Assembly (NCBI GenBank): GCA_009692435.1
Contig: SHZE01000001.1
Location: forward strand, 13,243 to 77,242
Direction: 5' to 3'
Source: Deltaproteobacteria bacterium
GTDB taxonomy: Bacteria > Desulfobacterota > Binatia > Bin18
DNA length: 64,000 bases
In this document: positions 1-64,000 of the stretch, piece after piece
Numbering within the stretch: position 1 is the stretch's first letter
Layout: the number at the start of each line of letters is the position of its first letter
Made by a program: the position numbers and the translations under genes
Notes under the pieces: generated by a model
The model's database searches: none
Told to the model about the DNA's origin: nothing
The model's input: only the letters and a program-made list of their open reading frames with translations

Positions 1-2
1 TG

Positions 3-353
3 GAAAACCTGCTCAATGGGCAAGCTATCGTCGTTGATCGGTTCGACTTCGAGTATGAGATTCCCGGTTCGCGAATTGGCCTCCCCTCTCACTCGTCTTC
101 CGTAGTCGTGCGTATCAATCCCGCGGACTCCGACAGACCCACCCCTTTTGCTGCGCCCAATATCTACATCGGTCAGCCCGACGCGCAAATGATTCCAGCG
201 AATGTGATTCTCTTCCTCCGGCAAAATCGTCAGGTCCTTCCGCAATTGCCATACACGATGATTGTCCACATCACGGCGCGGGGGAGAACGGATGCTGGCC
301 AACGTGTGACGACGAATGCGATACGCTATACAGTCCAATTGACCCCGACCTGA
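3..353 (+). CDS. C-terminal fragment of a secreted repeat protein continuing from upstream of the window
   Basis: Open reading frame runs from base 3 with no stop until 353; composition resembles the following Ig-like lipoprotein. No recognisable catalytic motif. Confidence 0.3.
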   Translation, partial: ENLLNGQAIVVDRFDFEYEIPGSRIGLPSHSSSVVVRINPADSDRPTPFAAPNIYIGQPDAQMIPANVILFLRQNRQVLPQLPYTMIVHITARGRTDAGQRVTTNAIRYTVQLTPT

Positions 354-420
354 GAAAAGGTAGCCGCAGAAAAAATAGCTGAACAAGATCACAGACAGTG
401 AAAAGAAGAGTGGTGGATGG

Positions 421-1776
421 ATGAAAATTATAGCGCTTGTTCTTGTTACGTGCATGGCAAGCTGCGGAGGCACGGGCGGTGGACCCTCGAGTTCAGGAAA
501 ACCTTTTGTCTTCCAAGGACGAGGACGGCTGAATCTGATCGCTCAGCCTATCCCTAATACACCAAAAGCTTTAAAGATCACTGCGACGCTACTTGATCCA
601 CAAGGGAATCCGTTCCGTGACCAAATAATCGCTTTTTCAGCCGAGTTCGGAGACGCAACGATTGTCCCAGTCCTGGGCAACCCCACAGGCAGTCGAGGGG
701 TTGCTATCACTGATGATCTCGGACAAGCGAGGGTCACTCTTCTCGCCGGCCTCACTCTTGGTCGTATGCGACTCCTCGCTGAGACATTGCCCACTTTGAA
801 TATCGCCTCGGCTATTTCGGTGGAAATCAAGGAGCCGGGATTTATCGGTGGAACCGAGCTAGCAATCCTTCCCACTTCGGTACTATTCGTCAATCCACTC
901 GTAAGACCAGGCACCGACGGCCCCTTCACTATTTTCTCCGCAGTCGGAGGCGCTCCGCCTTTTCGCTGGGACCACACCAACCGGGATCTGGCAAAACTCG
1001 ATCCTCAAGGACTCATCCCCCCGAACATTTACCCGGAAGTCAAATACACGCTGATCGGACCTATTCCAACAGAAATTCCCCAGGTTCTAGAAGACACAGT
1101 CAGACTGACCGATTCAAGAGGAGACTTCGCTGAGGCCCCGGTAACCGTCATTTTTGCTTCATGTGAGTTAACATTCTCGGCACCCGATATTATCTTCGAC
1201 AACGCAAGACCTGGAGACAAGCTCGATATCAGAGTTACCAACAACGGTGTCCCACCGTTTACAATCAGCCACACCTTCCCTACCGCCGGAACACTGACCG
1301 TCACTGACGGTGGGATCATTACCTATACGGTCTCTGACCCAGTAGTCACGACAGCGAATGATACCGTCATCGTCCGCGATAGTCGCGGTTGTGTCGGCAC
1401 ATTCACCGTCTCGATTACTCCGGCTTCCGTCAACACGTTGACCTTAACTGCGATCCCGGCGAATCTCCCCGATGCCGTCGCTAATGTGGACATCACTGCG
1501 ATTGCCTTCGATATCGATAATCAGCCATTCGTAGGGGCAACTATCGTCTTCACCACTACCATAGGGACTCTCATAGAGGTTCCACCCGCCACTGATCCGG
1601 TTACAGCCGTCACTGATGCTAACGGAAAAGCACGTGTCATACTGCGTGTTGGGGACAATCCAGGTACAGACCCAGGCCCACCACCCACATCAGCACCCAG
1701 AACTATAACCGTAACGGCAACAGCAGCAACAGCGGGCGGTGGGAAGACTGCGACCGTGGATATCATCCAAGATTAG
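421..1776 (+). CDS. Putative lipoprotein with bacterial Ig-like (Big) repeat domains
   Basis: N-terminus MKIIALVLVTCMASCGG is a signal peptide with a lipobox-like Cys; the body is T/V/I/P-rich beta-strand repeats typical of Ig-like surface proteins. Confidence 0.4.
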   Translation: MKIIALVLVTCMASCGGTGGGPSSSGKPFVFQGRGRLNLIAQPIPNTPKALKITATLLDPQGNPFRDQIIAFSAEFGDATIVPVLGNPTGSRGVAITDDLGQARVTLLAGLTLGRMRLLAETLPTLNIASAISVEIKEPGFIGGTELAILPTSVLFVNPLVRPGTDGPFTIFSAVGGAPPFRWDHTNRDLAKLDPQGLIPPNIYPEVKYTLIGPIPTEIPQVLEDTVRLTDSRGDFAEAPVTVIFASCELTFSAPDIIFDNARPGDKLDIRVTNNGVPPFTISHTFPTAGTLTVTDGGIITYTVSDPVVTTANDTVIVRDSRGCVGTFTVSITPASVNTLTLTAIPANLPDAVANVDITAIAFDIDNQPFVGATIVFTTTIGTLIEVPPATDPVTAVTDANGKARVILRVGDNPGTDPGPPPTSAPRTITVTATAATAGGGKTATVDIIQD

Positions 1777-1940
1777 TGATCTCACTTCACTGCGCGGAGG
1801 AACGACCACCGTTCCTCCGCCCTGCTGCTCGTGTTGACGCCACATCGAGAGGTTTGTAGTGTACCCCGATGTGGCGTCATAACTCCTCCCCCGCAAAGAC
1901 CCTCAACACTGGCCAACCTCACGCTCGTCCTTCTGGCCAA

Positions 1941-3173
1941 ATGGGCCATGAGCGCGACCGTCACCAAGCAGAACTTCGTCCCCCCTGCCCTCATTACCCA
2001 GCCTGTCACGGCTGTCCTTTTCTTCAGTTTCCGTACCGAGAACAGTTGGCCAAGAAACAGGAGATTGTCGCTCGGGCTTTGCACGAGTATTCATCTCTGA
2101 CCTCTGTCGAAGTCCCGCTCCCCGTCCCTTCCGCCCGCCAGTTTGGCTATCGTGCACGGACCAAATTAGCGGTCCGCAAAGTCAAAGACAAAATTCTGAT
2201 CGGGCTCTACGTTCCCGAGTCCCATGCGGTGGTGGACATATCGGCCTGTCCGGTCCACCCGCAGCCGGTCAACCAGATCATTCAATTTCTCAAAGAGGCA
2301 ATTGAAAGGTTCGGCATCATTCCTTACGACGAGGAACATGACACCGGCCAGTTGCGCTATATCGATCTGCGCTACAGCTTCTGGCAACAGCAGGTGGTGC
2401 TGACCCTCGTCACCCGCCACATGCACTTTCCACAGGTCCGCGACCTGCTCCGCGTCCTCGAACGTCAGTTCCCATTTCTGATCGGTGTCGTCCAGAATAT
2501 CAACGACAAACCCGGCAACGTAATCTGGGGAGAGCGGTTTTCTCCGCTCCGGGGACGCGATGCGCTGTTGGAAAAGCTGGGCGAATTAAAAATGAGTATC
2601 CCCGTGGATGCCTTCTCCCAAGTGAACACGCAGGTCTCCCGCAAGCTGTATGAAAAGACCCTGGAATGGGCGGGATTGACTGGAAAAGAAATCGCCTTCG
2701 ATCTCTACTGTGGCATTGGTCCGATCTCACTCTTCCTCGCCTCTCAGGCGCAGTTAGTGATCGGGATTGATGACAACGTTGGCGCGATTAACACGGCCAA
2801 GCAGAACGCCCGCCGCAATGGCTACAATAATTGTCGCTTTTTTGCCGGGGATGCCGCCGAAAAACTTCGCGAGACCGCCATTTCGGTCGCTCATGTCGAT
2901 GTGATCGTCGCCAATCCACCCCGCAAAGGATTAAGTGTCGATGCTTTTGCCGCGATCCTCGCAACGAAAACACCGAAGATTATCTACATTTCCTGTGCCC
3001 CAGCCACTCTTGCCCGCGATCTTGATCGTTTTTCCGTTGAAGGGTATTTCGTGCAACGAGTGCAGCCCTTCGATATGTTTCCTCAGACCAGTAAAGTCGA
3101 GACCATTGCACTGCTCGAACGGACACCTCCTCTTGTTGTCTCACCTCTGACTTTTACACCGCTAGCGCAATAA
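1941..3173 (+). CDS. 23S rRNA (uracil-C5)-methyltransferase, RlmC/RlmD (RumA) family; start could instead be 1869
   Basis: N-terminal Cys cluster CPHYPACHGCPF (Fe-S site as in RlmC), SAM-methyltransferase fold, and the family signature motif VIVANPPRKG near the C-terminus. Confidence 0.7.
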   Translation: MGHERDRHQAELRPPCPHYPACHGCPFLQFPYREQLAKKQEIVARALHEYSSLTSVEVPLPVPSARQFGYRARTKLAVRKVKDKILIGLYVPESHAVVDISACPVHPQPVNQIIQFLKEAIERFGIIPYDEEHDTGQLRYIDLRYSFWQQQVVLTLVTRHMHFPQVRDLLRVLERQFPFLIGVVQNINDKPGNVIWGERFSPLRGRDALLEKLGELKMSIPVDAFSQVNTQVSRKLYEKTLEWAGLTGKEIAFDLYCGIGPISLFLASQAQLVIGIDDNVGAINTAKQNARRNGYNNCRFFAGDAAEKLRETAISVAHVDVIVANPPRKGLSVDAFAAILATKTPKIIYISCAPATLARDLDRFSVEGYFVQRVQPFDMFPQTSKVETIALLERTPPLVVSPLTFTPLAQ

Positions 3174-3208
3174 CGCTCGTCGCAGTCAGGAGGAAAGGAA
3201 CCTCACGC

Positions 3209-3955
3209 ATGGCGCTGACCTCTACGACCCTTTCGCCAGTAGCAACATCGTTGTTCCCCTCGGTTTGGTTACAGGCGAACGGATGGAACCATATCCCTCG
3301 CCTCATTCATGGATTCTCCCAGCGGATTGATGACCGGCACCTTGCGCTCGCCACGCTCAATGCGGAAACCCTTCCTCTCCACACGTTGAAACAGGTACAC
3401 GGAGACGACATTCTCATTGTCCACCAGGAAAGCGATACCAACGACCGGCCAGAGGCAGATGGCCTTATGAGTCGCGAGTCCGGCGTCCTCCTTGGTATCG
3501 CCACCGCGGATTGTGTTCCCGTGCTCATGGTTGCTCCTGAACATGGCCTCATTGCCGCTCTTCACGCCGGGTGGCGTGGAACACTCAAGGGAATCAGTCA
3601 GCGCGCGGTTACCATGCTCAATGACCGCTGGCGGATTAAGCCGGCAAGTGTCTGGGTTGCACTCGGTCCCTCTATTTCTCTCTGTTGTTACGAAGTTGGG
3701 CGCGATGTCGGAGAGGCCCTCCATGAACGCTGGCGCTCACAATCAGCCTGGCACCCTCACGGAACGGGAGACAAAGGCTTTCTTGATCTTCGTGCCGTCA
3801 ATCGTGCGCAATGTGAGGGCGTTGGAGTTCCCGCGGCACAGATTCAATCGGTCGGCCCATGTACCTTTTGCGCATCACCCGACTTTGCTTCATATCGCCG
3901 TGAAGGGGCTGGAGCTGGACGACAACTCAGTGTCATCGGTTGGCGGAAAGACTAA
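3209..3955 (+). CDS. pgeF: Peptidoglycan editing factor PgeF / YfiH (laccase-domain, DUF152) family
   Basis: Motifs QVHGDDILIV, ADCVPVLM, HAGWRGT and C..C..C are characteristic of the YfiH/PgeF family. Confidence 0.7.
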   Translation: MALTSTTLSPVATSLFPSVWLQANGWNHIPRLIHGFSQRIDDRHLALATLNAETLPLHTLKQVHGDDILIVHQESDTNDRPEADGLMSRESGVLLGIATADCVPVLMVAPEHGLIAALHAGWRGTLKGISQRAVTMLNDRWRIKPASVWVALGPSISLCCYEVGRDVGEALHERWRSQSAWHPHGTGDKGFLDLRAVNRAQCEGVGVPAAQIQSVGPCTFCASPDFASYRREGAGAGRQLSVIGWRKD

Positions 3956-3999
3956 CGCATGCTGCTGACGCTACTGGCACCTTAGGAGAGTCCACTAAA

Positions 4000-5013
4000 A
4001 TGCGTATCGCCGTTATTGGAGCTGGGGGATGGGGAACCGCGCTCGCGACACTAGTCGCCACGGCGGGACACCAGGTCCGCGTCTGGGTGCGTCGGTCCGC
4101 ACTCTACGAGCAGTTGACGAAGGAACAGCAGAATTCGGCTTATCTTCCAAATGTGCGACTGCCATCGACCTTGACCTATACGACCGCTCTTTCTGAAGCA
4201 GCCATGCAAGCCGAATTGGTGATTTTTGCTGTTCCTTCTCACGCCTTGCGGGGGGTTGCCCGTTCCCTTGCTCCGTTGCTCACCGGCACCCCACTGTTCG
4301 TCAGTGCCACCAAGGGAATCGAAGAAGAAACGCTCCAAACCATGACTACTGTTTTAAGCGAAGAACTGCCAACAACCCTGCGACATCGAATTTCCGTCCT
4401 CTCAGGTCCAAGCTTTGCCGCGGAGGTTGCGCGTGGATTACCCACTGCGGTCACGGTTGCCGCCGCTCATGAAGCTGTCGCGACCGACACCCAGAAAGTA
4501 TTTTCGTTGTCCCGTTTTCGCGTCTATACCACCACAGATGTAGTTGGGGTTGAGATTGGTGGCGCGGTCAAAAACGTTATTGCTATCGCGGCTGGCGTCA
4601 GTGATGGTCTTGGGTCGGGCTACAGCGCGCGAGCAGCGTTAATCACCCGTGGACTGGCGGAAATGACGCGCTTGGCGGTTCGTCTCGGCGCGACTCCACA
4701 AACGCTGTCCGGTCTTTCGGGAATGGGAGATCTCGTGCTCACCTGCACCAGCGATCTCAGTCGTAACCATACAGTTGGGGTACGCATTGGCCGTGGAGAA
4801 AAAATCTCGGACATTCTTCAGAGTATGACCATGGTGGCCGAAGGAGTGCGCACGTGCCGCTCTGTTCATGCCCTCGCCCAGCGATTAGGCACAGATATGC
4901 CCATCATTGAGCAAGTGTACGCTTTGTTGTACGAAGCAAAGTCGCCACACCAAGTGGTCGTGGATTTGCTGACTCGTGAATCAAAGCCGGAATTTTGGCC
5001 GGGGGAAAATTGA
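4000..5013 (+). CDS. gpsA: NAD(P)H-dependent glycerol-3-phosphate dehydrogenase
   Basis: N-terminal Rossmann motif MRIAVIGAGGWGTALA; full-length GpsA-like sequence with GAVKNVIAIAAG. The upstream ORF start at 3940 is probably an over-extension. Confidence 0.85.
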   Translation: MRIAVIGAGGWGTALATLVATAGHQVRVWVRRSALYEQLTKEQQNSAYLPNVRLPSTLTYTTALSEAAMQAELVIFAVPSHALRGVARSLAPLLTGTPLFVSATKGIEEETLQTMTTVLSEELPTTLRHRISVLSGPSFAAEVARGLPTAVTVAAAHEAVATDTQKVFSLSRFRVYTTTDVVGVEIGGAVKNVIAIAAGVSDGLGSGYSARAALITRGLAEMTRLAVRLGATPQTLSGLSGMGDLVLTCTSDLSRNHTVGVRIGRGEKISDILQSMTMVAEGVRTCRSVHALAQRLGTDMPIIEQVYALLYEAKSPHQVVVDLLTRESKPEFWPGEN

Positions 5014-5038
5014 CATCTTTTCGCCAGTGTGGTGAGAT
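5010..5038 (+). promoter_or_regulatory. Putative sigma70-type promoter for rpmH-rnpA-yidD-yidC operon (TTGACA-N17-TGAGAT)
   Basis: Consensus -35 hexamer TTGACA at 5010-5015 with 17-nt spacer to TGAGAT, about 50 nt upstream of rpmH. The -10 is weak. Confidence 0.3.
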
Positions 5039-5089
5039 GCCGCGCCTACCAGAAAGGAATCTGCGGAAACCCCGCATGGATGGATGCCA

Positions 5090-5251
5090 ATGAAAAGAAC
5101 GTATCAGCCCAGTAATGTCCGCCGCAAACGGACGCACGGTTTTCGCAAACGCATGAGCACCACAGCCGGTCGCGCCGTTCTCAAACGCCGACGGGACAAA
5201 GGACGTAGACGCCTCGTTGTCACTGTCCCCCCCAAGCCAGCACACCGGTGA
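5090..5251 (+). CDS. rpmH: 50S ribosomal protein L34 (missed by ORF track, <60 aa)
   Basis: Manual translation gives [44 protein letters not shown]..., a near-consensus L34, sitting immediately upstream of rnpA with stop/start overlap. Confidence 0.85.
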
Positions 5252-5610
5252 ACCCTGCTGTCCCATTGTTGACGTTTCCGAAAGAAGCACGGCTCCTCGC
5301 ACGTCGCGAGTTCTTGCTCTTACAACAGCGCGGAAAGAAACGGCACGGCCAGCATTTCTTAGTCATCACCGCACCGGGCCGCACCCAGCGGTCCCGTCTC
5401 GGCATAACGACCTCGCGTCGCTTCGGCAAGTCTGTGGACCGGAATCGTATGAAACGGTTGTTGCGCGAATTTTTTCGTGAACGCCAACATGGTCTCTTTC
5501 CAGCCGTCGATATTGTTATTATTCCCAAGGCCGGAGCCCAAGAGCTTTCGCTTCTCCAAATTGATGTGGAACTCGAACGGCTCCTTTCTCTGTCCAAGCG
5601 CGCTTCCTGA
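5248..5610 (+). CDS. rnpA: Ribonuclease P protein component
   Basis: 120 aa basic protein with the RnpA motif region ([16 protein letters not shown]) in the conserved position after rpmH; GTG start overlaps the rpmH stop. Confidence 0.8.
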
Positions 5611-5611
5611 C

Positions 5612-5872
5612 ATGATGGCCTTCCTACGCTCAACACTAGACAGAGTAGGTCCCCTTTCCGTGGGGACACAGATGCTCGTGAGCCTCGTACTCCTGTACCG
5701 GTGGTGTCTCGCCCCACTGCTTGGCCCCGCGTGTAGATTTTTCCCAACCTGTTCGGCCTACGCGCTTGACGCTCTCCAGAAATATGGTGCCCTCCGGGGA
5801 AGCAAACTCACACTCCTGCGTTTGGCAAAGTGCCATCCGTGGCATCCTGGAGGCGACGATCCGCTCCACTGA
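5612..5872 (+). CDS. yidD: Membrane protein insertion efficiency factor YidD
   Basis: Motif YRWCLAPLLGPACRFFPTCSAYALDALQKYG is the YidD signature. Start reset to the ATG at 5612; the ORF-track start at 5477 overlaps rnpA. Confidence 0.8.
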   Translation: MMAFLRSTLDRVGPLSVGTQMLVSLVLLYRWCLAPLLGPACRFFPTCSAYALDALQKYGALRGSKLTLLRLAKCHPWHPGGDDPLH

Positions 5873-5935
5873 CGATACTGAGAATACCGTGGAACGTACA
5901 ATGCCAAGGATTGGCAACTAAGGACCCGATTTTCC

Positions 5936-7588
5936 GTGGAAAGACAAACCATTCTTGCTGTGCTCCTCTCGCTCACCGTGCTCATTGGGTATCAGCTTCT
6001 GATCGCACACTTGTATCCGCCACCTCCGCCAGGCACCCCACCCTTTTCGGAACCGAGCGCCACAAACCCCACTGAGAGAAAGCCTCTCATTCCCACACCG
6101 ACGGAATCGCTCACACCGCCAGTGGACAATACTATTGTTCCGCCACCACCGCCGAGTGCGGTCACCAGTGCCCGCGAGTTCACGGTCGAAACCGATGTCT
6201 ATACGGCGACCCTCACCTCTCTCGGTGGAACGCTAAAAAGTCTCCGTCTCAAACAATACCCAGGGGACGAAGGACGAAACTCTCCACCGCGAGAGATGAT
6301 CCATCCGGGAGGGAACGGAGAGCTACCACTCGAAGTCCGGCTCGAAGGCAAGGGCATCGCGCTGAGCGACGCGGGAGTCTCCTATCAAACGAGCACCGGA
6401 AGTACAGTCACCGTACAAGGCGATGAACAAGCCACGATTGAGTTTCGGGGAACAGCATCGACCGGTACTACGATCACCAAGCGTCTGACCTTTACCGGGA
6501 AGACCTATGGGATCACGTTAGAAACGAAAATTGAAAACGCCCCACAGAATGTTTCTCTCCTCTCCGTGATGTGGAACCATGCGCTTGACCAGAAGAAGGC
6601 CGCCGACTCCTATGTCACGCATGGACCAGTTGCCCTGATCGGGCGAAAATTTCTTTACGAAGTCGCCACCGACCTGGTGACAAACGAACAACAGTATGGG
6701 CCCGACAACATCCGCTGGGCGGGCTACGCCGATACCTATTTTCTCTCAGCGATCATTCCACCTGAGGGGGAGACCCACGCTCTTCTCATGAGCGCCAAGG
6801 CTGGCACCGTAGCAACCAAACTCGCGATTCCCTGGAATCCACAGACCGTCACCTATACCGTGTATATTGGCCCAAAGGAGTTCTCCGCGCTGAATGCGGT
6901 CCATCCGTCACTGGACCGCGCCATTGATTTTGGCTGGTCCCATTTTATTGCTCGTCCGTTGCTGTCGTTTCTCAACCTCTTGCATTCCCTAACGGGAAAT
7001 TACGGCATTGATATCATTCTTCTCACCGTTCTCGTCAAACTCGCTTTCTTTCCGCTCAGTATTAAATCGTTTAAGTCGATGGCTGCCATGCGAGAGCTCC
7101 AGCCGCAACTTGAACAGCTCCGCGCGCAGTACCAAGATAATCGTGAGTCACTGAACCGCGAAACGATGGAGATGTATCGCCGCCATAAGATCAATCCGTT
7201 AGGAGGCTGTCTGCCGCTGCTCATCCAGCTCCCGGTGTTTATCGGTCTCTATCAAGCGCTGATGATGGCGATTGAACTCCGCCAGGCGCCGTTCTTTAGC
7301 TGGATTCAAGACTTGTCCTCACCTGATCGACTTGGGGCTTTCGTCGTTCCTTTTGTCGATCCCCCAGGAGTTCCTGTCTTGACCATCCTGATGGGGGCGA
7401 CAATGATCATGCAACAAGCCATGACACCGATGCCAGGAGATCCGATTCAACAGAAAATGATGATGATCATGCCGCTGATCTTTACTGTCATGTTTGTCAA
7501 TTTTCCCGCCGGCCTCGTCTTGTATTGGCTTGTGAACAACGTCTTGAGTATCACTCAGCAGTACGCCTATAATAAGGGCCTGGTGTAA
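5936..7588 (+). CDS. yidC: Membrane protein insertase YidC
   Basis: N-terminal TM segment, large periplasmic domain, and C-terminal 5-TM core with conserved YidC motifs (LLIQLPVFIGLYQ, NFPAGLVLYW). Confidence 0.9.
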   Translation: MERQTILAVLLSLTVLIGYQLLIAHLYPPPPPGTPPFSEPSATNPTERKPLIPTPTESLTPPVDNTIVPPPPPSAVTSAREFTVETDVYTATLTSLGGTLKSLRLKQYPGDEGRNSPPREMIHPGGNGELPLEVRLEGKGIALSDAGVSYQTSTGSTVTVQGDEQATIEFRGTASTGTTITKRLTFTGKTYGITLETKIENAPQNVSLLSVMWNHALDQKKAADSYVTHGPVALIGRKFLYEVATDLVTNEQQYGPDNIRWAGYADTYFLSAIIPPEGETHALLMSAKAGTVATKLAIPWNPQTVTYTVYIGPKEFSALNAVHPSLDRAIDFGWSHFIARPLLSFLNLLHSLTGNYGIDIILLTVLVKLAFFPLSIKSFKSMAAMRELQPQLEQLRAQYQDNRESLNRETMEMYRRHKINPLGGCLPLLIQLPVFIGLYQALMMAIELRQAPFFSWIQDLSSPDRLGAFVVPFVDPPGVPVLTILMGATMIMQQAMTPMPGDPIQQKMMMIMPLIFTVMFVNFPAGLVLYWLVNNVLSITQQYAYNKGLV

Positions 7589-7608
7589 TTGGGGAGAAGG
7601 AACAAGAG

Positions 7609-8586
7609 ATGAACACGGTTGAAGTAGAAGCAGCGACAATTGAAGAAGCGATCGTGAACGCCCTAAAACAACTGCAGGTTGAGCGGGAGCGTGCCGAGAT
7701 CGAAGTCTTGGCGCAACCGACCAAGGGGTTTTTAGGTATTGGTGGTAAAAAAGCCCGTGTTCGTGCCACTCTCCGAGTGCCGTTATCCGCTCGCATACAA
7801 GAGCCTCCCCCTCCTCCAGTGGAACCACGGCGCCCCACGGAAGCCCAACGCCCGGCGGAACCGCAGCGGGCCGCGGAACCTCGCCGTCAGGCGGAACCTC
7901 AACGCTCGACTGAACCTCGACGGCCAGCAGAACCTCAACGCTCGATTGAACCCCAACACAGGGCAGATCGCCGACCCGTAGAATCCCGACGCCCGGTCGA
8001 ACCTCCACGCCCACGTCCACGACAAGAAGAACCAGCGGGCGAGGCATCATCAGATGCCATTCCTCAGCTCTCCCCGGAAATGAGAGAAAAAGCCTCCGCT
8101 ACCCTGAAAGACATCCTCCAGCGGATGAATACGGAAGCGCGCGTCGCCCTGGAAATACGCGATGGAGAAGCGCTCCTAACCGCCACCGCCACCGGGAACA
8201 CCCCGGAAGGCTTTCTCGTTGGTCATCGCGGACAAACGCTGGATGCCCTGGAATATCTGCTCAATAGCATCATAACCAAAAGCGATGAAACCGAGACTCG
8301 CGTGACGCTCGATATCGAAGGGTATCGGGAACGCCGCTGGAAAAGCTTAGAAAGCCTGGCGTTGCGATTAGGCGAACGAGCCAAGCGGCGGCGCAAGACC
8401 ATTACCCTCAGCCCCATGAGTCCCCGTGACCGTCGCGTGATCCATCTCACACTCCAAGAAGACCCACTCGTGACCACCAAAAGCATGGGACGCGGCTATT
8501 TTCGCCAAGTGACGATCGTGCCCGAAGAAGGCGCACGCCGCGAGCGCGTGCACGGAACTGAACGAGACACAAGCAGCGATTCGTAG
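7609..8586 (+). CDS. khpB: RNA-binding protein Jag/KhpB (Jag_N + KH + R3H), with an internal Pro/Arg/Glu-rich tandem-repeat linker
   Basis: Jag_N motif (EVEAATIEEAI, GFLGIGGKKARVRA) and C-terminal KH/R3H (RRVIHLTLQED), in the conserved yidC-jag-mnmE position. The central part carries (A/T)EPQR(S/A)xEPRRP repeats. Confidence 0.8.
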   Translation: MNTVEVEAATIEEAIVNALKQLQVERERAEIEVLAQPTKGFLGIGGKKARVRATLRVPLSARIQEPPPPPVEPRRPTEAQRPAEPQRAAEPRRQAEPQRSTEPRRPAEPQRSIEPQHRADRRPVESRRPVEPPRPRPRQEEPAGEASSDAIPQLSPEMREKASATLKDILQRMNTEARVALEIRDGEALLTATATGNTPEGFLVGHRGQTLDALEYLLNSIITKSDETETRVTLDIEGYRERRWKSLESLALRLGERAKRRRKTITLSPMSPRDRRVIHLTLQEDPLVTTKSMGRGYFRQVTIVPEEGARRERVHGTERDTSSDS

Positions 8587-8606
8587 TCGCGCGGGGCGTC
8601 TGGTTT

Positions 8607-8647
8607 GAGACTTGAGGTCTGAGGTTTTTTTACGTTTTACGTTTTGA
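8607..8647 (+). terminator. Post-jag terminator region: GAGACTTGAGGTCTGAGG hairpin, T7 tract, then a half ACGTTTT element
   Basis: agacttgaggtct stem-loop followed by ttttttt, then tacgttttacgttttga (one arm of the ACGTAAA palindromic family). Confidence 0.5.
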
Positions 8648-8659
8648 TTTCTTCCCCAC

Positions 8660-10048
8660 GTGTACGCCCATGACACAATCGCCGCGATTGCTACCCCTCC
8701 TGGTCACGGTGGAGTAGCGATCATTCGCATGAGCGGTCCCCACGCAGAGACCATCGCGCGCCAAGCGTTTCTCTTTTCCCAGCCACGCGAAACCTTGCAG
8801 TCTCATTATTGCTACCTCGGCCAGGTCCGCGACCCCGAGACCGGCCACTGCTTTGACCAAGCCTTGTTGGTCGCCATGCGCGCGCCGCACAGCTATACCG
8901 GGGAAGAGGTAGTCGAGATTCATTGTCATGGCGGACAGCTCCTCTCACACCGCGTCCTTGCGGTCATGCTTCGGCAAGGGGCGCGCATGGCCGAGCCTGG
9001 GGAATTCACCAAACGCGCGTTTCTCAATAATCGGCTCGACCTCTCGCAAGCAGAAGCGGTCCTGGACCTCATCCACGCCAAATCAAACCAGGGACTCAAC
9101 CTAGCGTGGGAACAACTCTCAGGTCGCTTGTCCGATGTCTGTATGACATTGCGCGAACGACTAGTTGGGCTGACGGCCTATATCGAAGCCTTTATCGACT
9201 TTCCCGACGAAGACCTACCCGAAAAAGCTCAGCACGAATTGGACGCCGAGATGAACGTCCTGGCAACCGACATCGCCACCTTGGCCGCGACATTTACCCA
9301 AGGAAAAATCTACCGCGAAGGGTGCCGGACGGTGATTGTGGGAAAGCCGAATGTGGGGAAGTCGAGCCTATTAAATCTGCTCTCAGGAACAGAACGCGCG
9401 ATTGTGACCTCTATCCCTGGCACAACACGGGACATTCTTGAAGAAACCGTGACCCTCAACGGGATTCCGCTGGTGATATGGGATACCGCCGGGCTGCGGG
9501 AAACCAGCGATGTCGTCGAACAAATAGGAGTGGAACGCGCGAAAGCTGGAATACAAGCGGCAGAGCTCGTGCTGGCGGTTTTTGATGCTTCACAACCTCT
9601 AGACGTGCAGGATGAAGCCGTGCTCTCGACCATCCAACAGAAAAGAACCATCCCGATTCTCAACAAAGTCGATTTACCCATGGTCGTGTCCGCAGCGGAT
9701 TTGCACCCGCAACCGCACCTGATGCCCCCGGTGTTGCTCTCAACCACCACAGGTGTTGGTCTTGAGGCACTAGGCAAAAGCGTCAGACACGCCCTTTTTA
9801 CCCAGGAATCAACACTCACGGAAAACGAACCAGGAGCAACCGTGCTCCGCGTCCGTCATCATGACGCGCTGATCAAAGCGGAAGAGATGCTTCGTCAGGC
9901 TCGGCAAAACTTGCACGGCGGGATTCCGCTTGATCTGCTCGCGGTTGATCTCCGTACCGCGCTCGATCATATTGGCGAGATCACCGGTCATGTAAACACA
10001 GAAGATATTCTCGATCGCGTCTTTCGCGATTTTTGTATCGGGAAGTAA
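8660..10048 (+). CDS. mnmE: tRNA modification GTPase MnmE
   Basis: N-terminus [16 protein letters not shown]-domain [12 protein letters not shown]...DTAG, C-terminal CIGK; GTG start. Confidence 0.9.
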
Positions 10049-10055
10049 GGAAGCT

Positions 10056-11918
10056 ATGGTCTACGATATTATTGTTGTCGGGGCTGGTCATGCTGGAATC
10101 GAAGCGGCTCTCGCCGCTGCCCGGCTAGGATGCCAGACGTTGATGCTCACTCTGAATTTGGACCACATCGGCCAGATGTCCTGTAACCCTGCTATTGGCG
10201 GGATTGGCAAAAGCCATTTAGTGCGAGAAATCGACGCCCTAGGTGGAGAAATGGCGAAGGCCATAGACGAAACCGGCATCCAGTTCCGCGTGCTCAATAT
10301 GCGGAAAGGACCGGCGGTGCGCGCGACTCGCGTACAAGCGGACAAAGCCCTCTATCGACAGCGCATGAAACGCGTGGTCGAAACCACGGACAATCTCACG
10401 CTCCGCCAGGGCAGTGTCGAACGGCTCCTCGTGGAGAACGACGAAGTGCGCGGAGTCGAGACGCAGATTGGTGAAATTTTTCTGGGGCGTAAAGTCATCT
10501 TGACGACGGGGACCTTTCTGAAAGGGCTCATCCATGTGGGCCTCAAGAACTACGCCGCCGGGCGGGCGGGCGACTTCGCGGTTGAAGGCTTGAGCGAACA
10601 TCTGCGCGCGTTGGGATTTCGTGTCGGGCGTCTGAAAACTGGTACCTGTCCACGGCTCGATAGTCGCACCATCGACTACAGTGTCGTTGCCCCTCAGCCT
10701 GGTGACGACCCACCGACTCCGTTGTCGTTCTCGACCGAAAAAATCACGCAATCGCAGATTCCTTGTCATCTGACTTATACCAATGCCAACACCCACCAGG
10801 CGATTCTGGAAGGGCTCGACCGGTCACCGTTATATTCCGGGCTCATTCAGGGGCGTGGACCTCGGTATTGTCCGTCGATTGAGGACAAAGTCGTTCGTTT
10901 TAAGGACAAGCTACGCCATCAGATTTTTCTTGAGCCCGAAGGACGCGACACCGTCGAAGTGTACCCCAATGGCCTGTCGACAAGTTTACCGCTCGATATT
11001 CAGCTCCAGATGGTCCGATCAATTACCGGCTTAGAGAAGGCGGAGATCATGCGCCCTGGCTATGCCATTGAGTATGATTATGCTGACCCAACGCAACTGC
11101 TCCCCACGCTCGAAACTAAGCTGGTACGCGGCCTCCACCACGCCGGACAAATTAACGGCACCACGGGCTATGAAGAAGCGGCGGCCCAAGGACTCATGGC
11201 GGCCATCAACGCGGTGTTAAGCCTACGGGGCGAGGAGCCACTGCTGTTCTCACGTAACCAAGCCTACATCGGGGTGCTGATCGACGATTTAGTGACCAAA
11301 GGGGTCGGTGGCGAGCCCTACCGTATGTTTACCTCACGAGCTGAACACCGGCTGTTACTGCGCGAAGACAACGCTGACCTCAGACTGCGAGCCTTCGGCT
11401 ATCGGATCGGCCTGGTGAACGAAGCGGACCACCACAAAACCGAAACCAAAAATCAGCGGATCGTCAGCGAAACGAAACGGCTAGAAGAAGTCGTGCTCAC
11501 CCCAACCGAAGCGACCAACGCGGTCTTAGCATCCTTTGCCAGCGCCGCGCTGAAAAGCCCAACCTCACTGGCACAGATTCTCCGCAGACCAGAAATTTCG
11601 TTCGACACGATTCAGCGGATATCGCCTTCTCCATCCGCGCTGCTACGAGAAGCAGCGACCGAGGTCGAGGTTGCCATCAAATACTCCGGCTATATCCGTC
11701 GCCAGGAAGAGGGAGTGGAGCGCATGCGTCATCTGGAAGAACTGCGCATTCCACACACGCTAGATTACACCAGGGTGTCGAGCTTATCGGCTGAGGTCCG
11801 CGAGAAGCTGACCTCCATACGCCCAGCATCCTTGGGGCAAGCAGCGCGGATTCCGGGGATGACACCCGCCGCGCTGTCGCTGTTAGCAATTCACCTCAAA
11901 CGAGTAAGCGTCGCGTAA
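10056..11918 (+). CDS. mnmG: tRNA uridine 5-carboxymethylaminomethyl modification enzyme MnmG (GidA)
   Basis: FAD-binding N-terminus [16 protein letters not shown] and full-length GidA conservation. Confidence 0.95.
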
Positions 11919-11961
11919 TTTGCCATGCTAGAACGGTTTGATTTTGTATGAAGAAATCGTC

Positions 11962-12003
11962 TACAGGTTCCCTCTCCCAGCCGGGAGAGGGTCAGAGTGA
12001 GGG
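11962..12003. repeat. 40-bp palindrome-containing dispersed element (copy 1): CCCTCTCCCAGCCGGGAGAGGG + TCAGAGTGAGGGGGAT
   Basis: Perfect 9-bp stem with 4-nt loop. A near-identical copy lies in inverted orientation at 46670-46712. Confidence 0.6.
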
Positions 12004-12064
12004 GGATCCGGAAAGCGCTCTATTCACTCATGCGAAAAACGCTATTGATCAGGAGCAGACACGG

Positions 12065-12730
12065 ATGCGGCGCGAAGGAGCGCAGCAGTTCGCCCTCACG
12101 CTCTCCGAGGAAACCGTCTCCCAGTTCGCCACGTTCATTGCCGAAATCCAGCGCTGGTCCACAATCGCCGACCTGCTCTCACAAACCGACCCGGCAACGC
12201 TGATTCGCAAACACATTCTCGATTCTCTCGCCTTACTCCCCTGGATTCCTCAGGGAAGCCGGGTGCTTGATCTCGGCAGTGGTGCGGGATTTCCTGGCCT
12301 CCCACTGGCCATCGCCGCCCCAGGTATCAGCGTCACGCTGATTGAAGCCCGACGCAAACGCGCCAATTTCCTCAAAGCCTCCATCCGGACACTCGGCCTG
12401 CGCAACGTCAACGCCTACGAAGGACGAGCGGAGCACTTGTCACACGAAGATACCCTACAGGCAGCCTTCGACATCATCGTGACCCGTGCCACGTGGAGCA
12501 TTGCCTTATTTCTCACTCTCGCACGCCCATTTCTGCGTCCAGACGGAATCGTCATGGCCATGAAAGGACCCAAACTCCAGCAAGAGCTTGAGGAACTGCG
12601 AGATGACATCGAAAAAACCGGCTTCTCACATACTGACACCAAGGCCTACACCCTGGCCGGAAACGCGCAGCGCAATATCGCTTTCTTTAGTCGGACATCT
12701 GTACCTAAGAAGCTGTTGATAAACCTTTAA
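12065..12730 (+). CDS. rsmG: 16S rRNA (guanine527-N7)-methyltransferase RsmG (GidB); start moved downstream of the repeat element
   Basis: SAM motif VLDLGSGAGFPGLPLAIA and conserved RsmG C-terminus. The ORF-track start at 11948 would translate the palindromic repeat; the Met at 12065 gives a typical ~220 aa RsmG. Confidence 0.75.
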   Translation: MRREGAQQFALTLSEETVSQFATFIAEIQRWSTIADLLSQTDPATLIRKHILDSLALLPWIPQGSRVLDLGSGAGFPGLPLAIAAPGISVTLIEARRKRANFLKASIRTLGLRNVNAYEGRAEHLSHEDTLQAAFDIIVTRATWSIALFLTLARPFLRPDGIVMAMKGPKLQQELEELRDDIEKTGFSHTDTKAYTLAGNAQRNIAFFSRTSVPKKLLINL

Positions 12731-12779
12731 AGGGAAAAAATTGCTTGTGATATTCAGCTTTTGAGAGCAACTTTCTCCC
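12729..12779 (+). terminator. Hairpin after rsmG (AGGGAAAAAATTGCT...AGCAACTTTCTCCCT)
   Basis: 15-bp imperfect inverted repeat with a 20-nt loop immediately after the rsmG stop. Confidence 0.35.
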
Positions 12780-12883
12780 TGCTTATGGCTTACCTTGCGT
12801 GGTCGGCTACTCCGCGTAATCCAGTAGAGAATGATTGACTTGAAAAACTCAGGTTGTTACGGTTCGCCCAGGAGGATCCCGTT

Positions 12884-13327
12884 ATGGCCTCAGTCAACAA
12901 AGTTATTCTGGTCGGCAATCTCGGAAAGGACCCGGAGGTGCGTTTCACTCCAAGCGGACGAGCAGTCGCGAAGTTTCCCATCGCGACTGCTGAGTCGTGG
13001 ATGGATCAAGAAAACAGTCGACAGGAACGAACCGAGTGGCACAACATTGTGGTATGGGGAAAGCAAGCCGAGTCTTGCGGCCAATACTTGGCAAAGGGAC
13101 GGCAAGTGTTCATTGAAGGCGCCATCCGTTCTCGCAGCTACGATGACAAAGAGGGTATCAAGCGGTACGTCACCGAAATTGTTGCCCAACGTGTTCAATT
13201 TCTCGGGAGTTCTGGAGGAGGTGGTCGCGCTAGTGCAGAAGGTGGAGGCTCTGGCGGTAGCGGAGCAGGTGGAAACTTTGACGAGTTTGGCGGTGGGCAG
13301 ATTCCAGAGGACGACGTACCGTTTTAG
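12884..13327 (+). CDS. ssb: Single-stranded DNA-binding protein
   Basis: OB-fold N-terminus [25 protein letters not shown], Gly-rich tail and acidic C-terminus EDDVPF. A GGAGGA RBS sits 7 nt upstream of the ATG at 12884. Confidence 0.9.
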
Positions 13328-13336
13328 GTGAATAAA

Positions 13337-13412
13337 CCGTAAATATGTGAAACGTAAAGGGGAAGGGGCTGTTATGTTTTATGACCCTTTACGTTTTACG
13401 CTTCACGTTTTA
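13337..13412. repeat. ACGTAAA-unit palindromic element (family member 2 of 5)
   Basis: GTGAAACGTAAAGGGG ... CCCTTTACGTTTTACGCTTCACG inverted repeat between the convergent ssb and maoC genes. Confidence 0.6.
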
Positions 13413-14291
13413 TTCCCCTACTTTTACCACTCCTTCCCGGATCACATCCTTCCCCTCCGGGTTATATGTCTCGTAGATATAACTGTTCGCACCACCGTGG
13501 TCTGACACCGGCCAGACTGCGGTGGTGATCTCCTGCCCCGGAAAGACTGGGCGTGAAAATCGTGCACGTAGTCGGCGCAGCTTGCGGGGATCTCCGGCAC
13601 AGAGTTGGTCAATCATCACCTTTGAGGTGAACGCCATCGTGCACAATCCATGCACGACAATACCAGGGAGCCCCGCCATCTTCGCGACATTTTCGTCAAC
13701 ATGAATCGGGTTATGATCGCCAGACGCGGACGCATAGCGGAAGGTCTGATCGGTGTCGATTGTTTGTCGTACTCGCCACAGCGGTTCTCCCATTGGTGCC
13801 GCCTCCGCTACCGGTGTCCGTTTGCGGGCTCGTGCGCTCCGACCGCGAATGAGCGCGGTGAACAGCATCCGCTGGACAGATTCCCCACGCTGGTTGGTGC
13901 ACTGGACTTCCACCGTCAGCGATTCTCCCGCCGGTTCGTCGGTCATCGTCACAATGCTTGCCACGCTGGTGATGATGTCGCCAGGCACTAACGGACGCAC
14001 AAAATACATATCCTGCTCACTATGCAATAGACGCAGGACATCAACCCCAAGTTCGGTATCAGTCATGACCATCATAATCGACAGCCACCCCGTGACGACC
14101 CCAAACATCGGCGGGGCCATGATGCCGCCAGCTCGACTCGTGTCCACAAACCACGGGTTCTCGTCATTATAAGCACGGGTGTAGTTCAGCACGGCTTCAG
14201 CGGTGACTCCGTAGTCTTGTGGCGCATACTGCTTGCCGAGGAAACTGCGATTCAACCCCATCTGTTCTCCAATACGGGAGGTTACTCCCAA
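13410..14291 (-). CDS. MaoC-family dehydratase with N- and C-terminal hotdog domains
   Basis: C-terminal MaoC signature ASGDHNPIHVDENVAKMAGLPGIVVHG, and an N-terminal hotdog-like half. Confidence 0.6.
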   Translation of the reverse strand: MGVTSRIGEQMGLNRSFLGKQYAPQDYGVTAEAVLNYTRAYNDENPWFVDTSRAGGIMAPPMFGVVTGWLSIMMVMTDTELGVDVLRLLHSEQDMYFVRPLVPGDIITSVASIVTMTDEPAGESLTVEVQCTNQRGESVQRMLFTALIRGRSARARKRTPVAEAAPMGEPLWRVRQTIDTDQTFRYASASGDHNPIHVDENVAKMAGLPGIVVHGLCTMAFTSKVMIDQLCAGDPRKLRRLRARFSRPVFPGQEITTAVWPVSDHGGANSYIYETYNPEGKDVIREGVVKVGE

Positions 14292-14923
14292 TAGCCGTCG
14301 TCAACAAAACTGATGTATTTCCCTTTGCCGATGATGAGATGATCCAGGACACGCACGCCCATGACATCACCGACATCGCGCAGGCGACGTGTGATGTGCA
14401 AGTCTTCCTGGCTTGGAGTTGGGTCTCCACTGGGATGGTTGTGGATCAAGACGACCGCCGCGGCGGATTCGCGGATGATCGGATTGAACACCTCACGTGG
14501 ATGCACGAGAGAAGACGTCAGCGACCCTTCAGACACGCGCACATCCTTGATCTTCCGATTTTTCGCGTCCAGCAAGAGGACATGAAATTCTTCTTTTTTC
14601 AGGCTGCCGAGGTGTTCACGGTAATGGTGAAAAATGTCAGCGCTCGAGCGAAATAGTTCGCCCCGGCGCATTTCCTCTTGCGAGAAGCGTTTGGCGATTT
14701 CGAGAGCGGCTTTAATTTGCGCCGCTTTTGCCGGGCCGATGCCTTTAATGACACAGAGGTCTTGCACGCTCGCTTCTTCGAGCCGACGAAACGAGTTGTC
14801 AAAGCGCCCCATCAGCTCACGCCCATGGTCCAGCGCGCTCTGTCCCGTGCTGGCTTCCCCGGTGCGCAGGATAATCGCTAGCAGTTCGGAGGGAGAAAGC
14901 GCTTCCGGCCCTTTCTCTAGCAA
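14282..14923 (-). CDS. radC: RadC-family JAB/MPN-domain protein
   Basis: N-terminus LSPSELLAIILRTG, helix-hairpin-helix region, and JAMM motif HNHPSGDPTPSQED. Confidence 0.8.
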   Translation of the reverse strand: MLEKGPEALSPSELLAIILRTGEASTGQSALDHGRELMGRFDNSFRRLEEASVQDLCVIKGIGPAKAAQIKAALEIAKRFSQEEMRRGELFRSSADIFHHYREHLGSLKKEEFHVLLLDAKNRKIKDVRVSEGSLTSSLVHPREVFNPIIRESAAAVVLIHNHPSGDPTPSQEDLHITRRLRDVGDVMGVRVLDHLIIGKGKYISFVDDGYWE

Positions 14924-14999
14924 CTTCTCTCACGGGCGGTCCGATTCCGGCTATTCTTTGATCGGCTGCATAGATGCGAGACTACTCCAGTGTTGGTCA

Positions 15000-15389
15000 T
15001 TACTTGATCGAGACGATGACTTTCCGATCTCGTGGACCATCGAGTTCGACAAACATCACGGCCTGCCAGGTGCCAAGAGCCATGCGGCCATTGTGAATCG
15101 GGATCGTCTCGCTGGGCCCAAGCATCGCCGCTTTCAGATGGGCCGCGCCGTTACTGTCGATCGTGTCGTGCCGCCACGCGCCTTCTGGCACTAGTTTGTC
15201 GAGTGCGTCCAGCAGGTCTAAGCCGATCCGCATCTCGTCGTTTTCGTTAATCACCACGGCGGCGGTGACATGGGGCACGAACACACAACAGAGTCCGTCA
15301 GTGATCCGCGCGGCACTCACCGCGTCCGCCACTTGGCGGGTAATGTCGAGTACTTCACATTTCTTGGTGGTGCGAACCTTGAGTTCCAT
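15000..15389 (-). CDS. YjbQ/UPF0047 family protein (secondary thiamine-phosphate synthase-like)
   Basis: About 130 aa beta-rich protein matching YjbQ family conservation (motifs ITAAV-INEN and GTWQ). Confidence 0.55.
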   Translation of the reverse strand: MELKVRTTKKCEVLDITRQVADAVSAARITDGLCCVFVPHVTAAVVINENDEMRIGLDLLDALDKLVPEGAWRHDTIDSNGAAHLKAAMLGPSETIPIHNGRMALGTWQAVMFVELDGPRDRKVIVSIK

Positions 15390-15392
15390 GCC

Positions 15393-16511
15393 CTACTCTC
15401 TCGCGGCGGCAAGGTCGTCGTTGGTAAATTTTTCCACATCCACATCCTGCGGTTCGCGCGCTGGTTGTGGGTTTTGCCCTTCTTCTGATGAGTCGAATTC
15501 TCCTGACGGCGCGGGTCTACTACCTTTAGTGATCTCAGTCGGCATGCCGGTTTTCGCCATCAACACTTTCAGGAGCAGGCGCGGGTCGATCAACTCGGTC
15601 AAGCCATTGGCCTGCGCGATTTTTTGCGCTTCCTGCCACAAGTCGGGCACGATCTTGTAAATGTCTTCGTGCACTTCGGCATAGACCTTGCCGTTCAGGA
15701 TTCCGAGTTTCACTGGCTGATAGACAAACTCTCCGGCACTGCCCACCCGAACGACGTTGAAGAACTGTTGAATATCTTCAGGGTACATACGAATACAGCC
15801 GTGCGTGACTAAGCGCCCAACAGCCCAGGGATTATTCGTATCGTGGATTTTATACAGAGGCAGCGTCAGATCAATGCGATACTTGCCCATGGGATTATCC
15901 GGTGACCCCGCCGGAATAAAATCCTCGGTCCACCCTTTCTCGGCAATGCGCTCTTTCTTGATTGAGTCAGGAATCACCCACACTGGGTTTGGTGTCTTCC
16001 CATTGACTTTGAATTTCGCGACCGGCGTAGGCCAATCTTCACGGCCAAGCCCGACGGGCAACGTCACCACGGTACGCTGGGTCGCGCTCTTGTCTCGTGG
16101 CGGAAAGTAGTACAACCGCATCTCCGGGATATTAACCACAATCCCCTCGTATCCACTTTGCGGCAGAATCCAGAAGGTTGGCAGTTGAATCGTCTCACCA
16201 AAAGGGGGGAGCCACGGGTCCATGTCGGGATAGACACCAGTCACCTCGTTGTAGCCCAAGTCTAAGTAGCGAGCGATGTCGAGCAGCGTATCTTTTCTCT
16301 GCAACGTATACTGGCGTGGCGACCCAATAATGGTTTGGGCACTAAGATCCCCGGGTCTCTCTGGCAGGAAGAACGGGCGAGCGACGATGATGGTCTTGCC
16401 ATAGAAAATGTCTTCATCCCAAGCGAAGGCCGAAAAGGAACCAACCGTGAGACTCCCCAGAGCGAACAGCAGTGCCGACATGGAATGAAAGACTTTTGCC
16501 GTGATACTCAT
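15393..16511 (-). CDS. L,D-transpeptidase (YkuD domain) with signal peptide
   Basis: Catalytic motif HGCIRMYPEDI (His/Cys of YkuD) and N-terminal signal sequence MSITAKVFHSMSALLFALGSL. Start reset from 16712 to the Met that precedes the signal peptide. Confidence 0.7.
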   Translation of the reverse strand: MSITAKVFHSMSALLFALGSLTVGSFSAFAWDEDIFYGKTIIVARPFFLPERPGDLSAQTIIGSPRQYTLQRKDTLLDIARYLDLGYNEVTGVYPDMDPWLPPFGETIQLPTFWILPQSGYEGIVVNIPEMRLYYFPPRDKSATQRTVVTLPVGLGREDWPTPVAKFKVNGKTPNPVWVIPDSIKKERIAEKGWTEDFIPAGSPDNPMGKYRIDLTLPLYKIHDTNNPWAVGRLVTHGCIRMYPEDIQQFFNVVRVGSAGEFVYQPVKLGILNGKVYAEVHEDIYKIVPDLWQEAQKIAQANGLTELIDPRLLLKVLMAKTGMPTEITKGSRPAPSGEFDSSEEGQNPQPAREPQDVDVEKFTNDDLAAARE

Positions 16512-16596
16512 AAATTCTTGAACCCTCCTCCTGCATCTAGGCAGGAGTATAACATGCGAACTTCGTCCGGACAAAGGGAAGAGGCGGGAAAAACTC

Positions 16597-16992
16597 CTAC
16601 GACGACGAAGCCGCTTTAACCGGATGTGAGTCCTTCCTAAGGGCGTGGGAAGAACCAGTCCGGGAGCTTTTCTTGCGAAGCGCAGGTTTGTTGTGCTTGT
16701 GCTGTTCGGCAAGAAGCCGATCCAGCTTCATATTGACGTTGACAAGATTCCCCTGCACGGTCTCCAACTTGGCGAGCAGTTTATTATAGTCATCCTTGGA
16801 GGGGAGATTGAAAAGAAAGAGGAATGAATCGACGCCACGCCCGATCTTGCCTTTTGTCGCCGCCGCATTTTTGAGCGCTTTTTTGGCGACCTCCGTGACG
16901 GTCGGGTTCGACAGCAGTTCGGTAAGAAAGCGATTGAATCCTTCCTCGCCAGCCTCATAGAGCTTCTCAAAAAGAGAATGTTCTTCGTGCAC
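16597..16992 (-). CDS. Phasin-family (PHA granule-associated) protein, tentative
   Basis: Coiled-coil protein with the motif FNLPSKDDYNKLLAKLETVQGNL, which resembles the TIGR01837 phasin family core. Confidence 0.4.
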   Translation of the reverse strand: MHEEHSLFEKLYEAGEEGFNRFLTELLSNPTVTEVAKKALKNAAATKGKIGRGVDSFLFLFNLPSKDDYNKLLAKLETVQGNLVNVNMKLDRLLAEQHKHNKPALRKKSSRTGSSHALRKDSHPVKAASSS

Positions 16993-17063
16993 TCAGTCTC
17001 CATACAACAAGATGCCGGAAAAGAGTAGGGCGTAAACGTCCGGCGAACAGTTTCGCGTTTTGG

Positions 17064-17125
17064 GTTTCGAGTTTCGAGTTTCGAGTAGGAAGAGGGTTGC
17101 AGGTTTCGAGTTCCGATCCTACTCC
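17064..17125. repeat. GTTTCGA heptamer tandem (x3) plus GAGTAGGA/TCCTACTC inverted repeat
   Basis: gtttcgagtttcgagtttcgag followed by an 8-bp inverted repeat. The related motif ACTCGAAACTCG recurs at 40549-40572. Confidence 0.5.
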
Positions 17126-17408
17126 CTTCGATCCTCAGCCCTGAAATTCTCAGCCCTTACCTTGGACGGCAGCCAATCCAGCGATGTCGATGGCGATTCC
17201 TTAGTGTAGCAGGGATGGGGGCATGGTTAGACTCTCCTCACAAATAGGAGACATTGCAGTTTTATTGATCTCAAACACTCGTGGCATACATGGATCGACG
17301 CCCTGGGCCAGGGGCAACAGAGCGTCGGTGTGGAAACAGCGAGTAAAGTGGGCGGTCAGCCGCTTGTGGAGCGGAGTGGGCTTTGCTCCTTGGCTCAGCC
17401 CTCGGTCT

Positions 17409-17879
17409 TTACGCACATTTGCTTAAACAGTCACGGATAGGATCAAGTTCGGGGAGTTTTCCCGCGTCTTCCGAAACCCAGGCGTATTGCACCACGCCTT
17501 TCTTATCAACAACGAAGGCCGAGCGTTTCGAGACTCCTTTGAAGCCGAGTAAGCTTTCGTAAATCGATCCGTAGGCAGTCGATGCTTCTTTATTAAAATC
17601 ACTGAGCAATGGAAAGTTGTACCCTTCCTTCGCTGCCCACGCGTCAAGTGAGAAAGGACTGTCCACACTAATGCCGACGACCTGAGTGTTTTCGTTTTGT
17701 AAGGTATTGATGTTGTCTCGCACGGAGCAAAATTCCTTGGTTCAGCCACCGGTGAAGGCGAGCGGTACGAATAAAAGCACGACGTTCTGCTTTCCTTGAT
17801 ACTCACTGAGCTTGAAGTCCTTCATTTTGTTGGTCTTCAGGCTAAAATCTGGCGCTTGCTGTCCGACTTGAACACTCAT
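17409..17879 (-). CDS. bcp: Bcp/PrxQ-type peroxiredoxin with in-frame TGA (17742-17744) at the peroxidatic-Cys position; candidate selenocysteine (Sec) protein, 156 aa
   Basis: Read through the TGA, the protein is [14 protein letters not shown]...[13 protein letters not shown][U][10 protein letters not shown]... and aligns with E. coli Bcp (...[20 protein letters not shown]...). The TGA falls exactly on the peroxidatic Cys of the PxxxTxxC motif, and the resolving Cys lies 5 residues later. The ORF track splits it into 17409..17723 plus an unannotated 5' part. The ATG overlaps the gyrA stop (ATGA). Confidence 0.7.
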
Positions 17880-20389
17880 AAGTCCTCCTCTGTTGTTGTG
17901 GTTGGGTTATCTTCTTCGGCGACCGTTGCGATTGTCGCCTCTTCCGCGACTATTTCATCCTCTTTTTCGGCGAGCAAGGCAAGACTGACCACGCGCTCTT
18001 CGGAGTTCGTCGTAACCAATCGTACACCTTGGGTGTTTCGTCCGATGACGCGTAATTCAACCATTCGCAGGCGAATGATTCTACCAGTATCAGTCACGAG
18101 CATCACGTGATCGTCGTCCGTGACTTGGCGCACGCTAATCACTTCGCCACTTCTTTCAGTCGTGCGCATGGTGATAATGCCTTTACCCCCACGTGATTGC
18201 CGTCGATATTCTTCAATCTCACTGCGTTTTCCGTATCCCTTGGCGGAGACAGTGAGCAGGGTCGCTCCAGTGTTAATCGTCTCAAGAGATACAACCGCAT
18301 CTGCCTCTTCGAGCGCGATGCCTTTGACGCCATAGGTTCCCCGTCCAGTTGAGCGGACTTCTTCTTCGGCAAAGCGGATGGCTTGTCCGTTCTTGGTGGA
18401 CAGCACGATTTGGTGGGTGCCATCGGTCAGGCGCACGCCAATCACTTCGTCGTCATCTTCGAGCGCGAGTGCGATAATGCCATCGCGCCGGGGATTGGAG
18501 TAGGACATCAATTCGGTTTTCTTTACTAACCCTTTGCGCGTGGCGAAGATAATATATTTTCCCTCTTGGAATTCACGCACTGGCAAGAAGGCGGAGATTT
18601 TCTCGTTCTCCCGGAGCGGCAACAGATTGACAATGGCTTTGCCCTTTGCCGTGCGTCCACCGAGCGGGATTTCGTGTACCTTGATCCAGTACACCCGCCC
18701 AATGGTCGTGAAACACAAGAAGTATGAATGGGTCGAAGAGATAAACAGATGTTCAACGAAATCCTCTTCCCGTGTCGCCGCGCCCATGACGCCTTTTCCC
18801 CCGCGTCGTTGCGAGCGATAGAGCGTGGGGGAATTGCGCTTCACGTACCCTTCATGGGAGATCGTCACGACCATGTCCACTTCAGCAATCAGGTCTTCAT
18901 CAGAAATGTTGGTAGTGTCGGTGACAATTTCTGTCCGCCGGTCATCAGCGAAGCGGGTACGAACGTCTTTCAGCTCGTTAACAATTAGGGTATCGATTTC
19001 TTGCGCACTCGCGAGCACGGTTTGGAGCCGCTGAATCTGAGCCACCGTTTCGTTGTGCTCGTCGAGAATTTTTCCCTGCTCCAGTTGAGTCAATCGCTGC
19101 AAACGCATTTCCAGAATCGCTTGCGCTTGAGGTTCACTCAGAGAGAATGCGCTCATGAGTCCTTGCCGCACGCTGGCGGGATTCTGTCCGTTGCGAATGA
19201 GCTGAATCATCGCGTCGAGATTCTCTAACGCGATTTTCAACCCAGCCAAAATATGGAGGCGGTCTTGGGCTTTTTTCAGTTCAAACGCCGTACGGCGGCG
19301 CACCACTTCTCGGCGATGGGCTAGAAAGAAGAGCAGCGTGTCCTTGAGGGTCAGAACCTGCGGGCGGCCATCAACAATGGCCAGCATAATGACGCCGAAC
19401 GAATCCTGCATCGGCGTCATGCGGTGCAGTTGATTGACAACAATAGTGGGAACCGCGTCGCGTTTGAGTTCGATGACAATACGCATGCCATCGCGATCCG
19501 ATTCGTCGCGGAGGTCCGAGATACCGTCGATGCGTTTTTCATTGACCAGTTCGGCAATGCGCTCAATCAAGCGGGCTTTGTTCACCTGGAAAGGAATTTC
19601 GGTGACGATAATACTGTTCTTGCCACTTTTCTCGTTCGTCTCCACCAACGTTCGAGCACGCATCTGTATGATGCCTCTGCCAGTTTCGTAGGCGTCGCGA
19701 ATGCCGGAAGTGCCGTAAATGAATCCAGCCGTGGGAAAATCAGGGCCGGGAATGTACTGCATGAGGTCGGCGTTGGTGAGAGAAGGATTGGCTAAGAGGG
19801 ATAGGAGTCCGGCAACGACTTCACCAAGGTTGTGTGGCGGGATATTCGTGGACATCCCGACCGCGATGCCGGAAGAACCGTTAATAAGTAAATTGGGGAC
19901 TTTGGCTGGTAAGACGACCGGTTCGCTGAGGGTGCCGTCGTAATTTTCCAGAAAATTGACGGTGTCTTGATCAATGTCGGCGAGCATCTCACTCGCAATG
20001 CGCGTCATGCGGATTTCGGTGTACCGCATCGCGGCTGGGGGATCGCCGTCTATCGAGCCGAAGTTCCCCTGCCCGTCGATGAGCGGATAACGCAGAGAAA
20101 AATCTTGGGCCATCCGCACGATGGTGTCATAGACGGCGGTATCACCGTGTGGGTGGTATTTACCAATCACATCGCCAACGATACGCGCCGATTTCTTATA
20201 GGCGCGGTTCCAATCGTTGCCGAGGTCGGACATGGCATACAGCACCCGACGATGAACAGGCTTCAGACCGTCGCGGACATCGGGGAGCGCTCTCCCGATG
20301 ATGACGCTCATGGCGTAGTCCATGTAGGACTGGCGCATTTCCTGTTCGATATTAACGGGGGTTATTAATCCGTTAGTGTGATGTTCCAT
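17876..20389 (-). CDS. gyrA: DNA gyrase subunit A
   Basis: Motifs [24 protein letters not shown], active-site Tyr region and the GyrA-box region; 837 aa with an acidic tail. Confidence 0.95.
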
Positions 20390-20401
20390 AAATGAAAATA
20401 A

Positions 20402-20495
20402 ACCGTAAAGCGTAAAACGTAAGTCAAAAGAAGACGTAAAAAGCTGAGCGTGAACGTTAATTTTTCATGTGCGTTTTACGCTTAGCTTTTTACGT

Positions 20496-20497
<2 letters not shown>
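20402..20497. repeat. ACGTAAA-unit palindromic element (family member 3 of 5); about 25-bp stem
   Basis: AGACGTAAAAAGCTGAGCGTGAACG pairs with CGTTTTACGCTTAGCTTTTTACGTCT; flanked by further CGTAAAG/CGTAAAACGTAAG units, in the gyrB-gyrA intergenic space. Confidence 0.65.
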
Positions 20498-22937
<2,440 letters not shown>

Positions 22938-23030
22938 CTATTGAAATTTTCCTCAAAAAAGTATCACGCCATAGAGTTTAAGTAAAGGTGAACACTGAGA
23001 GAAAAATCGTTCCAAAACAGTTTTACAAAA

Positions 23031-24185
23031 TTAAAAAATACGCATGGGCATGACGACATAAGAAAAATTTTGATCTTTCTCAGCTTGGATTAGGCACGGA
23101 CTCGATTCGTCCTTGAGCAGGAACGAGATTTTTTGTTCCCCTTCGAGGACAGAAAGCATCTCGATGAGGTACCGACCATTGAACCCGACGACGAGGTTTT
23201 CGCCCGCATAATCGATAGCGATTTCCTCGACCCCTTCGCCAAGGTCCGGGGTGTTGACCGAGATTTCCATTTTGTCTTTCTCGATCTGGATTTTGACGCC
23301 ACGCGATCGTTCGGTGGTGAGAATCAAGAGACGACGAAGGGCACTTAGTAGGTCCTCGCGAGAAAAGCTGACGACGTGTTTGGTATCTATCGGGATGACC
23401 TGGTTGTAGTCGGGAAAATCCCCCTCGACCAGGCGCATGGAGAGTTCCGTCGAGTCCCTAGCAACGTTAAGTGTTGAGCCGTGAAGCACGAGTTCAGTCT
23501 TTTCGTCTCCTTTTTCGAGTAATTTGCGGGCTTCAACGAGTCCTTTCCGGGGGAGAATCGCGCTAGGCCAGTCGATGGGCACAGTGCCGAACGCTTCGCG
23601 TTCGATGAAAGAAAGTCGGTGCCCGTCACTGGCAACCATTCTGAGACGGCCGTTTTCCTGCCCCTTTGGGGCCGTGCGGCCCTCCAAATAGACTCCGCTG
23701 AGGTTGGGGCGGGATTCATCGGGAGAGGCCGCGAAAAGGGTTTTCTCGATCATTTCCCGTAACGTCTGTCCGGCAATGGCAACTGATACTAACGGTTTCT
23801 TTCCTTCGACGTCGGCGGCAGGCGTGGAAACGAGTGCTGGGAATTCTTTAGGATCGAGGCTAGCCATACGGAATCTCGACTTGCCACTGCTGACCTCGAC
23901 CCAGCCGTTCCCGGTGGATCGTAACGAGACGCGATCTGGAGAAAGCTCTCGAACGATCTCGTACAGTTTGCGTGCGTCCGTCGTGACAGCCCCTTCTTTC
24001 TTGACTGTGGCTCTGCACTGCTGACGGAGGCCGATTTCGAGATCTGTCGCTCGGAGCGAGATCGCTCCGTCTTTCGATTCGATGAGTACATGCGAGAGGA
24101 TCGGCAAAGATGAGCGTTTCTCAACTACGCCTTGCACTAAATACAAACAGTGTAACAAATCTTCCTTTTCGAGAATGCTTTCCAT
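23031..24185 (-). CDS. dnaN: DNA polymerase III beta sliding clamp
   Basis: Three-domain, ~380 aa beta-clamp; the N-terminus LPILSHVLIE and overall length are consistent; located directly downstream of dnaA/oriC. Confidence 0.9.
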   Translation of the reverse strand: MESILEKEDLLHCLYLVQGVVEKRSSLPILSHVLIESKDGAISLRATDLEIGLRQQCRATVKKEGAVTTDARKLYEIVRELSPDRVSLRSTGNGWVEVSSGKSRFRMASLDPKEFPALVSTPAADVEGKKPLVSVAIAGQTLREMIEKTLFAASPDESRPNLSGVYLEGRTAPKGQENGRLRMVASDGHRLSFIEREAFGTVPIDWPSAILPRKGLVEARKLLEKGDEKTELVLHGSTLNVARDSTELSMRLVEGDFPDYNQVIPIDTKHVVSFSREDLLSALRRLLILTTERSRGVKIQIEKDKMEISVNTPDLGEGVEEIAIDYAGENLVVGFNGRYLIEMLSVLEGEQKISFLLKDESSPCLIQAEKDQNFSYVVMPMRIF

Positions 24186-24504
24186 TCCTCTCTTCCCTTT
24201 CTTATATTCCCAATTTTTTTCCGTTCATTCGGAGTCTTCACATTTTCATGCCTCCTTTTTTCTACTGCTACTTCTTATTTTTTCATAATAGTAGCAGTAG
24301 GGGGTGTGAATATGTGGATAAGTGGCTTAACTATATAGATTCGTTAAAATAGTTATTCACACCCCCTGTGAATAACCCTGTGAATAACTTGACCGAGGCA
24401 AAAAGTTATCCACAGGTTATCCACAGGTTATCCACAGGTTATTCACAGGTTATGCACAGGGTTATGCACAGGGTTATGCACACCCTCTCAAACCCTGTTT
24501 CCAA
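24186..24504. other. oriC: Chromosomal replication origin oriC (dnaA-dnaN intergenic): AT-rich unwinding element plus a DnaA-box cluster
   Basis: AT-rich tract 24190-24300 with a perfect 10-bp inverted repeat CTACTGCTAC/GTAGCAGTAG. Consensus DnaA boxes TGTGGATAA (24313), TGTGAATAA x2 (24367, 24379) and TTATTCACA (24353). Followed by a head-to-tail array of 7 boxes. Confidence 0.85.
24406..24490 (+). repeat. Array of 7 tandem DnaA boxes with 11-12 bp period: (TTATCCACAGG)x3, TTATTCACAGG, (TTATGCACAGGG)x3
   Basis: Seen directly in the sequence. There are no spacers between the units, so this is not a CRISPR array. Three boxes are the perfect consensus TTATCCACA. Confidence 0.85.
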
Positions 24505-25866
24505 TTAATTTTCTTCTCCGAAAACTATGTTTTCAATCCGTGCGAGAACGGCCCGTAGCTCTTCATCCTGCTTGAGGCGTTTCTCAATAGAAGCACATGC
24601 GTATAACGCTGTTGTGTGATTTTTACCACCAAAGCGGACGCCAATCATGGGGTATGAAGCCCCAGCTAACTTGCGGCACAGGAACATGGCGACTTGACGC
24701 GGAAAGGCGACCATCTGTGTCCGTTTCTTAGAGGTCAGATCAATGACCCGGATAGCGAAGTATTTGCACACCGCTTTCTGGACCGTTTCGACCGAAACTT
24801 CTTTGTCCTTATCTTTTCCCCCTCTCATGAGGTTTTGTAGGACCTGCTGAGCAAGGTCAATCGTAATCGGACTGTCAGTCATGGTAGAAAAGGCCCCGAG
24901 CTTGGTGAGCCCGCCCTCAAGCTCGCGAACATTAGCGGTCACGTGGGTCGCGATAAAGAGCGAGACATCGTGAGGGAGCTGGATTTTCTTTTGTTGCGCC
25001 TTTTTTTGGAGGATGGCGACGCGAGTTTCAAGGTCTGGTGGTTGGATATCGGCGATCAATCCCCACTCGAAGCGATTTCGCAGCCGCTCTTCGAGTCCTT
25101 CAATCTCGTTGGGAAATTTATCGGACGTGAGAATGATCTGCTTGTGGGATTGGTGAAGCGTATTGAACGTATGGAAAAACTCTTCTTGGGTCCGTTCGCG
25201 GCCGGAGAGAAACTGGATGTCGTCGATGATTAAGACATCCGCCTGGCGGAACTTATTCTTAAAGTCATCCATGCGGTCACGCCGTAGATGCGCGATCAAT
25301 TCATTAGTGAAAGTTTCTGACGATAAATAGAAAACACTCTTCCCACCTTGCTTCACGATCGTTTCGTGCCCAATCGCGTTAATGAGGTGAGTTTTTCCTA
25401 ACCCGACACCACCATAGATAAAAAGCGGGTTATAGTGCTTGCCTGGATGTTCGGCGACCGCGCGTGCGGCGGCATTGGCAAATTGATTGCCAGCACCAAC
25501 GATAAAAGAGGAGAACGTATAATTGGAGACCAGCCCGTTCTTTTTCGTGCCAGTGGAGCGTGAGGACTCCCCCTTTGTGTTCTCCCGGTCGTCATATTGT
25601 TGTGACGGAAATAGCTCGCCCTGTTGTTTGGCCGCGACATGGATGACGATCTGGACCGCGAAGCCAAGAATGGTTTCGAGCGATTTCCGAATATGGGGTA
25701 GGAGATTTTCTAATAACCAGTCACGGAACAACGAATTCGGCACTTCAAGGTGCAGCGTGTCCTCGCGGAGTGCGAGGGGTTTCACTGGCTTGAGCCAGGT
25801 TTCCGTCGTGACATGACCGACCTTCTTCTCAACCTCATTAAGGACCTGCCCCCATATATGCTGCAC
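24505..25866 (-). CDS. dnaA: Chromosomal replication initiator DnaA (start trimmed to the GTG at 25866)
   Basis: AAA+ motifs GVGLGKTHL, sensor regions and C-terminal DnaA-box-binding domain. The 58 N-terminal codons of the 511-aa ORF cover a palindromic pair of DnaA boxes (GTTATTCACACCTGTGAATAAC, 25899-25920) and have no DnaA domain-I similarity, so the true start is likely downstream. Confidence 0.85.
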   Translation of the reverse strand: MQHIWGQVLNEVEKKVGHVTTETWLKPVKPLALREDTLHLEVPNSLFRDWLLENLLPHIRKSLETILGFAVQIVIHVAAKQQGELFPSQQYDDRENTKGESSRSTGTKKNGLVSNYTFSSFIVGAGNQFANAAARAVAEHPGKHYNPLFIYGGVGLGKTHLINAIGHETIVKQGGKSVFYLSSETFTNELIAHLRRDRMDDFKNKFRQADVLIIDDIQFLSGRERTQEEFFHTFNTLHQSHKQIILTSDKFPNEIEGLEERLRNRFEWGLIADIQPPDLETRVAILQKKAQQKKIQLPHDVSLFIATHVTANVRELEGGLTKLGAFSTMTDSPITIDLAQQVLQNLMRGGKDKDKEVSVETVQKAVCKYFAIRVIDLTSKKRTQMVAFPRQVAMFLCRKLAGASYPMIGVRFGGKNHTTALYACASIEKRLKQDEELRAVLARIENIVFGEEN

Positions 25867-26267
25867 GCCGCCCCCCTCCCGTTGTTTCGCGAGAAGGGAG
25901 TTATTCACACCTGTGAATAACTCTCCAACATGACCTAATGACTGAAGTTTTTCCCCTTGCACCACAAAGTTCTCCACATACTTCTCCCCCGCCTTTTCTC
26001 TCTCCATCCCAGGGAGGCCCTGGCATCCGCCAAGCATCAATGGGGAAGAGGGGGTAAGCCTTCACTATTTTTACTGTTCTGTGTCGGAAAAAAAGAGATT
26101 GAACTGAATGAGTATGGGAATGGAGTAGACTCTTTTTTTTCCCTTTGCAAGCAAAAAAATGTACTCCGGCAGAAGTGGTTGTGTTGTCTATCGTTTTGGT
26201 TTGCCTTGACTCACAAAATGTCGGATGGTAACAGGATGAAAGTCTTTCACGCGCAGGGAACATTTCT

Positions 26268-27551
26268 ATGTCCACGTCCCACAAGCTTTTTCTCGAAGCC
26301 CAACAATACATCCCCGGTGGGGTCAACAGTCCCGTACGCGCTTGGCGCGCGGTCGGCGGCGATCCCCTGTTCATTCAACGGGGACGTGGCTGTCGTGTGA
26401 TCGACGCCGATGGCAGAGAGTATCTCGATTATGTTGGGTCATGGGGGCCGTTGATTGCCGGTCATGCGCATCCGCAAATTGTGAGAGCACTAGAAGAGAG
26501 TCTGAAACGGGGCACAAGCTTTGGCGCACCCACGGCGAAGGAAATCGAACTCGCCAAAATGATCGTCGCGGCGGTGCCATCAATCGAGAAAGTCCGACTC
26601 ACCTCTTCTGGCACTGAGGCGACGATGACCGCGCTACGACTTGCACGTGGTTATACGAAGCGCACCAAGATTCTCAAATTTGCTGGCTGTTACCACGGCC
26701 ACAGTGATGCGCTCCTTGTTCGTGCTGGTTCCGGAGCACTGACGTTTAGTCAACCAGACAGCCAAGGCGTTCCTGAAGCATTCGCAAGCCAGACGTTAGT
26801 GGCGGACTACAACAACCTCGCGAGTGTTGAGGCCTACTGCAAAGCCGATCCGACTGGCATTGCCGCTGTCATTGTCGAACCGATTGCCGGCAATATGGGG
26901 CTGATTCTTCCAAAGCCAGAATTTCTTTCCGGTCTGCGCAAGATTACGCAAGAGTATGGGATCGTCTTGATTTTCGATGAGGTCATTAGCGGATTTCGTG
27001 TCGGGCTCGGTGGAGCTCAGGCGCTGTATAACATCACGCCAGACCTCACGTGTCTTGGAAAAATCGTTGGTGGCGGCATGCCTCTTGCCGCAGTTGGTGG
27101 CAAACGCGAGATTATGGATATGCTCGCGCCGCTGGGTCCCGTGTACCAAGCCGGGACCTTGTCTGGGAATCCGTTGGCAGTGACCGCGGGTGTCGAAACC
27201 CTCAAACTCGTGAGTGCGCCAGGAACGTATCACCGCCTCAATGAGCTTGGCGCCATGATGGCCGAGGGGTTACGCGTAGCGGTGAAGGACACCGGGACTC
27301 TGGCGTGCGTCAATCAAATCGGGTCGATGTTTACCTTATTCTTTGGCGTTGAACAGGTAGACGACTACGCAACCGCTACACAAAGTGACACTCAACTCTT
27401 CGCTCGTTTCTTCCAGGGTATGATTGCACGCGGTTTTTACTTACCACCGTCGCAATTTGAGACCTGTTTTATTTCTCTAGTCCATGGAGAAGCTGAAGTG
27501 CGGGAGACCGTAGCGGCGGCGAAAGACGTTCTGAAAAATCTACGGCTGTGA
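26268..27551 (+). CDS. hemL: Glutamate-1-semialdehyde 2,1-aminomutase
   Basis: Class-III aminotransferase fold with the PLP-Lys region (FDEVISGFR...GKIVGGG); full-length HemL similarity. Confidence 0.9.
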   Translation: MSTSHKLFLEAQQYIPGGVNSPVRAWRAVGGDPLFIQRGRGCRVIDADGREYLDYVGSWGPLIAGHAHPQIVRALEESLKRGTSFGAPTAKEIELAKMIVAAVPSIEKVRLTSSGTEATMTALRLARGYTKRTKILKFAGCYHGHSDALLVRAGSGALTFSQPDSQGVPEAFASQTLVADYNNLASVEAYCKADPTGIAAVIVEPIAGNMGLILPKPEFLSGLRKITQEYGIVLIFDEVISGFRVGLGGAQALYNITPDLTCLGKIVGGGMPLAAVGGKREIMDMLAPLGPVYQAGTLSGNPLAVTAGVETLKLVSAPGTYHRLNELGAMMAEGLRVAVKDTGTLACVNQIGSMFTLFFGVEQVDDYATATQSDTQLFARFFQGMIARGFYLPPSQFETCFISLVHGEAEVRETVAAAKDVLKNLRL

Positions 27552-27557
27552 GCCGCC

Positions 27558-27797
27558 ATGCCAAAAGAGCCATCTCTGTTCTCCTATGGAAAATATGCGG
27601 CTCTTGGGTTTGAGTTCGCAGGTGCCGCGCTGGGCGGAATTCTGCTAGGGAGTTATCTGGACAAATTCTTTGGGACCAGCCCGTGGGGGACACTGCTCGG
27701 CGCTCTGGGCGGTTTAGTTGGTGCGGTGTATCGTCTCATCATCGTTCTCCCCAAGATTTCGGCACACCGTGAAGTCGACAATAATCACAAAAATTGA
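27558..27797 (+). CDS. atpZ: AtpZ-like small membrane protein (putative F-ATPase assembly protein)
   Basis: 79 aa, two Gly-rich TM helices, immediately upstream of atpI-atpB-atpE. Confidence 0.45.
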   Translation: MPKEPSLFSYGKYAALGFEFAGAALGGILLGSYLDKFFGTSPWGTLLGALGGLVGAVYRLIIVLPKISAHREVDNNHKN

Positions 27798-28167
27798 ACG
27801 TCTGAACCTCCTTCTCCTGGGAGTCGGTGCGCTCATTGGATGGAGCTTGGAAATTGTCCATCCCGCCAGCTTTCTCACCGGTGGGCTCGTCATGCAGGCC
27901 AATTTTTGGTTATGGAAGCGCATCGCCGGATTTCTCCTCTTTCAAGCGCGGATGGGGACCGGGGAGAAGCGCTGGGCAGTCTTCTGGGTTCTGGTCAAAG
28001 GCATCTCCTTCCTGTTCCTGCTTGGTGCATTGTTCCTCCAATATCCGATTCGGGCGGGAAGCTTCCTGTTAGGGGTCTCTTTACTGCTTGTGACCTGCAT
28101 GATAGTCACGCTGTCCGGCGCGGGAACTGGCATTGAACACACGGTCCCCAACGAACAAAAAATCTAA
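27769..28167 (+). CDS. atpI: ATP synthase protein I (AtpI-like 4-TM protein); start uncertain (in-frame GTG at 27769 or ATG at 27718)
   Basis: Hydrophobic ~130 aa protein in the conserved slot between atpZ and atpB. Confidence 0.45.
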   Translation: MKSTIITKIERLNLLLLGVGALIGWSLEIVHPASFLTGGLVMQANFWLWKRIAGFLLFQARMGTGEKRWAVFWVLVKGISFLFLLGALFLQYPIRAGSFLLGVSLLLVTCMIVTLSGAGTGIEHTVPNEQKI

Positions 28168-28192
28168 CCCCATATTCTCTTACGGTATTTAC

Positions 28193-28909
28193 ATGGAACA
28201 TCCCTTCACTTGGGTCGCGGCTATCCCTCTGGTCAACCTCTTGCCCGGTCATTTAGTAACGTCGATTCTCGTGACGCTGCTCATCATGTGGTGTGCCTAT
28301 CGCGCGCATGAACAGATGTATGCGTCCGACGATAGCGCGATTCCTGACGACTCGATCACGCTGCGGAATATCGCTGAGCTGCTGGTTGAGGGGATTAAAA
28401 GCATGGCCGAAGGGGTACTGGGTCAGGAAGCGAAACGTTTCATTCCCCTGTACGGCACCTTCTTCATCTTTATTCTGACCGCCAACCTCATTGGTCTTCT
28501 GCCGGGATTCGCGCCACCCACGAGCAATTTTAATGTCACGTTAGCGCTTGGACTGGTGTCGTTCGTCGCATATAACGCCTACGCTTTCAAGTCGCAGGGA
28601 ATGGCTTATCTCAAGCATTTCGTGGGACCACTCGTGTGGCTTGCCCCACTGATGATTCCCTTGGAAATCATCGACAACATCGTCAGACCGTTCTCCCTCT
28701 CGCTTCGGCTTCTGGGGAACATGACTGGCGACCATGTGGTGCTAGAAATTTTTACTGACCTGACCAAGCTAATTATTCCCGTCGTGTTTTACATGCTGGG
28801 AACCTTTGTTTGCGTCGTGCAAGCCTTTGTTTTCACGTTGCTGAGCATGGTGTACGTGTCACTCGCTGGTGGGGTTGGGCACGGGCACGGCGAAGCGGCG
28901 CATCATTAA
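28193..28909 (+). CDS. atpB: F0F1 ATP synthase subunit a
   Basis: Conserved a-subunit motif SLSLRLLGNMTGDH (essential Arg) and 5-6 TM helices. Start set to MEHPFTW. Confidence 0.85.
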   Translation: MEHPFTWVAAIPLVNLLPGHLVTSILVTLLIMWCAYRAHEQMYASDDSAIPDDSITLRNIAELLVEGIKSMAEGVLGQEAKRFIPLYGTFFIFILTANLIGLLPGFAPPTSNFNVTLALGLVSFVAYNAYAFKSQGMAYLKHFVGPLVWLAPLMIPLEIIDNIVRPFSLSLRLLGNMTGDHVVLEIFTDLTKLIIPVVFYMLGTFVCVVQAFVFTLLSMVYVSLAGGVGHGHGEAAHH

Positions 28910-29026
28910 ACAACAATTGCCACATCAAACTGCTTTCGCACACGTGAGCGGGCACTGGTGGAAGAGGATAAGAGGAGAGGTGGCGCCCACGCAGCTCACG
29001 TGTTGGAGAGCACGAAAGGAGTCCGT

Positions 29027-29380
29027 ATGAAGAAGTCTGGGTTAGTTGGATCGTTCACGACGGTAGCACTGCTGACGATCGTGGGGAGTGTATTCGGGCA
29101 AGAAGGGGCCCAGGAAGCCACTGAAGCGGCAGCCGCTGCTGGCGGTGGGAATCTTGGGGTCGGGCTTGGTGCGTTGGGCGCCGGGCTTGCTCTTGGGTTA
29201 GCAGGGTTGGGTGCCGGTATTGGTCAAGGGCGCGCGGTGGGATCGGCTATGGAATCAATTGGTCGCAACCCGAACTCGGCTGACAAAGTGTTCACGCCAA
29301 TGATTATCGGCCTCGCGTTTATGGAAGCACTGGCCATCTACGCTTTGGTTATTGCGTTTATCTTCTCTGGCAAACTCTAG
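29027..29380 (+). CDS. atpE: F0F1 ATP synthase subunit c, with an N-terminal signal-like extension
   Basis: [23 protein letters not shown] ... [14 protein letters not shown] (ion-binding Glu) is a typical c-subunit hairpin; extra N-terminal hydrophobic segment. Confidence 0.8.
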
Positions 29381-29403
29381 CCTCTAAAAGGGGTCGGGTT
29401 ACG

Positions 29404-29459
29404 GGGGACGGGTTGTAGAAAACAAAAAACCGTCCCCTGTTCCCCCGTCCCCTGTTCCC
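29404..29459. terminator. GC-rich hairpin (GGGGACGG/CCGTCCCC) plus CGTCCCCTGTTCCC direct repeat between the convergent atpE and asd genes
   Basis: 8-bp perfect stem with 18-nt loop, followed by two copies of CGTCCCCTGTTCCC. No clear U-tract, so its function as an intrinsic terminator is uncertain. Confidence 0.4.
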
Positions 29460-29462
29460 GTC

Positions 29463-30542
29463 CTATACGTACCCCTTCTGCATCAGACATTCCGCCATTA
29501 ACACGGCACCCTTGGCCGCGCCCATCTTGGTGTTGTGGCTCACCAACATATATTTGATCGCGTTATCGAGTACCGTGTCCTTGCGGATACGACCGACTGA
29601 AGTCGCCATGCCGTCTTCCGCGTCACGATCAAGCCGTGGCTGAGGCCGGAACGGATCGTCGTGGACGATAATCATGTGTTGTGGAGCGGACGGAAGTCCC
29701 TGCTTCACAAAACTCTGACCAAACTCGATCATCGCCGCGCGTGCATCACCAACCGAGCAGGGTCGATCCATCGAGGCAAACACCGATTCCGTGTGTCCTT
29801 CGATCACCGCCGCGCGCGTGCACGTGGCACTAACCACGACGTCGGCTGGCGAGATGTTCCCTCCACTGAGTGTACCGAGAATCTTGCGGGTTTCCTTCTC
29901 AACTTTTTCCTCTTCACCAGAAATGAAGGGAATAATGTTGTCGATAATATCGAGCGCGATCACGCCAGGTGAGCGCCCAGCGCCGGACACCCCTTGCATC
30001 GAGGTCATAATCACTTTCTTGACCCCAAAGGTATCGAACAGCGGCTTGAGGGTAATGGCGAGCCCGACCGTCGTACAGTTCGGTTGAGTAGCGATGTATC
30101 CTTTCCAGCCACGATTCTTGCGCTGTGCGTCGATGAGATGGATATGGTCGAGATTCACCCCGGGGATGAAGATTGGTACGTCTTGCTCATAGCGGAACGC
30201 AGAGGCTGTGCTGACAACTGGAGTCGTCTTGGCATACAGCGGTTCCAGTTCACGTGCTGGGTCTGACTCGACGGCGGAGAATACCAAATCGACCCCACTC
30301 AGATTGAGGGTGGACGCCTCATAGACCGGGAGAGCAAGGGCGTCCTGCGGTGGTTCTTCCTTGCACCACCACCGTCGCGCGCCGGTCTTGGGATCACGAA
30401 TTGCCTCGGCATAACTCTTTCCTGCCGAGCGTTCCGAAGCCGCCAGCACAGCGATTTCCAACCAAGGATGATTCCGTAACGCAACCAGGAATTGTTGCCC
30501 GGTAATTCCGGTCGCACCAACAATAGCAACTCGTTTTTTCAT
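29463..30542 (-). CDS. asd: Aspartate-semialdehyde dehydrogenase
   Basis: NAD(P)-binding N-terminus MKKRVAIVGATGITGQ; catalytic Cys region NCTT; ~359 aa. Confidence 0.9.
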   Translation of the reverse strand: MKKRVAIVGATGITGQQFLVALRNHPWLEIAVLAASERSAGKSYAEAIRDPKTGARRWWCKEEPPQDALALPVYEASTLNLSGVDLVFSAVESDPARELEPLYAKTTPVVSTASAFRYEQDVPIFIPGVNLDHIHLIDAQRKNRGWKGYIATQPNCTTVGLAITLKPLFDTFGVKKVIMTSMQGVSGAGRSPGVIALDIIDNIIPFISGEEEKVEKETRKILGTLSGGNISPADVVVSATCTRAAVIEGHTESVFASMDRPCSVGDARAAMIEFGQSFVKQGLPSAPQHMIIVHDDPFRPQPRLDRDAEDGMATSVGRIRKDTVLDNAIKYMLVSHNTKMGAAKGAVLMAECLMQKGYV

Positions 30543-30576
30543 ATAGTGTTCCTAATGAATGTGACTGAGGTGATTT

Positions 30577-30600
30577 TGTCAACATCCTTGGCGGTTGACA
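30577..30600. promoter_or_regulatory. Palindrome TGTCAAC-N10-GTTGACA overlapping a TTGACA -35 hexamer upstream of maoC-glcDEF
   Basis: Perfect 7-bp inverted repeat, 47 nt upstream of the maoC start; candidate operator (GntR/FadR-type half-sites GTnnAC). Confidence 0.3.
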
Positions 30601-30646
30601 TGATCTTCAGAACCCATAACACTGCCCCGCACGAAAAGGAGCACGC

Positions 30647-31099
30647 ATGGCAGTAGAATTTTTTGAGGACTTTGTCATTGGCGCGGAGTATTCCACGCAT
30701 GCACGGACCATTACCGAAACCGACATCGTGACATTCGTGAACTTGTTCGGCTTTCATGAGCCGCTGTTCATCGACATGGAATTTGTCAAGAATAACAGTC
30801 TGTTCGGTAGCCGCATCGCTCCGGGGTCGTTCACGTTCGCGCTCTCTGAAGGGATGACCATTCAATCGGGCTTGGTGCGTGGCGGCATGGCGCTGTTAGG
30901 TGTTGACGAAATGAAGATTCCCGCACCGCTCCGTTGCGGGGATACGGTTCATATCAAAGTTAAAGTATTAGAGAAACGAGAAACCTCGAAATCTGATCGT
31001 GGAATTGTTACCTCCGAACAGCAAGTGCTTAACCAGAAGGGCGAGGTTCTGTTGCAGTACACCGTCAAACGTATGATTCGCCGGAAGCCGAAGAGCTAG
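30647..31099 (+). CDS. MaoC-family (R)-specific enoyl-CoA hydratase/dehydratase (single hotdog)
   Basis: 150-aa hotdog-fold protein with the MaoC-like region FGFHEPLFIDMEF...RIAPGSF. Confidence 0.6.
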   Translation: MAVEFFEDFVIGAEYSTHARTITETDIVTFVNLFGFHEPLFIDMEFVKNNSLFGSRIAPGSFTFALSEGMTIQSGLVRGGMALLGVDEMKIPAPLRCGDTVHIKVKVLEKRETSKSDRGIVTSEQQVLNQKGEVLLQYTVKRMIRRKPKS

Positions 31100-31128
31100 T
31101 CTCGACGAAGCAGCAAAGGTCATTCGCT

Positions 31129-32553
31129 ATGGATACCGCGTTTATTGCCCAACTCGCTGCCATTGTCGGCCCTGACGGCGTGGTCTCGAACAAGACGGCA
31201 CTTTCCGTGTATGACTGCGACGGGTACACGCTGGAAAAATCCACACCTGACCTCGTCGTTCTTCCCCGATCCACCGGGGAAGTGGTTGCCGTGGTGAAAT
31301 TGCTCCACAAAGAGAAGATCGCCTTTGTACCTCGCGGCGCAGGCACTGGTCTCAGCGGAGGCTGCTTACCGGTCGAAGCTCCGGTGATGATCGGGACGAG
31401 CAGGATGAATAAGATTCTGCACATCGACCTGGTCAATCGTTACATGGTAGCGCAAGCAGGTGTGGTCAACCTTTGGGTGAGCAACGCCGTGAAGAGCCAA
31501 GGGTTTCAGTATGCTCCTGATCCATCCAGCCAACAGGCGTGCACGATTGGTGGGAATGTCGCCGAAAACTCAGGTGGCCCGCACACGCTCAAATATGGCG
31601 TTACCACGAACCACGTGTTGGGAGTGGAACTGGTATTGCCCGACGGCGAGGTGGTTCAGCTCGGTGGTGTTGTTGACGATGTCCTAGGATACGATCTGCG
31701 GGGCATCACTATTGGTGCGGAAGGAACCTTTGGTATCGTCACCCAAGCGACACTGCGTCTCACCCGACAACCACAGGCGTATCGCACCTTTCTCGTGGTG
31801 TTCGAGACCGTTCCCCAAGCGACGCAAACGGTATCCGATGTCATCGCCGCGGGCATTATCCCCGCTGCCTTGGAGATGATGGATAACCTGATGATCCAGG
31901 CGGTCGAAGCGGCCTTTCACGTTGGTTTTCCCACGGATGCGGGCGCCGTCCTCATCATTGAGCTTGATGGGCTGGAAGCAGGACTCGATCCACAAACGAA
32001 AAAAATCATGGCGATCTGTGAACGCAATGCGGCACGGGAAGTCCGGCTTGCGCAGGATGAAGCTGAACGCACGGCATTATGGAAAAGCCGTAAACGGGCG
32101 ATTGGCGCGGCTGGCCGTCTTGCCCCAAACTATTGCACGCAGGATGGTGTCGTTCCACGGACTAAAGTGCCTGACATCTTGGCGGCCATTGCCCGGATCA
32201 GTGAAAAATATCAGCTACGCATTGGGAACGTATTTCACGCCGGTGATGGGAACATTCATCCCATTCTGTTGTTCGATGAACGCAATACCGAGGAGACCGA
32301 GCGAGTCTTGAAAGCCGGACGGGAAATCTTGCAAGCTTGCGTCGATCTTGGCGGTAGTCTTACTGGTGAGCATGGCATTGGCGTCGAGAAGATGGGACAG
32401 ATGTCGTTGATTTTTACTCCTGAAGATATGCTGGCGATGACCCAGGTCCGCGCAGTCTTTAATCCGGAGAATCGTTGTAACCCGCATAAAATTTTCCCAA
32501 CACCACACGGATGTATCGATACGCGCGTCCCACGGCGGCAAGCCTCGCTGTGA
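31129..32553 (+). CDS. glcD: Glycolate oxidase FAD-linked subunit GlcD
   Basis: FAD-binding PCMH domain (VVLPRSTGEVVAVVKL..., RGAGTGLSGG) and C-terminal FAD-oxidase domain; first gene of a glcD-E-F triad. Confidence 0.85.
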   Translation: MDTAFIAQLAAIVGPDGVVSNKTALSVYDCDGYTLEKSTPDLVVLPRSTGEVVAVVKLLHKEKIAFVPRGAGTGLSGGCLPVEAPVMIGTSRMNKILHIDLVNRYMVAQAGVVNLWVSNAVKSQGFQYAPDPSSQQACTIGGNVAENSGGPHTLKYGVTTNHVLGVELVLPDGEVVQLGGVVDDVLGYDLRGITIGAEGTFGIVTQATLRLTRQPQAYRTFLVVFETVPQATQTVSDVIAAGIIPAALEMMDNLMIQAVEAAFHVGFPTDAGAVLIIELDGLEAGLDPQTKKIMAICERNAAREVRLAQDEAERTALWKSRKRAIGAAGRLAPNYCTQDGVVPRTKVPDILAAIARISEKYQLRIGNVFHAGDGNIHPILLFDERNTEETERVLKAGREILQACVDLGGSLTGEHGIGVEKMGQMSLIFTPEDMLAMTQVRAVFNPENRCNPHKIFPTPHGCIDTRVPRRQASL

Positions 32554-32580
32554 ACAGAGCCGGGCAATGAGGACTGAGTC

Positions 32581-33825
32581 ATGAGTGGTGGCGAAAACGG
32601 GGCGCGCTTTGTTATCGACGGACGTGAACCGAAAGAGGTGATGTTTCCTGAGAGCGTCGAACAAGCCGCGGGGATGTTATATACCGCCGCTGAGCACCAG
32701 CGGGCGGTCAGCCCAGTTGGGATCGGTGCGTTTCTTCATATTGGTGGCCTTCCCCGGCGCTATGATCTCGCGCTCTGCCTGCAACGCATGAATCGGGTCC
32801 TCGATTATCAACCGACGGATATGACCGTTTCTGTTGAGGCTGGAATCCCGCTTGCCGGACTGCAACAAGTCTTAGAAGAGCAGAATCAATGGTTGCCGAT
32901 TGATCCACCGTGGCCGGAGCGAGTGACGGTCGGTGGGTTGATCGCGATGAACCTCAGTGGGCCATCGCGACTGTCGCAGGGAACCATCCGTGATTTTCTT
33001 ATTGGGATTAAGGTGATTCGCGCCGATGGGACCGTGATCAAAAGTGGCGGACGTGTGGTCAAAAATGTCGCTGGATACGATCTCGCCAAGTTGTACTGTG
33101 GTTCATTTGGGACACTCGGTGTGATTGCTGAAGCCACATTCAAGATCCGTCCACGACCAGAGGCACAGACGGTGGTGTCCTTTCTCTTTCCTTCGGCTGA
33201 GCAGGCGATGGCGGTGGTATTGGGAGTGCTCGGTACCGAACTGCAACCGACCCTGCTCGAATTGGCGAACTCTGCCGTGGGCGGTGGGCAACGGAGTGAC
33301 CGCTCTTCGTATCAGCTCTTTATTGGTTTCTCTGGAAGTGCGGAAGAAATCACTTATCAACACGGACGCCTCCAAGAAATTGCGGGAACCAGTGCCGAGA
33401 AGCACCCCACTCTGTCCGAAGCCATCCGAGACTTTCCGGTCAGTGGAGAAGCAGCACTCCGATGCAAAGTGAACTTGCTGCCTTCACAGATCGCCGCTTT
33501 CTGCAAAGCGGTAGAGGAAGAGGCCCTTGTCCGCGACCTGTCAGTGGAGATTGTCGCACACGCCGGAAACGGCATCCTTTATTGTCGGCTCCCACAGCGG
33601 GATAACCCCCCACAAGAAAAGCTCTTGTCGTTCGTTGATTGGATCCGGATTCTCGCCAAGAAACTGGGAGGGTCCGTGGTGATTGAAGCGATTGATCCGG
33701 CACTCAAAGACCGCGTCGATGTCTGGGGACATGTGGGGAGCAGTTTTCCACTGATGAAGCGACTGAAGGAAACGCTCGATCCGCAAGGGATGCTCAACCC
33801 TGGACGGTTTGTAGGGGGAATCTAA
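32581..33825 (+). CDS. glcE: Glycolate oxidase FAD-binding subunit GlcE
   Basis: FAD_binding_4-type domain (GGRVVKNVAGYDLAKL) in the conserved middle position of glcDEF. Confidence 0.7.
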   Translation: MSGGENGARFVIDGREPKEVMFPESVEQAAGMLYTAAEHQRAVSPVGIGAFLHIGGLPRRYDLALCLQRMNRVLDYQPTDMTVSVEAGIPLAGLQQVLEEQNQWLPIDPPWPERVTVGGLIAMNLSGPSRLSQGTIRDFLIGIKVIRADGTVIKSGGRVVKNVAGYDLAKLYCGSFGTLGVIAEATFKIRPRPEAQTVVSFLFPSAEQAMAVVLGVLGTELQPTLLELANSAVGGGQRSDRSSYQLFIGFSGSAEEITYQHGRLQEIAGTSAEKHPTLSEAIRDFPVSGEAALRCKVNLLPSQIAAFCKAVEEEALVRDLSVEIVAHAGNGILYCRLPQRDNPPQEKLLSFVDWIRILAKKLGGSVVIEAIDPALKDRVDVWGHVGSSFPLMKRLKETLDPQGMLNPGRFVGGI

Positions 33826-33883
33826 CGATTGCGGATTGTTGATTGCGGACTTTCGATTGAAAAGCTGACAACTGATAACGCTT

Positions 33884-35143
33884 ATGCCTCAAACCAACTT
33901 CGTCGACTACGAAAAATTCTTCGATTGTGTTCACTGTGGCCTGTGTCTGTCCTTCTGTCCTACGTATGTCGAACTCGGGACAGAGATGGACTCGCCTCGT
34001 GGCCGCATTGCCACGATGCGTTCACTGCACGAGGGAAAATTCCCGCTTGATGCCGAGGTGGTCCGTCATTTGGACCTCTGTTTAGGGTGTCGTGCCTGTG
34101 AGACCGCCTGTCCTTCCGGGGTGCACTACGGCGAGCTGATAGAAAGCGCGCGCTCGTTCATTGAGGAACAATATCGTCGCCCGTTGCTTGATCGCCTCAA
34201 ACGCTGGACCATCGACAAAGTTTTCCCTAATCCGCTCGGCGTGCGCGTGTTTGCGTCCATGCTCAAGTTAGGGTCGGCCTTGGGCCTGAGCCGTCTCGCT
34301 CGTTCAGACAAGCTTCCTCAACAACTCCGGTCCTGGTTCAGCATGGTGCCCGAGCGTGGCAGTGTGTCCTCGGCCACACTCCTCGAACACTATCCAGCGA
34401 TTGGCGAGAAACGGTACACAGTCGCGGTGCTTTCTGGGTGTGTCATGCCCGCGTTGTTTGGGGCGACGAATGAAGCCACGGTCAAAGTGCTACGCCATAA
34501 TGGTTGCGAGGTAGTGGTGCCGAAAGCACAGGGGTGTTGCGGCGCTCTGCTGCTGCACAATGGCAACAAGCCGGACGGTCTCGCGCGGGCTCGTCAGACG
34601 ATTGATGTTTTTAACGGATTGAACGTTGACGCGCTCATTATCAATGCCGCTGGCTGTGGCGCAATGATGAAAGAGTATGGCGAGCTGTTCAAAGACGATC
34701 CGGTCTACCGTGAGAAAGCTCAGCGGGTGGCGGCAAAGGTTAAGGATGTGACGGAGTTTCTCGGCGGCATTCCGCTCATACCGCCCTCGCGTGAGGTGAA
34801 GAAGAGCGTGACCTATCACGATGCTTGCCATCTCGCCCACGGCCAAAATGTGCGCTCGCAGCCACGTGCCCTGTTGCGGGCGATTCCTGGGCTTCAAATC
34901 ATGGAATTGCAAGAATCAGACTGGTGCTGCGGCAGTGCGGGGACCTACAACCTGACCGAGCCAGCAATGGCGCGTCGGCTGCTCGACAAGAAAATGGCGA
35001 ATATCGAAGCGACCGAAGCCGAACTGGTGGTGATGGGGAATCCCGGCTGTCTCATGCAAATTCGTGCCGGGTTGCAGCAACGGGGATTGTCGATAAAGGC
35101 TGTGCATACGGTAGATTTGTTGGCCGAAGCATACGAAGGGTAG
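33884..35143 (+). CDS. glcF: Glycolate oxidase iron-sulfur subunit GlcF
   Basis: Two 4Fe-4S ferredoxin motifs (CVHCGLCLSFCPTY; CLGCRACETACPSG) and two CCG cysteine-rich domains. Confidence 0.85.
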   Translation: MPQTNFVDYEKFFDCVHCGLCLSFCPTYVELGTEMDSPRGRIATMRSLHEGKFPLDAEVVRHLDLCLGCRACETACPSGVHYGELIESARSFIEEQYRRPLLDRLKRWTIDKVFPNPLGVRVFASMLKLGSALGLSRLARSDKLPQQLRSWFSMVPERGSVSSATLLEHYPAIGEKRYTVAVLSGCVMPALFGATNEATVKVLRHNGCEVVVPKAQGCCGALLLHNGNKPDGLARARQTIDVFNGLNVDALIINAAGCGAMMKEYGELFKDDPVYREKAQRVAAKVKDVTEFLGGIPLIPPSREVKKSVTYHDACHLAHGQNVRSQPRALLRAIPGLQIMELQESDWCCGSAGTYNLTEPAMARRLLDKKMANIEATEAELVVMGNPGCLMQIRAGLQQRGLSIKAVHTVDLLAEAYEG

Positions 35144-35199
35144 ACGTGAAACGTAAAACGTAACCACTCCCTTCTTTTCTTTACGTTTTACGCTTTATT
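35144..35199. repeat. ACGTAAA-unit palindromic element (family member 4 of 5)
   Basis: GACGTGAAACGTAAAACGTAA ... TTACGTTTTACGCTTTATT inverted repeat immediately after the glcF stop. Confidence 0.6.
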
Positions 35200-35215
35200 G
35201 ATAGGGCGAGAATCT

Positions 35216-36151
35216 ATGGCAACACAACGACTCTTCACCCAAGCCGAACTCGATGTTCTATGTCTTCCTGGGGAGGGACGATTTTTCCCGGCGCTCGATA
35301 GTGGAGATACAGCACACGCGAAAGCAGTCTATGCGGATGTCGAAGCTGCGTTCCGCGAATTTCACGACATCTATCATAAATGGGTGGCGACGATTCTTGA
35401 ATTTCTCTATGAGCGCCACGGTCATGAGGCGATGGCAAAATCCTTGCCTCTCGAGAAGATGCTTGCCGGTGCATTCCGGATGGGAATGACATTGGAGCAA
35501 GTGCTGACAGCGGACTCGGCTCCACAGCAACGGATGGCAGCGCTCATTGACGCTGGTGACACGACTGGAGCAAAAAAGTTCTTTCGCGAAGTTGAAAAAG
35601 CGTGCCGCGACCTGCACGACTTCTATCGAGATTGGGTGACTTCTCTGCTCTCGCATGTCTATCGTGAATATGGGGTTGATGCCTTGGAGCAGTGTCTCCG
35701 CTCTAGCAGTGAAAAAGGCTGGATGCCGTGGATGATGGAGGACATCACCCATGATACGAAAACCCGGCTACGCGATTGGACCCGTCTCTTAGCGGTTGGT
35801 AACTTCGCGACTTTCTCAATAGCAGAGGATGACGAGAAGTTTGTCATCACCCAAAACCCTTGTGGCAGTTGTGGTCGTCAGCAGCAGGATGGGCGCTACG
35901 ATCCACCGTGGCATCTCGCGGTCATCAAAGAGCCCCATCCGATTACGTTCACTCATGGTGATGTGACTGCGTATCGCACGCACATTGCGGTTATGCACAC
36001 GATCATGCCGATTGAGCGTATCGGTGCTCCATGGCCAGTGATCCAATGCCCTCGAACGAAAGAGGAGAAATGTCAGATTCTGCTCTATAAAAATCCTCGC
36101 CAAGCGGCGCCCGAACATTATGCAATGGTGGGGATGCAGAAGCCCCTATAG
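35216..36151 (+). CDS. Hypothetical protein with an internal tandem duplication and a C-terminal Cys/His-rich region
   Basis: Two homologous about 60-aa helical segments (AKAVYADVEAAFREFHDIYHKWVATILEFLYERHGHEAM vs AKKFFREVEKACRDLHDFYRDWVTSLLSHVYREYGVDAL), then CGSCGR...HGD...H...C. No family recognised. Confidence 0.35.
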   Translation: MATQRLFTQAELDVLCLPGEGRFFPALDSGDTAHAKAVYADVEAAFREFHDIYHKWVATILEFLYERHGHEAMAKSLPLEKMLAGAFRMGMTLEQVLTADSAPQQRMAALIDAGDTTGAKKFFREVEKACRDLHDFYRDWVTSLLSHVYREYGVDALEQCLRSSSEKGWMPWMMEDITHDTKTRLRDWTRLLAVGNFATFSIAEDDEKFVITQNPCGSCGRQQQDGRYDPPWHLAVIKEPHPITFTHGDVTAYRTHIAVMHTIMPIERIGAPWPVIQCPRTKEEKCQILLYKNPRQAAPEHYAMVGMQKPL

Positions 36152-36211
36152 GAAAAAAAGAATGTCGCTGCTCAGTATCACCCGTGGGTGAGAGACAGCA
36201 AGGAGTCGTTC

Positions 36212-36844
36212 ATGAAGCTCTACACCTTCCAAGTTGCTCCCAATCCGACAAAGGTTCGTCTTTACCTTGCAGAGAAAGTTGCGGGTGGAGCTGTGATCGA
36301 TATTCCCCAAGTCTCAGTCAATCTTCCCAAGGGAGAGCAGCGGAAACCGGAACACTTGGCTCGTAATCCGCTGGGCAGACTTCCAGTGTTGGAGCTGAAC
36401 GATGGGTCTTGTCTGACTGAGTCACTAACCATCATCGAATATCTGGAAGAGTGTTATCCACACCCAGCGATGATTGGACGGTCTCCGTTGGAGCGTGCCC
36501 GAGTCCGTGAGGTCGAGCGAATTGCCGAACTCGGTGTGTTGCTGCCCATTGGCCGCATTATTCATGCAACAAACTCTCCGATCGGGTTACCTCCGAATCC
36601 AGAGGTCGCTGCCCATTTTCGTAAGATACTGCCGGAGGGATTACGGCTGTTAGATACTCGACTCTCTGATGGGCGGCCATTTGTTGCAGGGGATTGTCCC
36701 ACTATTGCGGACTGTACGCTCGCGGCGGCCCTTCAGTTTGCCCGCTTTGGCAAGGTGGAGATTGATCCGACGTTCACGCACCTACTGCACTGGGATGCTC
36801 GCTATCGTGAGCGCGCAGCGGCGAAGTCGGCGCTGACGTTGTAG
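36212..36844 (+). CDS. Glutathione S-transferase
   Basis: GST N-terminal thioredoxin-like fold (MKLYTFQVAPNPTKVRLYLAEK, RNPLGRLPVLEL) and a C-terminal helical domain. Confidence 0.7.
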   Translation: MKLYTFQVAPNPTKVRLYLAEKVAGGAVIDIPQVSVNLPKGEQRKPEHLARNPLGRLPVLELNDGSCLTESLTIIEYLEECYPHPAMIGRSPLERARVREVERIAELGVLLPIGRIIHATNSPIGLPPNPEVAAHFRKILPEGLRLLDTRLSDGRPFVAGDCPTIADCTLAAALQFARFGKVEIDPTFTHLLHWDARYRERAAAKSALTL

Positions 36845-36882
36845 TGCTACGGACGTGTGGGGAGTCTGTACTGAGAAGAGGA

Positions 36883-36924
36883 TGCCCCCGGCGCGATTCG
36901 AACGCACGACCCAGGATTAGGAAT
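36883..36924 (-). repeat. Direct repeat of the 3' half of tRNA-Arg (anticodon loop to 3' end); putative att site of an integrated islet
   Basis: tgcccccggcgcgattcgaacgcacgacc(a)caggattaggaat is identical (one 1-nt indel) to 38974-39016, then the two sequences diverge. Confidence 0.7.
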
Positions 36925-37031
36925 ACGAATACCACATGAGAACCGTGTCTCTACGCTTTGAGTTTTGCGGCAAGTCCTTTCTTGAGCTTCATTCGATCAA
37001 GACGCCCAGCGTTGACAGCTCCTTGTATGAG

Positions 37032-37445
37032 CTAGGTCATTTCTTTCTCTGGAATTCGGGCGGTCTCCCCTTTTTCCGCGATAGTTCTGATGAGTGCTAT
37101 CAGTTTGGGGTCTGAAAGCTCAACAAGATCACGATGCCAACAGGTATTAGCCTCCTGGTCAGGGGTGTCCCCGACCGTTTGCTCAACCTTGATGCTGAGC
37201 GTCGTCAGCAGCGCTTCGTCAACGAGCGCATAATCGAAGTTCGAGAAAAAATCTCTTGTAGAGGCGAGAGCAATGACGACCTGTTCCAGGTTTGACCTGT
37301 CGTCCTCGATATACCAAACCGAGAGGGTTGAGTTCTCTGGCACAAAGTCTTCAAGGGGACCGTTCCGTATCTGATCATCCGTCGGAGAAGTCCCCATGAT
37401 CTCGTGCCATCTCCCCTTACGGATACTCCGTAGGAGAAACGGCAC
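37032..37445 (-). CDS. Hypothetical protein (islet gene 3 of 3)
   Basis: 137 aa, acidic, no recognisable motif; its 5' end overlaps the upstream gene by 29 nt. Confidence 0.4.
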   Translation of the reverse strand: MPFLLRSIRKGRWHEIMGTSPTDDQIRNGPLEDFVPENSTLSVWYIEDDRSNLEQVVIALASTRDFFSNFDYALVDEALLTTLSIKVEQTVGDTPDQEANTCWHRDLVELSDPKLIALIRTIAEKGETARIPEKEMT

Positions 37446-38112
37446 TACGGGTGCTCTCTAGTTGATAGTGTACTTGTTTTAAGTCTTCACGAAGCGAGGC
37501 ATACTTTTCGTGATCAATTGCCTGCCGCAGATAGGGAATTGCGTGTGGGTCATCAAGAGACGCTAGCCCTAGCGCTGCCCCGTCTCGCACCAACACCGAG
37601 GTGCTAAACAGGCTTCTTTCCAGCAACCACAAGCGATCATGATGGGACAAAGGATGATCCACACGACCAAGCCAACGTAGCGTTTCCGCTGCGACTTCTG
37701 CGTTAACGTTGTCGTTGACAGTCAAGGAAGTGATTACCGCCATTGCCGTCTTTCCGTACTGCCTTACCAGATGTACTAACTCCCTGGAGAAGTCGTTCTC
37801 CATCCCGTCCTCGAAAGTAAGGCTTCGTGCTTCCCGGAAAAGAGCCTTGAGAATTTTTCCCAATGGTTCCTCTTGGGTGATTATGTTTCCTGGTCTTTCT
37901 TGGGAGAATAGGTCGATTTCTTCTAGCAGTTCACGCTGGGTAGTCGTGTTGTCTTTACTCACGAGGCTCGTCCGAACAACCGTTAAATCCTCTTTTGAAT
38001 CTCCCGTGAGTATGAGGTAGTGAGCAGAGTCCCATACTCGTTGTGGCTTGTAAAAGCTGTGAACTGCCAAGTCCGTTCCTGCTGTTGAAGAAGGAACCAT
38101 GTCGGGTCTCAT
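37417..38112 (-). CDS. Hypothetical protein with C-terminal HEAT-like (PBS-lyase type) repeats (islet gene 2 of 3)
   Basis: Repeats of the form AAxALGxLxDPxAIPYLRQAI (AEVAAETLRWLGRVDHP; DGAALGLASLDDPHAIPYLRQAI); 4-nt ATGA overlap with the upstream gene. Confidence 0.4.
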   Translation of the reverse strand: MRPDMVPSSTAGTDLAVHSFYKPQRVWDSAHYLILTGDSKEDLTVVRTSLVSKDNTTTQRELLEEIDLFSQERPGNIITQEEPLGKILKALFREARSLTFEDGMENDFSRELVHLVRQYGKTAMAVITSLTVNDNVNAEVAAETLRWLGRVDHPLSHHDRLWLLERSLFSTSVLVRDGAALGLASLDDPHAIPYLRQAIDHEKYASLREDLKQVHYQLESTRSAVSPTEYP

Positions 38113-38894
38113 GGAATATCCCCTTCTCTAGCGATTTCCTGTCCGAGGGTCACTAACTCGTTAAAGATTTGGCCTAACTGATCTTGTGGCAAGTCCCCTG
38201 GAAAATCCGGGTGGGTGTTAATATCCAATTCTAATCGACAACCCGTACCCTTTTGATGAAACCTAAATCTCGCCTCTGGGACCAACGGAAGTTCAGCTAT
38301 TGCCCAAAAAGACACGGACCATTTGGAAAGACGATTGATCCTAAGTCCTGCAATCGCCGAACTGGAGTTTCTTGCACGATTGATTTGATAGAGAAAATCA
38401 CTTGCTCCTTCACCTTCAAGGGCGAGTTGTAGACCGGGAAGATACGCGGCAAGCTGTCGGTACCCGGTTTGCTGATCATCAACAGGCTGCCAGAGTGTTG
38501 CTCCGAAGGCTAGCCGTTGTGTAACAGGACACTCCCTAGATTCTAACCACCGGGTCATAAGCTGGGGAAAAATATTCAGTGATTCAGGGAGAGGGCCAAT
38601 CATTGTAGGTCCTCCTCTCTCTGACTCCGCATTGTCTGCTGCACGATAAAGCCAATCAACCCGAGACGGCTGAATGGTAAGGATTAGCCTTCTGTCCGCA
38701 AAAGAGCCCTCTTCGCGTCGTATTCCCAGTTTCCGCTGCGTCACTTGTGTTTCTGAAGGTTCCCCAACGAGAGACGTCCACCAGCGGGGTTCAGCCTCGA
38801 TTTGAGCAGCAGGACTGAGAAAGGCAGTCATCCTCATACTTTCCACTTCCCATGCGGAGAGTGGGGGGCGCGCTAGTGTTTTTATCGCAGTCAT
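38109..38894 (-). CDS. Hypothetical protein (islet gene 1 of 3)
   Basis: 261 aa; no ATPase, nuclease or other motif recognised. An AT-rich promoter-like region (TTGAGA-N17-TAAAAT on the - strand, about 38920-38950) lies between it and the tRNA. Confidence 0.4.
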   Translation of the reverse strand: MTAIKTLARPPLSAWEVESMRMTAFLSPAAQIEAEPRWWTSLVGEPSETQVTQRKLGIRREEGSFADRRLILTIQPSRVDWLYRAADNAESERGGPTMIGPLPESLNIFPQLMTRWLESRECPVTQRLAFGATLWQPVDDQQTGYRQLAAYLPGLQLALEGEGASDFLYQINRARNSSSAIAGLRINRLSKWSVSFWAIAELPLVPEARFRFHQKGTGCRLELDINTHPDFPGDLPQDQLGQIFNELVTLGQEIAREGDIP

Positions 38895-38973
38895 GTGTTT
38901 CTCGTGGAAACCGAAAATTAATAATTTACGAAATTTTATCGGTATTGGGGATAAGTCTCAACCTCGAAAAAAA

Positions 38974-39047
38974 TGCCCCCGGCGCGATTCGAACGCACGA
39001 CCACAGGATTAGGAATCCTGTGCTCTATCCACCTGAGCTACGGGGGC
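38974..39047 (-). tRNA. tRNA-Arg (anticodon CCT)
   Basis: Reverse complement folds as a 74-nt cloverleaf: acceptor stem GCCCCCG/CGGGGGC, D-arm GCTC..GAGC, anticodon arm CAGGA-TTCCTAA-TCCTG (anticodon CCU), T-arm GTGCG-TTCGAAT-CGCGC, discriminator A; CCA not encoded. Confidence 0.85.
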
Positions 39048-39121
39048 TCGAGGCGAGAGCTGGGGATACTATCCGAAAGGTGAGCACTCCGGCAAGCCTT
39101 GCCTCGCGCCGATAACGGCTT

Positions 39122-40066
39122 ATGCCCGCTCGCCGCACGCCAAACCTCCCACCACTACGAGGGGTGGGGAATAAATATCCACCCTTCGCGGTTGTAGAAA
39201 GCTCTCGCAAAATACTGAACATTTGGCATACGGGGCTGGTCGAAAGGCGACCTGCTCCTGGTGTCTCGTTTTGTCATTACTGCGGAACAGCGCATTGCGG
39301 AGGCATTATGCGGAGCGACATGGCGAAAGTAATTGTGGAACGCCCCCGTCGAGGTTGGGATGGTGGGCATAAAAAACCACGACAGGACCTGGACGCCTTA
39401 CCCACGAAGGTTGGGATGAAGAGAGAGATTATCGGAGAGAAATACCTCAACGAAAATCTTTCTCCGTTGCGCCGCTTTTTGGCTTCGCAAGTTGGGCGGC
39501 CGTGGAATAAAGTCTATGCGGATATCAGCGCATACTTGCGACCAGCCAATGTCGTCCAACAACATGTCCGGTCTCATCTGGAAGATTTTGTCGCCCTTAA
39601 TTTCTCCGTCAATAAAGATGGTGAACTCGAACAACCGCACAGATGGTGGTGGCGAGGAGGGCGACAATCCCTCTATGTCGATCCTCGTGATGGGATTCTC
39701 AAAGCGACCCTGAGCGAGAAAGATCGCAAACGCCGGGCACTGGCGCGGCGACAAGAGCTGGCACAAAAGAAGGCCAACGCGGACACCATTGTTGTCGATC
39801 GGATGCAGGAACTGCGACGCCTGAATGGCGTGTGGTTTTTCGTCGAGTATGCGCCACTGCCCTACCCAAGCCCGTTCCCACTCAGAAAGAAAGAGGGTGA
39901 AGTCAGTGCGGGAGCACCGAATGCGCTCACGCACTATGACGTTGTGCTTCGTGCTTACGTTGGCCCCAAGGATGCCTTTGCGTTCAAAGGGCGTTACGCG
40001 GTCAAGAAGCGACAATTGGCGAGTGACGAACTGCGGCGCTATCGCATCCAGAATGTCGCTCGATGA
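39122..40066 (+). CDS. Hypothetical basic protein (possible start at the internal Met about 39308)
   Basis: Arg/Lys-rich with CxxC..C motif CHYCGTAHCGG; no family recognised; lies between the tRNA and a transposase remnant. Confidence 0.3.
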   Translation: MPARRTPNLPPLRGVGNKYPPFAVVESSRKILNIWHTGLVERRPAPGVSFCHYCGTAHCGGIMRSDMAKVIVERPRRGWDGGHKKPRQDLDALPTKVGMKREIIGEKYLNENLSPLRRFLASQVGRPWNKVYADISAYLRPANVVQQHVRSHLEDFVALNFSVNKDGELEQPHRWWWRGGRQSLYVDPRDGILKATLSEKDRKRRALARRQELAQKKANADTIVVDRMQELRRLNGVWFFVEYAPLPYPSPFPLRKKEGEVSAGAPNALTHYDVVLRAYVGPKDAFAFKGRYAVKKRQLASDELRRYRIQNVAR

Positions 40067-40125
40067 GAGCAGGGCGTTTTCCACGTAGGGAGTCGAGACC
40101 CCACACTTACCGAAACAACAGAGGC

Positions 40126-40548
40126 TCATGTCATTGATCTGTGCTGAGTGACAAGCCGAGCGATAAACTTCGGACTGGTGCGGTTGAGATTGATCTTCTG
40201 TTCGCACATGGCCAGGTACTGGTGTAGATACTTCTTGTGAACCCCGCAAAAGGGGCGCTGGAAATTGCGCGCCGTGGGCCACAAGCCCTCAATGGTGTTG
40301 GTATAGACCTCCCGGATGCCCTCGCCATCCTCGCCCCGCGCCCATGCTTTCTGGCCGTGACACCCCGTGTGGGGAGTGCGCTTGCTTCGGGTGTCGCCCT
40401 GCCCCTCAGCAGTGTACCCCGTGGTAGCTCTGGGGGTGTCTTCATGTCCGTAGTGGTGCCACGTCTTGCCCTCGGTCTGGTGCCCCCGCGCACGCGCCAT
40501 TGCCCCCTGTAGCGCCCGACGGTCCCAACAATGGGAGAGGTCATACAA
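40126..40548 (-). mobile_element. IS1595-family (ISXO2-like) transposase, C-terminal fragment only (remnant)
   Basis: C-terminal motif YTNTIEGLWPTARNFQRPFCGVHKKYLHQYLAMCEQKINLNR matches the IS1595 DDE-transposase C-terminus (HTNTIEGFWS...H..S.KHL..Y..EF.FR.N.R). The N-terminal ~150 aa and any terminal inverted repeats are missing. Confidence 0.6.
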
Positions 40549-40572
40549 AACTCCGAACTCGAAACTCGCTAC

Positions 40573-41349
40573 TCACACCCGCGGCTTTCGCTGTTCACGA
40601 TAGACCTGCATTGATTCAGAGAACTCACCCGTGGATACCGAAGCGACGCGGGCATTGACGATCTCGCGCGTGAGTGTCTCCGTGTCGAGGTCCCAGGTGC
40701 GCGTGAGCAGATGTTTCGCGGAGGCTGCCGCTTTGCGCCCCACTTTCAGGCAGCGCTCGGCGAGTTTTTGAGTCTCCACGCCTAATTGATCGAGTTCGAT
40801 CAGACGCGACAGTAACCCTAAGCGATCCGCTTGCATCGCATCGAACCGTTCGCCAAGGATCACGAGTTCCTTGGCTTTCGCCAGACCAATCAGTTGTGGT
40901 AGCCGATAGATCGGTTCGGCATCGGGAGGTGAACCGTATAACACCTGCGGTACGGCAAAAAAGGCATTGGTGGCCGCGACACGAAAATCGCAAGCAAGAA
41001 TAAGTTCCATACCCGCCCCAAGACATGGCCCCTGCACCGAGGCGATGGTGAGTTGATCGAGATGCGTGAAGATGTTGAGTGCGCGTTGCCACGGAATCCA
41101 CGTCGCATTCATCGCTTCAGCGGTCGCTGGGCGATTGGCCGCCGCCTGGAGGTCCATTCCCGAACAAAACGCGCGTCCTTCTCCCTTGAGGATAATGACG
41201 CGCGTCTCCGTATCCGCCCGAATGGCATTGCACGCCTCCTCAAAGTCAAGAATCAGTTGACCGTTGACGGCATTCAGCGATGCTGGACGATCGAGAATCA
41301 AGAAGCCGATTGGTCCTTCCTTCTCAAAGCGCAACGTATCCCATTCCAT
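40573..41349 (-). CDS. Enoyl-CoA hydratase/isomerase (crotonase family)
   Basis: Crotonase motifs ILDRPASLNA and KGEGRAFCSGMDL, with oxyanion-hole residues. Start trimmed to MEWDTL. Confidence 0.8.
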   Translation of the reverse strand: MEWDTLRFEKEGPIGFLILDRPASLNAVNGQLILDFEEACNAIRADTETRVIILKGEGRAFCSGMDLQAAANRPATAEAMNATWIPWQRALNIFTHLDQLTIASVQGPCLGAGMELILACDFRVAATNAFFAVPQVLYGSPPDAEPIYRLPQLIGLAKAKELVILGERFDAMQADRLGLLSRLIELDQLGVETQKLAERCLKVGRKAAASAKHLLTRTWDLDTETLTREIVNARVASVSTGEFSESMQVYREQRKPRV

Positions 41350-41597
41350 AGTGCCCCCTCGGACTCCGAACTGTTTTGGACTCCGAACTTTCTTCATAGC
41401 AAACACTCGCAGCGTTGCCAGCACCTTCTTTGAGTATCCCGCCGGCCTCCCTTAAAGAAGCGCAGGTTGTCTGCTAAGCACACAGGGCACAACTTTCAGT
41501 GGCCAGTGGCCAGTTTTCGCAAGGTTCGGAAAAGGCGGCTCATAGAGCTGAACGCTGATGGCTGACTGCTGATACACAAGGAGATGCCGCAACCCGC

Positions 41598-42581
41598 ATG
41601 GCTATTACACTGACACAACTGTTGGACAAGATGTTCGCCGGTGATGAAGTGGCGTTGGCCCGCCTCATGACATTAATGGAACGGGAAGGAAAAGAAGTCG
41701 GCCCCATTCTCGAAGCGCTGGCACCACGGCTAGGGAAGGCGTTCACAATTGGTATTACCGGCCCGCCAGGAGCAGGCAAATCGAGTTTGGTGGACCACCT
41801 TGCCGCACTGATGCGTAAGGCCGGCAAAACGGTCGGTGTGGTGGCGATTGATCCATCGAGTCCATTCACCGGTGGCGCGTTATTGGGTGATCGTATCCGC
41901 ATGTCCCAACACTACCTCGACAAAGGTGTCTTCATCCGCAGCATGGCGACGCGCGGAAGCCACGGGGGACTCGCCCGCGCCACCAAGGATGTCATCAAGC
42001 TGCTTGACGTATTTGGTCGCGACTATGTGTTAGTGGAGACGGTCGGCGTCGGTCAGACCGAACTCGATGTGATGGGTACGACGGACACCGTCTTGGTCGC
42101 GGTCGTCCCTGAAGCTGGCGATGGCGTGCAGGTGATGAAAGCCGGGTTGATGGAAATCGCCGACATCTTTGTTGTCAACAAATCGGACCGCGATGGCGCG
42201 GCGCGGATGCAGACCGAGCTGAGTCTTATGCTCGAACTCAAGTATAGTAACCGCCCAGCGTCCGAAGCCAACCGTCCACTCTGGCGCATTCCGGTGCTTC
42301 CAACCCAAGCCCTCACCGGAGTTGGGCTGAAGGAACTCTTCCAAGCGATTGAAACCCATCATCAGTTCTTGATTGACAGCGGGGAACTCGAACGGCGACG
42401 GAAAGAGCGGCGACGCGAAGAGCTACTGTCTCGTGTTGAGTACGAAGTCCGGCGGCGGCTGACGATCAAATCCCGCACGGATATCGCCTTCGCGCAGTTC
42501 TTAGAGGACGTGAGCGAAGGGAAAATCGATCCGCATACCGCTTCGACAAAAATTCTGGAAAGCTCGGTTCTTCGGGAATGA
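41598..42581 (+). CDS. meaB: Methylmalonyl-CoA mutase-associated GTPase MeaB (ArgK)
   Basis: P-loop GITGPPGAGKSSLV; G-motifs VETVGVGQ and NKSD; ~327 aa. Confidence 0.85.
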   Translation: MAITLTQLLDKMFAGDEVALARLMTLMEREGKEVGPILEALAPRLGKAFTIGITGPPGAGKSSLVDHLAALMRKAGKTVGVVAIDPSSPFTGGALLGDRIRMSQHYLDKGVFIRSMATRGSHGGLARATKDVIKLLDVFGRDYVLVETVGVGQTELDVMGTTDTVLVAVVPEAGDGVQVMKAGLMEIADIFVVNKSDRDGAARMQTELSLMLELKYSNRPASEANRPLWRIPVLPTQALTGVGLKELFQAIETHHQFLIDSGELERRRKERRREELLSRVEYEVRRRLTIKSRTDIAFAQFLEDVSEGKIDPHTASTKILESSVLRE

Positions 42582-42661
42582 AGAATGAAGAATGAAGAAT
42601 GAAACGGGAAACGCATGACATGTTGCGTATTCCGTGAACAACGAAAAAGGAGGCCGTTCTT

Positions 42662-43756
42662 ATGAAAGCAGCAGTATTGTACGAACTAAAAACCCCATTA
42701 AAAGTCGAGGATGTCGATCTGGATAATCCGAAGAGTGGTGAGGTCCGCGTCAAAGTGGTCGCCAACGGGGTGTGCCACAGTGACTACTCCGTCATTCATG
42801 GTGTATTACGTTCGCCGTTGCCGGTCGTGCCTGGGCACGAGGGAGCCGGGATTGTCGAAGAAATCGGACCTGGGGTCACAATGGTTAAACCTGGCGATCA
42901 CGTCGTGTTATCGTTCGCCCCCTACTGCGGCCATTGCTTTTACTGCTCGATCGGGAGCCCGGTGCTGTGCGACAACATGCGCATGACGATGGGAAAAGGG
43001 ACGCTCCTTGATGGCACTTGCCGCCTCAAGAAGAACGGCAAGCCGATTCATCACATGGCGGGACTGTCTAGTTTCGCCCAGTATGCCGTGGTCGCGGAAT
43101 CGTCCTGCATCAAAATCGCCAACGACGTACCGCTGGAAAAAGCCTGTTTGGTGGGCTGTGCGGTAATGACCGGCGTGGGCGCGGCCATCAATACCGCCAA
43201 GGTGCAACCTGGCACGAGCTGTGTGGTCATTGGCTGCGGTGGCGTCGGGCTCAACACGATTCAAGGCTGCGCGCTGGCCGGCGCGGCGACAATCATCGGC
43301 GTCGATCTCATGGACAGCAAACTGGAGTACGCGAAACAATTTGGCGCGACGCATACGATCAATCCGAGCAAACAAGATTTAGTAAAGACTGTGCGGAGTC
43401 TCACCGAAGGACGCGGCGCCGATTACGCCTTTGAGGTGATTGGTCTTGGCAAAACCATTGAGCAAGCCTACGCCTGCTCGCGCCAAGGTGGGACGACCAT
43501 CGTGGTGGGCGCGCCGTCACGCGAGGACACGGTGACGATTCCGGCGTCGAGTCTGTTGACGGAAAAGATCATCAAGGGCTCGGTGTATGGCTCCTGCCAT
43601 CCACACGTGGACATGCCGCGACTGATTGATCTGTACATGAAGAAGAAACTCAAGATCGACGAACTCGTGTCGCGGACGTACTCGCTTGATGAAGTCAACA
43701 TCGCGATGACGGCGCTCGAAAAAGGCGAAGTCGCGCGGAGCGTGGTGGTAATGTAG
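42662..43756 (+). CDS. Zinc-dependent alcohol dehydrogenase (class III-like)
   Basis: GVCHSD catalytic-Zn motif, structural-Zn Cys cluster C..C..C..C, and Rossmann motif GCGGVG. Confidence 0.85.
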   Translation: MKAAVLYELKTPLKVEDVDLDNPKSGEVRVKVVANGVCHSDYSVIHGVLRSPLPVVPGHEGAGIVEEIGPGVTMVKPGDHVVLSFAPYCGHCFYCSIGSPVLCDNMRMTMGKGTLLDGTCRLKKNGKPIHHMAGLSSFAQYAVVAESSCIKIANDVPLEKACLVGCAVMTGVGAAINTAKVQPGTSCVVIGCGGVGLNTIQGCALAGAATIIGVDLMDSKLEYAKQFGATHTINPSKQDLVKTVRSLTEGRGADYAFEVIGLGKTIEQAYACSRQGGTTIVVGAPSREDTVTIPASSLLTEKIIKGSVYGSCHPHVDMPRLIDLYMKKKLKIDELVSRTYSLDEVNIAMTALEKGEVARSVVVM

Positions 43757-43908
43757 GCGGACGCGCCGCACCGGGCCGTCGGCGGTATGAGCAGAGGAAA
43801 ATTTCTACCAATAGACAGAACCGTCTCTTGGTAGAGCCTCTCTCTACGCGGACCATCAGCAGTTGGCCATTTTACATAAAGTGAACGGCAACGTTCAATA
43901 GGGCAACT

Positions 43909-45111
43909 ATGTTCGAAACCCGCATTTTTGAACAGATTCGCGAATATTGGATCACCGATCAAAACCGGCGGGGGACCCGAAAACAATCGATTCCATCGTT
44001 ACAAGATTTCGTCACGCTGATAGAGACCGCCTTCATTGTCAGTCTTAAAAGGGAAGAAGAGCGCTTTCCAAAATTCTCCGTCGTGCTGCTAGCAGAAAAA
44101 GACAAAGAGAAAGAACAGGAGTCTTCAGGTTTCAGGCAAGAAATCCTGATCTTGGATAGAAGACTTTCCTTTAGTCCTGACTCTCTGGCGAAACTCTCAC
44201 CTGCATGCGACCCGCAGACAGGTGCCTTCATTGTTTCCCCACCAGAGGATAGTTCAGGGAACTATGAAATTTGGGGCCTCATGTTTTTTGGTCCGGTGAC
44301 CAATCGATTCAACGAAATACCTATTTCCGACGAATTCATTACCTCTCGCCCAGATGTGCTCACAGTTACAGTGGTCTCACTCGGGTCTCTGGTAGTCAGC
44401 AGAGGCAATAGTCAGATCGGGCGTTTCGTTCTTGGTAACTTTAGTCCGGCAACTCCAACGCCTTTTGTGTCGCAAGCGATGGGCGAGTTTATGATCGCGT
44501 CAATCAGGAATAGCCAGGGATATCAGAGGTATGGAAATTTATATTGGCACATTTATCGAGATGCCTTAGAGCATTTGTTGCTGGAGGCCGGAGCCAGAGG
44601 ACATGGCGGAACTATAATTGTGATACCGGGAAACAAAGTGACCGAATGCAAGTCGAGTTTTCAAGCCAGGTATTCTCTACAAACCACACTGCGAATTATA
44701 GAGTTGATTGAGCAGACTCTTGCGTTACCGCACCCGTGTGATTTTTCTCGTTATCTTTCCTATAATCGTGCGACTATGGGCCGCTTGAATTTTTTGGCTC
44801 AGTTAGTTTGCGTGGATGGAGCCTTACTTCTTTCGGACCAGTTTGAGCCTATTGCTTTCGGGACAACACTAACGGCACAAGCGTGGCAAGGCGGTGTTGT
44901 TGTTGGGCCGGACAGTTTTAGTAGTGGAGGTCAAGAGTTTAATCTGTCGAGGCTCGGAACTCGCCACAATTCCGCGGCGAATTTCGTCGGCGCGTTTCCA
45001 TATTGTTACGGCTTCGTCTTATCACAAGATGGACCTGTTCGGGGGTTCATTAGGAGGGATGAAAACACACTGTATTGCTGGCCGGATTGTACAGTGTCCA
45101 TGTTCATATGA
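43909..45111 (+). CDS. Divergent DAC (DisA_N, diadenylate-cyclase fold) domain protein with an unknown ~200-aa N-terminal domain; lies in a low-GC islet
   Basis: The C-terminal half aligns to the DisA/CdaA DAC domain: GHGGTIIVIPG ~ (K)IGALIVFE; VDGALLLS ~ HDGAVII; LGTRHNSAANFV ~ LGTRHRAAL; FVLSQDGPVRGF ~ VVSEETGIISL. The canonical HDGA and RHR motifs are altered to VDGA and RHN. Local GC (~48%) is well below the ~60% flanks. Confidence 0.5.
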   Translation: MFETRIFEQIREYWITDQNRRGTRKQSIPSLQDFVTLIETAFIVSLKREEERFPKFSVVLLAEKDKEKEQESSGFRQEILILDRRLSFSPDSLAKLSPACDPQTGAFIVSPPEDSSGNYEIWGLMFFGPVTNRFNEIPISDEFITSRPDVLTVTVVSLGSLVVSRGNSQIGRFVLGNFSPATPTPFVSQAMGEFMIASIRNSQGYQRYGNLYWHIYRDALEHLLLEAGARGHGGTIIVIPGNKVTECKSSFQARYSLQTTLRIIELIEQTLALPHPCDFSRYLSYNRATMGRLNFLAQLVCVDGALLLSDQFEPIAFGTTLTAQAWQGGVVVGPDSFSSGGQEFNLSRLGTRHNSAANFVGAFPYCYGFVLSQDGPVRGFIRRDENTLYCWPDCTVSMFI

Positions 45112-45266
45112 TGAACAGGCGTTATTTCAATAGGACGCAGTCGGAATCCAACTTCCCAATTCATTGCACCGTATTACCGTCCAGTGGAGGTTCCTGCTTA
45201 ACCCGGACGGATACGGTTCGAGCAAACGATCTTGACGGCAACCGATAAGCCGACGACGGGAAATGC

Positions 45267-45536
45267 ATGACAAGGGTTCAAAGAATCCGGCTCAAGATCA
45301 TTGATCGGGACTATTATCTTTCCTCTCATGCGGAAGATGAGATGCTGGACGATGGATTGGAGCGGGGCGATGTCGAGAACGCCATATTGAAGGGACGCGT
45401 TCAGAAAAAATTATCTAAAGATGCGCGGGGCACTCGTTATCGCATCGAAGGTCCAACAAAAGATGGCCGGCTGATCCATGTAGTTTGTCGATTTCAGGAA
45501 GATGGTAGTCTCATTGTGGTTACAGATACGCGCTAA
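45267..45536 (+). CDS. DUF4258-family protein (putative toxin of a TA pair)
   Basis: 89 aa; motif DYYLSSHAEDEMLDDGLERGDVENAIL resembles the DUF4258 core; paired with a downstream zinc-finger gene. Confidence 0.45.
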   Translation: MTRVQRIRLKIIDRDYYLSSHAEDEMLDDGLERGDVENAILKGRVQKKLSKDARGTRYRIEGPTKDGRLIHVVCRFQEDGSLIVVTDTR

Positions 45537-45546
45537 CGGAGGAAAC

Positions 45547-45767
45547 ATGACGTGCGAATTTTGCGGAGGCGAGACAAGAAAAAGAAAGTTAAGCGACAAC
45601 ATTGGCTTCAGGGAAAGCTCTATATCGTCGAGAATGTTGAAGCCGAGGTCTGTCCGCAGTGCGGAGAACGATACTTCCACGCAACGACGCTGGACGCAAT
45701 TGACCAGTATTTGCTAGCTGACCATCACATCAAAGAGCAAATTCACGTCGAGGTCGTCAGCTTGTAG
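45547..45767 (+). pseudogene. YgiT/MqsA-type zinc-finger protein (putative antitoxin), disrupted by a 1-nt frameshift in an A-rich tract
   Basis: Frame 1 gives MTCEFCGGETRKRK and frame 0 continues VKRQHWLQGKLYIVENVEAEVCPQCGERYFHATTLDAIDQYL, together matching the TIGR03831 pattern CxxCGG...VCxxCGExY. The frames switch inside gacaagaaaaagaaagtt near 45585; adding one A restores the protein. Confidence 0.5.
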
Positions 45768-45840
45768 GATGCCAGAACGCGTAAGCAATGGGGCTTCATC
45801 TGAAAAATCTTACGCTAGACAAAACTAGGAGAATAAACCC

Positions 45841-46638
45841 ATGCTTCAACAAGCCATAGATTTTCGCGAGGAAAGCGAAGCGCTCTTCGCGCTCCTTGAT
45901 CCGTTGACAGATCAGGACTGGGAGCGGAAAACGCAGTTCAAAGAGTGGACCATCAACGACGTGATTGCCCATCTCCACTTTGGCAACTACCTCGCTGACT
46001 TGTCATTGCAAGACAGCGATGCCTTCGTGGAGTTTCTCCGTCGTTGGGGGGAAGACCGCAAACAACGGGGGAATAGAGCGGCAACTGACGCCTGGCTCAA
46101 TGGCATGAAAAATCGTGCTCTGTTGCAGCACTGGCGCGAATTCTATCTGGAGATGACACCGCGATTCATTGTCGCCGACCCGAAAAAGCGCGTCAAATGG
46201 GCGGGTCCTGATATGAGCGTCCGTTCCAGTATCACCGCTCGGCTCATGGAAACCTGGGCGCACGGGCAAGCGGTATACGACCTGCTTGGCCACGTCCGTC
46301 ATGAGGAAGACCGCATCCAAAACATCGCCGTCTTGGGGGTCAATACCTTTGGCTGGACGTTTACGAACCGGGGAGTCGCTGTACCAACAGACCCGCCTTA
46401 CCTCCGGCTCACCGCACCATCAGGGACAATCTGGGAGTGGAATCCCCCTGCTCAACAAGGGAATCGGGTTGAGGGAAACGCGGTCGAGTTCTGTCAAGTC
46501 GTGACCCAGGTCAGAAATATCGCCGATACCACACTGCAAGTGACTGGGGCAACGGCCACCACGTGGATGTCGATTGCCCAGTGTTTTGCTGGTCCGCCGG
46601 AAAATCCGCCAGCACCAGGCAAACGATTTCGGCAATAA
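45841..46638 (+). CDS. DinB/MDMPI-like (maleylpyruvate isomerase N-terminal domain family) metal-binding protein
   Basis: N-terminal four-helix DinB_2/MDMPI_N-like region with WTINDVIAHL and ETWAHGQAV His motifs; ~265 aa. Confidence 0.45.
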   Translation: MLQQAIDFREESEALFALLDPLTDQDWERKTQFKEWTINDVIAHLHFGNYLADLSLQDSDAFVEFLRRWGEDRKQRGNRAATDAWLNGMKNRALLQHWREFYLEMTPRFIVADPKKRVKWAGPDMSVRSSITARLMETWAHGQAVYDLLGHVRHEEDRIQNIAVLGVNTFGWTFTNRGVAVPTDPPYLRLTAPSGTIWEWNPPAQQGNRVEGNAVEFCQVVTQVRNIADTTLQVTGATATTWMSIAQCFAGPPENPPAPGKRFRQ

Positions 46639-46669
46639 ATAGGGAAAAGGAAGTGGTTATTTCAATCCC

Positions 46670-46712
46670 CCTCACCCTAGCCCTCTCCCAGCCGGGAGAG
46701 GGAATTGCGGAC
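46670..46712. repeat. 40-bp palindrome-containing dispersed element (copy 2, inverted relative to copy 1)
   Basis: ATCCCCCTCACCCTAGCCCTCTCCCAGCCGGGAGAGGGAA is the reverse complement of 11962-12003 with 3 mismatches. Confidence 0.6.
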
Positions 46713-46741
46713 TCCACACACTGAGTCCTGCTGACTTCTCC

Positions 46742-46793
46742 GAGACTGGTCTGAGACTGGTCCTAGACTTGGTTTGGGACTGGCCTGAGACTA
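46742..46793. repeat. GAGACTKG-unit tandem repeat (about 5 units) in the MDMPI-xerD intergenic space
   Basis: gagactggtct gagactggtcct agacttggttt gggactggcct gagact. The same unit occurs at 8607-8624 and inside kdsB at 62703-62766. Confidence 0.55.
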
Positions 46794-46800
46794 CCCCTCC

Positions 46801-47730
46801 CTATCCTCGCGGATGGAATTTTTTGTGGACTTCACGCAGCCGTTCACTGCTGAGGTGCGTATAAATCTGTGTCGTTGCGATGTCCACATGTCCCAGCATC
46901 GCTTGGACAGCACGCAAATCGGCACCCCCGTCGAGGAGGTGAGTGGCAAAGGCATGGCGCATGGCGTGCGGGTTGAATTTGCCGCCCTCTGGACTCTGGA
47001 GCGCGTAGTCCTTCAGCAATCGCCAAAAGGTCTGACGTGAAGGCGGCTTGGCCGCGCGTGTGAGAAAGAGATACGAACTGGTGCGCCCTTTCAACAACCG
47101 CGGCCTCGCCGTGGCAAGATAATGCTCCAGCTTCTCCTTTGCACTTGACCCCAGCGGCACCACCCGCTCCCGCCCCCCTTTTCCTCGCACCCGCACGAAT
47201 CCGGCTTCAAGATGTAATTGTTTGACCTCTAAGCGCACTAATTCAGAGACTCGTAACCCCGTCGCATACAGCAATTCCAACATAGCATGGTCGCGCACAC
47301 CAGTTGGAGTGGATACATCTGGACGATCCAGCACGGCATCGACTTGCTGACGCGACGGGACCTGCGGTAGGCGTCGTCCGATCTTCGGTAACAGCAAGTG
47401 AGACGTTGGATTACTCCTCGGCAGAGCCTCTTCCCGTTCGAGAAATCGGTAGAACCGCCGTAGGGTTGTCAGCACGCGCGATTGACTCCGGGCGGAGAGT
47501 CCACGGTCTCGCAATGTGCCGAGAAATCCCACCAGATGCCGAGAGCCAGCGGCCCTCAGCGTTGGCTCTTCTTGGATGGCCATATAACGACAAAACTCAG
47601 CAAGATCTCGGTGATAGGCTTCAATCGTGTTCTGCGCGAGTCCACGCTCAACGGTGAGATACGAAAGAAACTCATCGACTTGGGTATCTTGCGCCGAGAA
47701 GGAGGCCCCTGACGATTGCAGGTCACTCAT
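46801..47730 (-). CDS. xerD: Tyrosine site-specific recombinase XerD/XerC
   Basis: N-terminal core-binding domain (FLSYLTVERGLAQNTIEAYHRDL) and catalytic R..HxxR..Y motifs (HAMRHAFATHLL..., TQIYTHL). The start overlaps the glnD stop (TGATG). Confidence 0.8.
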   Translation of the reverse strand: MSDLQSSGASFSAQDTQVDEFLSYLTVERGLAQNTIEAYHRDLAEFCRYMAIQEEPTLRAAGSRHLVGFLGTLRDRGLSARSQSRVLTTLRRFYRFLEREEALPRSNPTSHLLLPKIGRRLPQVPSRQQVDAVLDRPDVSTPTGVRDHAMLELLYATGLRVSELVRLEVKQLHLEAGFVRVRGKGGRERVVPLGSSAKEKLEHYLATARPRLLKGRTSSYLFLTRAAKPPSRQTFWRLLKDYALQSPEGGKFNPHAMRHAFATHLLDGGADLRAVQAMLGHVDIATTQIYTHLSSERLREVHKKFHPRG

Positions 47731-50456
47731 CACGCTGCCCCACGAGTGACCTGCAGTTTCTCCCGCAGTTGTCCAGCAAGCTGATCGGGGTTGGCGACTT
47801 TCACGCCATTATGGTCCGTCACATAAAATACATCCAGCACATGGTCCACATTGGTATTGATCTTGGCCAGGTGAATCACCAATCCCATCGTAAATAACGT
47901 ATAGGTAACGGAGAAGAGCAGCCCCATACGATCCGGCGCGGTGATGTCGATCACGGTGTAGTTGGTGGAGCTGTGGTTATCCACCTCGACATCCGTGCCA
48001 TAGCGGGAGGAGTGCTTATGGAGAAAAGACGGGACACGGGTGGCGCGCAGGAGATCGTCAAGCGTGCGTTTGCCTCGCAGGACCTCTTCCAGTCGCGCGT
48101 AGATATGCGTCCAGGTATCGGCATCCATCACCATGTTCCCCCGGTCGGCATGGGAAATCTGGAACACATCCAAGGCCAGCCCCTCGCTACTGGTTGTGAT
48201 CCTCGCTCCGCCAATACTGAGCCCCGCCGTGGCGAGGACGCCGGTGAGCATCGCGAACAGCCCGGGGCGATCCTGGGTCGCAATGGTGAACTCACTGTAC
48301 TCGCGTTCGGGAAAATGGAGCAGGGTGGCGCGGTACGCGTCCGTGTTGCCATTCGCGGGTTGCGTGAAGCGAGTCACAAGCTGAAAATGGCGGGGAATCG
48401 CTTCCTCCGGGGTCGATAATAAATAACTTTCCGGCATCGCGGCGAGAAACGTGGAGATGGCATCCACGGGAGCCGTCGCTCGGAGAGCGTGTATCAGCCG
48501 ATCTTGACGACGAACGAGACGCGCTTCCCGGTTCTCCTCAACTGGCTCACCGGTCTCCAGCCACTCTAAAGCGCGCAGATAGAGTTCATCGAGCAGCCCC
48601 CCTTTCCACGGGTTCCAGACTTTTGGACCAACCGCTTTCATATCGGCAAAGGTCAAGAGATACAGCTTCTTGAGCAGGGCGGGGGTCTCCACCATACGAG
48701 CAAATTCCGCGATCACGGTTTCGTCGGAGAGGTCTTTCCGTTGAGCGATAGAGGACATATGCAAATGGTGCTGGACGAGGAAGTGCCATTCGTGAGTCTC
48801 GTCCTGCGGGAGCTGCCAGCGCGCGGCGGCGGCTCGGGTCATCGCGGCTCCGCGTTCATCATGGTCGTGGCCGTAGCCTTTCCCGACATCGTGGTAGAGC
48901 ATGGAGAGAAAAAGAAATTCAATCTTGTCAATTTCGCGAATGACCTGCGTGAGCAGCGGGTGGTCGGCTTTGTACTCGCCATTGCGCAACCGCTCTAATT
49001 CGACGATGCCACGGAGCGAATGCTCATCGACGGTAAAGAAATGGTACATGTCGCGTTGCGTTTGCCAGCGTAGCCGACCAAATTCCGGCAAGAGCCAGCC
49101 CAGCACGCCCAGATCGTGCATGGTCGCGAGGGAGTAAGATACGCGCTGCTTCCACGCCAACACCGCGAAAAGTTCCGCCCGCGCCTCTGGGGTATCGCCC
49201 AGAGCTGGGGGGAGCTGTTGGACGTGGTCAGCAAGGAGGCGTTGGGTGTCATGAGCGATCCGCACCTCATGCCGCTGCGCGTCGTGGAAAACGGTGATGG
49301 CATTAAGCGGGTCGGTGGTCAGGATTTTCGCATCCGACACGACCAAGGTGCCATCAAGAATGCGCACGCCCTCCCGGATTTCTCGCCCGCCTGGACGACT
49401 GAAGAAACCAGAGAATCGCGGCGTGGGCCGACACCGTTCAAGGAGCCTCTCCGAAAAGGCGGAAATGGTCGTGGCGTGGCGATAGTATTCCCGCATAAAG
49501 CTGGGGACATCGGCGAAGCCCAGCGCTGGAGCAAGCGCATCTTGTCGCTCAAAGGTCAGCAGGTCCTGCTCCGCGTGCTCGGATAAATGCAGGGCATTGC
49601 GGACCCGCCACAGAAAGTCCCGCGCGGCTTCCACTTCCTTGAGGGTGGCGGCCGCGAGCACCCCTTTGGGAATGAGTTCGCGCAGGTCGCGAATCTTGAA
49701 CTTGACTTTCGCCAACCACCCGGCGGTGTGCAGATCGCGGAGCCCGCCTTTCCCTTCCTTGAGGTGCGGCTCCAGAATATAGATCGAGTCTCCGTAGCGT
49801 CGATGCCGCTCCTGGCTTTCGTTGGCTTTCTCTTGAAAGAAACGGTCGGCATTCTTATTGACGATCTCTCGCTCCACCGCAGTGGTGAACTCTTGCACCA
49901 ATGGTTCGTCGCCGCACAAGTAACGGTAGTCGATGAGCGCGGTTTTGACTTGGAAGTCCTGATTGGCCAAGCGGACACATTCGCGGACGTTGCGCACGGC
50001 GTGCCCAATCACGAATCCGGCGTCGAGTAAGCTGTAATACAGGGTCTCACAGATAGTCTCGACGTAGGGTGAAATTTTCCAGTGGTAGAGAAAGAGGAGG
50101 TCAATGTCGGAATACGGGTTCAGTTCACCACGACCGTAGCCCCCTTGAGCCAGCACGGTGCAGCGTTGATTCAGCCGGGGATTCCGTTGGGCATAGATTT
50201 GGGAGGCGGCGGCAAAGAGGTACTGAATCAAGCGGTCGATGTACCGCGTATGGAGCGTGACAATCTCGGTGCCCGTTGCGTTCGCCGCGTGCTGGAGAGC
50301 GAGCTCGGCGAGAACGCGCGCATGATATTCCTTGCTAATCGCGCGCAGATTGAGTGGCGGTTCCGTCGCCTCATCCAAGTTGCTTGGTGGCAGTGGCGGG
50401 AGAGGGATCGGCACGGGAGTCGAGGTTGTCCGAGCAAGTGTCTTATCTGTTATCAT
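47730..50456 (-). CDS. glnD: [Protein-PII] uridylyltransferase / uridylyl-removing enzyme GlnD
   Basis: Nucleotidyltransferase domain, HD domain (HDVGKG...HDERGA) and two C-terminal ACT domains; 908 aa. Confidence 0.9.
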   Translation of the reverse strand: MITDKTLARTTSTPVPIPLPPLPPSNLDEATEPPLNLRAISKEYHARVLAELALQHAANATGTEIVTLHTRYIDRLIQYLFAAASQIYAQRNPRLNQRCTVLAQGGYGRGELNPYSDIDLLFLYHWKISPYVETICETLYYSLLDAGFVIGHAVRNVRECVRLANQDFQVKTALIDYRYLCGDEPLVQEFTTAVEREIVNKNADRFFQEKANESQERHRRYGDSIYILEPHLKEGKGGLRDLHTAGWLAKVKFKIRDLRELIPKGVLAAATLKEVEAARDFLWRVRNALHLSEHAEQDLLTFERQDALAPALGFADVPSFMREYYRHATTISAFSERLLERCRPTPRFSGFFSRPGGREIREGVRILDGTLVVSDAKILTTDPLNAITVFHDAQRHEVRIAHDTQRLLADHVQQLPPALGDTPEARAELFAVLAWKQRVSYSLATMHDLGVLGWLLPEFGRLRWQTQRDMYHFFTVDEHSLRGIVELERLRNGEYKADHPLLTQVIREIDKIEFLFLSMLYHDVGKGYGHDHDERGAAMTRAAAARWQLPQDETHEWHFLVQHHLHMSSIAQRKDLSDETVIAEFARMVETPALLKKLYLLTFADMKAVGPKVWNPWKGGLLDELYLRALEWLETGEPVEENREARLVRRQDRLIHALRATAPVDAISTFLAAMPESYLLSTPEEAIPRHFQLVTRFTQPANGNTDAYRATLLHFPEREYSEFTIATQDRPGLFAMLTGVLATAGLSIGGARITTSSEGLALDVFQISHADRGNMVMDADTWTHIYARLEEVLRGKRTLDDLLRATRVPSFLHKHSSRYGTDVEVDNHSSTNYTVIDITAPDRMGLLFSVTYTLFTMGLVIHLAKINTNVDHVLDVFYVTDHNGVKVANPDQLAGQLREKLQVTRGAA

Positions 50457-50465
50457 AGAAAACCT

Positions 50466-50548
50466 ACGGTCAAACGTAAAGCGTCAAACGTACAATATGC
50501 AATGTGATCCGCCGTGGGTTTTTCACGATTGACGTTTGACGTTTCACG
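50466..50548. repeat. ACGTAAA-unit palindromic element (family member 5 of 5)
   Basis: GTCAAACGTAAAGCGTCAAACGTA ... GATTGACGTTTGACGTTTCACGC inverted repeat between the amiC 3' end and the glnD start. Confidence 0.6.
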
Positions 50549-50552
50549 CTCC

Positions 50553-52010
50553 TCACAAATCACCGGCGGCATCGTCTCGCAAGAAACGTGCGATTCCTTG
50601 AAAGAGTCCCTCAGCAAGCTCCTCTTGATAGGTAGAGGTCCCCAGGCGTTTCCCTTCAATGGCATGCGAGAGAAACGCGGTCTCGACCAGGATACAGGGC
50701 ATGTGGGCACCAACAAGGACATAGAAGGGCCCCTTTTTCACACCAAGATCACGGGCGTCAGGATAGTGCGCGCGAGCTTGGTTGACAAGCGCGCGCTGGA
50801 CAGACCGGGCGAGCGCGATCGACTCTTCTGATTTTCCGGTTTGGATCAAATCACTGAGAATCAGCGCGAGATCATTCCCCCGTCGTCCCTGGCCTCCTCG
50901 CGCAAGATTGCGGTTTTCGAGCTTTGCTAACCGGAGGGTCGCGCGATCGTTTGTGTTGTTCAGGTAATACGTCTCAATGCCGTGGGTCTCGCTGTTCGGG
51001 CTCGCATTCGCATGAATGGAAATGAAGAGGTCTGCCTTTGCCGCATTCGCCCGAGCGGTACGCCCTGGCAGTGAAATAAACATGTCACGACCGCGGGTGA
51101 GCATGACCTCGACCGAAAGACGGTCTTGTAATTTTTTGGCAAGCCGCTTGCCGATCGCCAACACGACATGCTTTTCCCAGATGCCGTGGTGCCCGCGGGC
51201 TCCAGGATCATGACCGCCATGTCCGGGGTCGAGCATGATGCGATAGCGGCGCCCGGTTCGAGGTCGGGGCACTGGCGGTGCGGATTCTGGCGACGCTTCC
51301 GACACCTCCTCCTCCACTTCATCTGACGCCGGAGGTGTGACGGGAAGAGGAGAAGGCGTGGCAGGTGGTGACTCCTCCTCCTGGTCTTCTCGGTTTCCTT
51401 GGTCTTTCTGAGTTTGAGGTCGAGGTTCGGGGACTTGGCTGGGAGGTTCCGGTTCTTGTGGTGGAGGTTGTGGCTCGTGGCGTTGCGGTTCCAGGTCGCG
51501 GTAGGGACGAGGAGAAGACACCTTCCGCAACACAATCACCACTTGATAAGGGGATCGGAGGTCGAGCGCGTGATAGGTGCTGCTCCCCGCGAGTTCGAGA
51601 GCAATCCTCACCGTCGCGGGAAATATTTGCTCACTACGAACCGACGTGAGGAGTGCATCACCAACCCGAAGAGTCGCGGGAATGCTTGAGGCCAGTGTCG
51701 CCGATGAAAAAATAATATCGAGACGGGTCGGAGGAATATCAGCTCGTTGCTCAGATGACCCAGACTCGGCTGTGACTTGGTAACGGATTGGCCGCGAGAG
51801 GGAGATAATGACCCGTGTCGCATCATCAGTGGTCAGCGTACGAACGTTGGTGATGAGACCGATATCCTGTGCGGCGAGAGGGGTGACACTGCCCGTTATG
51901 AGAAGGAACAGCGCCAAGAGCATGGAGAGAGAAGAGCATGGGAAGGAGAGCAAACGACCTGAATCGCGCCAGAGAAAAAGAGGGGAAAGAAAGAGGTGAG
52001 AACCATTCAT
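50553..52010 (-). CDS. amiC: N-acetylmuramoyl-L-alanine amidase (AmiC-like: AMIN domain, Pro-rich linker, Amidase_3)
   Basis: C-terminal Amidase_3 motifs IMLDPGHGGHDPGA, LFISIHANA and ETAFLSH; signal peptide; PEPQPPP-rich linker. Confidence 0.8.
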   Translation of the reverse strand: MNGSHLFLSPLFLWRDSGRLLSFPCSSLSMLLALFLLITGSVTPLAAQDIGLITNVRTLTTDDATRVIISLSRPIRYQVTAESGSSEQRADIPPTRLDIIFSSATLASSIPATLRVGDALLTSVRSEQIFPATVRIALELAGSSTYHALDLRSPYQVVIVLRKVSSPRPYRDLEPQRHEPQPPPQEPEPPSQVPEPRPQTQKDQGNREDQEEESPPATPSPLPVTPPASDEVEEEVSEASPESAPPVPRPRTGRRYRIMLDPGHGGHDPGARGHHGIWEKHVVLAIGKRLAKKLQDRLSVEVMLTRGRDMFISLPGRTARANAAKADLFISIHANASPNSETHGIETYYLNNTNDRATLRLAKLENRNLARGGQGRRGNDLALILSDLIQTGKSEESIALARSVQRALVNQARAHYPDARDLGVKKGPFYVLVGAHMPCILVETAFLSHAIEGKRLGTSTYQEELAEGLFQGIARFLRDDAAGDL

Positions 52011-52092
52011 CCGCTGTACCCTACTCCTCCCTCGTATGCCTCCCCTCTTCGTTATCCGCGAGGACGGGTCGCGACCCGTCCTCGCGCGATCT

Positions 52093-53370
<1,278 letters not shown>

Positions 53371-53388
53371 TCATTTCCTCATGTACTT

Positions 53389-54567
53389 CTACTTCAGACT
53401 GGCGGATCGTTTCAGCGTGTCCACCTTGTCGATCCGCTCCCAGGTAAACAACCCGCCCTCGGCTGGTCGCCCAAAGTGACCGTAGGCCGCCGTTGGTCGA
53501 TAGATCGGGCGTTTAAGATTGAGAGACTGAATAATCGCGGCGGGGCGGAGATCAAAATTTTCACGCACCACTTGTGATAAGCGTTCATCCGGGATGACAC
53601 TGGTGCCAAAGGAATCGACCAGCACAGAGACCGGGTCCGCTATCCCAATCGCGTAGGCAAGCTGCACTTCGCAGCGTTTCGCCAAACCCGCCGCTACAAT
53701 GTTCTTAGCGATGTAGCGGGCCATATAGGCGGCTGACCGATCCACCTTGGAGGGGTCTTTGCCAGAGAACGCCCCTCCACCATGCCGTCCGTAGCCACCG
53801 TAGGTATCGACGATAATTTTGCGGCCTGTGAGGCCGCAGTCCGCGAACGGGCCTCCGTGCACGAACCGTCCCGTGGGATTGACCAGGTACACCGTCTTAC
53901 TGTCAAGAAATTCCTTCGGGACGACCCGTTTAATAATGTCTTCCACCACCGCTTCTTTGATAGTGTTGTACGAGGTATCGGGATGATGTTGCGCGGAGAT
54001 GAGCACGGTATCCGCCCGTACTGGCACACCGTCGCGATAATGGACGGTAACTTGCGATTTGGCATCGGGACGGAGGAAGGGGAGCCGTCCACTTTTCCGA
54101 GCCTTGGTCAGCTCTTCCATCAGGCGGTGCGCGGTATAGATCGGGAACGGCATGTATTCCTTGGTTTCGTCACAGGCAAAACCAAACATCATGCCTTGGT
54201 CACCAGCGCCTTGTTCCTTGTGCAGCCCTTCTCCTTCTGTCACCCCTTGAGAGATGTCGGGGGATTGTTGTCCAATGGCCGTGAGAACGGAGCAGGTTTC
54301 GGCATCAAACCCCAACTCCGAGCTGGTGTAACCAATGTCGGCGACAACCTTCCGAGTCACATCGACGTAATTGATATTCGCTCTGGTCGTAATCTCGCCA
54401 GCAATCACTACCATGCCGGTCTTGGTCAGGGTTTCACAGGCGACGCGGCTGTCAGGGTCAATCGCGAGCAAGGCATCCAGCACGCCATCAGAAATCTGAT
54501 CACACATCTTGTCAGGATGTCCTTCGGATACGGACTCCGAAGTAAATAAGAATTCTTTCGCGGCCAT
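53389..54567 (-). CDS. metK: S-adenosylmethionine synthetase
   Basis: N-terminus [22 protein letters not shown], the GGGAFSGKD loop, and the C-terminal domain. Confidence 0.95.
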
Positions 54568-54749
54568 AATAGCAGTCTCCTTCGTTCCACTCTCCTCTTC
54601 AGCGAGAGAGCAGGCGCATGTAATAGGATAGGCTGTAGAGCGTCAAGGGGTGAAACCAGCGTGTGGCAAATGGCGTATGGCAGGAACCTCCTTGCCATGG
54701 CGCGAAGCGAACGATGAGCCATTTGCCATGGAGCGAAGCGAGCTATACG

Positions 54750-55031
54750 CTATTCTTCGTAGAACCGGGCCTCAACCACTTTGCTCAAGGTAGCGAGAGC
54801 GGCATCGGCATCCATACCAGTGATTCGCACGTCGAGGACACTGCCACAGGGGGCACCCAAGGTCATCAGGTCCAGCATACTGCGTCCGTTGACCACGCGG
54901 TTCTGCCAACTGACGGAAACCTCAGACTTCAACCCGGAAAGCGACCGCACGAATACCGCCGCCGCACGCGCGTGGAGTCCTTGTTTGTTGCTCAGGGTCA
55001 ATTGCGCATGCAGGGTGGATTCGTCGGACAT
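54750..55031 (-). CDS. ptsO: Nitrogen-related phosphocarrier protein NPr (HPr-like, PtsO); true start probably a few codons downstream
   Basis: Active-site motif GLHARAAA (His), 93 aa, located after rapZ in the conserved rpoN-ptsN-rapZ-ptsO cluster. Confidence 0.7.
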   Translation of the reverse strand: MSDESTLHAQLTLSNKQGLHARAAAVFVRSLSGLKSEVSVSWQNRVVNGRSMLDLMTLGAPCGSVLDVRITGMDADAALATLSKVVEARFYEE

Positions 55032-55051
55032 ACAATATGATGTCTTCTACG

Positions 55052-55960
55052 TTACCGATGCACATCCCGGTGACGGAGCTGGACCGTATAACCCCACTCG
55101 GTCATCCGCCGCCCAAGTTCTTCCGCGATAGCGACCGAGCGGTGACGACCACCAGTGCACCCAATCGCGACAGTCAGATAACTTTTCCCCTCACGCACAT
55201 AGAGCGGGAGTGTGGTGTGGAGGAGCGTGCTCACTTGCGCGAGAAAGGTTTCTGCCTCTGGCCGTTGCAAGACATAAGCGGCAACATCCGCCTCTTTCCC
55301 TGTTTTAGGGCGGAGGTCTTCAATAAAAAAAGGGTTGGCGAGAAAGCGCATGTCAAACATAAGGTCCGCATCGACCGGCACCCCATGTTTATAGCCAAAG
55401 GATTCGACCGTCACGAGTAACGTCGGTTGTTCGTGTGGCGTGGCGAGTCGTTGCCGGAGTTGCTCCCGCAGTTCATGCACGGTGGAGGTGGAGGTGTCGA
55501 TGATCTGGTCCGCGCTCTCGCGCAAGCCCGAGAGGTGGTCCCGTTCGAACTGAATTCCTTCCGCGACACTGCCGCCCCGCACCCCTGGGTGTGGCCGTCG
55601 GGTCTCACTAAAGCGCTGGAGCAAGATGGCATCAGCGGCTTCCAGATAGAGCACTTCCACCCGCTGGCCGCGCTGGCGCAGCTCGGCCAATACGTTGGGA
55701 TAGTTGCGTAATGACATCCGCTCACGTTGGTCGATGCCGAACGCCACTCGTGTGATCGGCTCTTCGCTATTCGCACACAGTTCGAGGAAGCGTGAAATCA
55801 GCGCGACCGGGAGGTTGTCGATACAGTAGAACCCCAAATCTTCCAGCACATGGAGGGCCGTGCTTTTTCCAGCTCCTGACAACCCAGTCACGATCAAGAC
55901 TTGCCTCGTCTCGGATTGAGGCGGTGGCAACACAGGATCAGAGTTTGGCATCTTCGTCAC
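55052..55960 (-). CDS. rapZ: RNase adapter protein RapZ (YhbJ P-loop NTPase)
   Basis: Walker A motif VTGLSGAGKST, followed by the conserved RapZ C-terminal domain. Confidence 0.9.
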   Translation of the reverse strand: MTKMPNSDPVLPPPQSETRQVLIVTGLSGAGKSTALHVLEDLGFYCIDNLPVALISRFLELCANSEEPITRVAFGIDQRERMSLRNYPNVLAELRQRGQRVEVLYLEAADAILLQRFSETRRPHPGVRGGSVAEGIQFERDHLSGLRESADQIIDTSTSTVHELREQLRQRLATPHEQPTLLVTVESFGYKHGVPVDADLMFDMRFLANPFFIEDLRPKTGKEADVAAYVLQRPEAETFLAQVSTLLHTTLPLYVREGKSYLTVAIGCTGGRHRSVAIAEELGRRMTEWGYTVQLRHRDVHR

Positions 55961-56399
55961 AGATCACTTGATACAAGGTCGATCCAGTCGCCTCTTGGAG
56001 GAGCCGGTCACGAAATGCGCGCTCTTTCAGCAAGCGGGATACGCGCGCCAGCGCTTTGAGATGCAACCCAGCGGATTCGTCCGGCGCCACGAGCAGAAAA
56101 AACAGCTTGGTCGGTTGCCCATCAAGGGAATGACAATCAATCCCCATGAGGCTGCGCCCGAACACGGCCATCACCCCCTTGAGTCCTGGCAATTTGCCAT
56201 GAGGAATAGCAATGCCTTCCCCAATAGCCGTCGTCCCCAAGCGCTCGCGGTCGAGCAGTACGGTCACGAGCTGTTCGGCTTTGATCTCTGGTCGTTTGCT
56301 CGCCAGATACTGAGCGAGTTCCTGCAGCACGTCGGTTTTCGTCGTGCTGTGTAAATTCGGGATGATCAGGTCTGCTGTCAGAATATCGGCTACACGCAT
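55938..56399 (-). CDS. ptsN: PTS EIIA-Ntr (nitrogen regulatory IIA)
   Basis: PTS_EIIA_2 fold with the phospho-His motif GEGIAIPHGK. Start trimmed to MRVADIL. Confidence 0.8.
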   Translation of the reverse strand: MRVADILTADLIIPNLHSTTKTDVLQELAQYLASKRPEIKAEQLVTVLLDRERLGTTAIGEGIAIPHGKLPGLKGVMAVFGRSLMGIDCHSLDGQPTKLFFLLVAPDESAGLHLKALARVSRLLKERAFRDRLLQEATGSTLYQVICDEDAKL

Positions 56400-56432
56400 G
56401 GGGTCCTTATCCCGCAGCCACACGCACTCTGC

Positions 56433-57887
56433 TTATTGGAGTGCGTGTTTCCGCTTTGCTGAAGAGAGTATATTGAGGCTTTCTCGATATTTCGCAACCG
56501 TGCGACGGGCAATGGTCACATGGCCACGCGATAAGGCTTGGGCAATATCTTCATCGCTTAATGGATGCGCGATGTCTTCATTGGCGATCATCTCGCGAAT
56601 TTGGTTTTTGACGGTTTCGGCGGCCACATCTTCGCCCGGTTGGCCTTTGAGGCCCGTGGTGAAGAACTTCTTCATGGCCATGATCCCCCGTGGGGTCGCC
56701 ATGTATTTGTTGGCGATAGCGCGACTGACAGTGGACTCATGGACACCGACATCTCCGGCGACATCGCGTAAGACCAAGGGGTGCATCCGTGAGACCCCGT
56801 GGATCAAGAAATCCTGCTGGAATTTGACAATGCTTTCCGTCACCAAGTAGAGCGTCCGTTGGCGTCGCTGAATGCTCTTAATGAGCCAGGCCGCCGAGCG
56901 CAGTCTCTCGTTCAGATACTCCTTGGTCGTCCCCCCTTCGGCCAGCAACCGACGATACGCATTGCTGACGCGGAGGCGTGGGAGTCCTTCTTCATTCATG
57001 GTGATGACATAGTCGTCCCCGACTTTGTGGACATGGACATCGGGAATGACATAGCGAACCTCATCTTCCTCGAAGTCACGCGCGGGTTTGGGTTCGAGCG
57101 CTACGACGATTTTCATCGCCTGGGCAATCTCGTCCATCGTTACCCCTAAGGTCTTCGCCAGTCGATCAAAACGGTGACTTTCGAGGGTCTCAAGATGATT
57201 CTGCACGATGCGCGTCGCGAGCGTCAGCGCCGGGTCCTCACCGCGCGGCTTTTCTAGTGCGTGCGCGCGCAACTGCATCAATAAACATTCCCGCAGGTCA
57301 CGTGCGCCAATCCCAAGGGGATCACACGCTTGGATGAGCTGGAGGACATACGCGACCAACTCAATACTCACGCCCGCGCTGGCCGCCAGCTCCTCAAGCG
57401 GCGTTTCACAATACCCGGAGCCATTGAGGTTGCCAATAATGACAGACGCCACCCGCTCCTCGTCCTCGCTGAGATCGTGAAACCGGAGTTGTTCCGTCAA
57501 ATGGTCCGCGAGGGACTCCGCGCGCACCATGCGATTCTCCAGAGAGCGCTGCCGGTCATCCTCGTCATCATTGCCGCCACTGGAGGTTGGCAATGATGGC
57601 GTGCTTTCTTGATACGAATCGAAATACGCCTCCCAGTTCATATCTTCCTGTTGCGGGGCGTCGGTCACCGTAACGGGGGTGTCGCCATCGCCGACCATGG
57701 GCGGCTCTTCGAGAATTGGCGTTTCCCCTTCCGCGCGTTCGAGTACGGGATTCTCGGCCAGTTCCTCCTCGATCATCGTATCAAGCTCTTCGCGTTGCAG
57801 TTGGAGAATTTTAATCGCCTGACGCAATTGTGGCGTCATGACCAATTTTTGCTGTAACTTCTGAAGAAGGCGTACCTCTAGTGCCAT
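56433..57887 (-). CDS. rpoN: RNA polymerase sigma-54 factor
   Basis: N-terminal activator-interacting region, core-binding domain, and C-terminal RpoN box ARRTVAKYRE plus HTH. Confidence 0.9.
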   Translation of the reverse strand: MALEVRLLQKLQQKLVMTPQLRQAIKILQLQREELDTMIEEELAENPVLERAEGETPILEEPPMVGDGDTPVTVTDAPQQEDMNWEAYFDSYQESTPSLPTSSGGNDDEDDRQRSLENRMVRAESLADHLTEQLRFHDLSEDEERVASVIIGNLNGSGYCETPLEELAASAGVSIELVAYVLQLIQACDPLGIGARDLRECLLMQLRAHALEKPRGEDPALTLATRIVQNHLETLESHRFDRLAKTLGVTMDEIAQAMKIVVALEPKPARDFEEDEVRYVIPDVHVHKVGDDYVITMNEEGLPRLRVSNAYRRLLAEGGTTKEYLNERLRSAAWLIKSIQRRQRTLYLVTESIVKFQQDFLIHGVSRMHPLVLRDVAGDVGVHESTVSRAIANKYMATPRGIMAMKKFFTTGLKGQPGEDVAAETVKNQIREMIANEDIAHPLSDEDIAQALSRGHVTIARRTVAKYRESLNILSSAKRKHALQ

Positions 57888-57901
57888 ATCCCTATCCGTC
57901 C

Positions 57902-58654
57902 CTACCGAGAGCCCGCGAGGCTGAAGCGCTCGCCGAGATAGACTTGCCGGACGCGCTCATTGGCTGCCAATTCCGCGGGAGACCCTTCGTGAAAGATCGC
58001 CCCGTCCGTGAGGAGGTACGCGCGATCGCAAATCCGCAACGTCTCCTGAGCGTTGTGATCGGTAATCAAAATCCCGATCTGACGCTCCCGCAATTGGGCG
58101 ATAATTTCTTGAATATCAATGACCGACAATGGATCAATGCCAGCAAACGGTTCATCAAGCAACATGAAGGAGGGGGACAGCACTAACGCTCTGGTAATTT
58201 CAACCCGGCGCCGTTCCCCGCCGGACAACGATTCGGCACGGCGATCCGCGAGATGGCTGATCCGTAGTTCCGCTAACAAATGCGTCAAGCGATCCGTCCG
58301 TTCCGCGGCACTAATGGACAGCGTCTCAAGAATCGCCATGACGTTCTCCGCCACCGTCAGTTTGCGGAACACCGAGAGTTCTTGCGGGAGATAGGTCACT
58401 CCCTTTCGCGCCCGTTGGTGCATGGGGAGGTTGGTGATGTCTTCCCCATTGTAGAGCACGCTGCCTTGATCGGGACGAATAATGCCCACGATGATGGAAA
58501 ATGTCGTGGTTTTACCGGCTCCATTCGGACCCAGAAGCCCAACGACTTCGCCCCCTTTCACCTCCACCGTGACATTGCGAAGGACAGGGCGACGATTATA
58601 CGATTTGTGGAGCCCTTCCCCTCGGAGGAGTGGAAGGACCGGGGGCGTATTCAC
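57902..58654 (-). CDS. lptB: LPS export ABC transporter ATP-binding protein LptB
   Basis: Walker A GPNGAGKTT, signature LSGGERRRVEI and Walker B LLDEP; 250 aa. Confidence 0.9.
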   Translation of the reverse strand: MNTPPVLPLLRGEGLHKSYNRRPVLRNVTVEVKGGEVVGLLGPNGAGKTTTFSIIVGIIRPDQGSVLYNGEDITNLPMHQRARKGVTYLPQELSVFRKLTVAENVMAILETLSISAAERTDRLTHLLAELRISHLADRRAESLSGGERRRVEITRALVLSPSFMLLDEPFAGIDPLSVIDIQEIIAQLRERQIGILITDHNAQETLRICDRAYLLTDGAIFHEGSPAELAANERVRQVYLGERFSLAGSR

Positions 58655-59280
58655 CGTGGACTTTCTCCTTTCGCCCCTTTAGCTTCTTGTTTTGGCGTGA
58701 GAACCATTTTCGGATCGCCTTCAACCGTCGTACGCCCCTCATCGACGTAGATCGTCACTTTTTGCCCGGTCACCTCGTTGGCTTGGTCGCGCAGGGTCGC
58801 GTTGCCCGTGAGGGTAATCGTGCGTGCCGCGTCACTAAAGACGGCTTTGTCGCATGTGGCATTGCGGGTAGTCGAAACAATCTCCACGTTGTTTTCGGCG
58901 ATAATCTCCTTGATCTTTTGCCCTTGAGTCGTGTTCGTCGTTCCTTTCGTCTGGGCAGCAGGAGTAACAGTAGGCGTAGGCGCCGTGTCCTCATACGTGA
59001 CGGTCAACGTGCTGCTCTTCAGCGTCGAATCGCCTTGCGTGGCAACAACCGAGCCGCGATAAATAATGCGCTTTTGATTATAGAAAAACTCCAAGTCGTG
59101 CGAGCGGATATGAATCGGCTCTTTCCGGGAAGTAAAGTCTAAGGCTCCGAAAGGACTGGGCTGCTTGGCCGGAGCCTCCGCGGCGGCAACCCGGGGGGCG
59201 TCCCAGATCATCCGCGCGGACAGACTCACCACCGTAACGAACGCCACGAATGCCGCGCGCATTCCACCCCACCTCCTCAT
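58651..59280 (-). CDS. lptA: LPS transport periplasmic protein LptA (OstA-like)
   Basis: Signal peptide and OstA_N beta-jellyroll repeats; conserved position between lptC and lptB, with overlapping stops and starts. Confidence 0.65.
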   Translation of the reverse strand: MRRWGGMRAAFVAFVTVVSLSARMIWDAPRVAAAEAPAKQPSPFGALDFTSRKEPIHIRSHDLEFFYNQKRIIYRGSVVATQGDSTLKSSTLTVTYEDTAPTPTVTPAAQTKGTTNTTQGQKIKEIIAENNVEIVSTTRNATCDKAVFSDAARTITLTGNATLRDQANEVTGQKVTIYVDEGRTTVEGDPKMVLTPKQEAKGAKGESPR

Positions 59281-59882
59281 GAGGGTTCCCCCTTGGAGAT
59301 CGTGGTTTGCACGTCGGCATTGAGGGTCAGCCGTTTTTCAGCCACATCAACCGAATAACCCAGTCCAACCGCCGACAAGCCGGGGCCATCAATCTGAACG
59401 GTCCCGTCAGACACGATAGTATTCCGTGTACTCTCAAAAGTAGCTGTCTGCGTCTTGATGGAAAAATCGCCGACCCGCATCTCTAAATTCCCCTTCAACT
59501 CTACTCGTGAAACTTCCTGTCCTTCGCTATCCAGGTACACTCGTGCTTCCTCGCTCTTGAGGGCAATCATCTCTCCATCCTTGAGGTAAAATGAGAACTC
59601 CGGCCCTTCGACGATCACCTCTTGCCGGTCCTGCGAGTATCGCGCCCGTCGTGCGACAATTTCCCAGACTTTTTTGCCATCGCGAACTTTGGTGCGACGA
59701 AAGCCTTGCATCCGTTGTTCTGTCGTTACCGCCAGGTCCGGAGCGATCTCCCGAATTTTCTTTGTCACTTGCGCTTGTGTACGCAAGGTCACCATCAGGC
59801 GGTAGCCTACCCCCATCAGCAAAACCAGCACCACAAACATAATAGCAAAACGCAACTGCCCCCGACTCATGACGTACTCCAA
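59277..59882 (-). CDS. lptC: LPS export system protein LptC
   Basis: N-terminal TM anchor plus LptC-like beta domain; immediately upstream of lptA. Confidence 0.6.
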   Translation of the reverse strand: MEYVMSRGQLRFAIMFVVLVLLMGVGYRLMVTLRTQAQVTKKIREIAPDLAVTTEQRMQGFRRTKVRDGKKVWEIVARRARYSQDRQEVIVEGPEFSFYLKDGEMIALKSEEARVYLDSEGQEVSRVELKGNLEMRVGDFSIKTQTATFESTRNTIVSDGTVQIDGPGLSAVGLGYSVDVAEKRLTLNADVQTTISKGEPS

Positions 59883-59969
59883 GCCTGCGCCAAAATACTA
59901 TCTTTATCAGGTTGCGCAACGACAGGTGTCAGTGAAGAGGGAAGAGGGAAGAATTGCGGGGCGTGTTGT

Positions 59970-60809
59970 TTACCGTGCTTTGAGTAACGCATCAATCGAT
60001 TGCAGCGTGCGCAGGAGCGCTTCGAGCTGAGCTAGTGGAAAAACCGTGGCTTTATCGCTGAGTGCATGGTCCGGGTCTTCGTGAACTTCCATAAAGAGCC
60101 CATCGACCCCAACCGCAACGGCGGCCCGTGCCAGTGGCGCGATAAACTCTCGCTGTCCACTGGAGGCGTTTCCTTGCCCTCCGGGTAATTGCACGCTATG
60201 CGTGGCGTCGTACACCACGGGATACCCGGTTTGAGACAGGATCAGTAACGAGCGAAAGTCCGAGACGAGGTTGTTATACCCAAATGAGGCCCCGCGTTCG
60301 GTCAGCAAAATCCGTTGATTGCCGGTTGTCGCGACTTTGGCGGCCGCATGCGCCATGTCCCACGGTGCCAAAAACTGCCCCTTCTTAATGTTGACGACAC
60401 GACCCGTTTTTCCCGCGGCGACCAGCAAGTCCGTTTGCCGACAGAGAAACGCGGGGATTTGCAACACATCGGCGACTGCCCCGGCCTGCGTTGCTTCTTC
60501 CGGACTATGCACATCAGTGAGAATGAGCACGCCAAGTTCACGCTTCACGGTCTCCAGGACGGTAAGTCCTTCTTCCGTCCCTAGCCCCCGGAACGAATCA
60601 ATCGCGGTGCGGTTCGCTTTGTCGTAGGACGACTTATAAATGAAGGGAATACTCAGCTGTGCGGTTAAGGCTTGTAACGCCTCGGCATGACGTAAGGCCG
60701 ACTCACGGCTTTCGACGACGCAAGGGCCAGCGATCAAAACAAACGGCCTTCCCCCACCACACAGCAGCGAACCGATCGGCACCGCTGAGGGGGCAAATTC
60801 CCGCATCAT
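59970..60809 (-). CDS. kdsA: 2-dehydro-3-deoxyphosphooctonate aldolase (KDO8P synthase)
   Basis: Motif [12 protein letters not shown] and the DAHP/KDO8P synthase TIM barrel; 279 aa. Confidence 0.9.
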
Positions 60810-62479
60810 GAGTGTTCCGCTCCACTGGCACGCAATAACGGGGGAGCCTCATATTCCCCAAGACGGTGCCGCAAGACCGCGCGCACAAATCCTTTGAACA
60901 GTGGATGGCAATCAAACGGGCGGGACTTCAACTCAGGATGGAATTGCACACCAACAAACCACGGATGATGACGCAGTTCGATGATCTCGACCAGATGTCC
61001 ATCCGGGGACAGCCCGCTAAACGTCATCCCTTTCGCCATATATTGCTCACGATAGGCATTGTTGAATTCATACCGATGGCGATGGCGCTCGGAGATTTCC
61101 TTCTTCCCATAGAGACTGGCGGCCAGGGTGTCCTCCTGTACGATGCAGGGATAGGCACCCAACCGCATGGTCCCCCCTTTTTGTACGATCATGCGTTGTT
61201 GATCCATCATCGCAATGACGGGATGCGGGGAATGCTCGTCAACCTCGGTCGAGTTGGCATTCCCCAGTCCACAGACGTGTCGCCCAAATTCGATCACTGC
61301 CATCTGCATGCCAAAGCAAATCCCAAGGAACGGCACCCCTTCTTCCCGTGCATAGCGAACGGCGGCGATTTTGCCCTCAGTGCCCCGTTGCCCAAAGCCC
61401 ATCGGCACCAACAACCCATCGGCCTGTCGCACCGCGTCCGGCAACACCCCATTCTCCAACTGCTCCGAATCCACATGCTCAATCTCGACACGACATTCGT
61501 TCGCCAACCCGCCGTGAGTTAGTGCTTCATTCAGACTCTTATACGAGTCCACCAGATTCACATACTTGCCAATCATGGCGATACGGACACGCTCGCGCGG
61601 GTTTTTGTAGAGATGCATGATGCGTTCCCATTTGCTCAGATTGGGACCGCCGGTCCACATATTGAGTTTTTCGACGACCCGTTCATCCAGCCCTTCTTGA
61701 TGGAACACCAGCGGGACTTCGTAAATACACTCGACATCTTTCGCGGTGATGACCGCGTTCTCATCGACATTACAGAAATGCGCGATTTTGGCTTTGACTT
61801 TCGGATCGAGATAGCGGTCGGTACGACACAACAAAATATCCGGTTGAATGCCCAGGCTCGTGAGTTCCTTGACGCTATGCTGTGTCGGCTTGGTTTTCAG
61901 TTCGCCGGCGGCGGCAATATAGGGCACGAGAGTCAAATGGATGTAGATCACGTTCTCGCGGCCACAATCCCAGCGGAGCTGGCGGATCGCTTCGAGGAAC
62001 GGCAATCCTTCAATGTCACCAACGGTCCCACCTACTTCGCAGATGGCGACATCAAACCCGGCGGCGGCGGCGAGGATACGCTGCTTAATCTCGTCCGTGA
62101 TGTGCGGAATGACCTGCACGGTGCCGCCCAGATAGTCCCCACGCCGTTCGCGTGAGATCACCGCGTCATACACCTGCCCAGAAGTGAAACTATTCTTGCG
62201 CGACAGCGGGGTCGAAACGTAGCGTTCATAATGACCGAGGTCGAGGTCGGTTTCCGCACCATCGTCGGTGACATAGACCTCTCCATGCTGGAACGGGTTC
62301 ATCGTCCCAGGATCGACATTGATGTAAGGGTCCATCTTGAGCAGCGTGACCTTGAGTCCACGACTCTCCAGCAATCCACCAATGGACGCGGCGGCGATGC
62401 CTTTGCCCAACGAGGAGACAACGCCTCCCGTGACAAAAATAAATTTCGTTTTGCGATTGTTCCGGTTGGTGATGCTCAT
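60806..62479 (-). CDS. pyrG: CTP synthase
   Basis: N-terminal synthase domain [14 protein letters not shown] and C-terminal glutamine amidotransferase (GICFGMQ, catalytic Cys); 557 aa. Confidence 0.95.
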
Positions 62480-63390
62480 AACAGTGCCTCCTCTGCGCGT
62501 TGTAGGTCCTCTGGTGTGTCTACTTCGATCGTGGGTCGTTCGGTTTCACTCACGACGATGCGATACCCCCACTCCAACGCGCGTAATTGTTCCAGTTGTT
62601 CGCATTGCTCCAACGGGGTGCGTGCGAGTCGCGGGAAGGTTAGCAAAAAATCCCGACGATACACATACAAGCCGATATGGCGGTAGCCGAGCATTGTCGT
62701 TTGGGACTGACCGTCAGGTTGAGACTTGAGACTTGAGACTTGAGACCTTGGACTTTGGACTTGAGAGCGTGCCATCTGATCGCGCACGTAGGGAATCGGG
62801 CTCCGAGAGAAATATAACGCGTACCCCTCACGATCAGTCACGACTTTCACCACATTGATGTTTTGCCACTCAGCAAGGTCATGGATCGGTGTCTTCACCG
62901 TTGCCATCGCCGCCGCTGGTGCCCGTGTCAACGCGGCCACCGCATCTTCAACTAACGAGGGAGGAAAAAAGGGCAGATCGCCTTGCACATTCACGATCAC
63001 ATCGGCAGTCAGTCCGCGGGCAACCTCGGCCAGCCGGTCGGTCCCAGTCGGATGGTCGGCACGTGTCATCGCGACCTCACCACCGATAGCGCGCACCGCG
63101 TCAGCGATGCGGTCATCATCCGTCGCCACCAACACGCGCGCCAGACCACGGACACGGCATGTCTGTTCGTAGACATGTTGGATCATCGGCTTACCACGCA
63201 GCAATGCTAGCGGCTTGCCGGGAAAACGGGTGGACCCGTACCGCGACGGAATAAGAGCGACAACTTCCAGTTTCGATCTCCTATGAAGGCTATGGTTTGT
63301 TTTGTCCGGGAAGCCGATTGGCAGCAACCGAACCATACGAGAGAAGGGAAAGATCGTCAAATAAAAGAGCCGCGCCAGCACTACAAGCAC
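62476..63390 (-). CDS. kdsB: 3-deoxy-manno-octulosonate cytidylyltransferase KdsB, carrying an in-frame low-complexity insertion encoded by an octamer tandem repeat; start uncertain (likely downstream of 63390)
   Basis: Motifs [17 protein letters not shown] and NVQGDLP, and C-terminus ...[12 protein letters not shown]...[15 protein letters not shown]...[12 protein letters not shown]. Relative to E. coli KdsB it has about 16 extra residues ([16 protein letters not shown]) at the repeat. Confidence 0.8.
62703..62766. repeat. GAGACTTG octamer tandem repeat (x3-4, plus GGACTTTG x2) inside the kdsB coding sequence
   Basis: gagacttgagacttgagacttgagaccttggactttggacttgagag. The inserted length is a multiple of 3, so the frame is kept. 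The same unit is found intergenically at 8607-8624 and 46742-46793. Confidence 0.7.
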
Positions 63391-63452
63391 GAACCACTCG
63401 ATTTACTTATCCAGTCTGTTCTGTGATATTCGCGCGTCAGGAAGAGAAAAAC

Positions 63453-63893
63453 ATGCTCGAAATTTTCCAATTTATTGCGGTGTTGAGCGGCACGCTGTTC
63501 ACAGGGGCTGCCATCTACATCAATCTGGTCGAGCATCCAGCACGGATGGGGTGTGGAACAGAACTCGCCATTACGGAATGGGCTCCCAGCTACAACCGTG
63601 CGACTGGGATGCAAGTTCCACTTGCTATTGGTAGCACCATTGCAGGGGCTGGGTCGTGGTTCATAACTGGCAATCTTTTGTGGTTGCTCGGGACACTGCT
63701 CATTTTTGCCGTCATTCCCTTTACGTTTATTGCCATCATGCCAACGAACAAGCTTTTGCTTGATCCAGGAATCGATAAAACCTCGCCCACAACTCGCGCC
63801 CTTCCAGAGAAATGGGGGACACTCCATGGAGTTCGCAGCATTCTGAGTCTTGTTGCGTCAGCACTCTTTCTGATTCAGGTTCTTCGTTCATAA
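63453..63893 (+). CDS. DUF1772-like (anthrone-oxygenase-like) membrane protein
   Basis: 146-aa, 4-TM protein (MLEIFQFIAVLSGTLFTGAAIYINLVEHPAR...). Start trimmed from 63297 to the ATG at 63453. Confidence 0.45.
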   Translation: MLEIFQFIAVLSGTLFTGAAIYINLVEHPARMGCGTELAITEWAPSYNRATGMQVPLAIGSTIAGAGSWFITGNLLWLLGTLLIFAVIPFTFIAIMPTNKLLLDPGIDKTSPTTRALPEKWGTLHGVRSILSLVASALFLIQVLRS

Positions 63894-63907
63894 TAGGAGA
63901 CCCACAA

Positions 63908-64000
63908 ATGATCACCCTCCAACCTATTGGTTTTGTTCGGAATACCCGAGTTGAGGTAGAAGACGACAATTGGGGTGGCATCGTGTCGGAGATCGTTCTT
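63908..64000 (+). CDS. TsaA/YaeB (TrmO)-like methyltransferase, N-terminal fragment running off the window
   Basis: MITLQPIGFVRNTRVEVEDDNWGG resembles the TsaA N-terminus (PIG.V.S...); only 31 codons lie inside the window. Confidence 0.3.
   Translation, partial: MITLQPIGFVRNTRVEVEDDNWGGIVSEIVL

What the first reader, a model, noticed from the sequence alone, without database searches (positions are those of the whole stretch)
43909..45111. DAC (diadenylate cyclase)-fold domain with non-canonical catalytic motifs (VDGA and RHN instead of HDGA and RHR), fused to an unknown N-terminal domain
Residues ~230-400 align with the DisA/CdaA DAC domain across all core blocks: G-rich block GHGGTIIVIPG; VCVDGALLLSDQFEPIAFGTT vs PLHDGAVIIRNGRVSAAACYLP; LGTRHNSAANFVGAF vs LGTRHRAALGLSERS; FVLSQDGPVRGFIR vs VVSEETGIISLAID. 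The substituted residues (H to V, second R to N) are ones that contact ATP and metal in characterised c-di-AMP synthases. This protein may therefore be catalytically inactive (a sensor or decoy) or may use a different nucleotide substrate. The N-terminal ~200 aa (including GNYEIWGLMFFGPVTN) match nothing I recognise.
Basis: partly seen in the sequence, partly recalled or inferred. Interest (0 to 1): 0.7.

Follow-up and report, generated by a model that had tools for sequence, protein, structure and literature searches.

The report
Uncharacterised two-domain diadenylate cyclase relative
This gene encodes a member of an already catalogued but never tested class of enzymes that make cyclic dinucleotide signals; its catalytic motifs look intact rather than broken, and its supposed "sensor" half is predicted to be a second, degenerate copy of the same enzyme fold.

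Summary

- The His of "HDGA" is specific to CdaA. DisA itself has M-DGA.
- V/I-DGA, R-H and S-Q-D-G-P are conserved across the family, and DGA is invariant in 112/112 sequences.
- The third RHR position varies freely (N 123, R 52, S 17, K 13 of 238).
- Active defence cyclases (PanS) work with DGF and GGR.
The enzyme is therefore probably active, not a decoy.

The "unknown" N-terminus is Pfam PF21751 (DACNV, "probable sensor domain"). NCBI already names relatives after this domain. The family has about 680 clusters at 50% identity.

New here:
- The lid between DGA and RH is 16 residues longer than in DisA.
- Some relatives add GAF or REC-PAS inputs.
- A few relatives sit beside SLATT/2TM effector-like genes.
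- In this subclade the gene has low GC and variable context.

Verdict: new member of a known, uncharacterised kind; moderate interest.

The parts
43909..45111 (+). Complete gene, 400 codons plus TGA. Soluble DACNV-DAC protein, identical to NCBI MSQ46818.1 from a 'Deltaproteobacteria bacterium' MAG.
   Evidence: ORF; exact-match look-up; same gene and same neighbours on an independent contig; no hydrophobic segment (maximum Kyte-Doolittle 19-residue window 1.38).
43909..44478 (+). N-terminal half (residues 1-190): the DACNV region plus a beta-rich segment. Predicted to be a degenerate DAC-like fold lacking DGA and RHR.
43981..44283 (+). Pfam PF21751 'Probable sensor domain DACNV' (residues 25-125).
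   Evidence: hmmscan E 1.5e-16, 60.8 bits against a cut-off of 27; all 65 aligned homologs hit it.
44053..44058 (+). E49-E50, invariant acidic pair in the N-terminal half. Together with K95, D101, P148-D149 and R165 it is a candidate ligand or interface site.
   Evidence: E49 in 111/112, E50 in 112/112, K95 in 111/112, D101 in 96/112, P148 in 112/112, D149 in 106/112, R165 in 111/112.
44479..45108 (+). C-terminal catalytic DAC (DisA_N) domain, residues 191-400.
44599..44613 (+). G-H-G-G-T at the start of strand beta1. Equivalent to the 'GALI' glycine motif of DisA and CdaA.
   Evidence: G233 in 112/112, H232 in 105/112; aligned to DisA NFGALIFLV.
44812..44823 (+). V302-D303-G304-A305, the DGA catalytic motif. 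Equivalent to M74-D75-G76-A77 of T. maritima DisA.
   Evidence: D 112/112, G 110/112, A 112/112; the preceding residue is V or I and never H; register from hhalign; DisA sequence from the PDB.
44824..44955 (+). Extended 'lid' region between DGA and RH (residues 306-349). The D303->R352 spacing is 49 residues, against 33 in DisA and 37 in PanS.
   Evidence: Spacing is 49-50 in 205 of 236 family members. The two insertions relative to DisA are visible in the hhalign output. Conserved F317, G318, L321, G333, P334 and W326. The lid sets base specificity in PanS.
44956..44976 (+). G350-T-R352-H353-N354-S355-A356, the RHR-type motif with N at the third position. Equivalent to R108-H109-R110-T111 of DisA.
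   Evidence: R 112/112 and H 111/112; the third position is N 72, R 16, K 8 of 112, and N 123, R 52, S 17, K 13 of 238. DisA chains 9y4s and 7y0d also read RHRSA.
45022..45036 (+). S372-Q-D374-G375-P376, the third active-site motif. Equivalent to S127-R-R-R-N in DisA and S-E-E-T-G in CdaA.
   Evidence: S 112/112, D 110/112, G 110/112, P 108/112; alignment; CdaA and DisA sequences.
45076..45090 (+). C390-W-P-D-C394, a conserved C-terminal CxxxC motif of unknown role. A redox or metal site is only a guess.
   Evidence: W391 in 110/112, D393 in 107/112, C394 in 107/112, C390 in 76/112. Lost in the REC-PAS fused variants.

Best explanation
The gene encodes a soluble, stand-alone cyclic-dinucleotide synthase of the DACNV class of diadenylate cyclases.

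Shown:
- The C-terminal half is a DAC fold. It keeps the residues that in DisA, CdaA and PanS contact the ribose-phosphate backbone and carry out catalysis: D303-G304-A305, G350/R352/H353 and S372.
- These residues are under strong purifying selection across a family of several hundred 50%-identity clusters.

Inferred:
- Like all DACs it must pair two DAC domains head-to-head, each holding one NTP, and join them 3'-5' twice. The most likely product is 3'3'-c-di-AMP.
- Activity is controlled through the N-terminal half. That half is predicted to be a second DAC-like domain that has lost DGA and RHR but keeps its own invariant polar residues (E49, E50, K95, R165) and nearly invariant D101 and D149. 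The most economical model is a cis-acting partner that either occupies the catalytic face (autoinhibition released by a ligand or by oligomerisation) or scaffolds the active dimer.
- This is analogous to the degenerate second domain of other nucleotide cyclases. It would not be a classical small-molecule sensor.

In this genome the gene is probably a horizontally acquired accessory gene, with no dedicated effector encoded beside it.
For: - Motif conservation: DGA, RH, S..DG and G233 are invariant or nearly so in 112 sequences down to 33% identity, and the pattern holds in 238 sequences.
- Not decayed: DisA lacks the His as well. Active PanS enzymes have DGF and GGR. DS-2C, a DAC with DACNG+DACNH N-terminal domains, makes c-di-AMP in vitro.
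- Output-module behaviour: GAF-DACNV-DAC and REC-PAS-DACNV-DAC architectures retain the motifs. 12 of 67 genomes carry 2-3 paralogs, all Magnetococcales.
- Full-length model: pLDDT 90.2, pTM 0.84.
- Stand-alone: no neighbour family occurs in more than 12 of about 78 loci, and those are lineage synteny. 76%, 79% and 70% identical relatives lie in three different contexts.
- Accessory or HGT: gene GC 0.475 and GC3 0.476, against flanks of 0.56-0.58 and 0.62-0.69. The same offset is seen in the close subclade.
Against: - No member of the family has been assayed, and I found no paper mentioning DACNV.
- The query itself fails the Pfam DAC model.
- The second Arg of RHR is replaced, and Q373/D374/G375 replace the DisA residues R128-R130 (by my recollection of the DisA structures, R128 and R130 are phosphate ligands). 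Phosphate and metal handling must therefore differ, and competence cannot be guaranteed.
- The lid is much longer than in any characterised DAC, so the product may not be c-di-AMP.
- The DAC-like nature of the N-half rests on a predicted structure only. Profile-profile comparison is not significant (E about 0.27), and I could not inspect coordinates to see how the two halves pack.
- A few relatives sit next to SLATT/2TM effector-like genes. For those at least, a conflict role is more likely than housekeeping signalling.
Confidence: 0.6

Rival explanations
1. It is an active DAC-fold cyclase, but the product is not c-di-AMP. It could be a mixed purine-pyrimidine dinucleotide such as 3'3'-cUA, or a linear or asymmetric product. 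This would arise because the extended lid, or an intramolecular pairing of one catalytic and one degenerate DAC-like domain, breaks the two-fold symmetry of the canonical active site.
For: - PanS shows that DAC domains can make 3'3'-cUA, and that a longer, flexible lid between the DGA and R motifs sets base choice.
- Here that segment is 49 residues, against 33 in DisA and 37 in PanS, and it is conserved in length and sequence.
- The third motif and the RHR third position differ from all characterised c-di-AMP synthases.
- The N-half is predicted to be DAC-like but without catalytic motifs.
Against: - DS-2C and some PanS enzymes with divergent motifs still make c-di-AMP.
- S355 after RH is shared with the DisA chains 9y4s and 7y0d (RHRSA).
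- No structure or docking could be examined here.
- There is no evidence that the two halves pair face to face.
Confidence: 0.2
2. It is the signal-generating component of an anti-phage or conflict system, comparable to DS-2C in CBASS variants or PanS in Panoptoo. Its nucleotide product would control an effector encoded elsewhere or lost.
For: - The gene lies in a low-GC block about 1.9 kb long, together with a DUF4258/zinc-finger toxin-antitoxin-like pair.
- Close relatives occupy variable contexts rich in accessory genes, for example HEPN/nucleotidyltransferase pairs and an S24-methylase fusion in L002, and DUF1780 'putative endonuclease' upstream in four samples.
- L036 has a PADLOC CBASS-type '2TM effector' (E 1.6e-14; also Pfam SLATT_4/DUF4231) 76 bp downstream. 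L037 has a SLATT_5 fragment 61 bp upstream. L091, 70% identical to the query, has a PF13239 2TM protein upstream.
- Small proteins with an N-terminal TM segment are enriched at position -1: 10 of 80 against 17 of 465, Fisher p=0.003.
Against: - There is no effector-like gene next to the gene in this window. The neighbours are an alcohol dehydrogenase and a TA-like pair.
- The protein, the TA pair and nearby unknowns give no PADLOC hit.
- The SLATT/2TM neighbours do not recur among about 90 loci.
- Most loci show housekeeping synteny: AlaRS, ETF-QO, ABC transporters.
- Fusions to REC-PAS and GAF, and multiple paralogs per genome, are typical of regulatory signalling rather than defence.
- No phage hit and only one remote plasmid hit.
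Confidence: 0.12
3. It is a catalytically dead pseudo-enzyme that only binds a nucleotide, acting as a receptor, sensor or decoy.
For: - The canonical RHR is incomplete (RHN).
- DisA residues R128-R130 are replaced by Q-D-G.
- The query scores below the Pfam DAC threshold.
Against: - The catalytic Asp of DGA is invariant in 112 of 112 sequences, and R352, H353 and S372 are invariant or nearly so. Pseudo-enzymes usually lose exactly these residues.
- The His cited as lost is absent from active DisA.
- Active PanS lacks both the His and the second Arg of RHR.
- 22% of family members have a full RHR within an otherwise identical framework.
Confidence: 0.06

Closest known systems
DACNV-containing diadenylate cyclases (Pfam PF21751 + PF02457; NCBI name 'putative sensor domain DACNV-containing protein'). 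To my knowledge the architecture was catalogued by Galperin, J Bacteriol 2023, 'All DACs in a row', which I could not read here.
   Same: - Full-length collinear homology to named members, for example Desulfogranum marinum P0068 (41% identity, 100% coverage) and Magnetococcus P0112 and P0118 (36%).
- PF21751 hit well above threshold.
- Same length of about 400 aa and the same motif set.
   Different: - Nothing essential. This is a member of a subclade (>=50% identity, metagenomic) whose genes have low GC relative to their flanks and variable context.
- The class itself has no experimental characterisation that I could find.
DisA (DNA integrity scanning protein; T. maritima 3c1y, M. smegmatis 7y0d)
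   Same: - A non-His hydrophobic residue precedes DGA.
- RH-x-S-A as in DisA chains 9y4s and 7y0d.
- G-P-D aligned with V-P-D after the second lid strand.
   Different: - No helical spine and no C-terminal HhH DNA-binding domain. Here the DAC domain is C-terminal and the protein ends at residue 400.
- 16 extra residues between DGA and RH.
- S-Q-D-G-P in place of S-R-R-R-N.
- Only 13-19% identity.
CdaA/DacA (membrane-anchored c-di-AMP synthase)
   Same: - An acidic residue follows the conserved Ser of the third motif (S-Q-D vs S-E-E).
   Different: - No transmembrane helices.
- No His before DGA and no RHR.
- No cdaR or glmM neighbours.
Defence-associated DACs: DS-2C (DACNG+DACNH+DAC, in CBASS variants) and PanS (minimal DAC of Panoptoo), preprint 10.64898/2026.08.10.743927
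   Same: - Divergent DAC domains that keep only part of DGA/RHR and are nevertheless active.
- N-terminal 'DACNx' domains of unknown role in DS-2C.
- A lengthened lid in PanS.
- A few DACNV loci carry SLATT/2TM effector-like neighbours.
   Different: - A different N-terminal domain family: only PF21751 is found.
- No CBASS genes and no S2TM-beta partner in this window.
- No PADLOC hit.
- Most family loci lack any effector.
Pseudo-heterodimeric cyclases with one degenerate domain (C1-C2 of mammalian class III adenylyl cyclases; degenerate GGDEF domains). This is an analogy from general knowledge.
   Same: A catalytic domain is covalently linked to a diverged copy of the same fold that has lost the catalytic residues. 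This is a prediction.
   Different: - An unrelated fold.
- For this protein the face-to-face pairing of the two halves has not been shown.
- The duplication itself has no sequence-level support.

Membership tests
DAC / DisA_N superfamily (PF02457) | DAC alpha/beta fold | tested here: met
   [not shown]
DAC / DisA_N superfamily (PF02457) | Significant match to the family's sequence profile | tested here: inconclusive
   The query has no PF02457 hit at E<=10. However, 47 of 65 full-length homologs hit it, best 4e-8, and the family profile aligns to DisA at E 3.6e-5 and 8.2e-6.
DAC / DisA_N superfamily (PF02457) | DGA motif (catalytic Asp) | tested here: met
   D303-G304-A305, in register with D75-G76-A77 of DisA. 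D and A are invariant and G is present in 110 of 112 sequences.
DAC / DisA_N superfamily (PF02457) | RHR motif | tested here: not met
   The query has R352-H353-N354. R and H are invariant in the family but the third position varies: N 123, R 52, S 17, K 13 of 238. Active PanS has GGR, so the strict motif is not required for activity.
DAC / DisA_N superfamily (PF02457) | Head-to-head pairing of two DAC domains, and synthesis of c-di-AMP from 2 ATP | not testable with these tools
   This needs biochemistry or a multimer structure.
DACNV class of DACs (PF21751 + DAC) | N-terminal PF21751 domain above the gathering threshold | tested here: met
   60.8 bits against a cut-off of 27, E 1.5e-16, residues 25-125.
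DACNV class of DACs (PF21751 + DAC) | C-terminal DAC domain, and end-to-end homology with named members | tested here: met
   100% coverage alignments to proteins that NCBI names 'putative sensor domain DACNV-containing protein' (P0068, P0108, P0112). 680 clusters at E<=1e-30, mostly about 400 aa and full length.
CdaA/DacA | N-terminal transmembrane helices | tested here: not met
   Maximum 19-residue Kyte-Doolittle hydropathy is 1.38.
CdaA/DacA | H-DGA and S-E-E-T-G motifs; cdaR and glmM neighbours | tested here: not met
   The query has V-DGA and S-Q-D-G-P. The neighbours are an ADH and a TA-like pair.
DisA | DAC at the N-terminus, followed by a helical linker and a C-terminal HhH DNA-binding domain | tested here: not met
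   The DAC domain occupies residues 191-400 and the protein ends there. Only about 135 residues align with DisA.
DS-2C (CBASS-associated DAC) | DACNG + DACNH domains; encoded in a CBASS operon | tested here: not met
   Only PF21751 was found. No CD-NTase or effector lies nearby, and there is no PADLOC hit. The definition is from the preprint.
PanS (Panoptoo) | Minimal DAC of about 150 aa in a two-gene operon with an S2TM-beta effector (PanE) | tested here: not met
   The protein is 400 aa with two domains, and there is no 2TM neighbour in the window. A few distant loci have SLATT/2TM neighbours.

The most novel reading that the evidence does not exclude
The DACNV 'sensor domain' is in fact a degenerate duplicate of the DAC domain. 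The protein would then be a covalent pseudo-heterodimer of one dead and one live DAC domain, which is a new way of building and regulating a cyclic-dinucleotide synthase. The dead half would either mask the catalytic face until a signal arrives, or form an asymmetric active site with the live half. Together with the 16-residue longer lid, that could yield a product other than symmetric c-di-AMP, such as a mixed or linear dinucleotide. A subset of the family has been recruited next to SLATT/2TM pore-type effectors, which would tie this signal to conflict systems.
Probability: 0.25. Interest if true: 0.7.

Novelty: new member of a known kind. Interest (0 to 1): 0.42.

Why it matters
- c-di-AMP biology has been worked out almost entirely for CdaA, DisA and CdaS in Gram-positive bacteria. 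The DACNV class is common in Magnetococcales, Desulfobacterota, Nitrospirota and some Gammaproteobacteria, where c-di-AMP signalling is essentially unexplored, and no member has been assayed.
- Showing that its unusual motifs are conserved signatures of a probably active enzyme turns an apparent pseudo-enzyme into a concrete biochemical target.
- If the predicted DAC-like fold of the N-terminal half is correct, the Pfam label 'sensor domain' would need revising.
- The class would then offer a natural model for how DAC dimerisation, the step that all known regulators (GlmM, RadA, CdaR) act on, can be controlled in cis.
- The long lid makes the class a candidate source of new nucleotide signals, following the recent finding that PanS makes 3'3'-cUA.

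Tried and rejected
- **Direct sequence searches of the query.** Pfam gave no DAC hit. NCBIfam and PADLOC gave nothing. A PDB phmmer search gave only noise. A PDB search with the family profile matched CdaM and CdaA only on the RHxS..S stretch (E 0.33 and 1.4).
- **Conserved operon partner.** BLAST clustering of +/-4 neighbours in about 78 loci found only lineage-specific synteny: ABC transporter, PAS histidine kinase, TonB receptor, AlaRS, ETF-QO.
- **Upstream unannotated genes of L002 and L004.** They are not related to each other or to anything in the window.
- **Internal duplication at sequence level.** hhalign of the N-half against the C-half and against DisA was not significant.
- **Patatin neighbour on the Hymenobacter plasmid.** It has a signal peptide and a long C-terminal beta-barrel-like region. 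It looks like an outer-membrane PlpD-type enzyme rather than a CapV-type effector, so I did not count it.
- **Homologs of the SLATT/2TM, DUF1780 and other -1 proteins in all loci and the window.** None were found beyond the seed loci.
- **c-di-AMP riboswitch or other RNA in the window.** Only one tRNA was found.
- **Promoter and terminator scan around the gene.** Nothing above chance.
- **Flanking repeats of the low-GC block.** Only short, probably chance matches.
- **Primary paper on DACNx domains.** Galperin 2023 (PMC10127676) is not held in the library. He et al. 2020 is not held either.
- **The afdb50 fold library** was unavailable.
- **'DacV' of Corrigan & Grundling.** This is an archaeal class. 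I could not establish whether it relates to DACNV.
Full report
**1. The observation**

The window contains an ATG-initiated ORF of 400 codons at 43909-45111 on the + strand. The same protein, with the same neighbours, is found on an independent assembly contig. It is identical to NCBI MSQ46818.1, a 'hypothetical protein' of a Deltaproteobacteria MAG. The start codon is supported by the conserved M1 and MFE... N-terminus of homologs.

**2. Is the C-terminal part a DAC domain?**

Direct sequence searches with the query alone are negative:
- Pfam gives no PF02457 hit even at E<=10.
- NCBIfam and PADLOC give nothing.
- A PDB phmmer search gives noise.

The broader evidence is nevertheless clear.
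- The word-indexed search returned 172 homologs. They are collinear over the full length, and 47 of 65 aligned members hit PF02457 on their own, best 4e-8.
- The family profile aligns to T. maritima DisA with the three active-site motifs in register: E 3.6e-5 for the full profile, and E 8.2e-6 over 129 columns for the C-half against three DisA sequences.
- An AlphaFold2 model built from the 65-sequence alignment is confident (pLDDT 90.2, pTM 0.84).
- In Foldseek all 48 hits with E<=1e-3 are DACs.

The DAC assignment is therefore confirmed. Identity to solved DACs is only 13-19%, so this is a separate clade and not an ordinary CdaA or DisA.

**3. Are the motifs 'non-canonical', and does that imply inactivity?**

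I obtained real reference sequences from the PDB.

| Enzyme | Before DGA | RHR region | Third motif |
|---|---|---|---|
| T. maritima DisA | K-M-DGA | GTRHRTA | VSRRRN |
| DisA chains 9y4s and 7y0d (M. tuberculosis, M. smegmatis) | K-M-DGA | GTRHRSA | VSHSMN |
| CdaA-type cyclase (8ofo) | L-H-DGA | GTRHRAA | VSEETG |

The His before DGA is thus a CdaA feature and not a DAC-wide one. DisA, the closest structure to this protein, has Met there.

Conservation in 112 full-length family members:
- D303 and A305 are invariant, and G304 is present in 110 of 112.
- The residue before DGA is V (61) or I (41).
- R352 is invariant and H353 is present in 111 of 112.
- S372 is invariant, D374 and G375 are each present in 110 of 112, and P376 in 108 of 112.
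- G233 is invariant.

In 238 members including more remote representatives:
- The pre-DGA residue is V or I in 205 and never His.
- The position after R-H is N 123, R 52, S 17, K 13, H 9 and others. It is simply unconstrained, and 22% of members have the textbook RHR.
- A remote member on a Hymenobacter plasmid (21% identity) has VDGA, GTRHR and VSQDG.

The 2026 Kranzusch-lab preprint (10.64898/2026.08.10.743927) gives experimental calibration.
- DS-2C, a DAC with DACNG and DACNH N-terminal domains, makes c-di-AMP.
- PanS enzymes whose motifs read DGF and GGR are active, and mutating those motifs kills activity.
- Hence the His and the second Arg of RHR are not required for catalysis.

Taken together, the pattern is purifying selection on a working active site. 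It does not look like decay, and the 'inactive sensor or decoy' reading is unlikely.

Genuine differences do remain.
- S-Q-D-G-P aligns with DisA S127-R128-R129-R130-N131. The two Arg residues that, by my recollection of the DisA structures, contact phosphates are replaced, and an acidic residue appears as in CdaA's SEETG.
- The segment between DGA and RH is longer. D303->R352 is 49 residues, against 33 in DisA and 37 in PanS.
- The 49-50 residue spacing holds in 205 of 236 members. The two insertions are visible in the hhalign output, and conserved residues in the segment include F317, G318, L321, W326, G333 and P334.
- In PanS this 'lid' decides which base is accepted. A product other than c-di-AMP therefore cannot be excluded.

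**4. The N-terminal half**

It is not unknown. Residues 25-125 match Pfam PF21751, 'Probable sensor domain DACNV', at 60.8 bits against a cut-off of 27. NCBI already names relatives 'putative sensor domain DACNV-containing protein'. The sister names DACNG and DACNH are attributed in the preprint to Galperin's 2023 survey of DAC architectures and are described as hypothetical sensory modules. I could not read that survey. No paper in the library mentions DACNV.

The order of secondary-structure elements matches that of the C-half, except that the helix carrying RHR is replaced by a low-confidence loop at residues 127-150.

The protein is therefore predicted to be a tandem of a degenerate DAC-like domain and a catalytic DAC domain.

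Caveats on this point:
- It rests on a predicted structure only.
- hhalign of the N-half against the C-half or against DisA is not significant (E about 0.27).
- I could not inspect coordinates to see how the two halves pack.

The N-half has its own invariant or nearly invariant polar residues: E49, E50, K95, D101, D149 and R165. By eye, F-D101-P and V-S164-R165-G sit where M-D-G-A and V-S-R-R sit in DisA. This is an inference and not a test.

**5. Family, architectures and context**

*Family size.* An exhaustive profile search of 1.84 billion representatives finds 680 clusters at E<=1e-30 and 2517 at 1e-10. The listed hits are almost all about 400 aa with end-to-end coverage.

*Taxonomy.* In species-representative genomes the family is concentrated in Magnetococcales, which account for 37 of 67 assemblies. 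Twelve of those carry 2-3 paralogs. It also occurs in Desulfobacterales and Syntrophales, Nitrospirota, Nitrospinota, and a few Gamma- and Betaproteobacteria.

*Fusions.* Some clusters add classical input domains in front of the whole module: GAF-DACNV-DAC (4 examples) and REC-PAS-DACNV-DAC (3 examples). All of them keep DGA, RH and S-[Q/H]-D-G-P. This is the behaviour of a second-messenger output module. It also argues that DACNV is an integral partner of the cyclase rather than merely an interchangeable sensor.

*Neighbourhood.*
- Clustering finds no partner in more than 12 of about 78 loci, and those clusters are lineage synteny.
- Relatives 79%, 76% and 70% identical to the query lie in three different contexts.
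- Small proteins with an N-terminal TM segment are enriched immediately upstream: 10 of 80 against 17 of 465, Fisher p=0.003. They are heterogeneous.
- Three neighbours are effector-like. A SLATT_4/DUF4231 protein matching PADLOC's CBASS '2TM effector' (E 1.6e-14) lies 76 bp downstream in Salinisphaera (L036). A SLATT_5 fragment lies 61 bp upstream in Methylobacter (L037). A PF13239 2TM protein lies upstream of the 70%-identical P0006 (L091). None recur elsewhere.
- L036 and L037 belong to a separate subclade, together with L032, that is 52-70% identical internally.
- A patatin gene next to a remote plasmid-borne member looks like an outer-membrane PlpD-type enzyme and was discounted.
- There are no phage hits.

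**6. This locus**

- The window is chromosomal and spans the replication-origin region: yidC-jag-mnmE-mnmG-rsmG at 5.9-12.7 kb, and gyrA-gyrB-dnaN-dnaA at 17.9-26.0 kb.
- The gene is preceded by a zinc-type alcohol dehydrogenase and followed by a DUF4258 protein and a small MqsA-like zinc-finger protein, which form a toxin-antitoxin-like pair.
- The cyclase gene (GC 0.475, GC3 0.476) and the DUF4258 gene (GC 0.474) form a low-GC block between genes of GC 0.56-0.58 and GC3 0.62-0.69.
- The same negative offset, -0.05 to -0.17, is seen for the query's close subclade, whereas the family-wide median offset is about 0. This suggests recent horizontal transfer within this subclade.
- No c-di-AMP riboswitch, phosphodiesterase or known receptor was found in the genes scanned across the 64 kb.

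**7. Mechanism (best estimate)**

*Shown:* a DAC fold with conserved catalytic residues, a soluble protein, stand-alone genomic behaviour, and family fusions to signalling inputs.

*Inferred:*
- Two catalytic DAC domains pair head to head, each with one NTP and a divalent metal, and form two 3'-5' bonds. The most likely product is 3'3'-c-di-AMP.
- The N-terminal DAC-like half regulates this in cis, either by masking the catalytic face or by scaffolding the oligomer. Its conserved E49/E50/K95/R165 cluster is a candidate ligand or interface site.

*Confidence and alternatives:*
- About 0.6 for an active, DAC-type cyclic-dinucleotide synthase regulated through its N-half.
- About 0.2 that the product is not c-di-AMP.
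- About 0.12 that it is a defence or conflict component.
- About 0.06 that it is a dead pseudo-enzyme.

**8. Novelty**

The protein is a new member of a catalogued but experimentally untouched class, so the finding as stated is not a new kind of system. Two points may be new. The first is the structural prediction that DACNV is itself DAC-like. The second is the extended, conserved lid. Both are cheap to test.

Noticed in passing
window 45267-45536 (+) and 45552-45767 (+): A DUF4258 protein (89 aa, Pfam E 1.3e-15) is followed 15 bp later by a 71-aa protein with a weak MqsA-antitoxin/zinc-finger match (E 0.003). This looks like a type II toxin-antitoxin pair. It shares the low GC of the cyclase gene (0.474 and 0.491, against flanks of 0.56-0.58) and gives no PADLOC hit.
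   Followed up: partly
window 43909-45767: A low-GC block of about 1.9 kb (cyclase gene plus TA-like pair) is inserted between an ADH gene and an MDMPI_N/DinB-like gene. I found no convincing flanking repeats. The cyclase genes of the close subclade are likewise 0.05-0.17 lower in GC than their flanks.
   Followed up: partly
window 17876-26040 (-) and 5936-12730 (+): This is the chromosomal origin region: dnaA (24505-26040), dnaN, gyrB and gyrA on the minus strand, and yidC-jag-mnmE-mnmG-rsmG on the plus strand. Cumulative GC skew reaches its minimum around 14-16 kb, and GC dips to 0.486 at 24-26 kb. oriC was not located.
   Followed up: no
window 38974-39047 (-), 39122-40548: A tRNA-Arg(CCT) is followed by a 314-aa ORF with no Pfam or PADLOC hit. 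After that come two overlapping ORFs, in different frames on the minus strand, at 40126-40548. By eye their sequence resembles the C-terminus of an IS1595-type transposase, but Pfam gave no hit. This may be a degraded insertion next to a tRNA gene.
   Followed up: partly
window 37417-38112 (-) and 38109-38894 (-): Two genes overlap by 4 bp: a HEAT-repeat protein (231 aa) and a 261-aa protein with no Pfam or PADLOC match. Their function is unknown.
   Followed up: no
L036 9273-9836 (+); L037 2315-2779 (+); L091 4217-4765 (+): SLATT or 2TM-type membrane proteins lie directly beside DACNV-DAC genes. In Salinisphaera (L036) it is a PADLOC CBASS '2TM effector' (E 1.6e-14). In Methylobacter (L037) it is a SLATT_5 match that covers only the C-terminal half of the model, so the gene may be truncated. 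In a metagenomic relative 70% identical to the query (L091) it is a PF13239 2TM protein. These are possible two-gene nucleotide-signal/pore-effector modules.
   Followed up: partly
proteins P0160, P0177, P0187, P0198 (about 598 aa) and P0179, P0194, P0200 (about 670 aa): Family members have extra N-terminal input domains: GAF-DACNV-DAC and REC-PAS-DACNV-DAC. The REC-PAS variants have lost the C-terminal CWPDC motif (W-[IV]-P-D-[FYL] instead).
   Followed up: partly
window 45076-45090 (residues 390-394): A conserved C-terminal C-W-P-D-C motif (C394 in 96%, W391 in 98%, C390 in 68% of sequences) has no counterpart in DisA or CdaA. It could be a redox or metal site. This was not tested.
   Followed up: no
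L087-L090 (P0001, 79% identical to the query): In four independent metagenome samples the closest relative is preceded, 279 bp upstream on the same strand, by a DUF1780 'putative endonuclease' gene. That gene is not present in this window.
   Followed up: partly
L006 1756-2964: A 46%-identical family member lies on a 2971-bp contig binned as Candidatus Aenigmatarchaeota. It is the only archaeal hit among the 80 loci, so it could be a binning artefact or a transfer.
   Followed up: no
L092 3020-5269 (Hymenobacter monticola plasmid NZ_CP094535.1): A 749-aa patatin-like phospholipase with a signal peptide and a long C-terminal beta-barrel-like region lies 69 bp upstream of a remote DACNV-containing protein that carries VDGA, GTRHR and VSQDG. 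I judged it to be an outer-membrane PlpD-type enzyme rather than a CBASS effector, from the sequence alone.
   Followed up: partly
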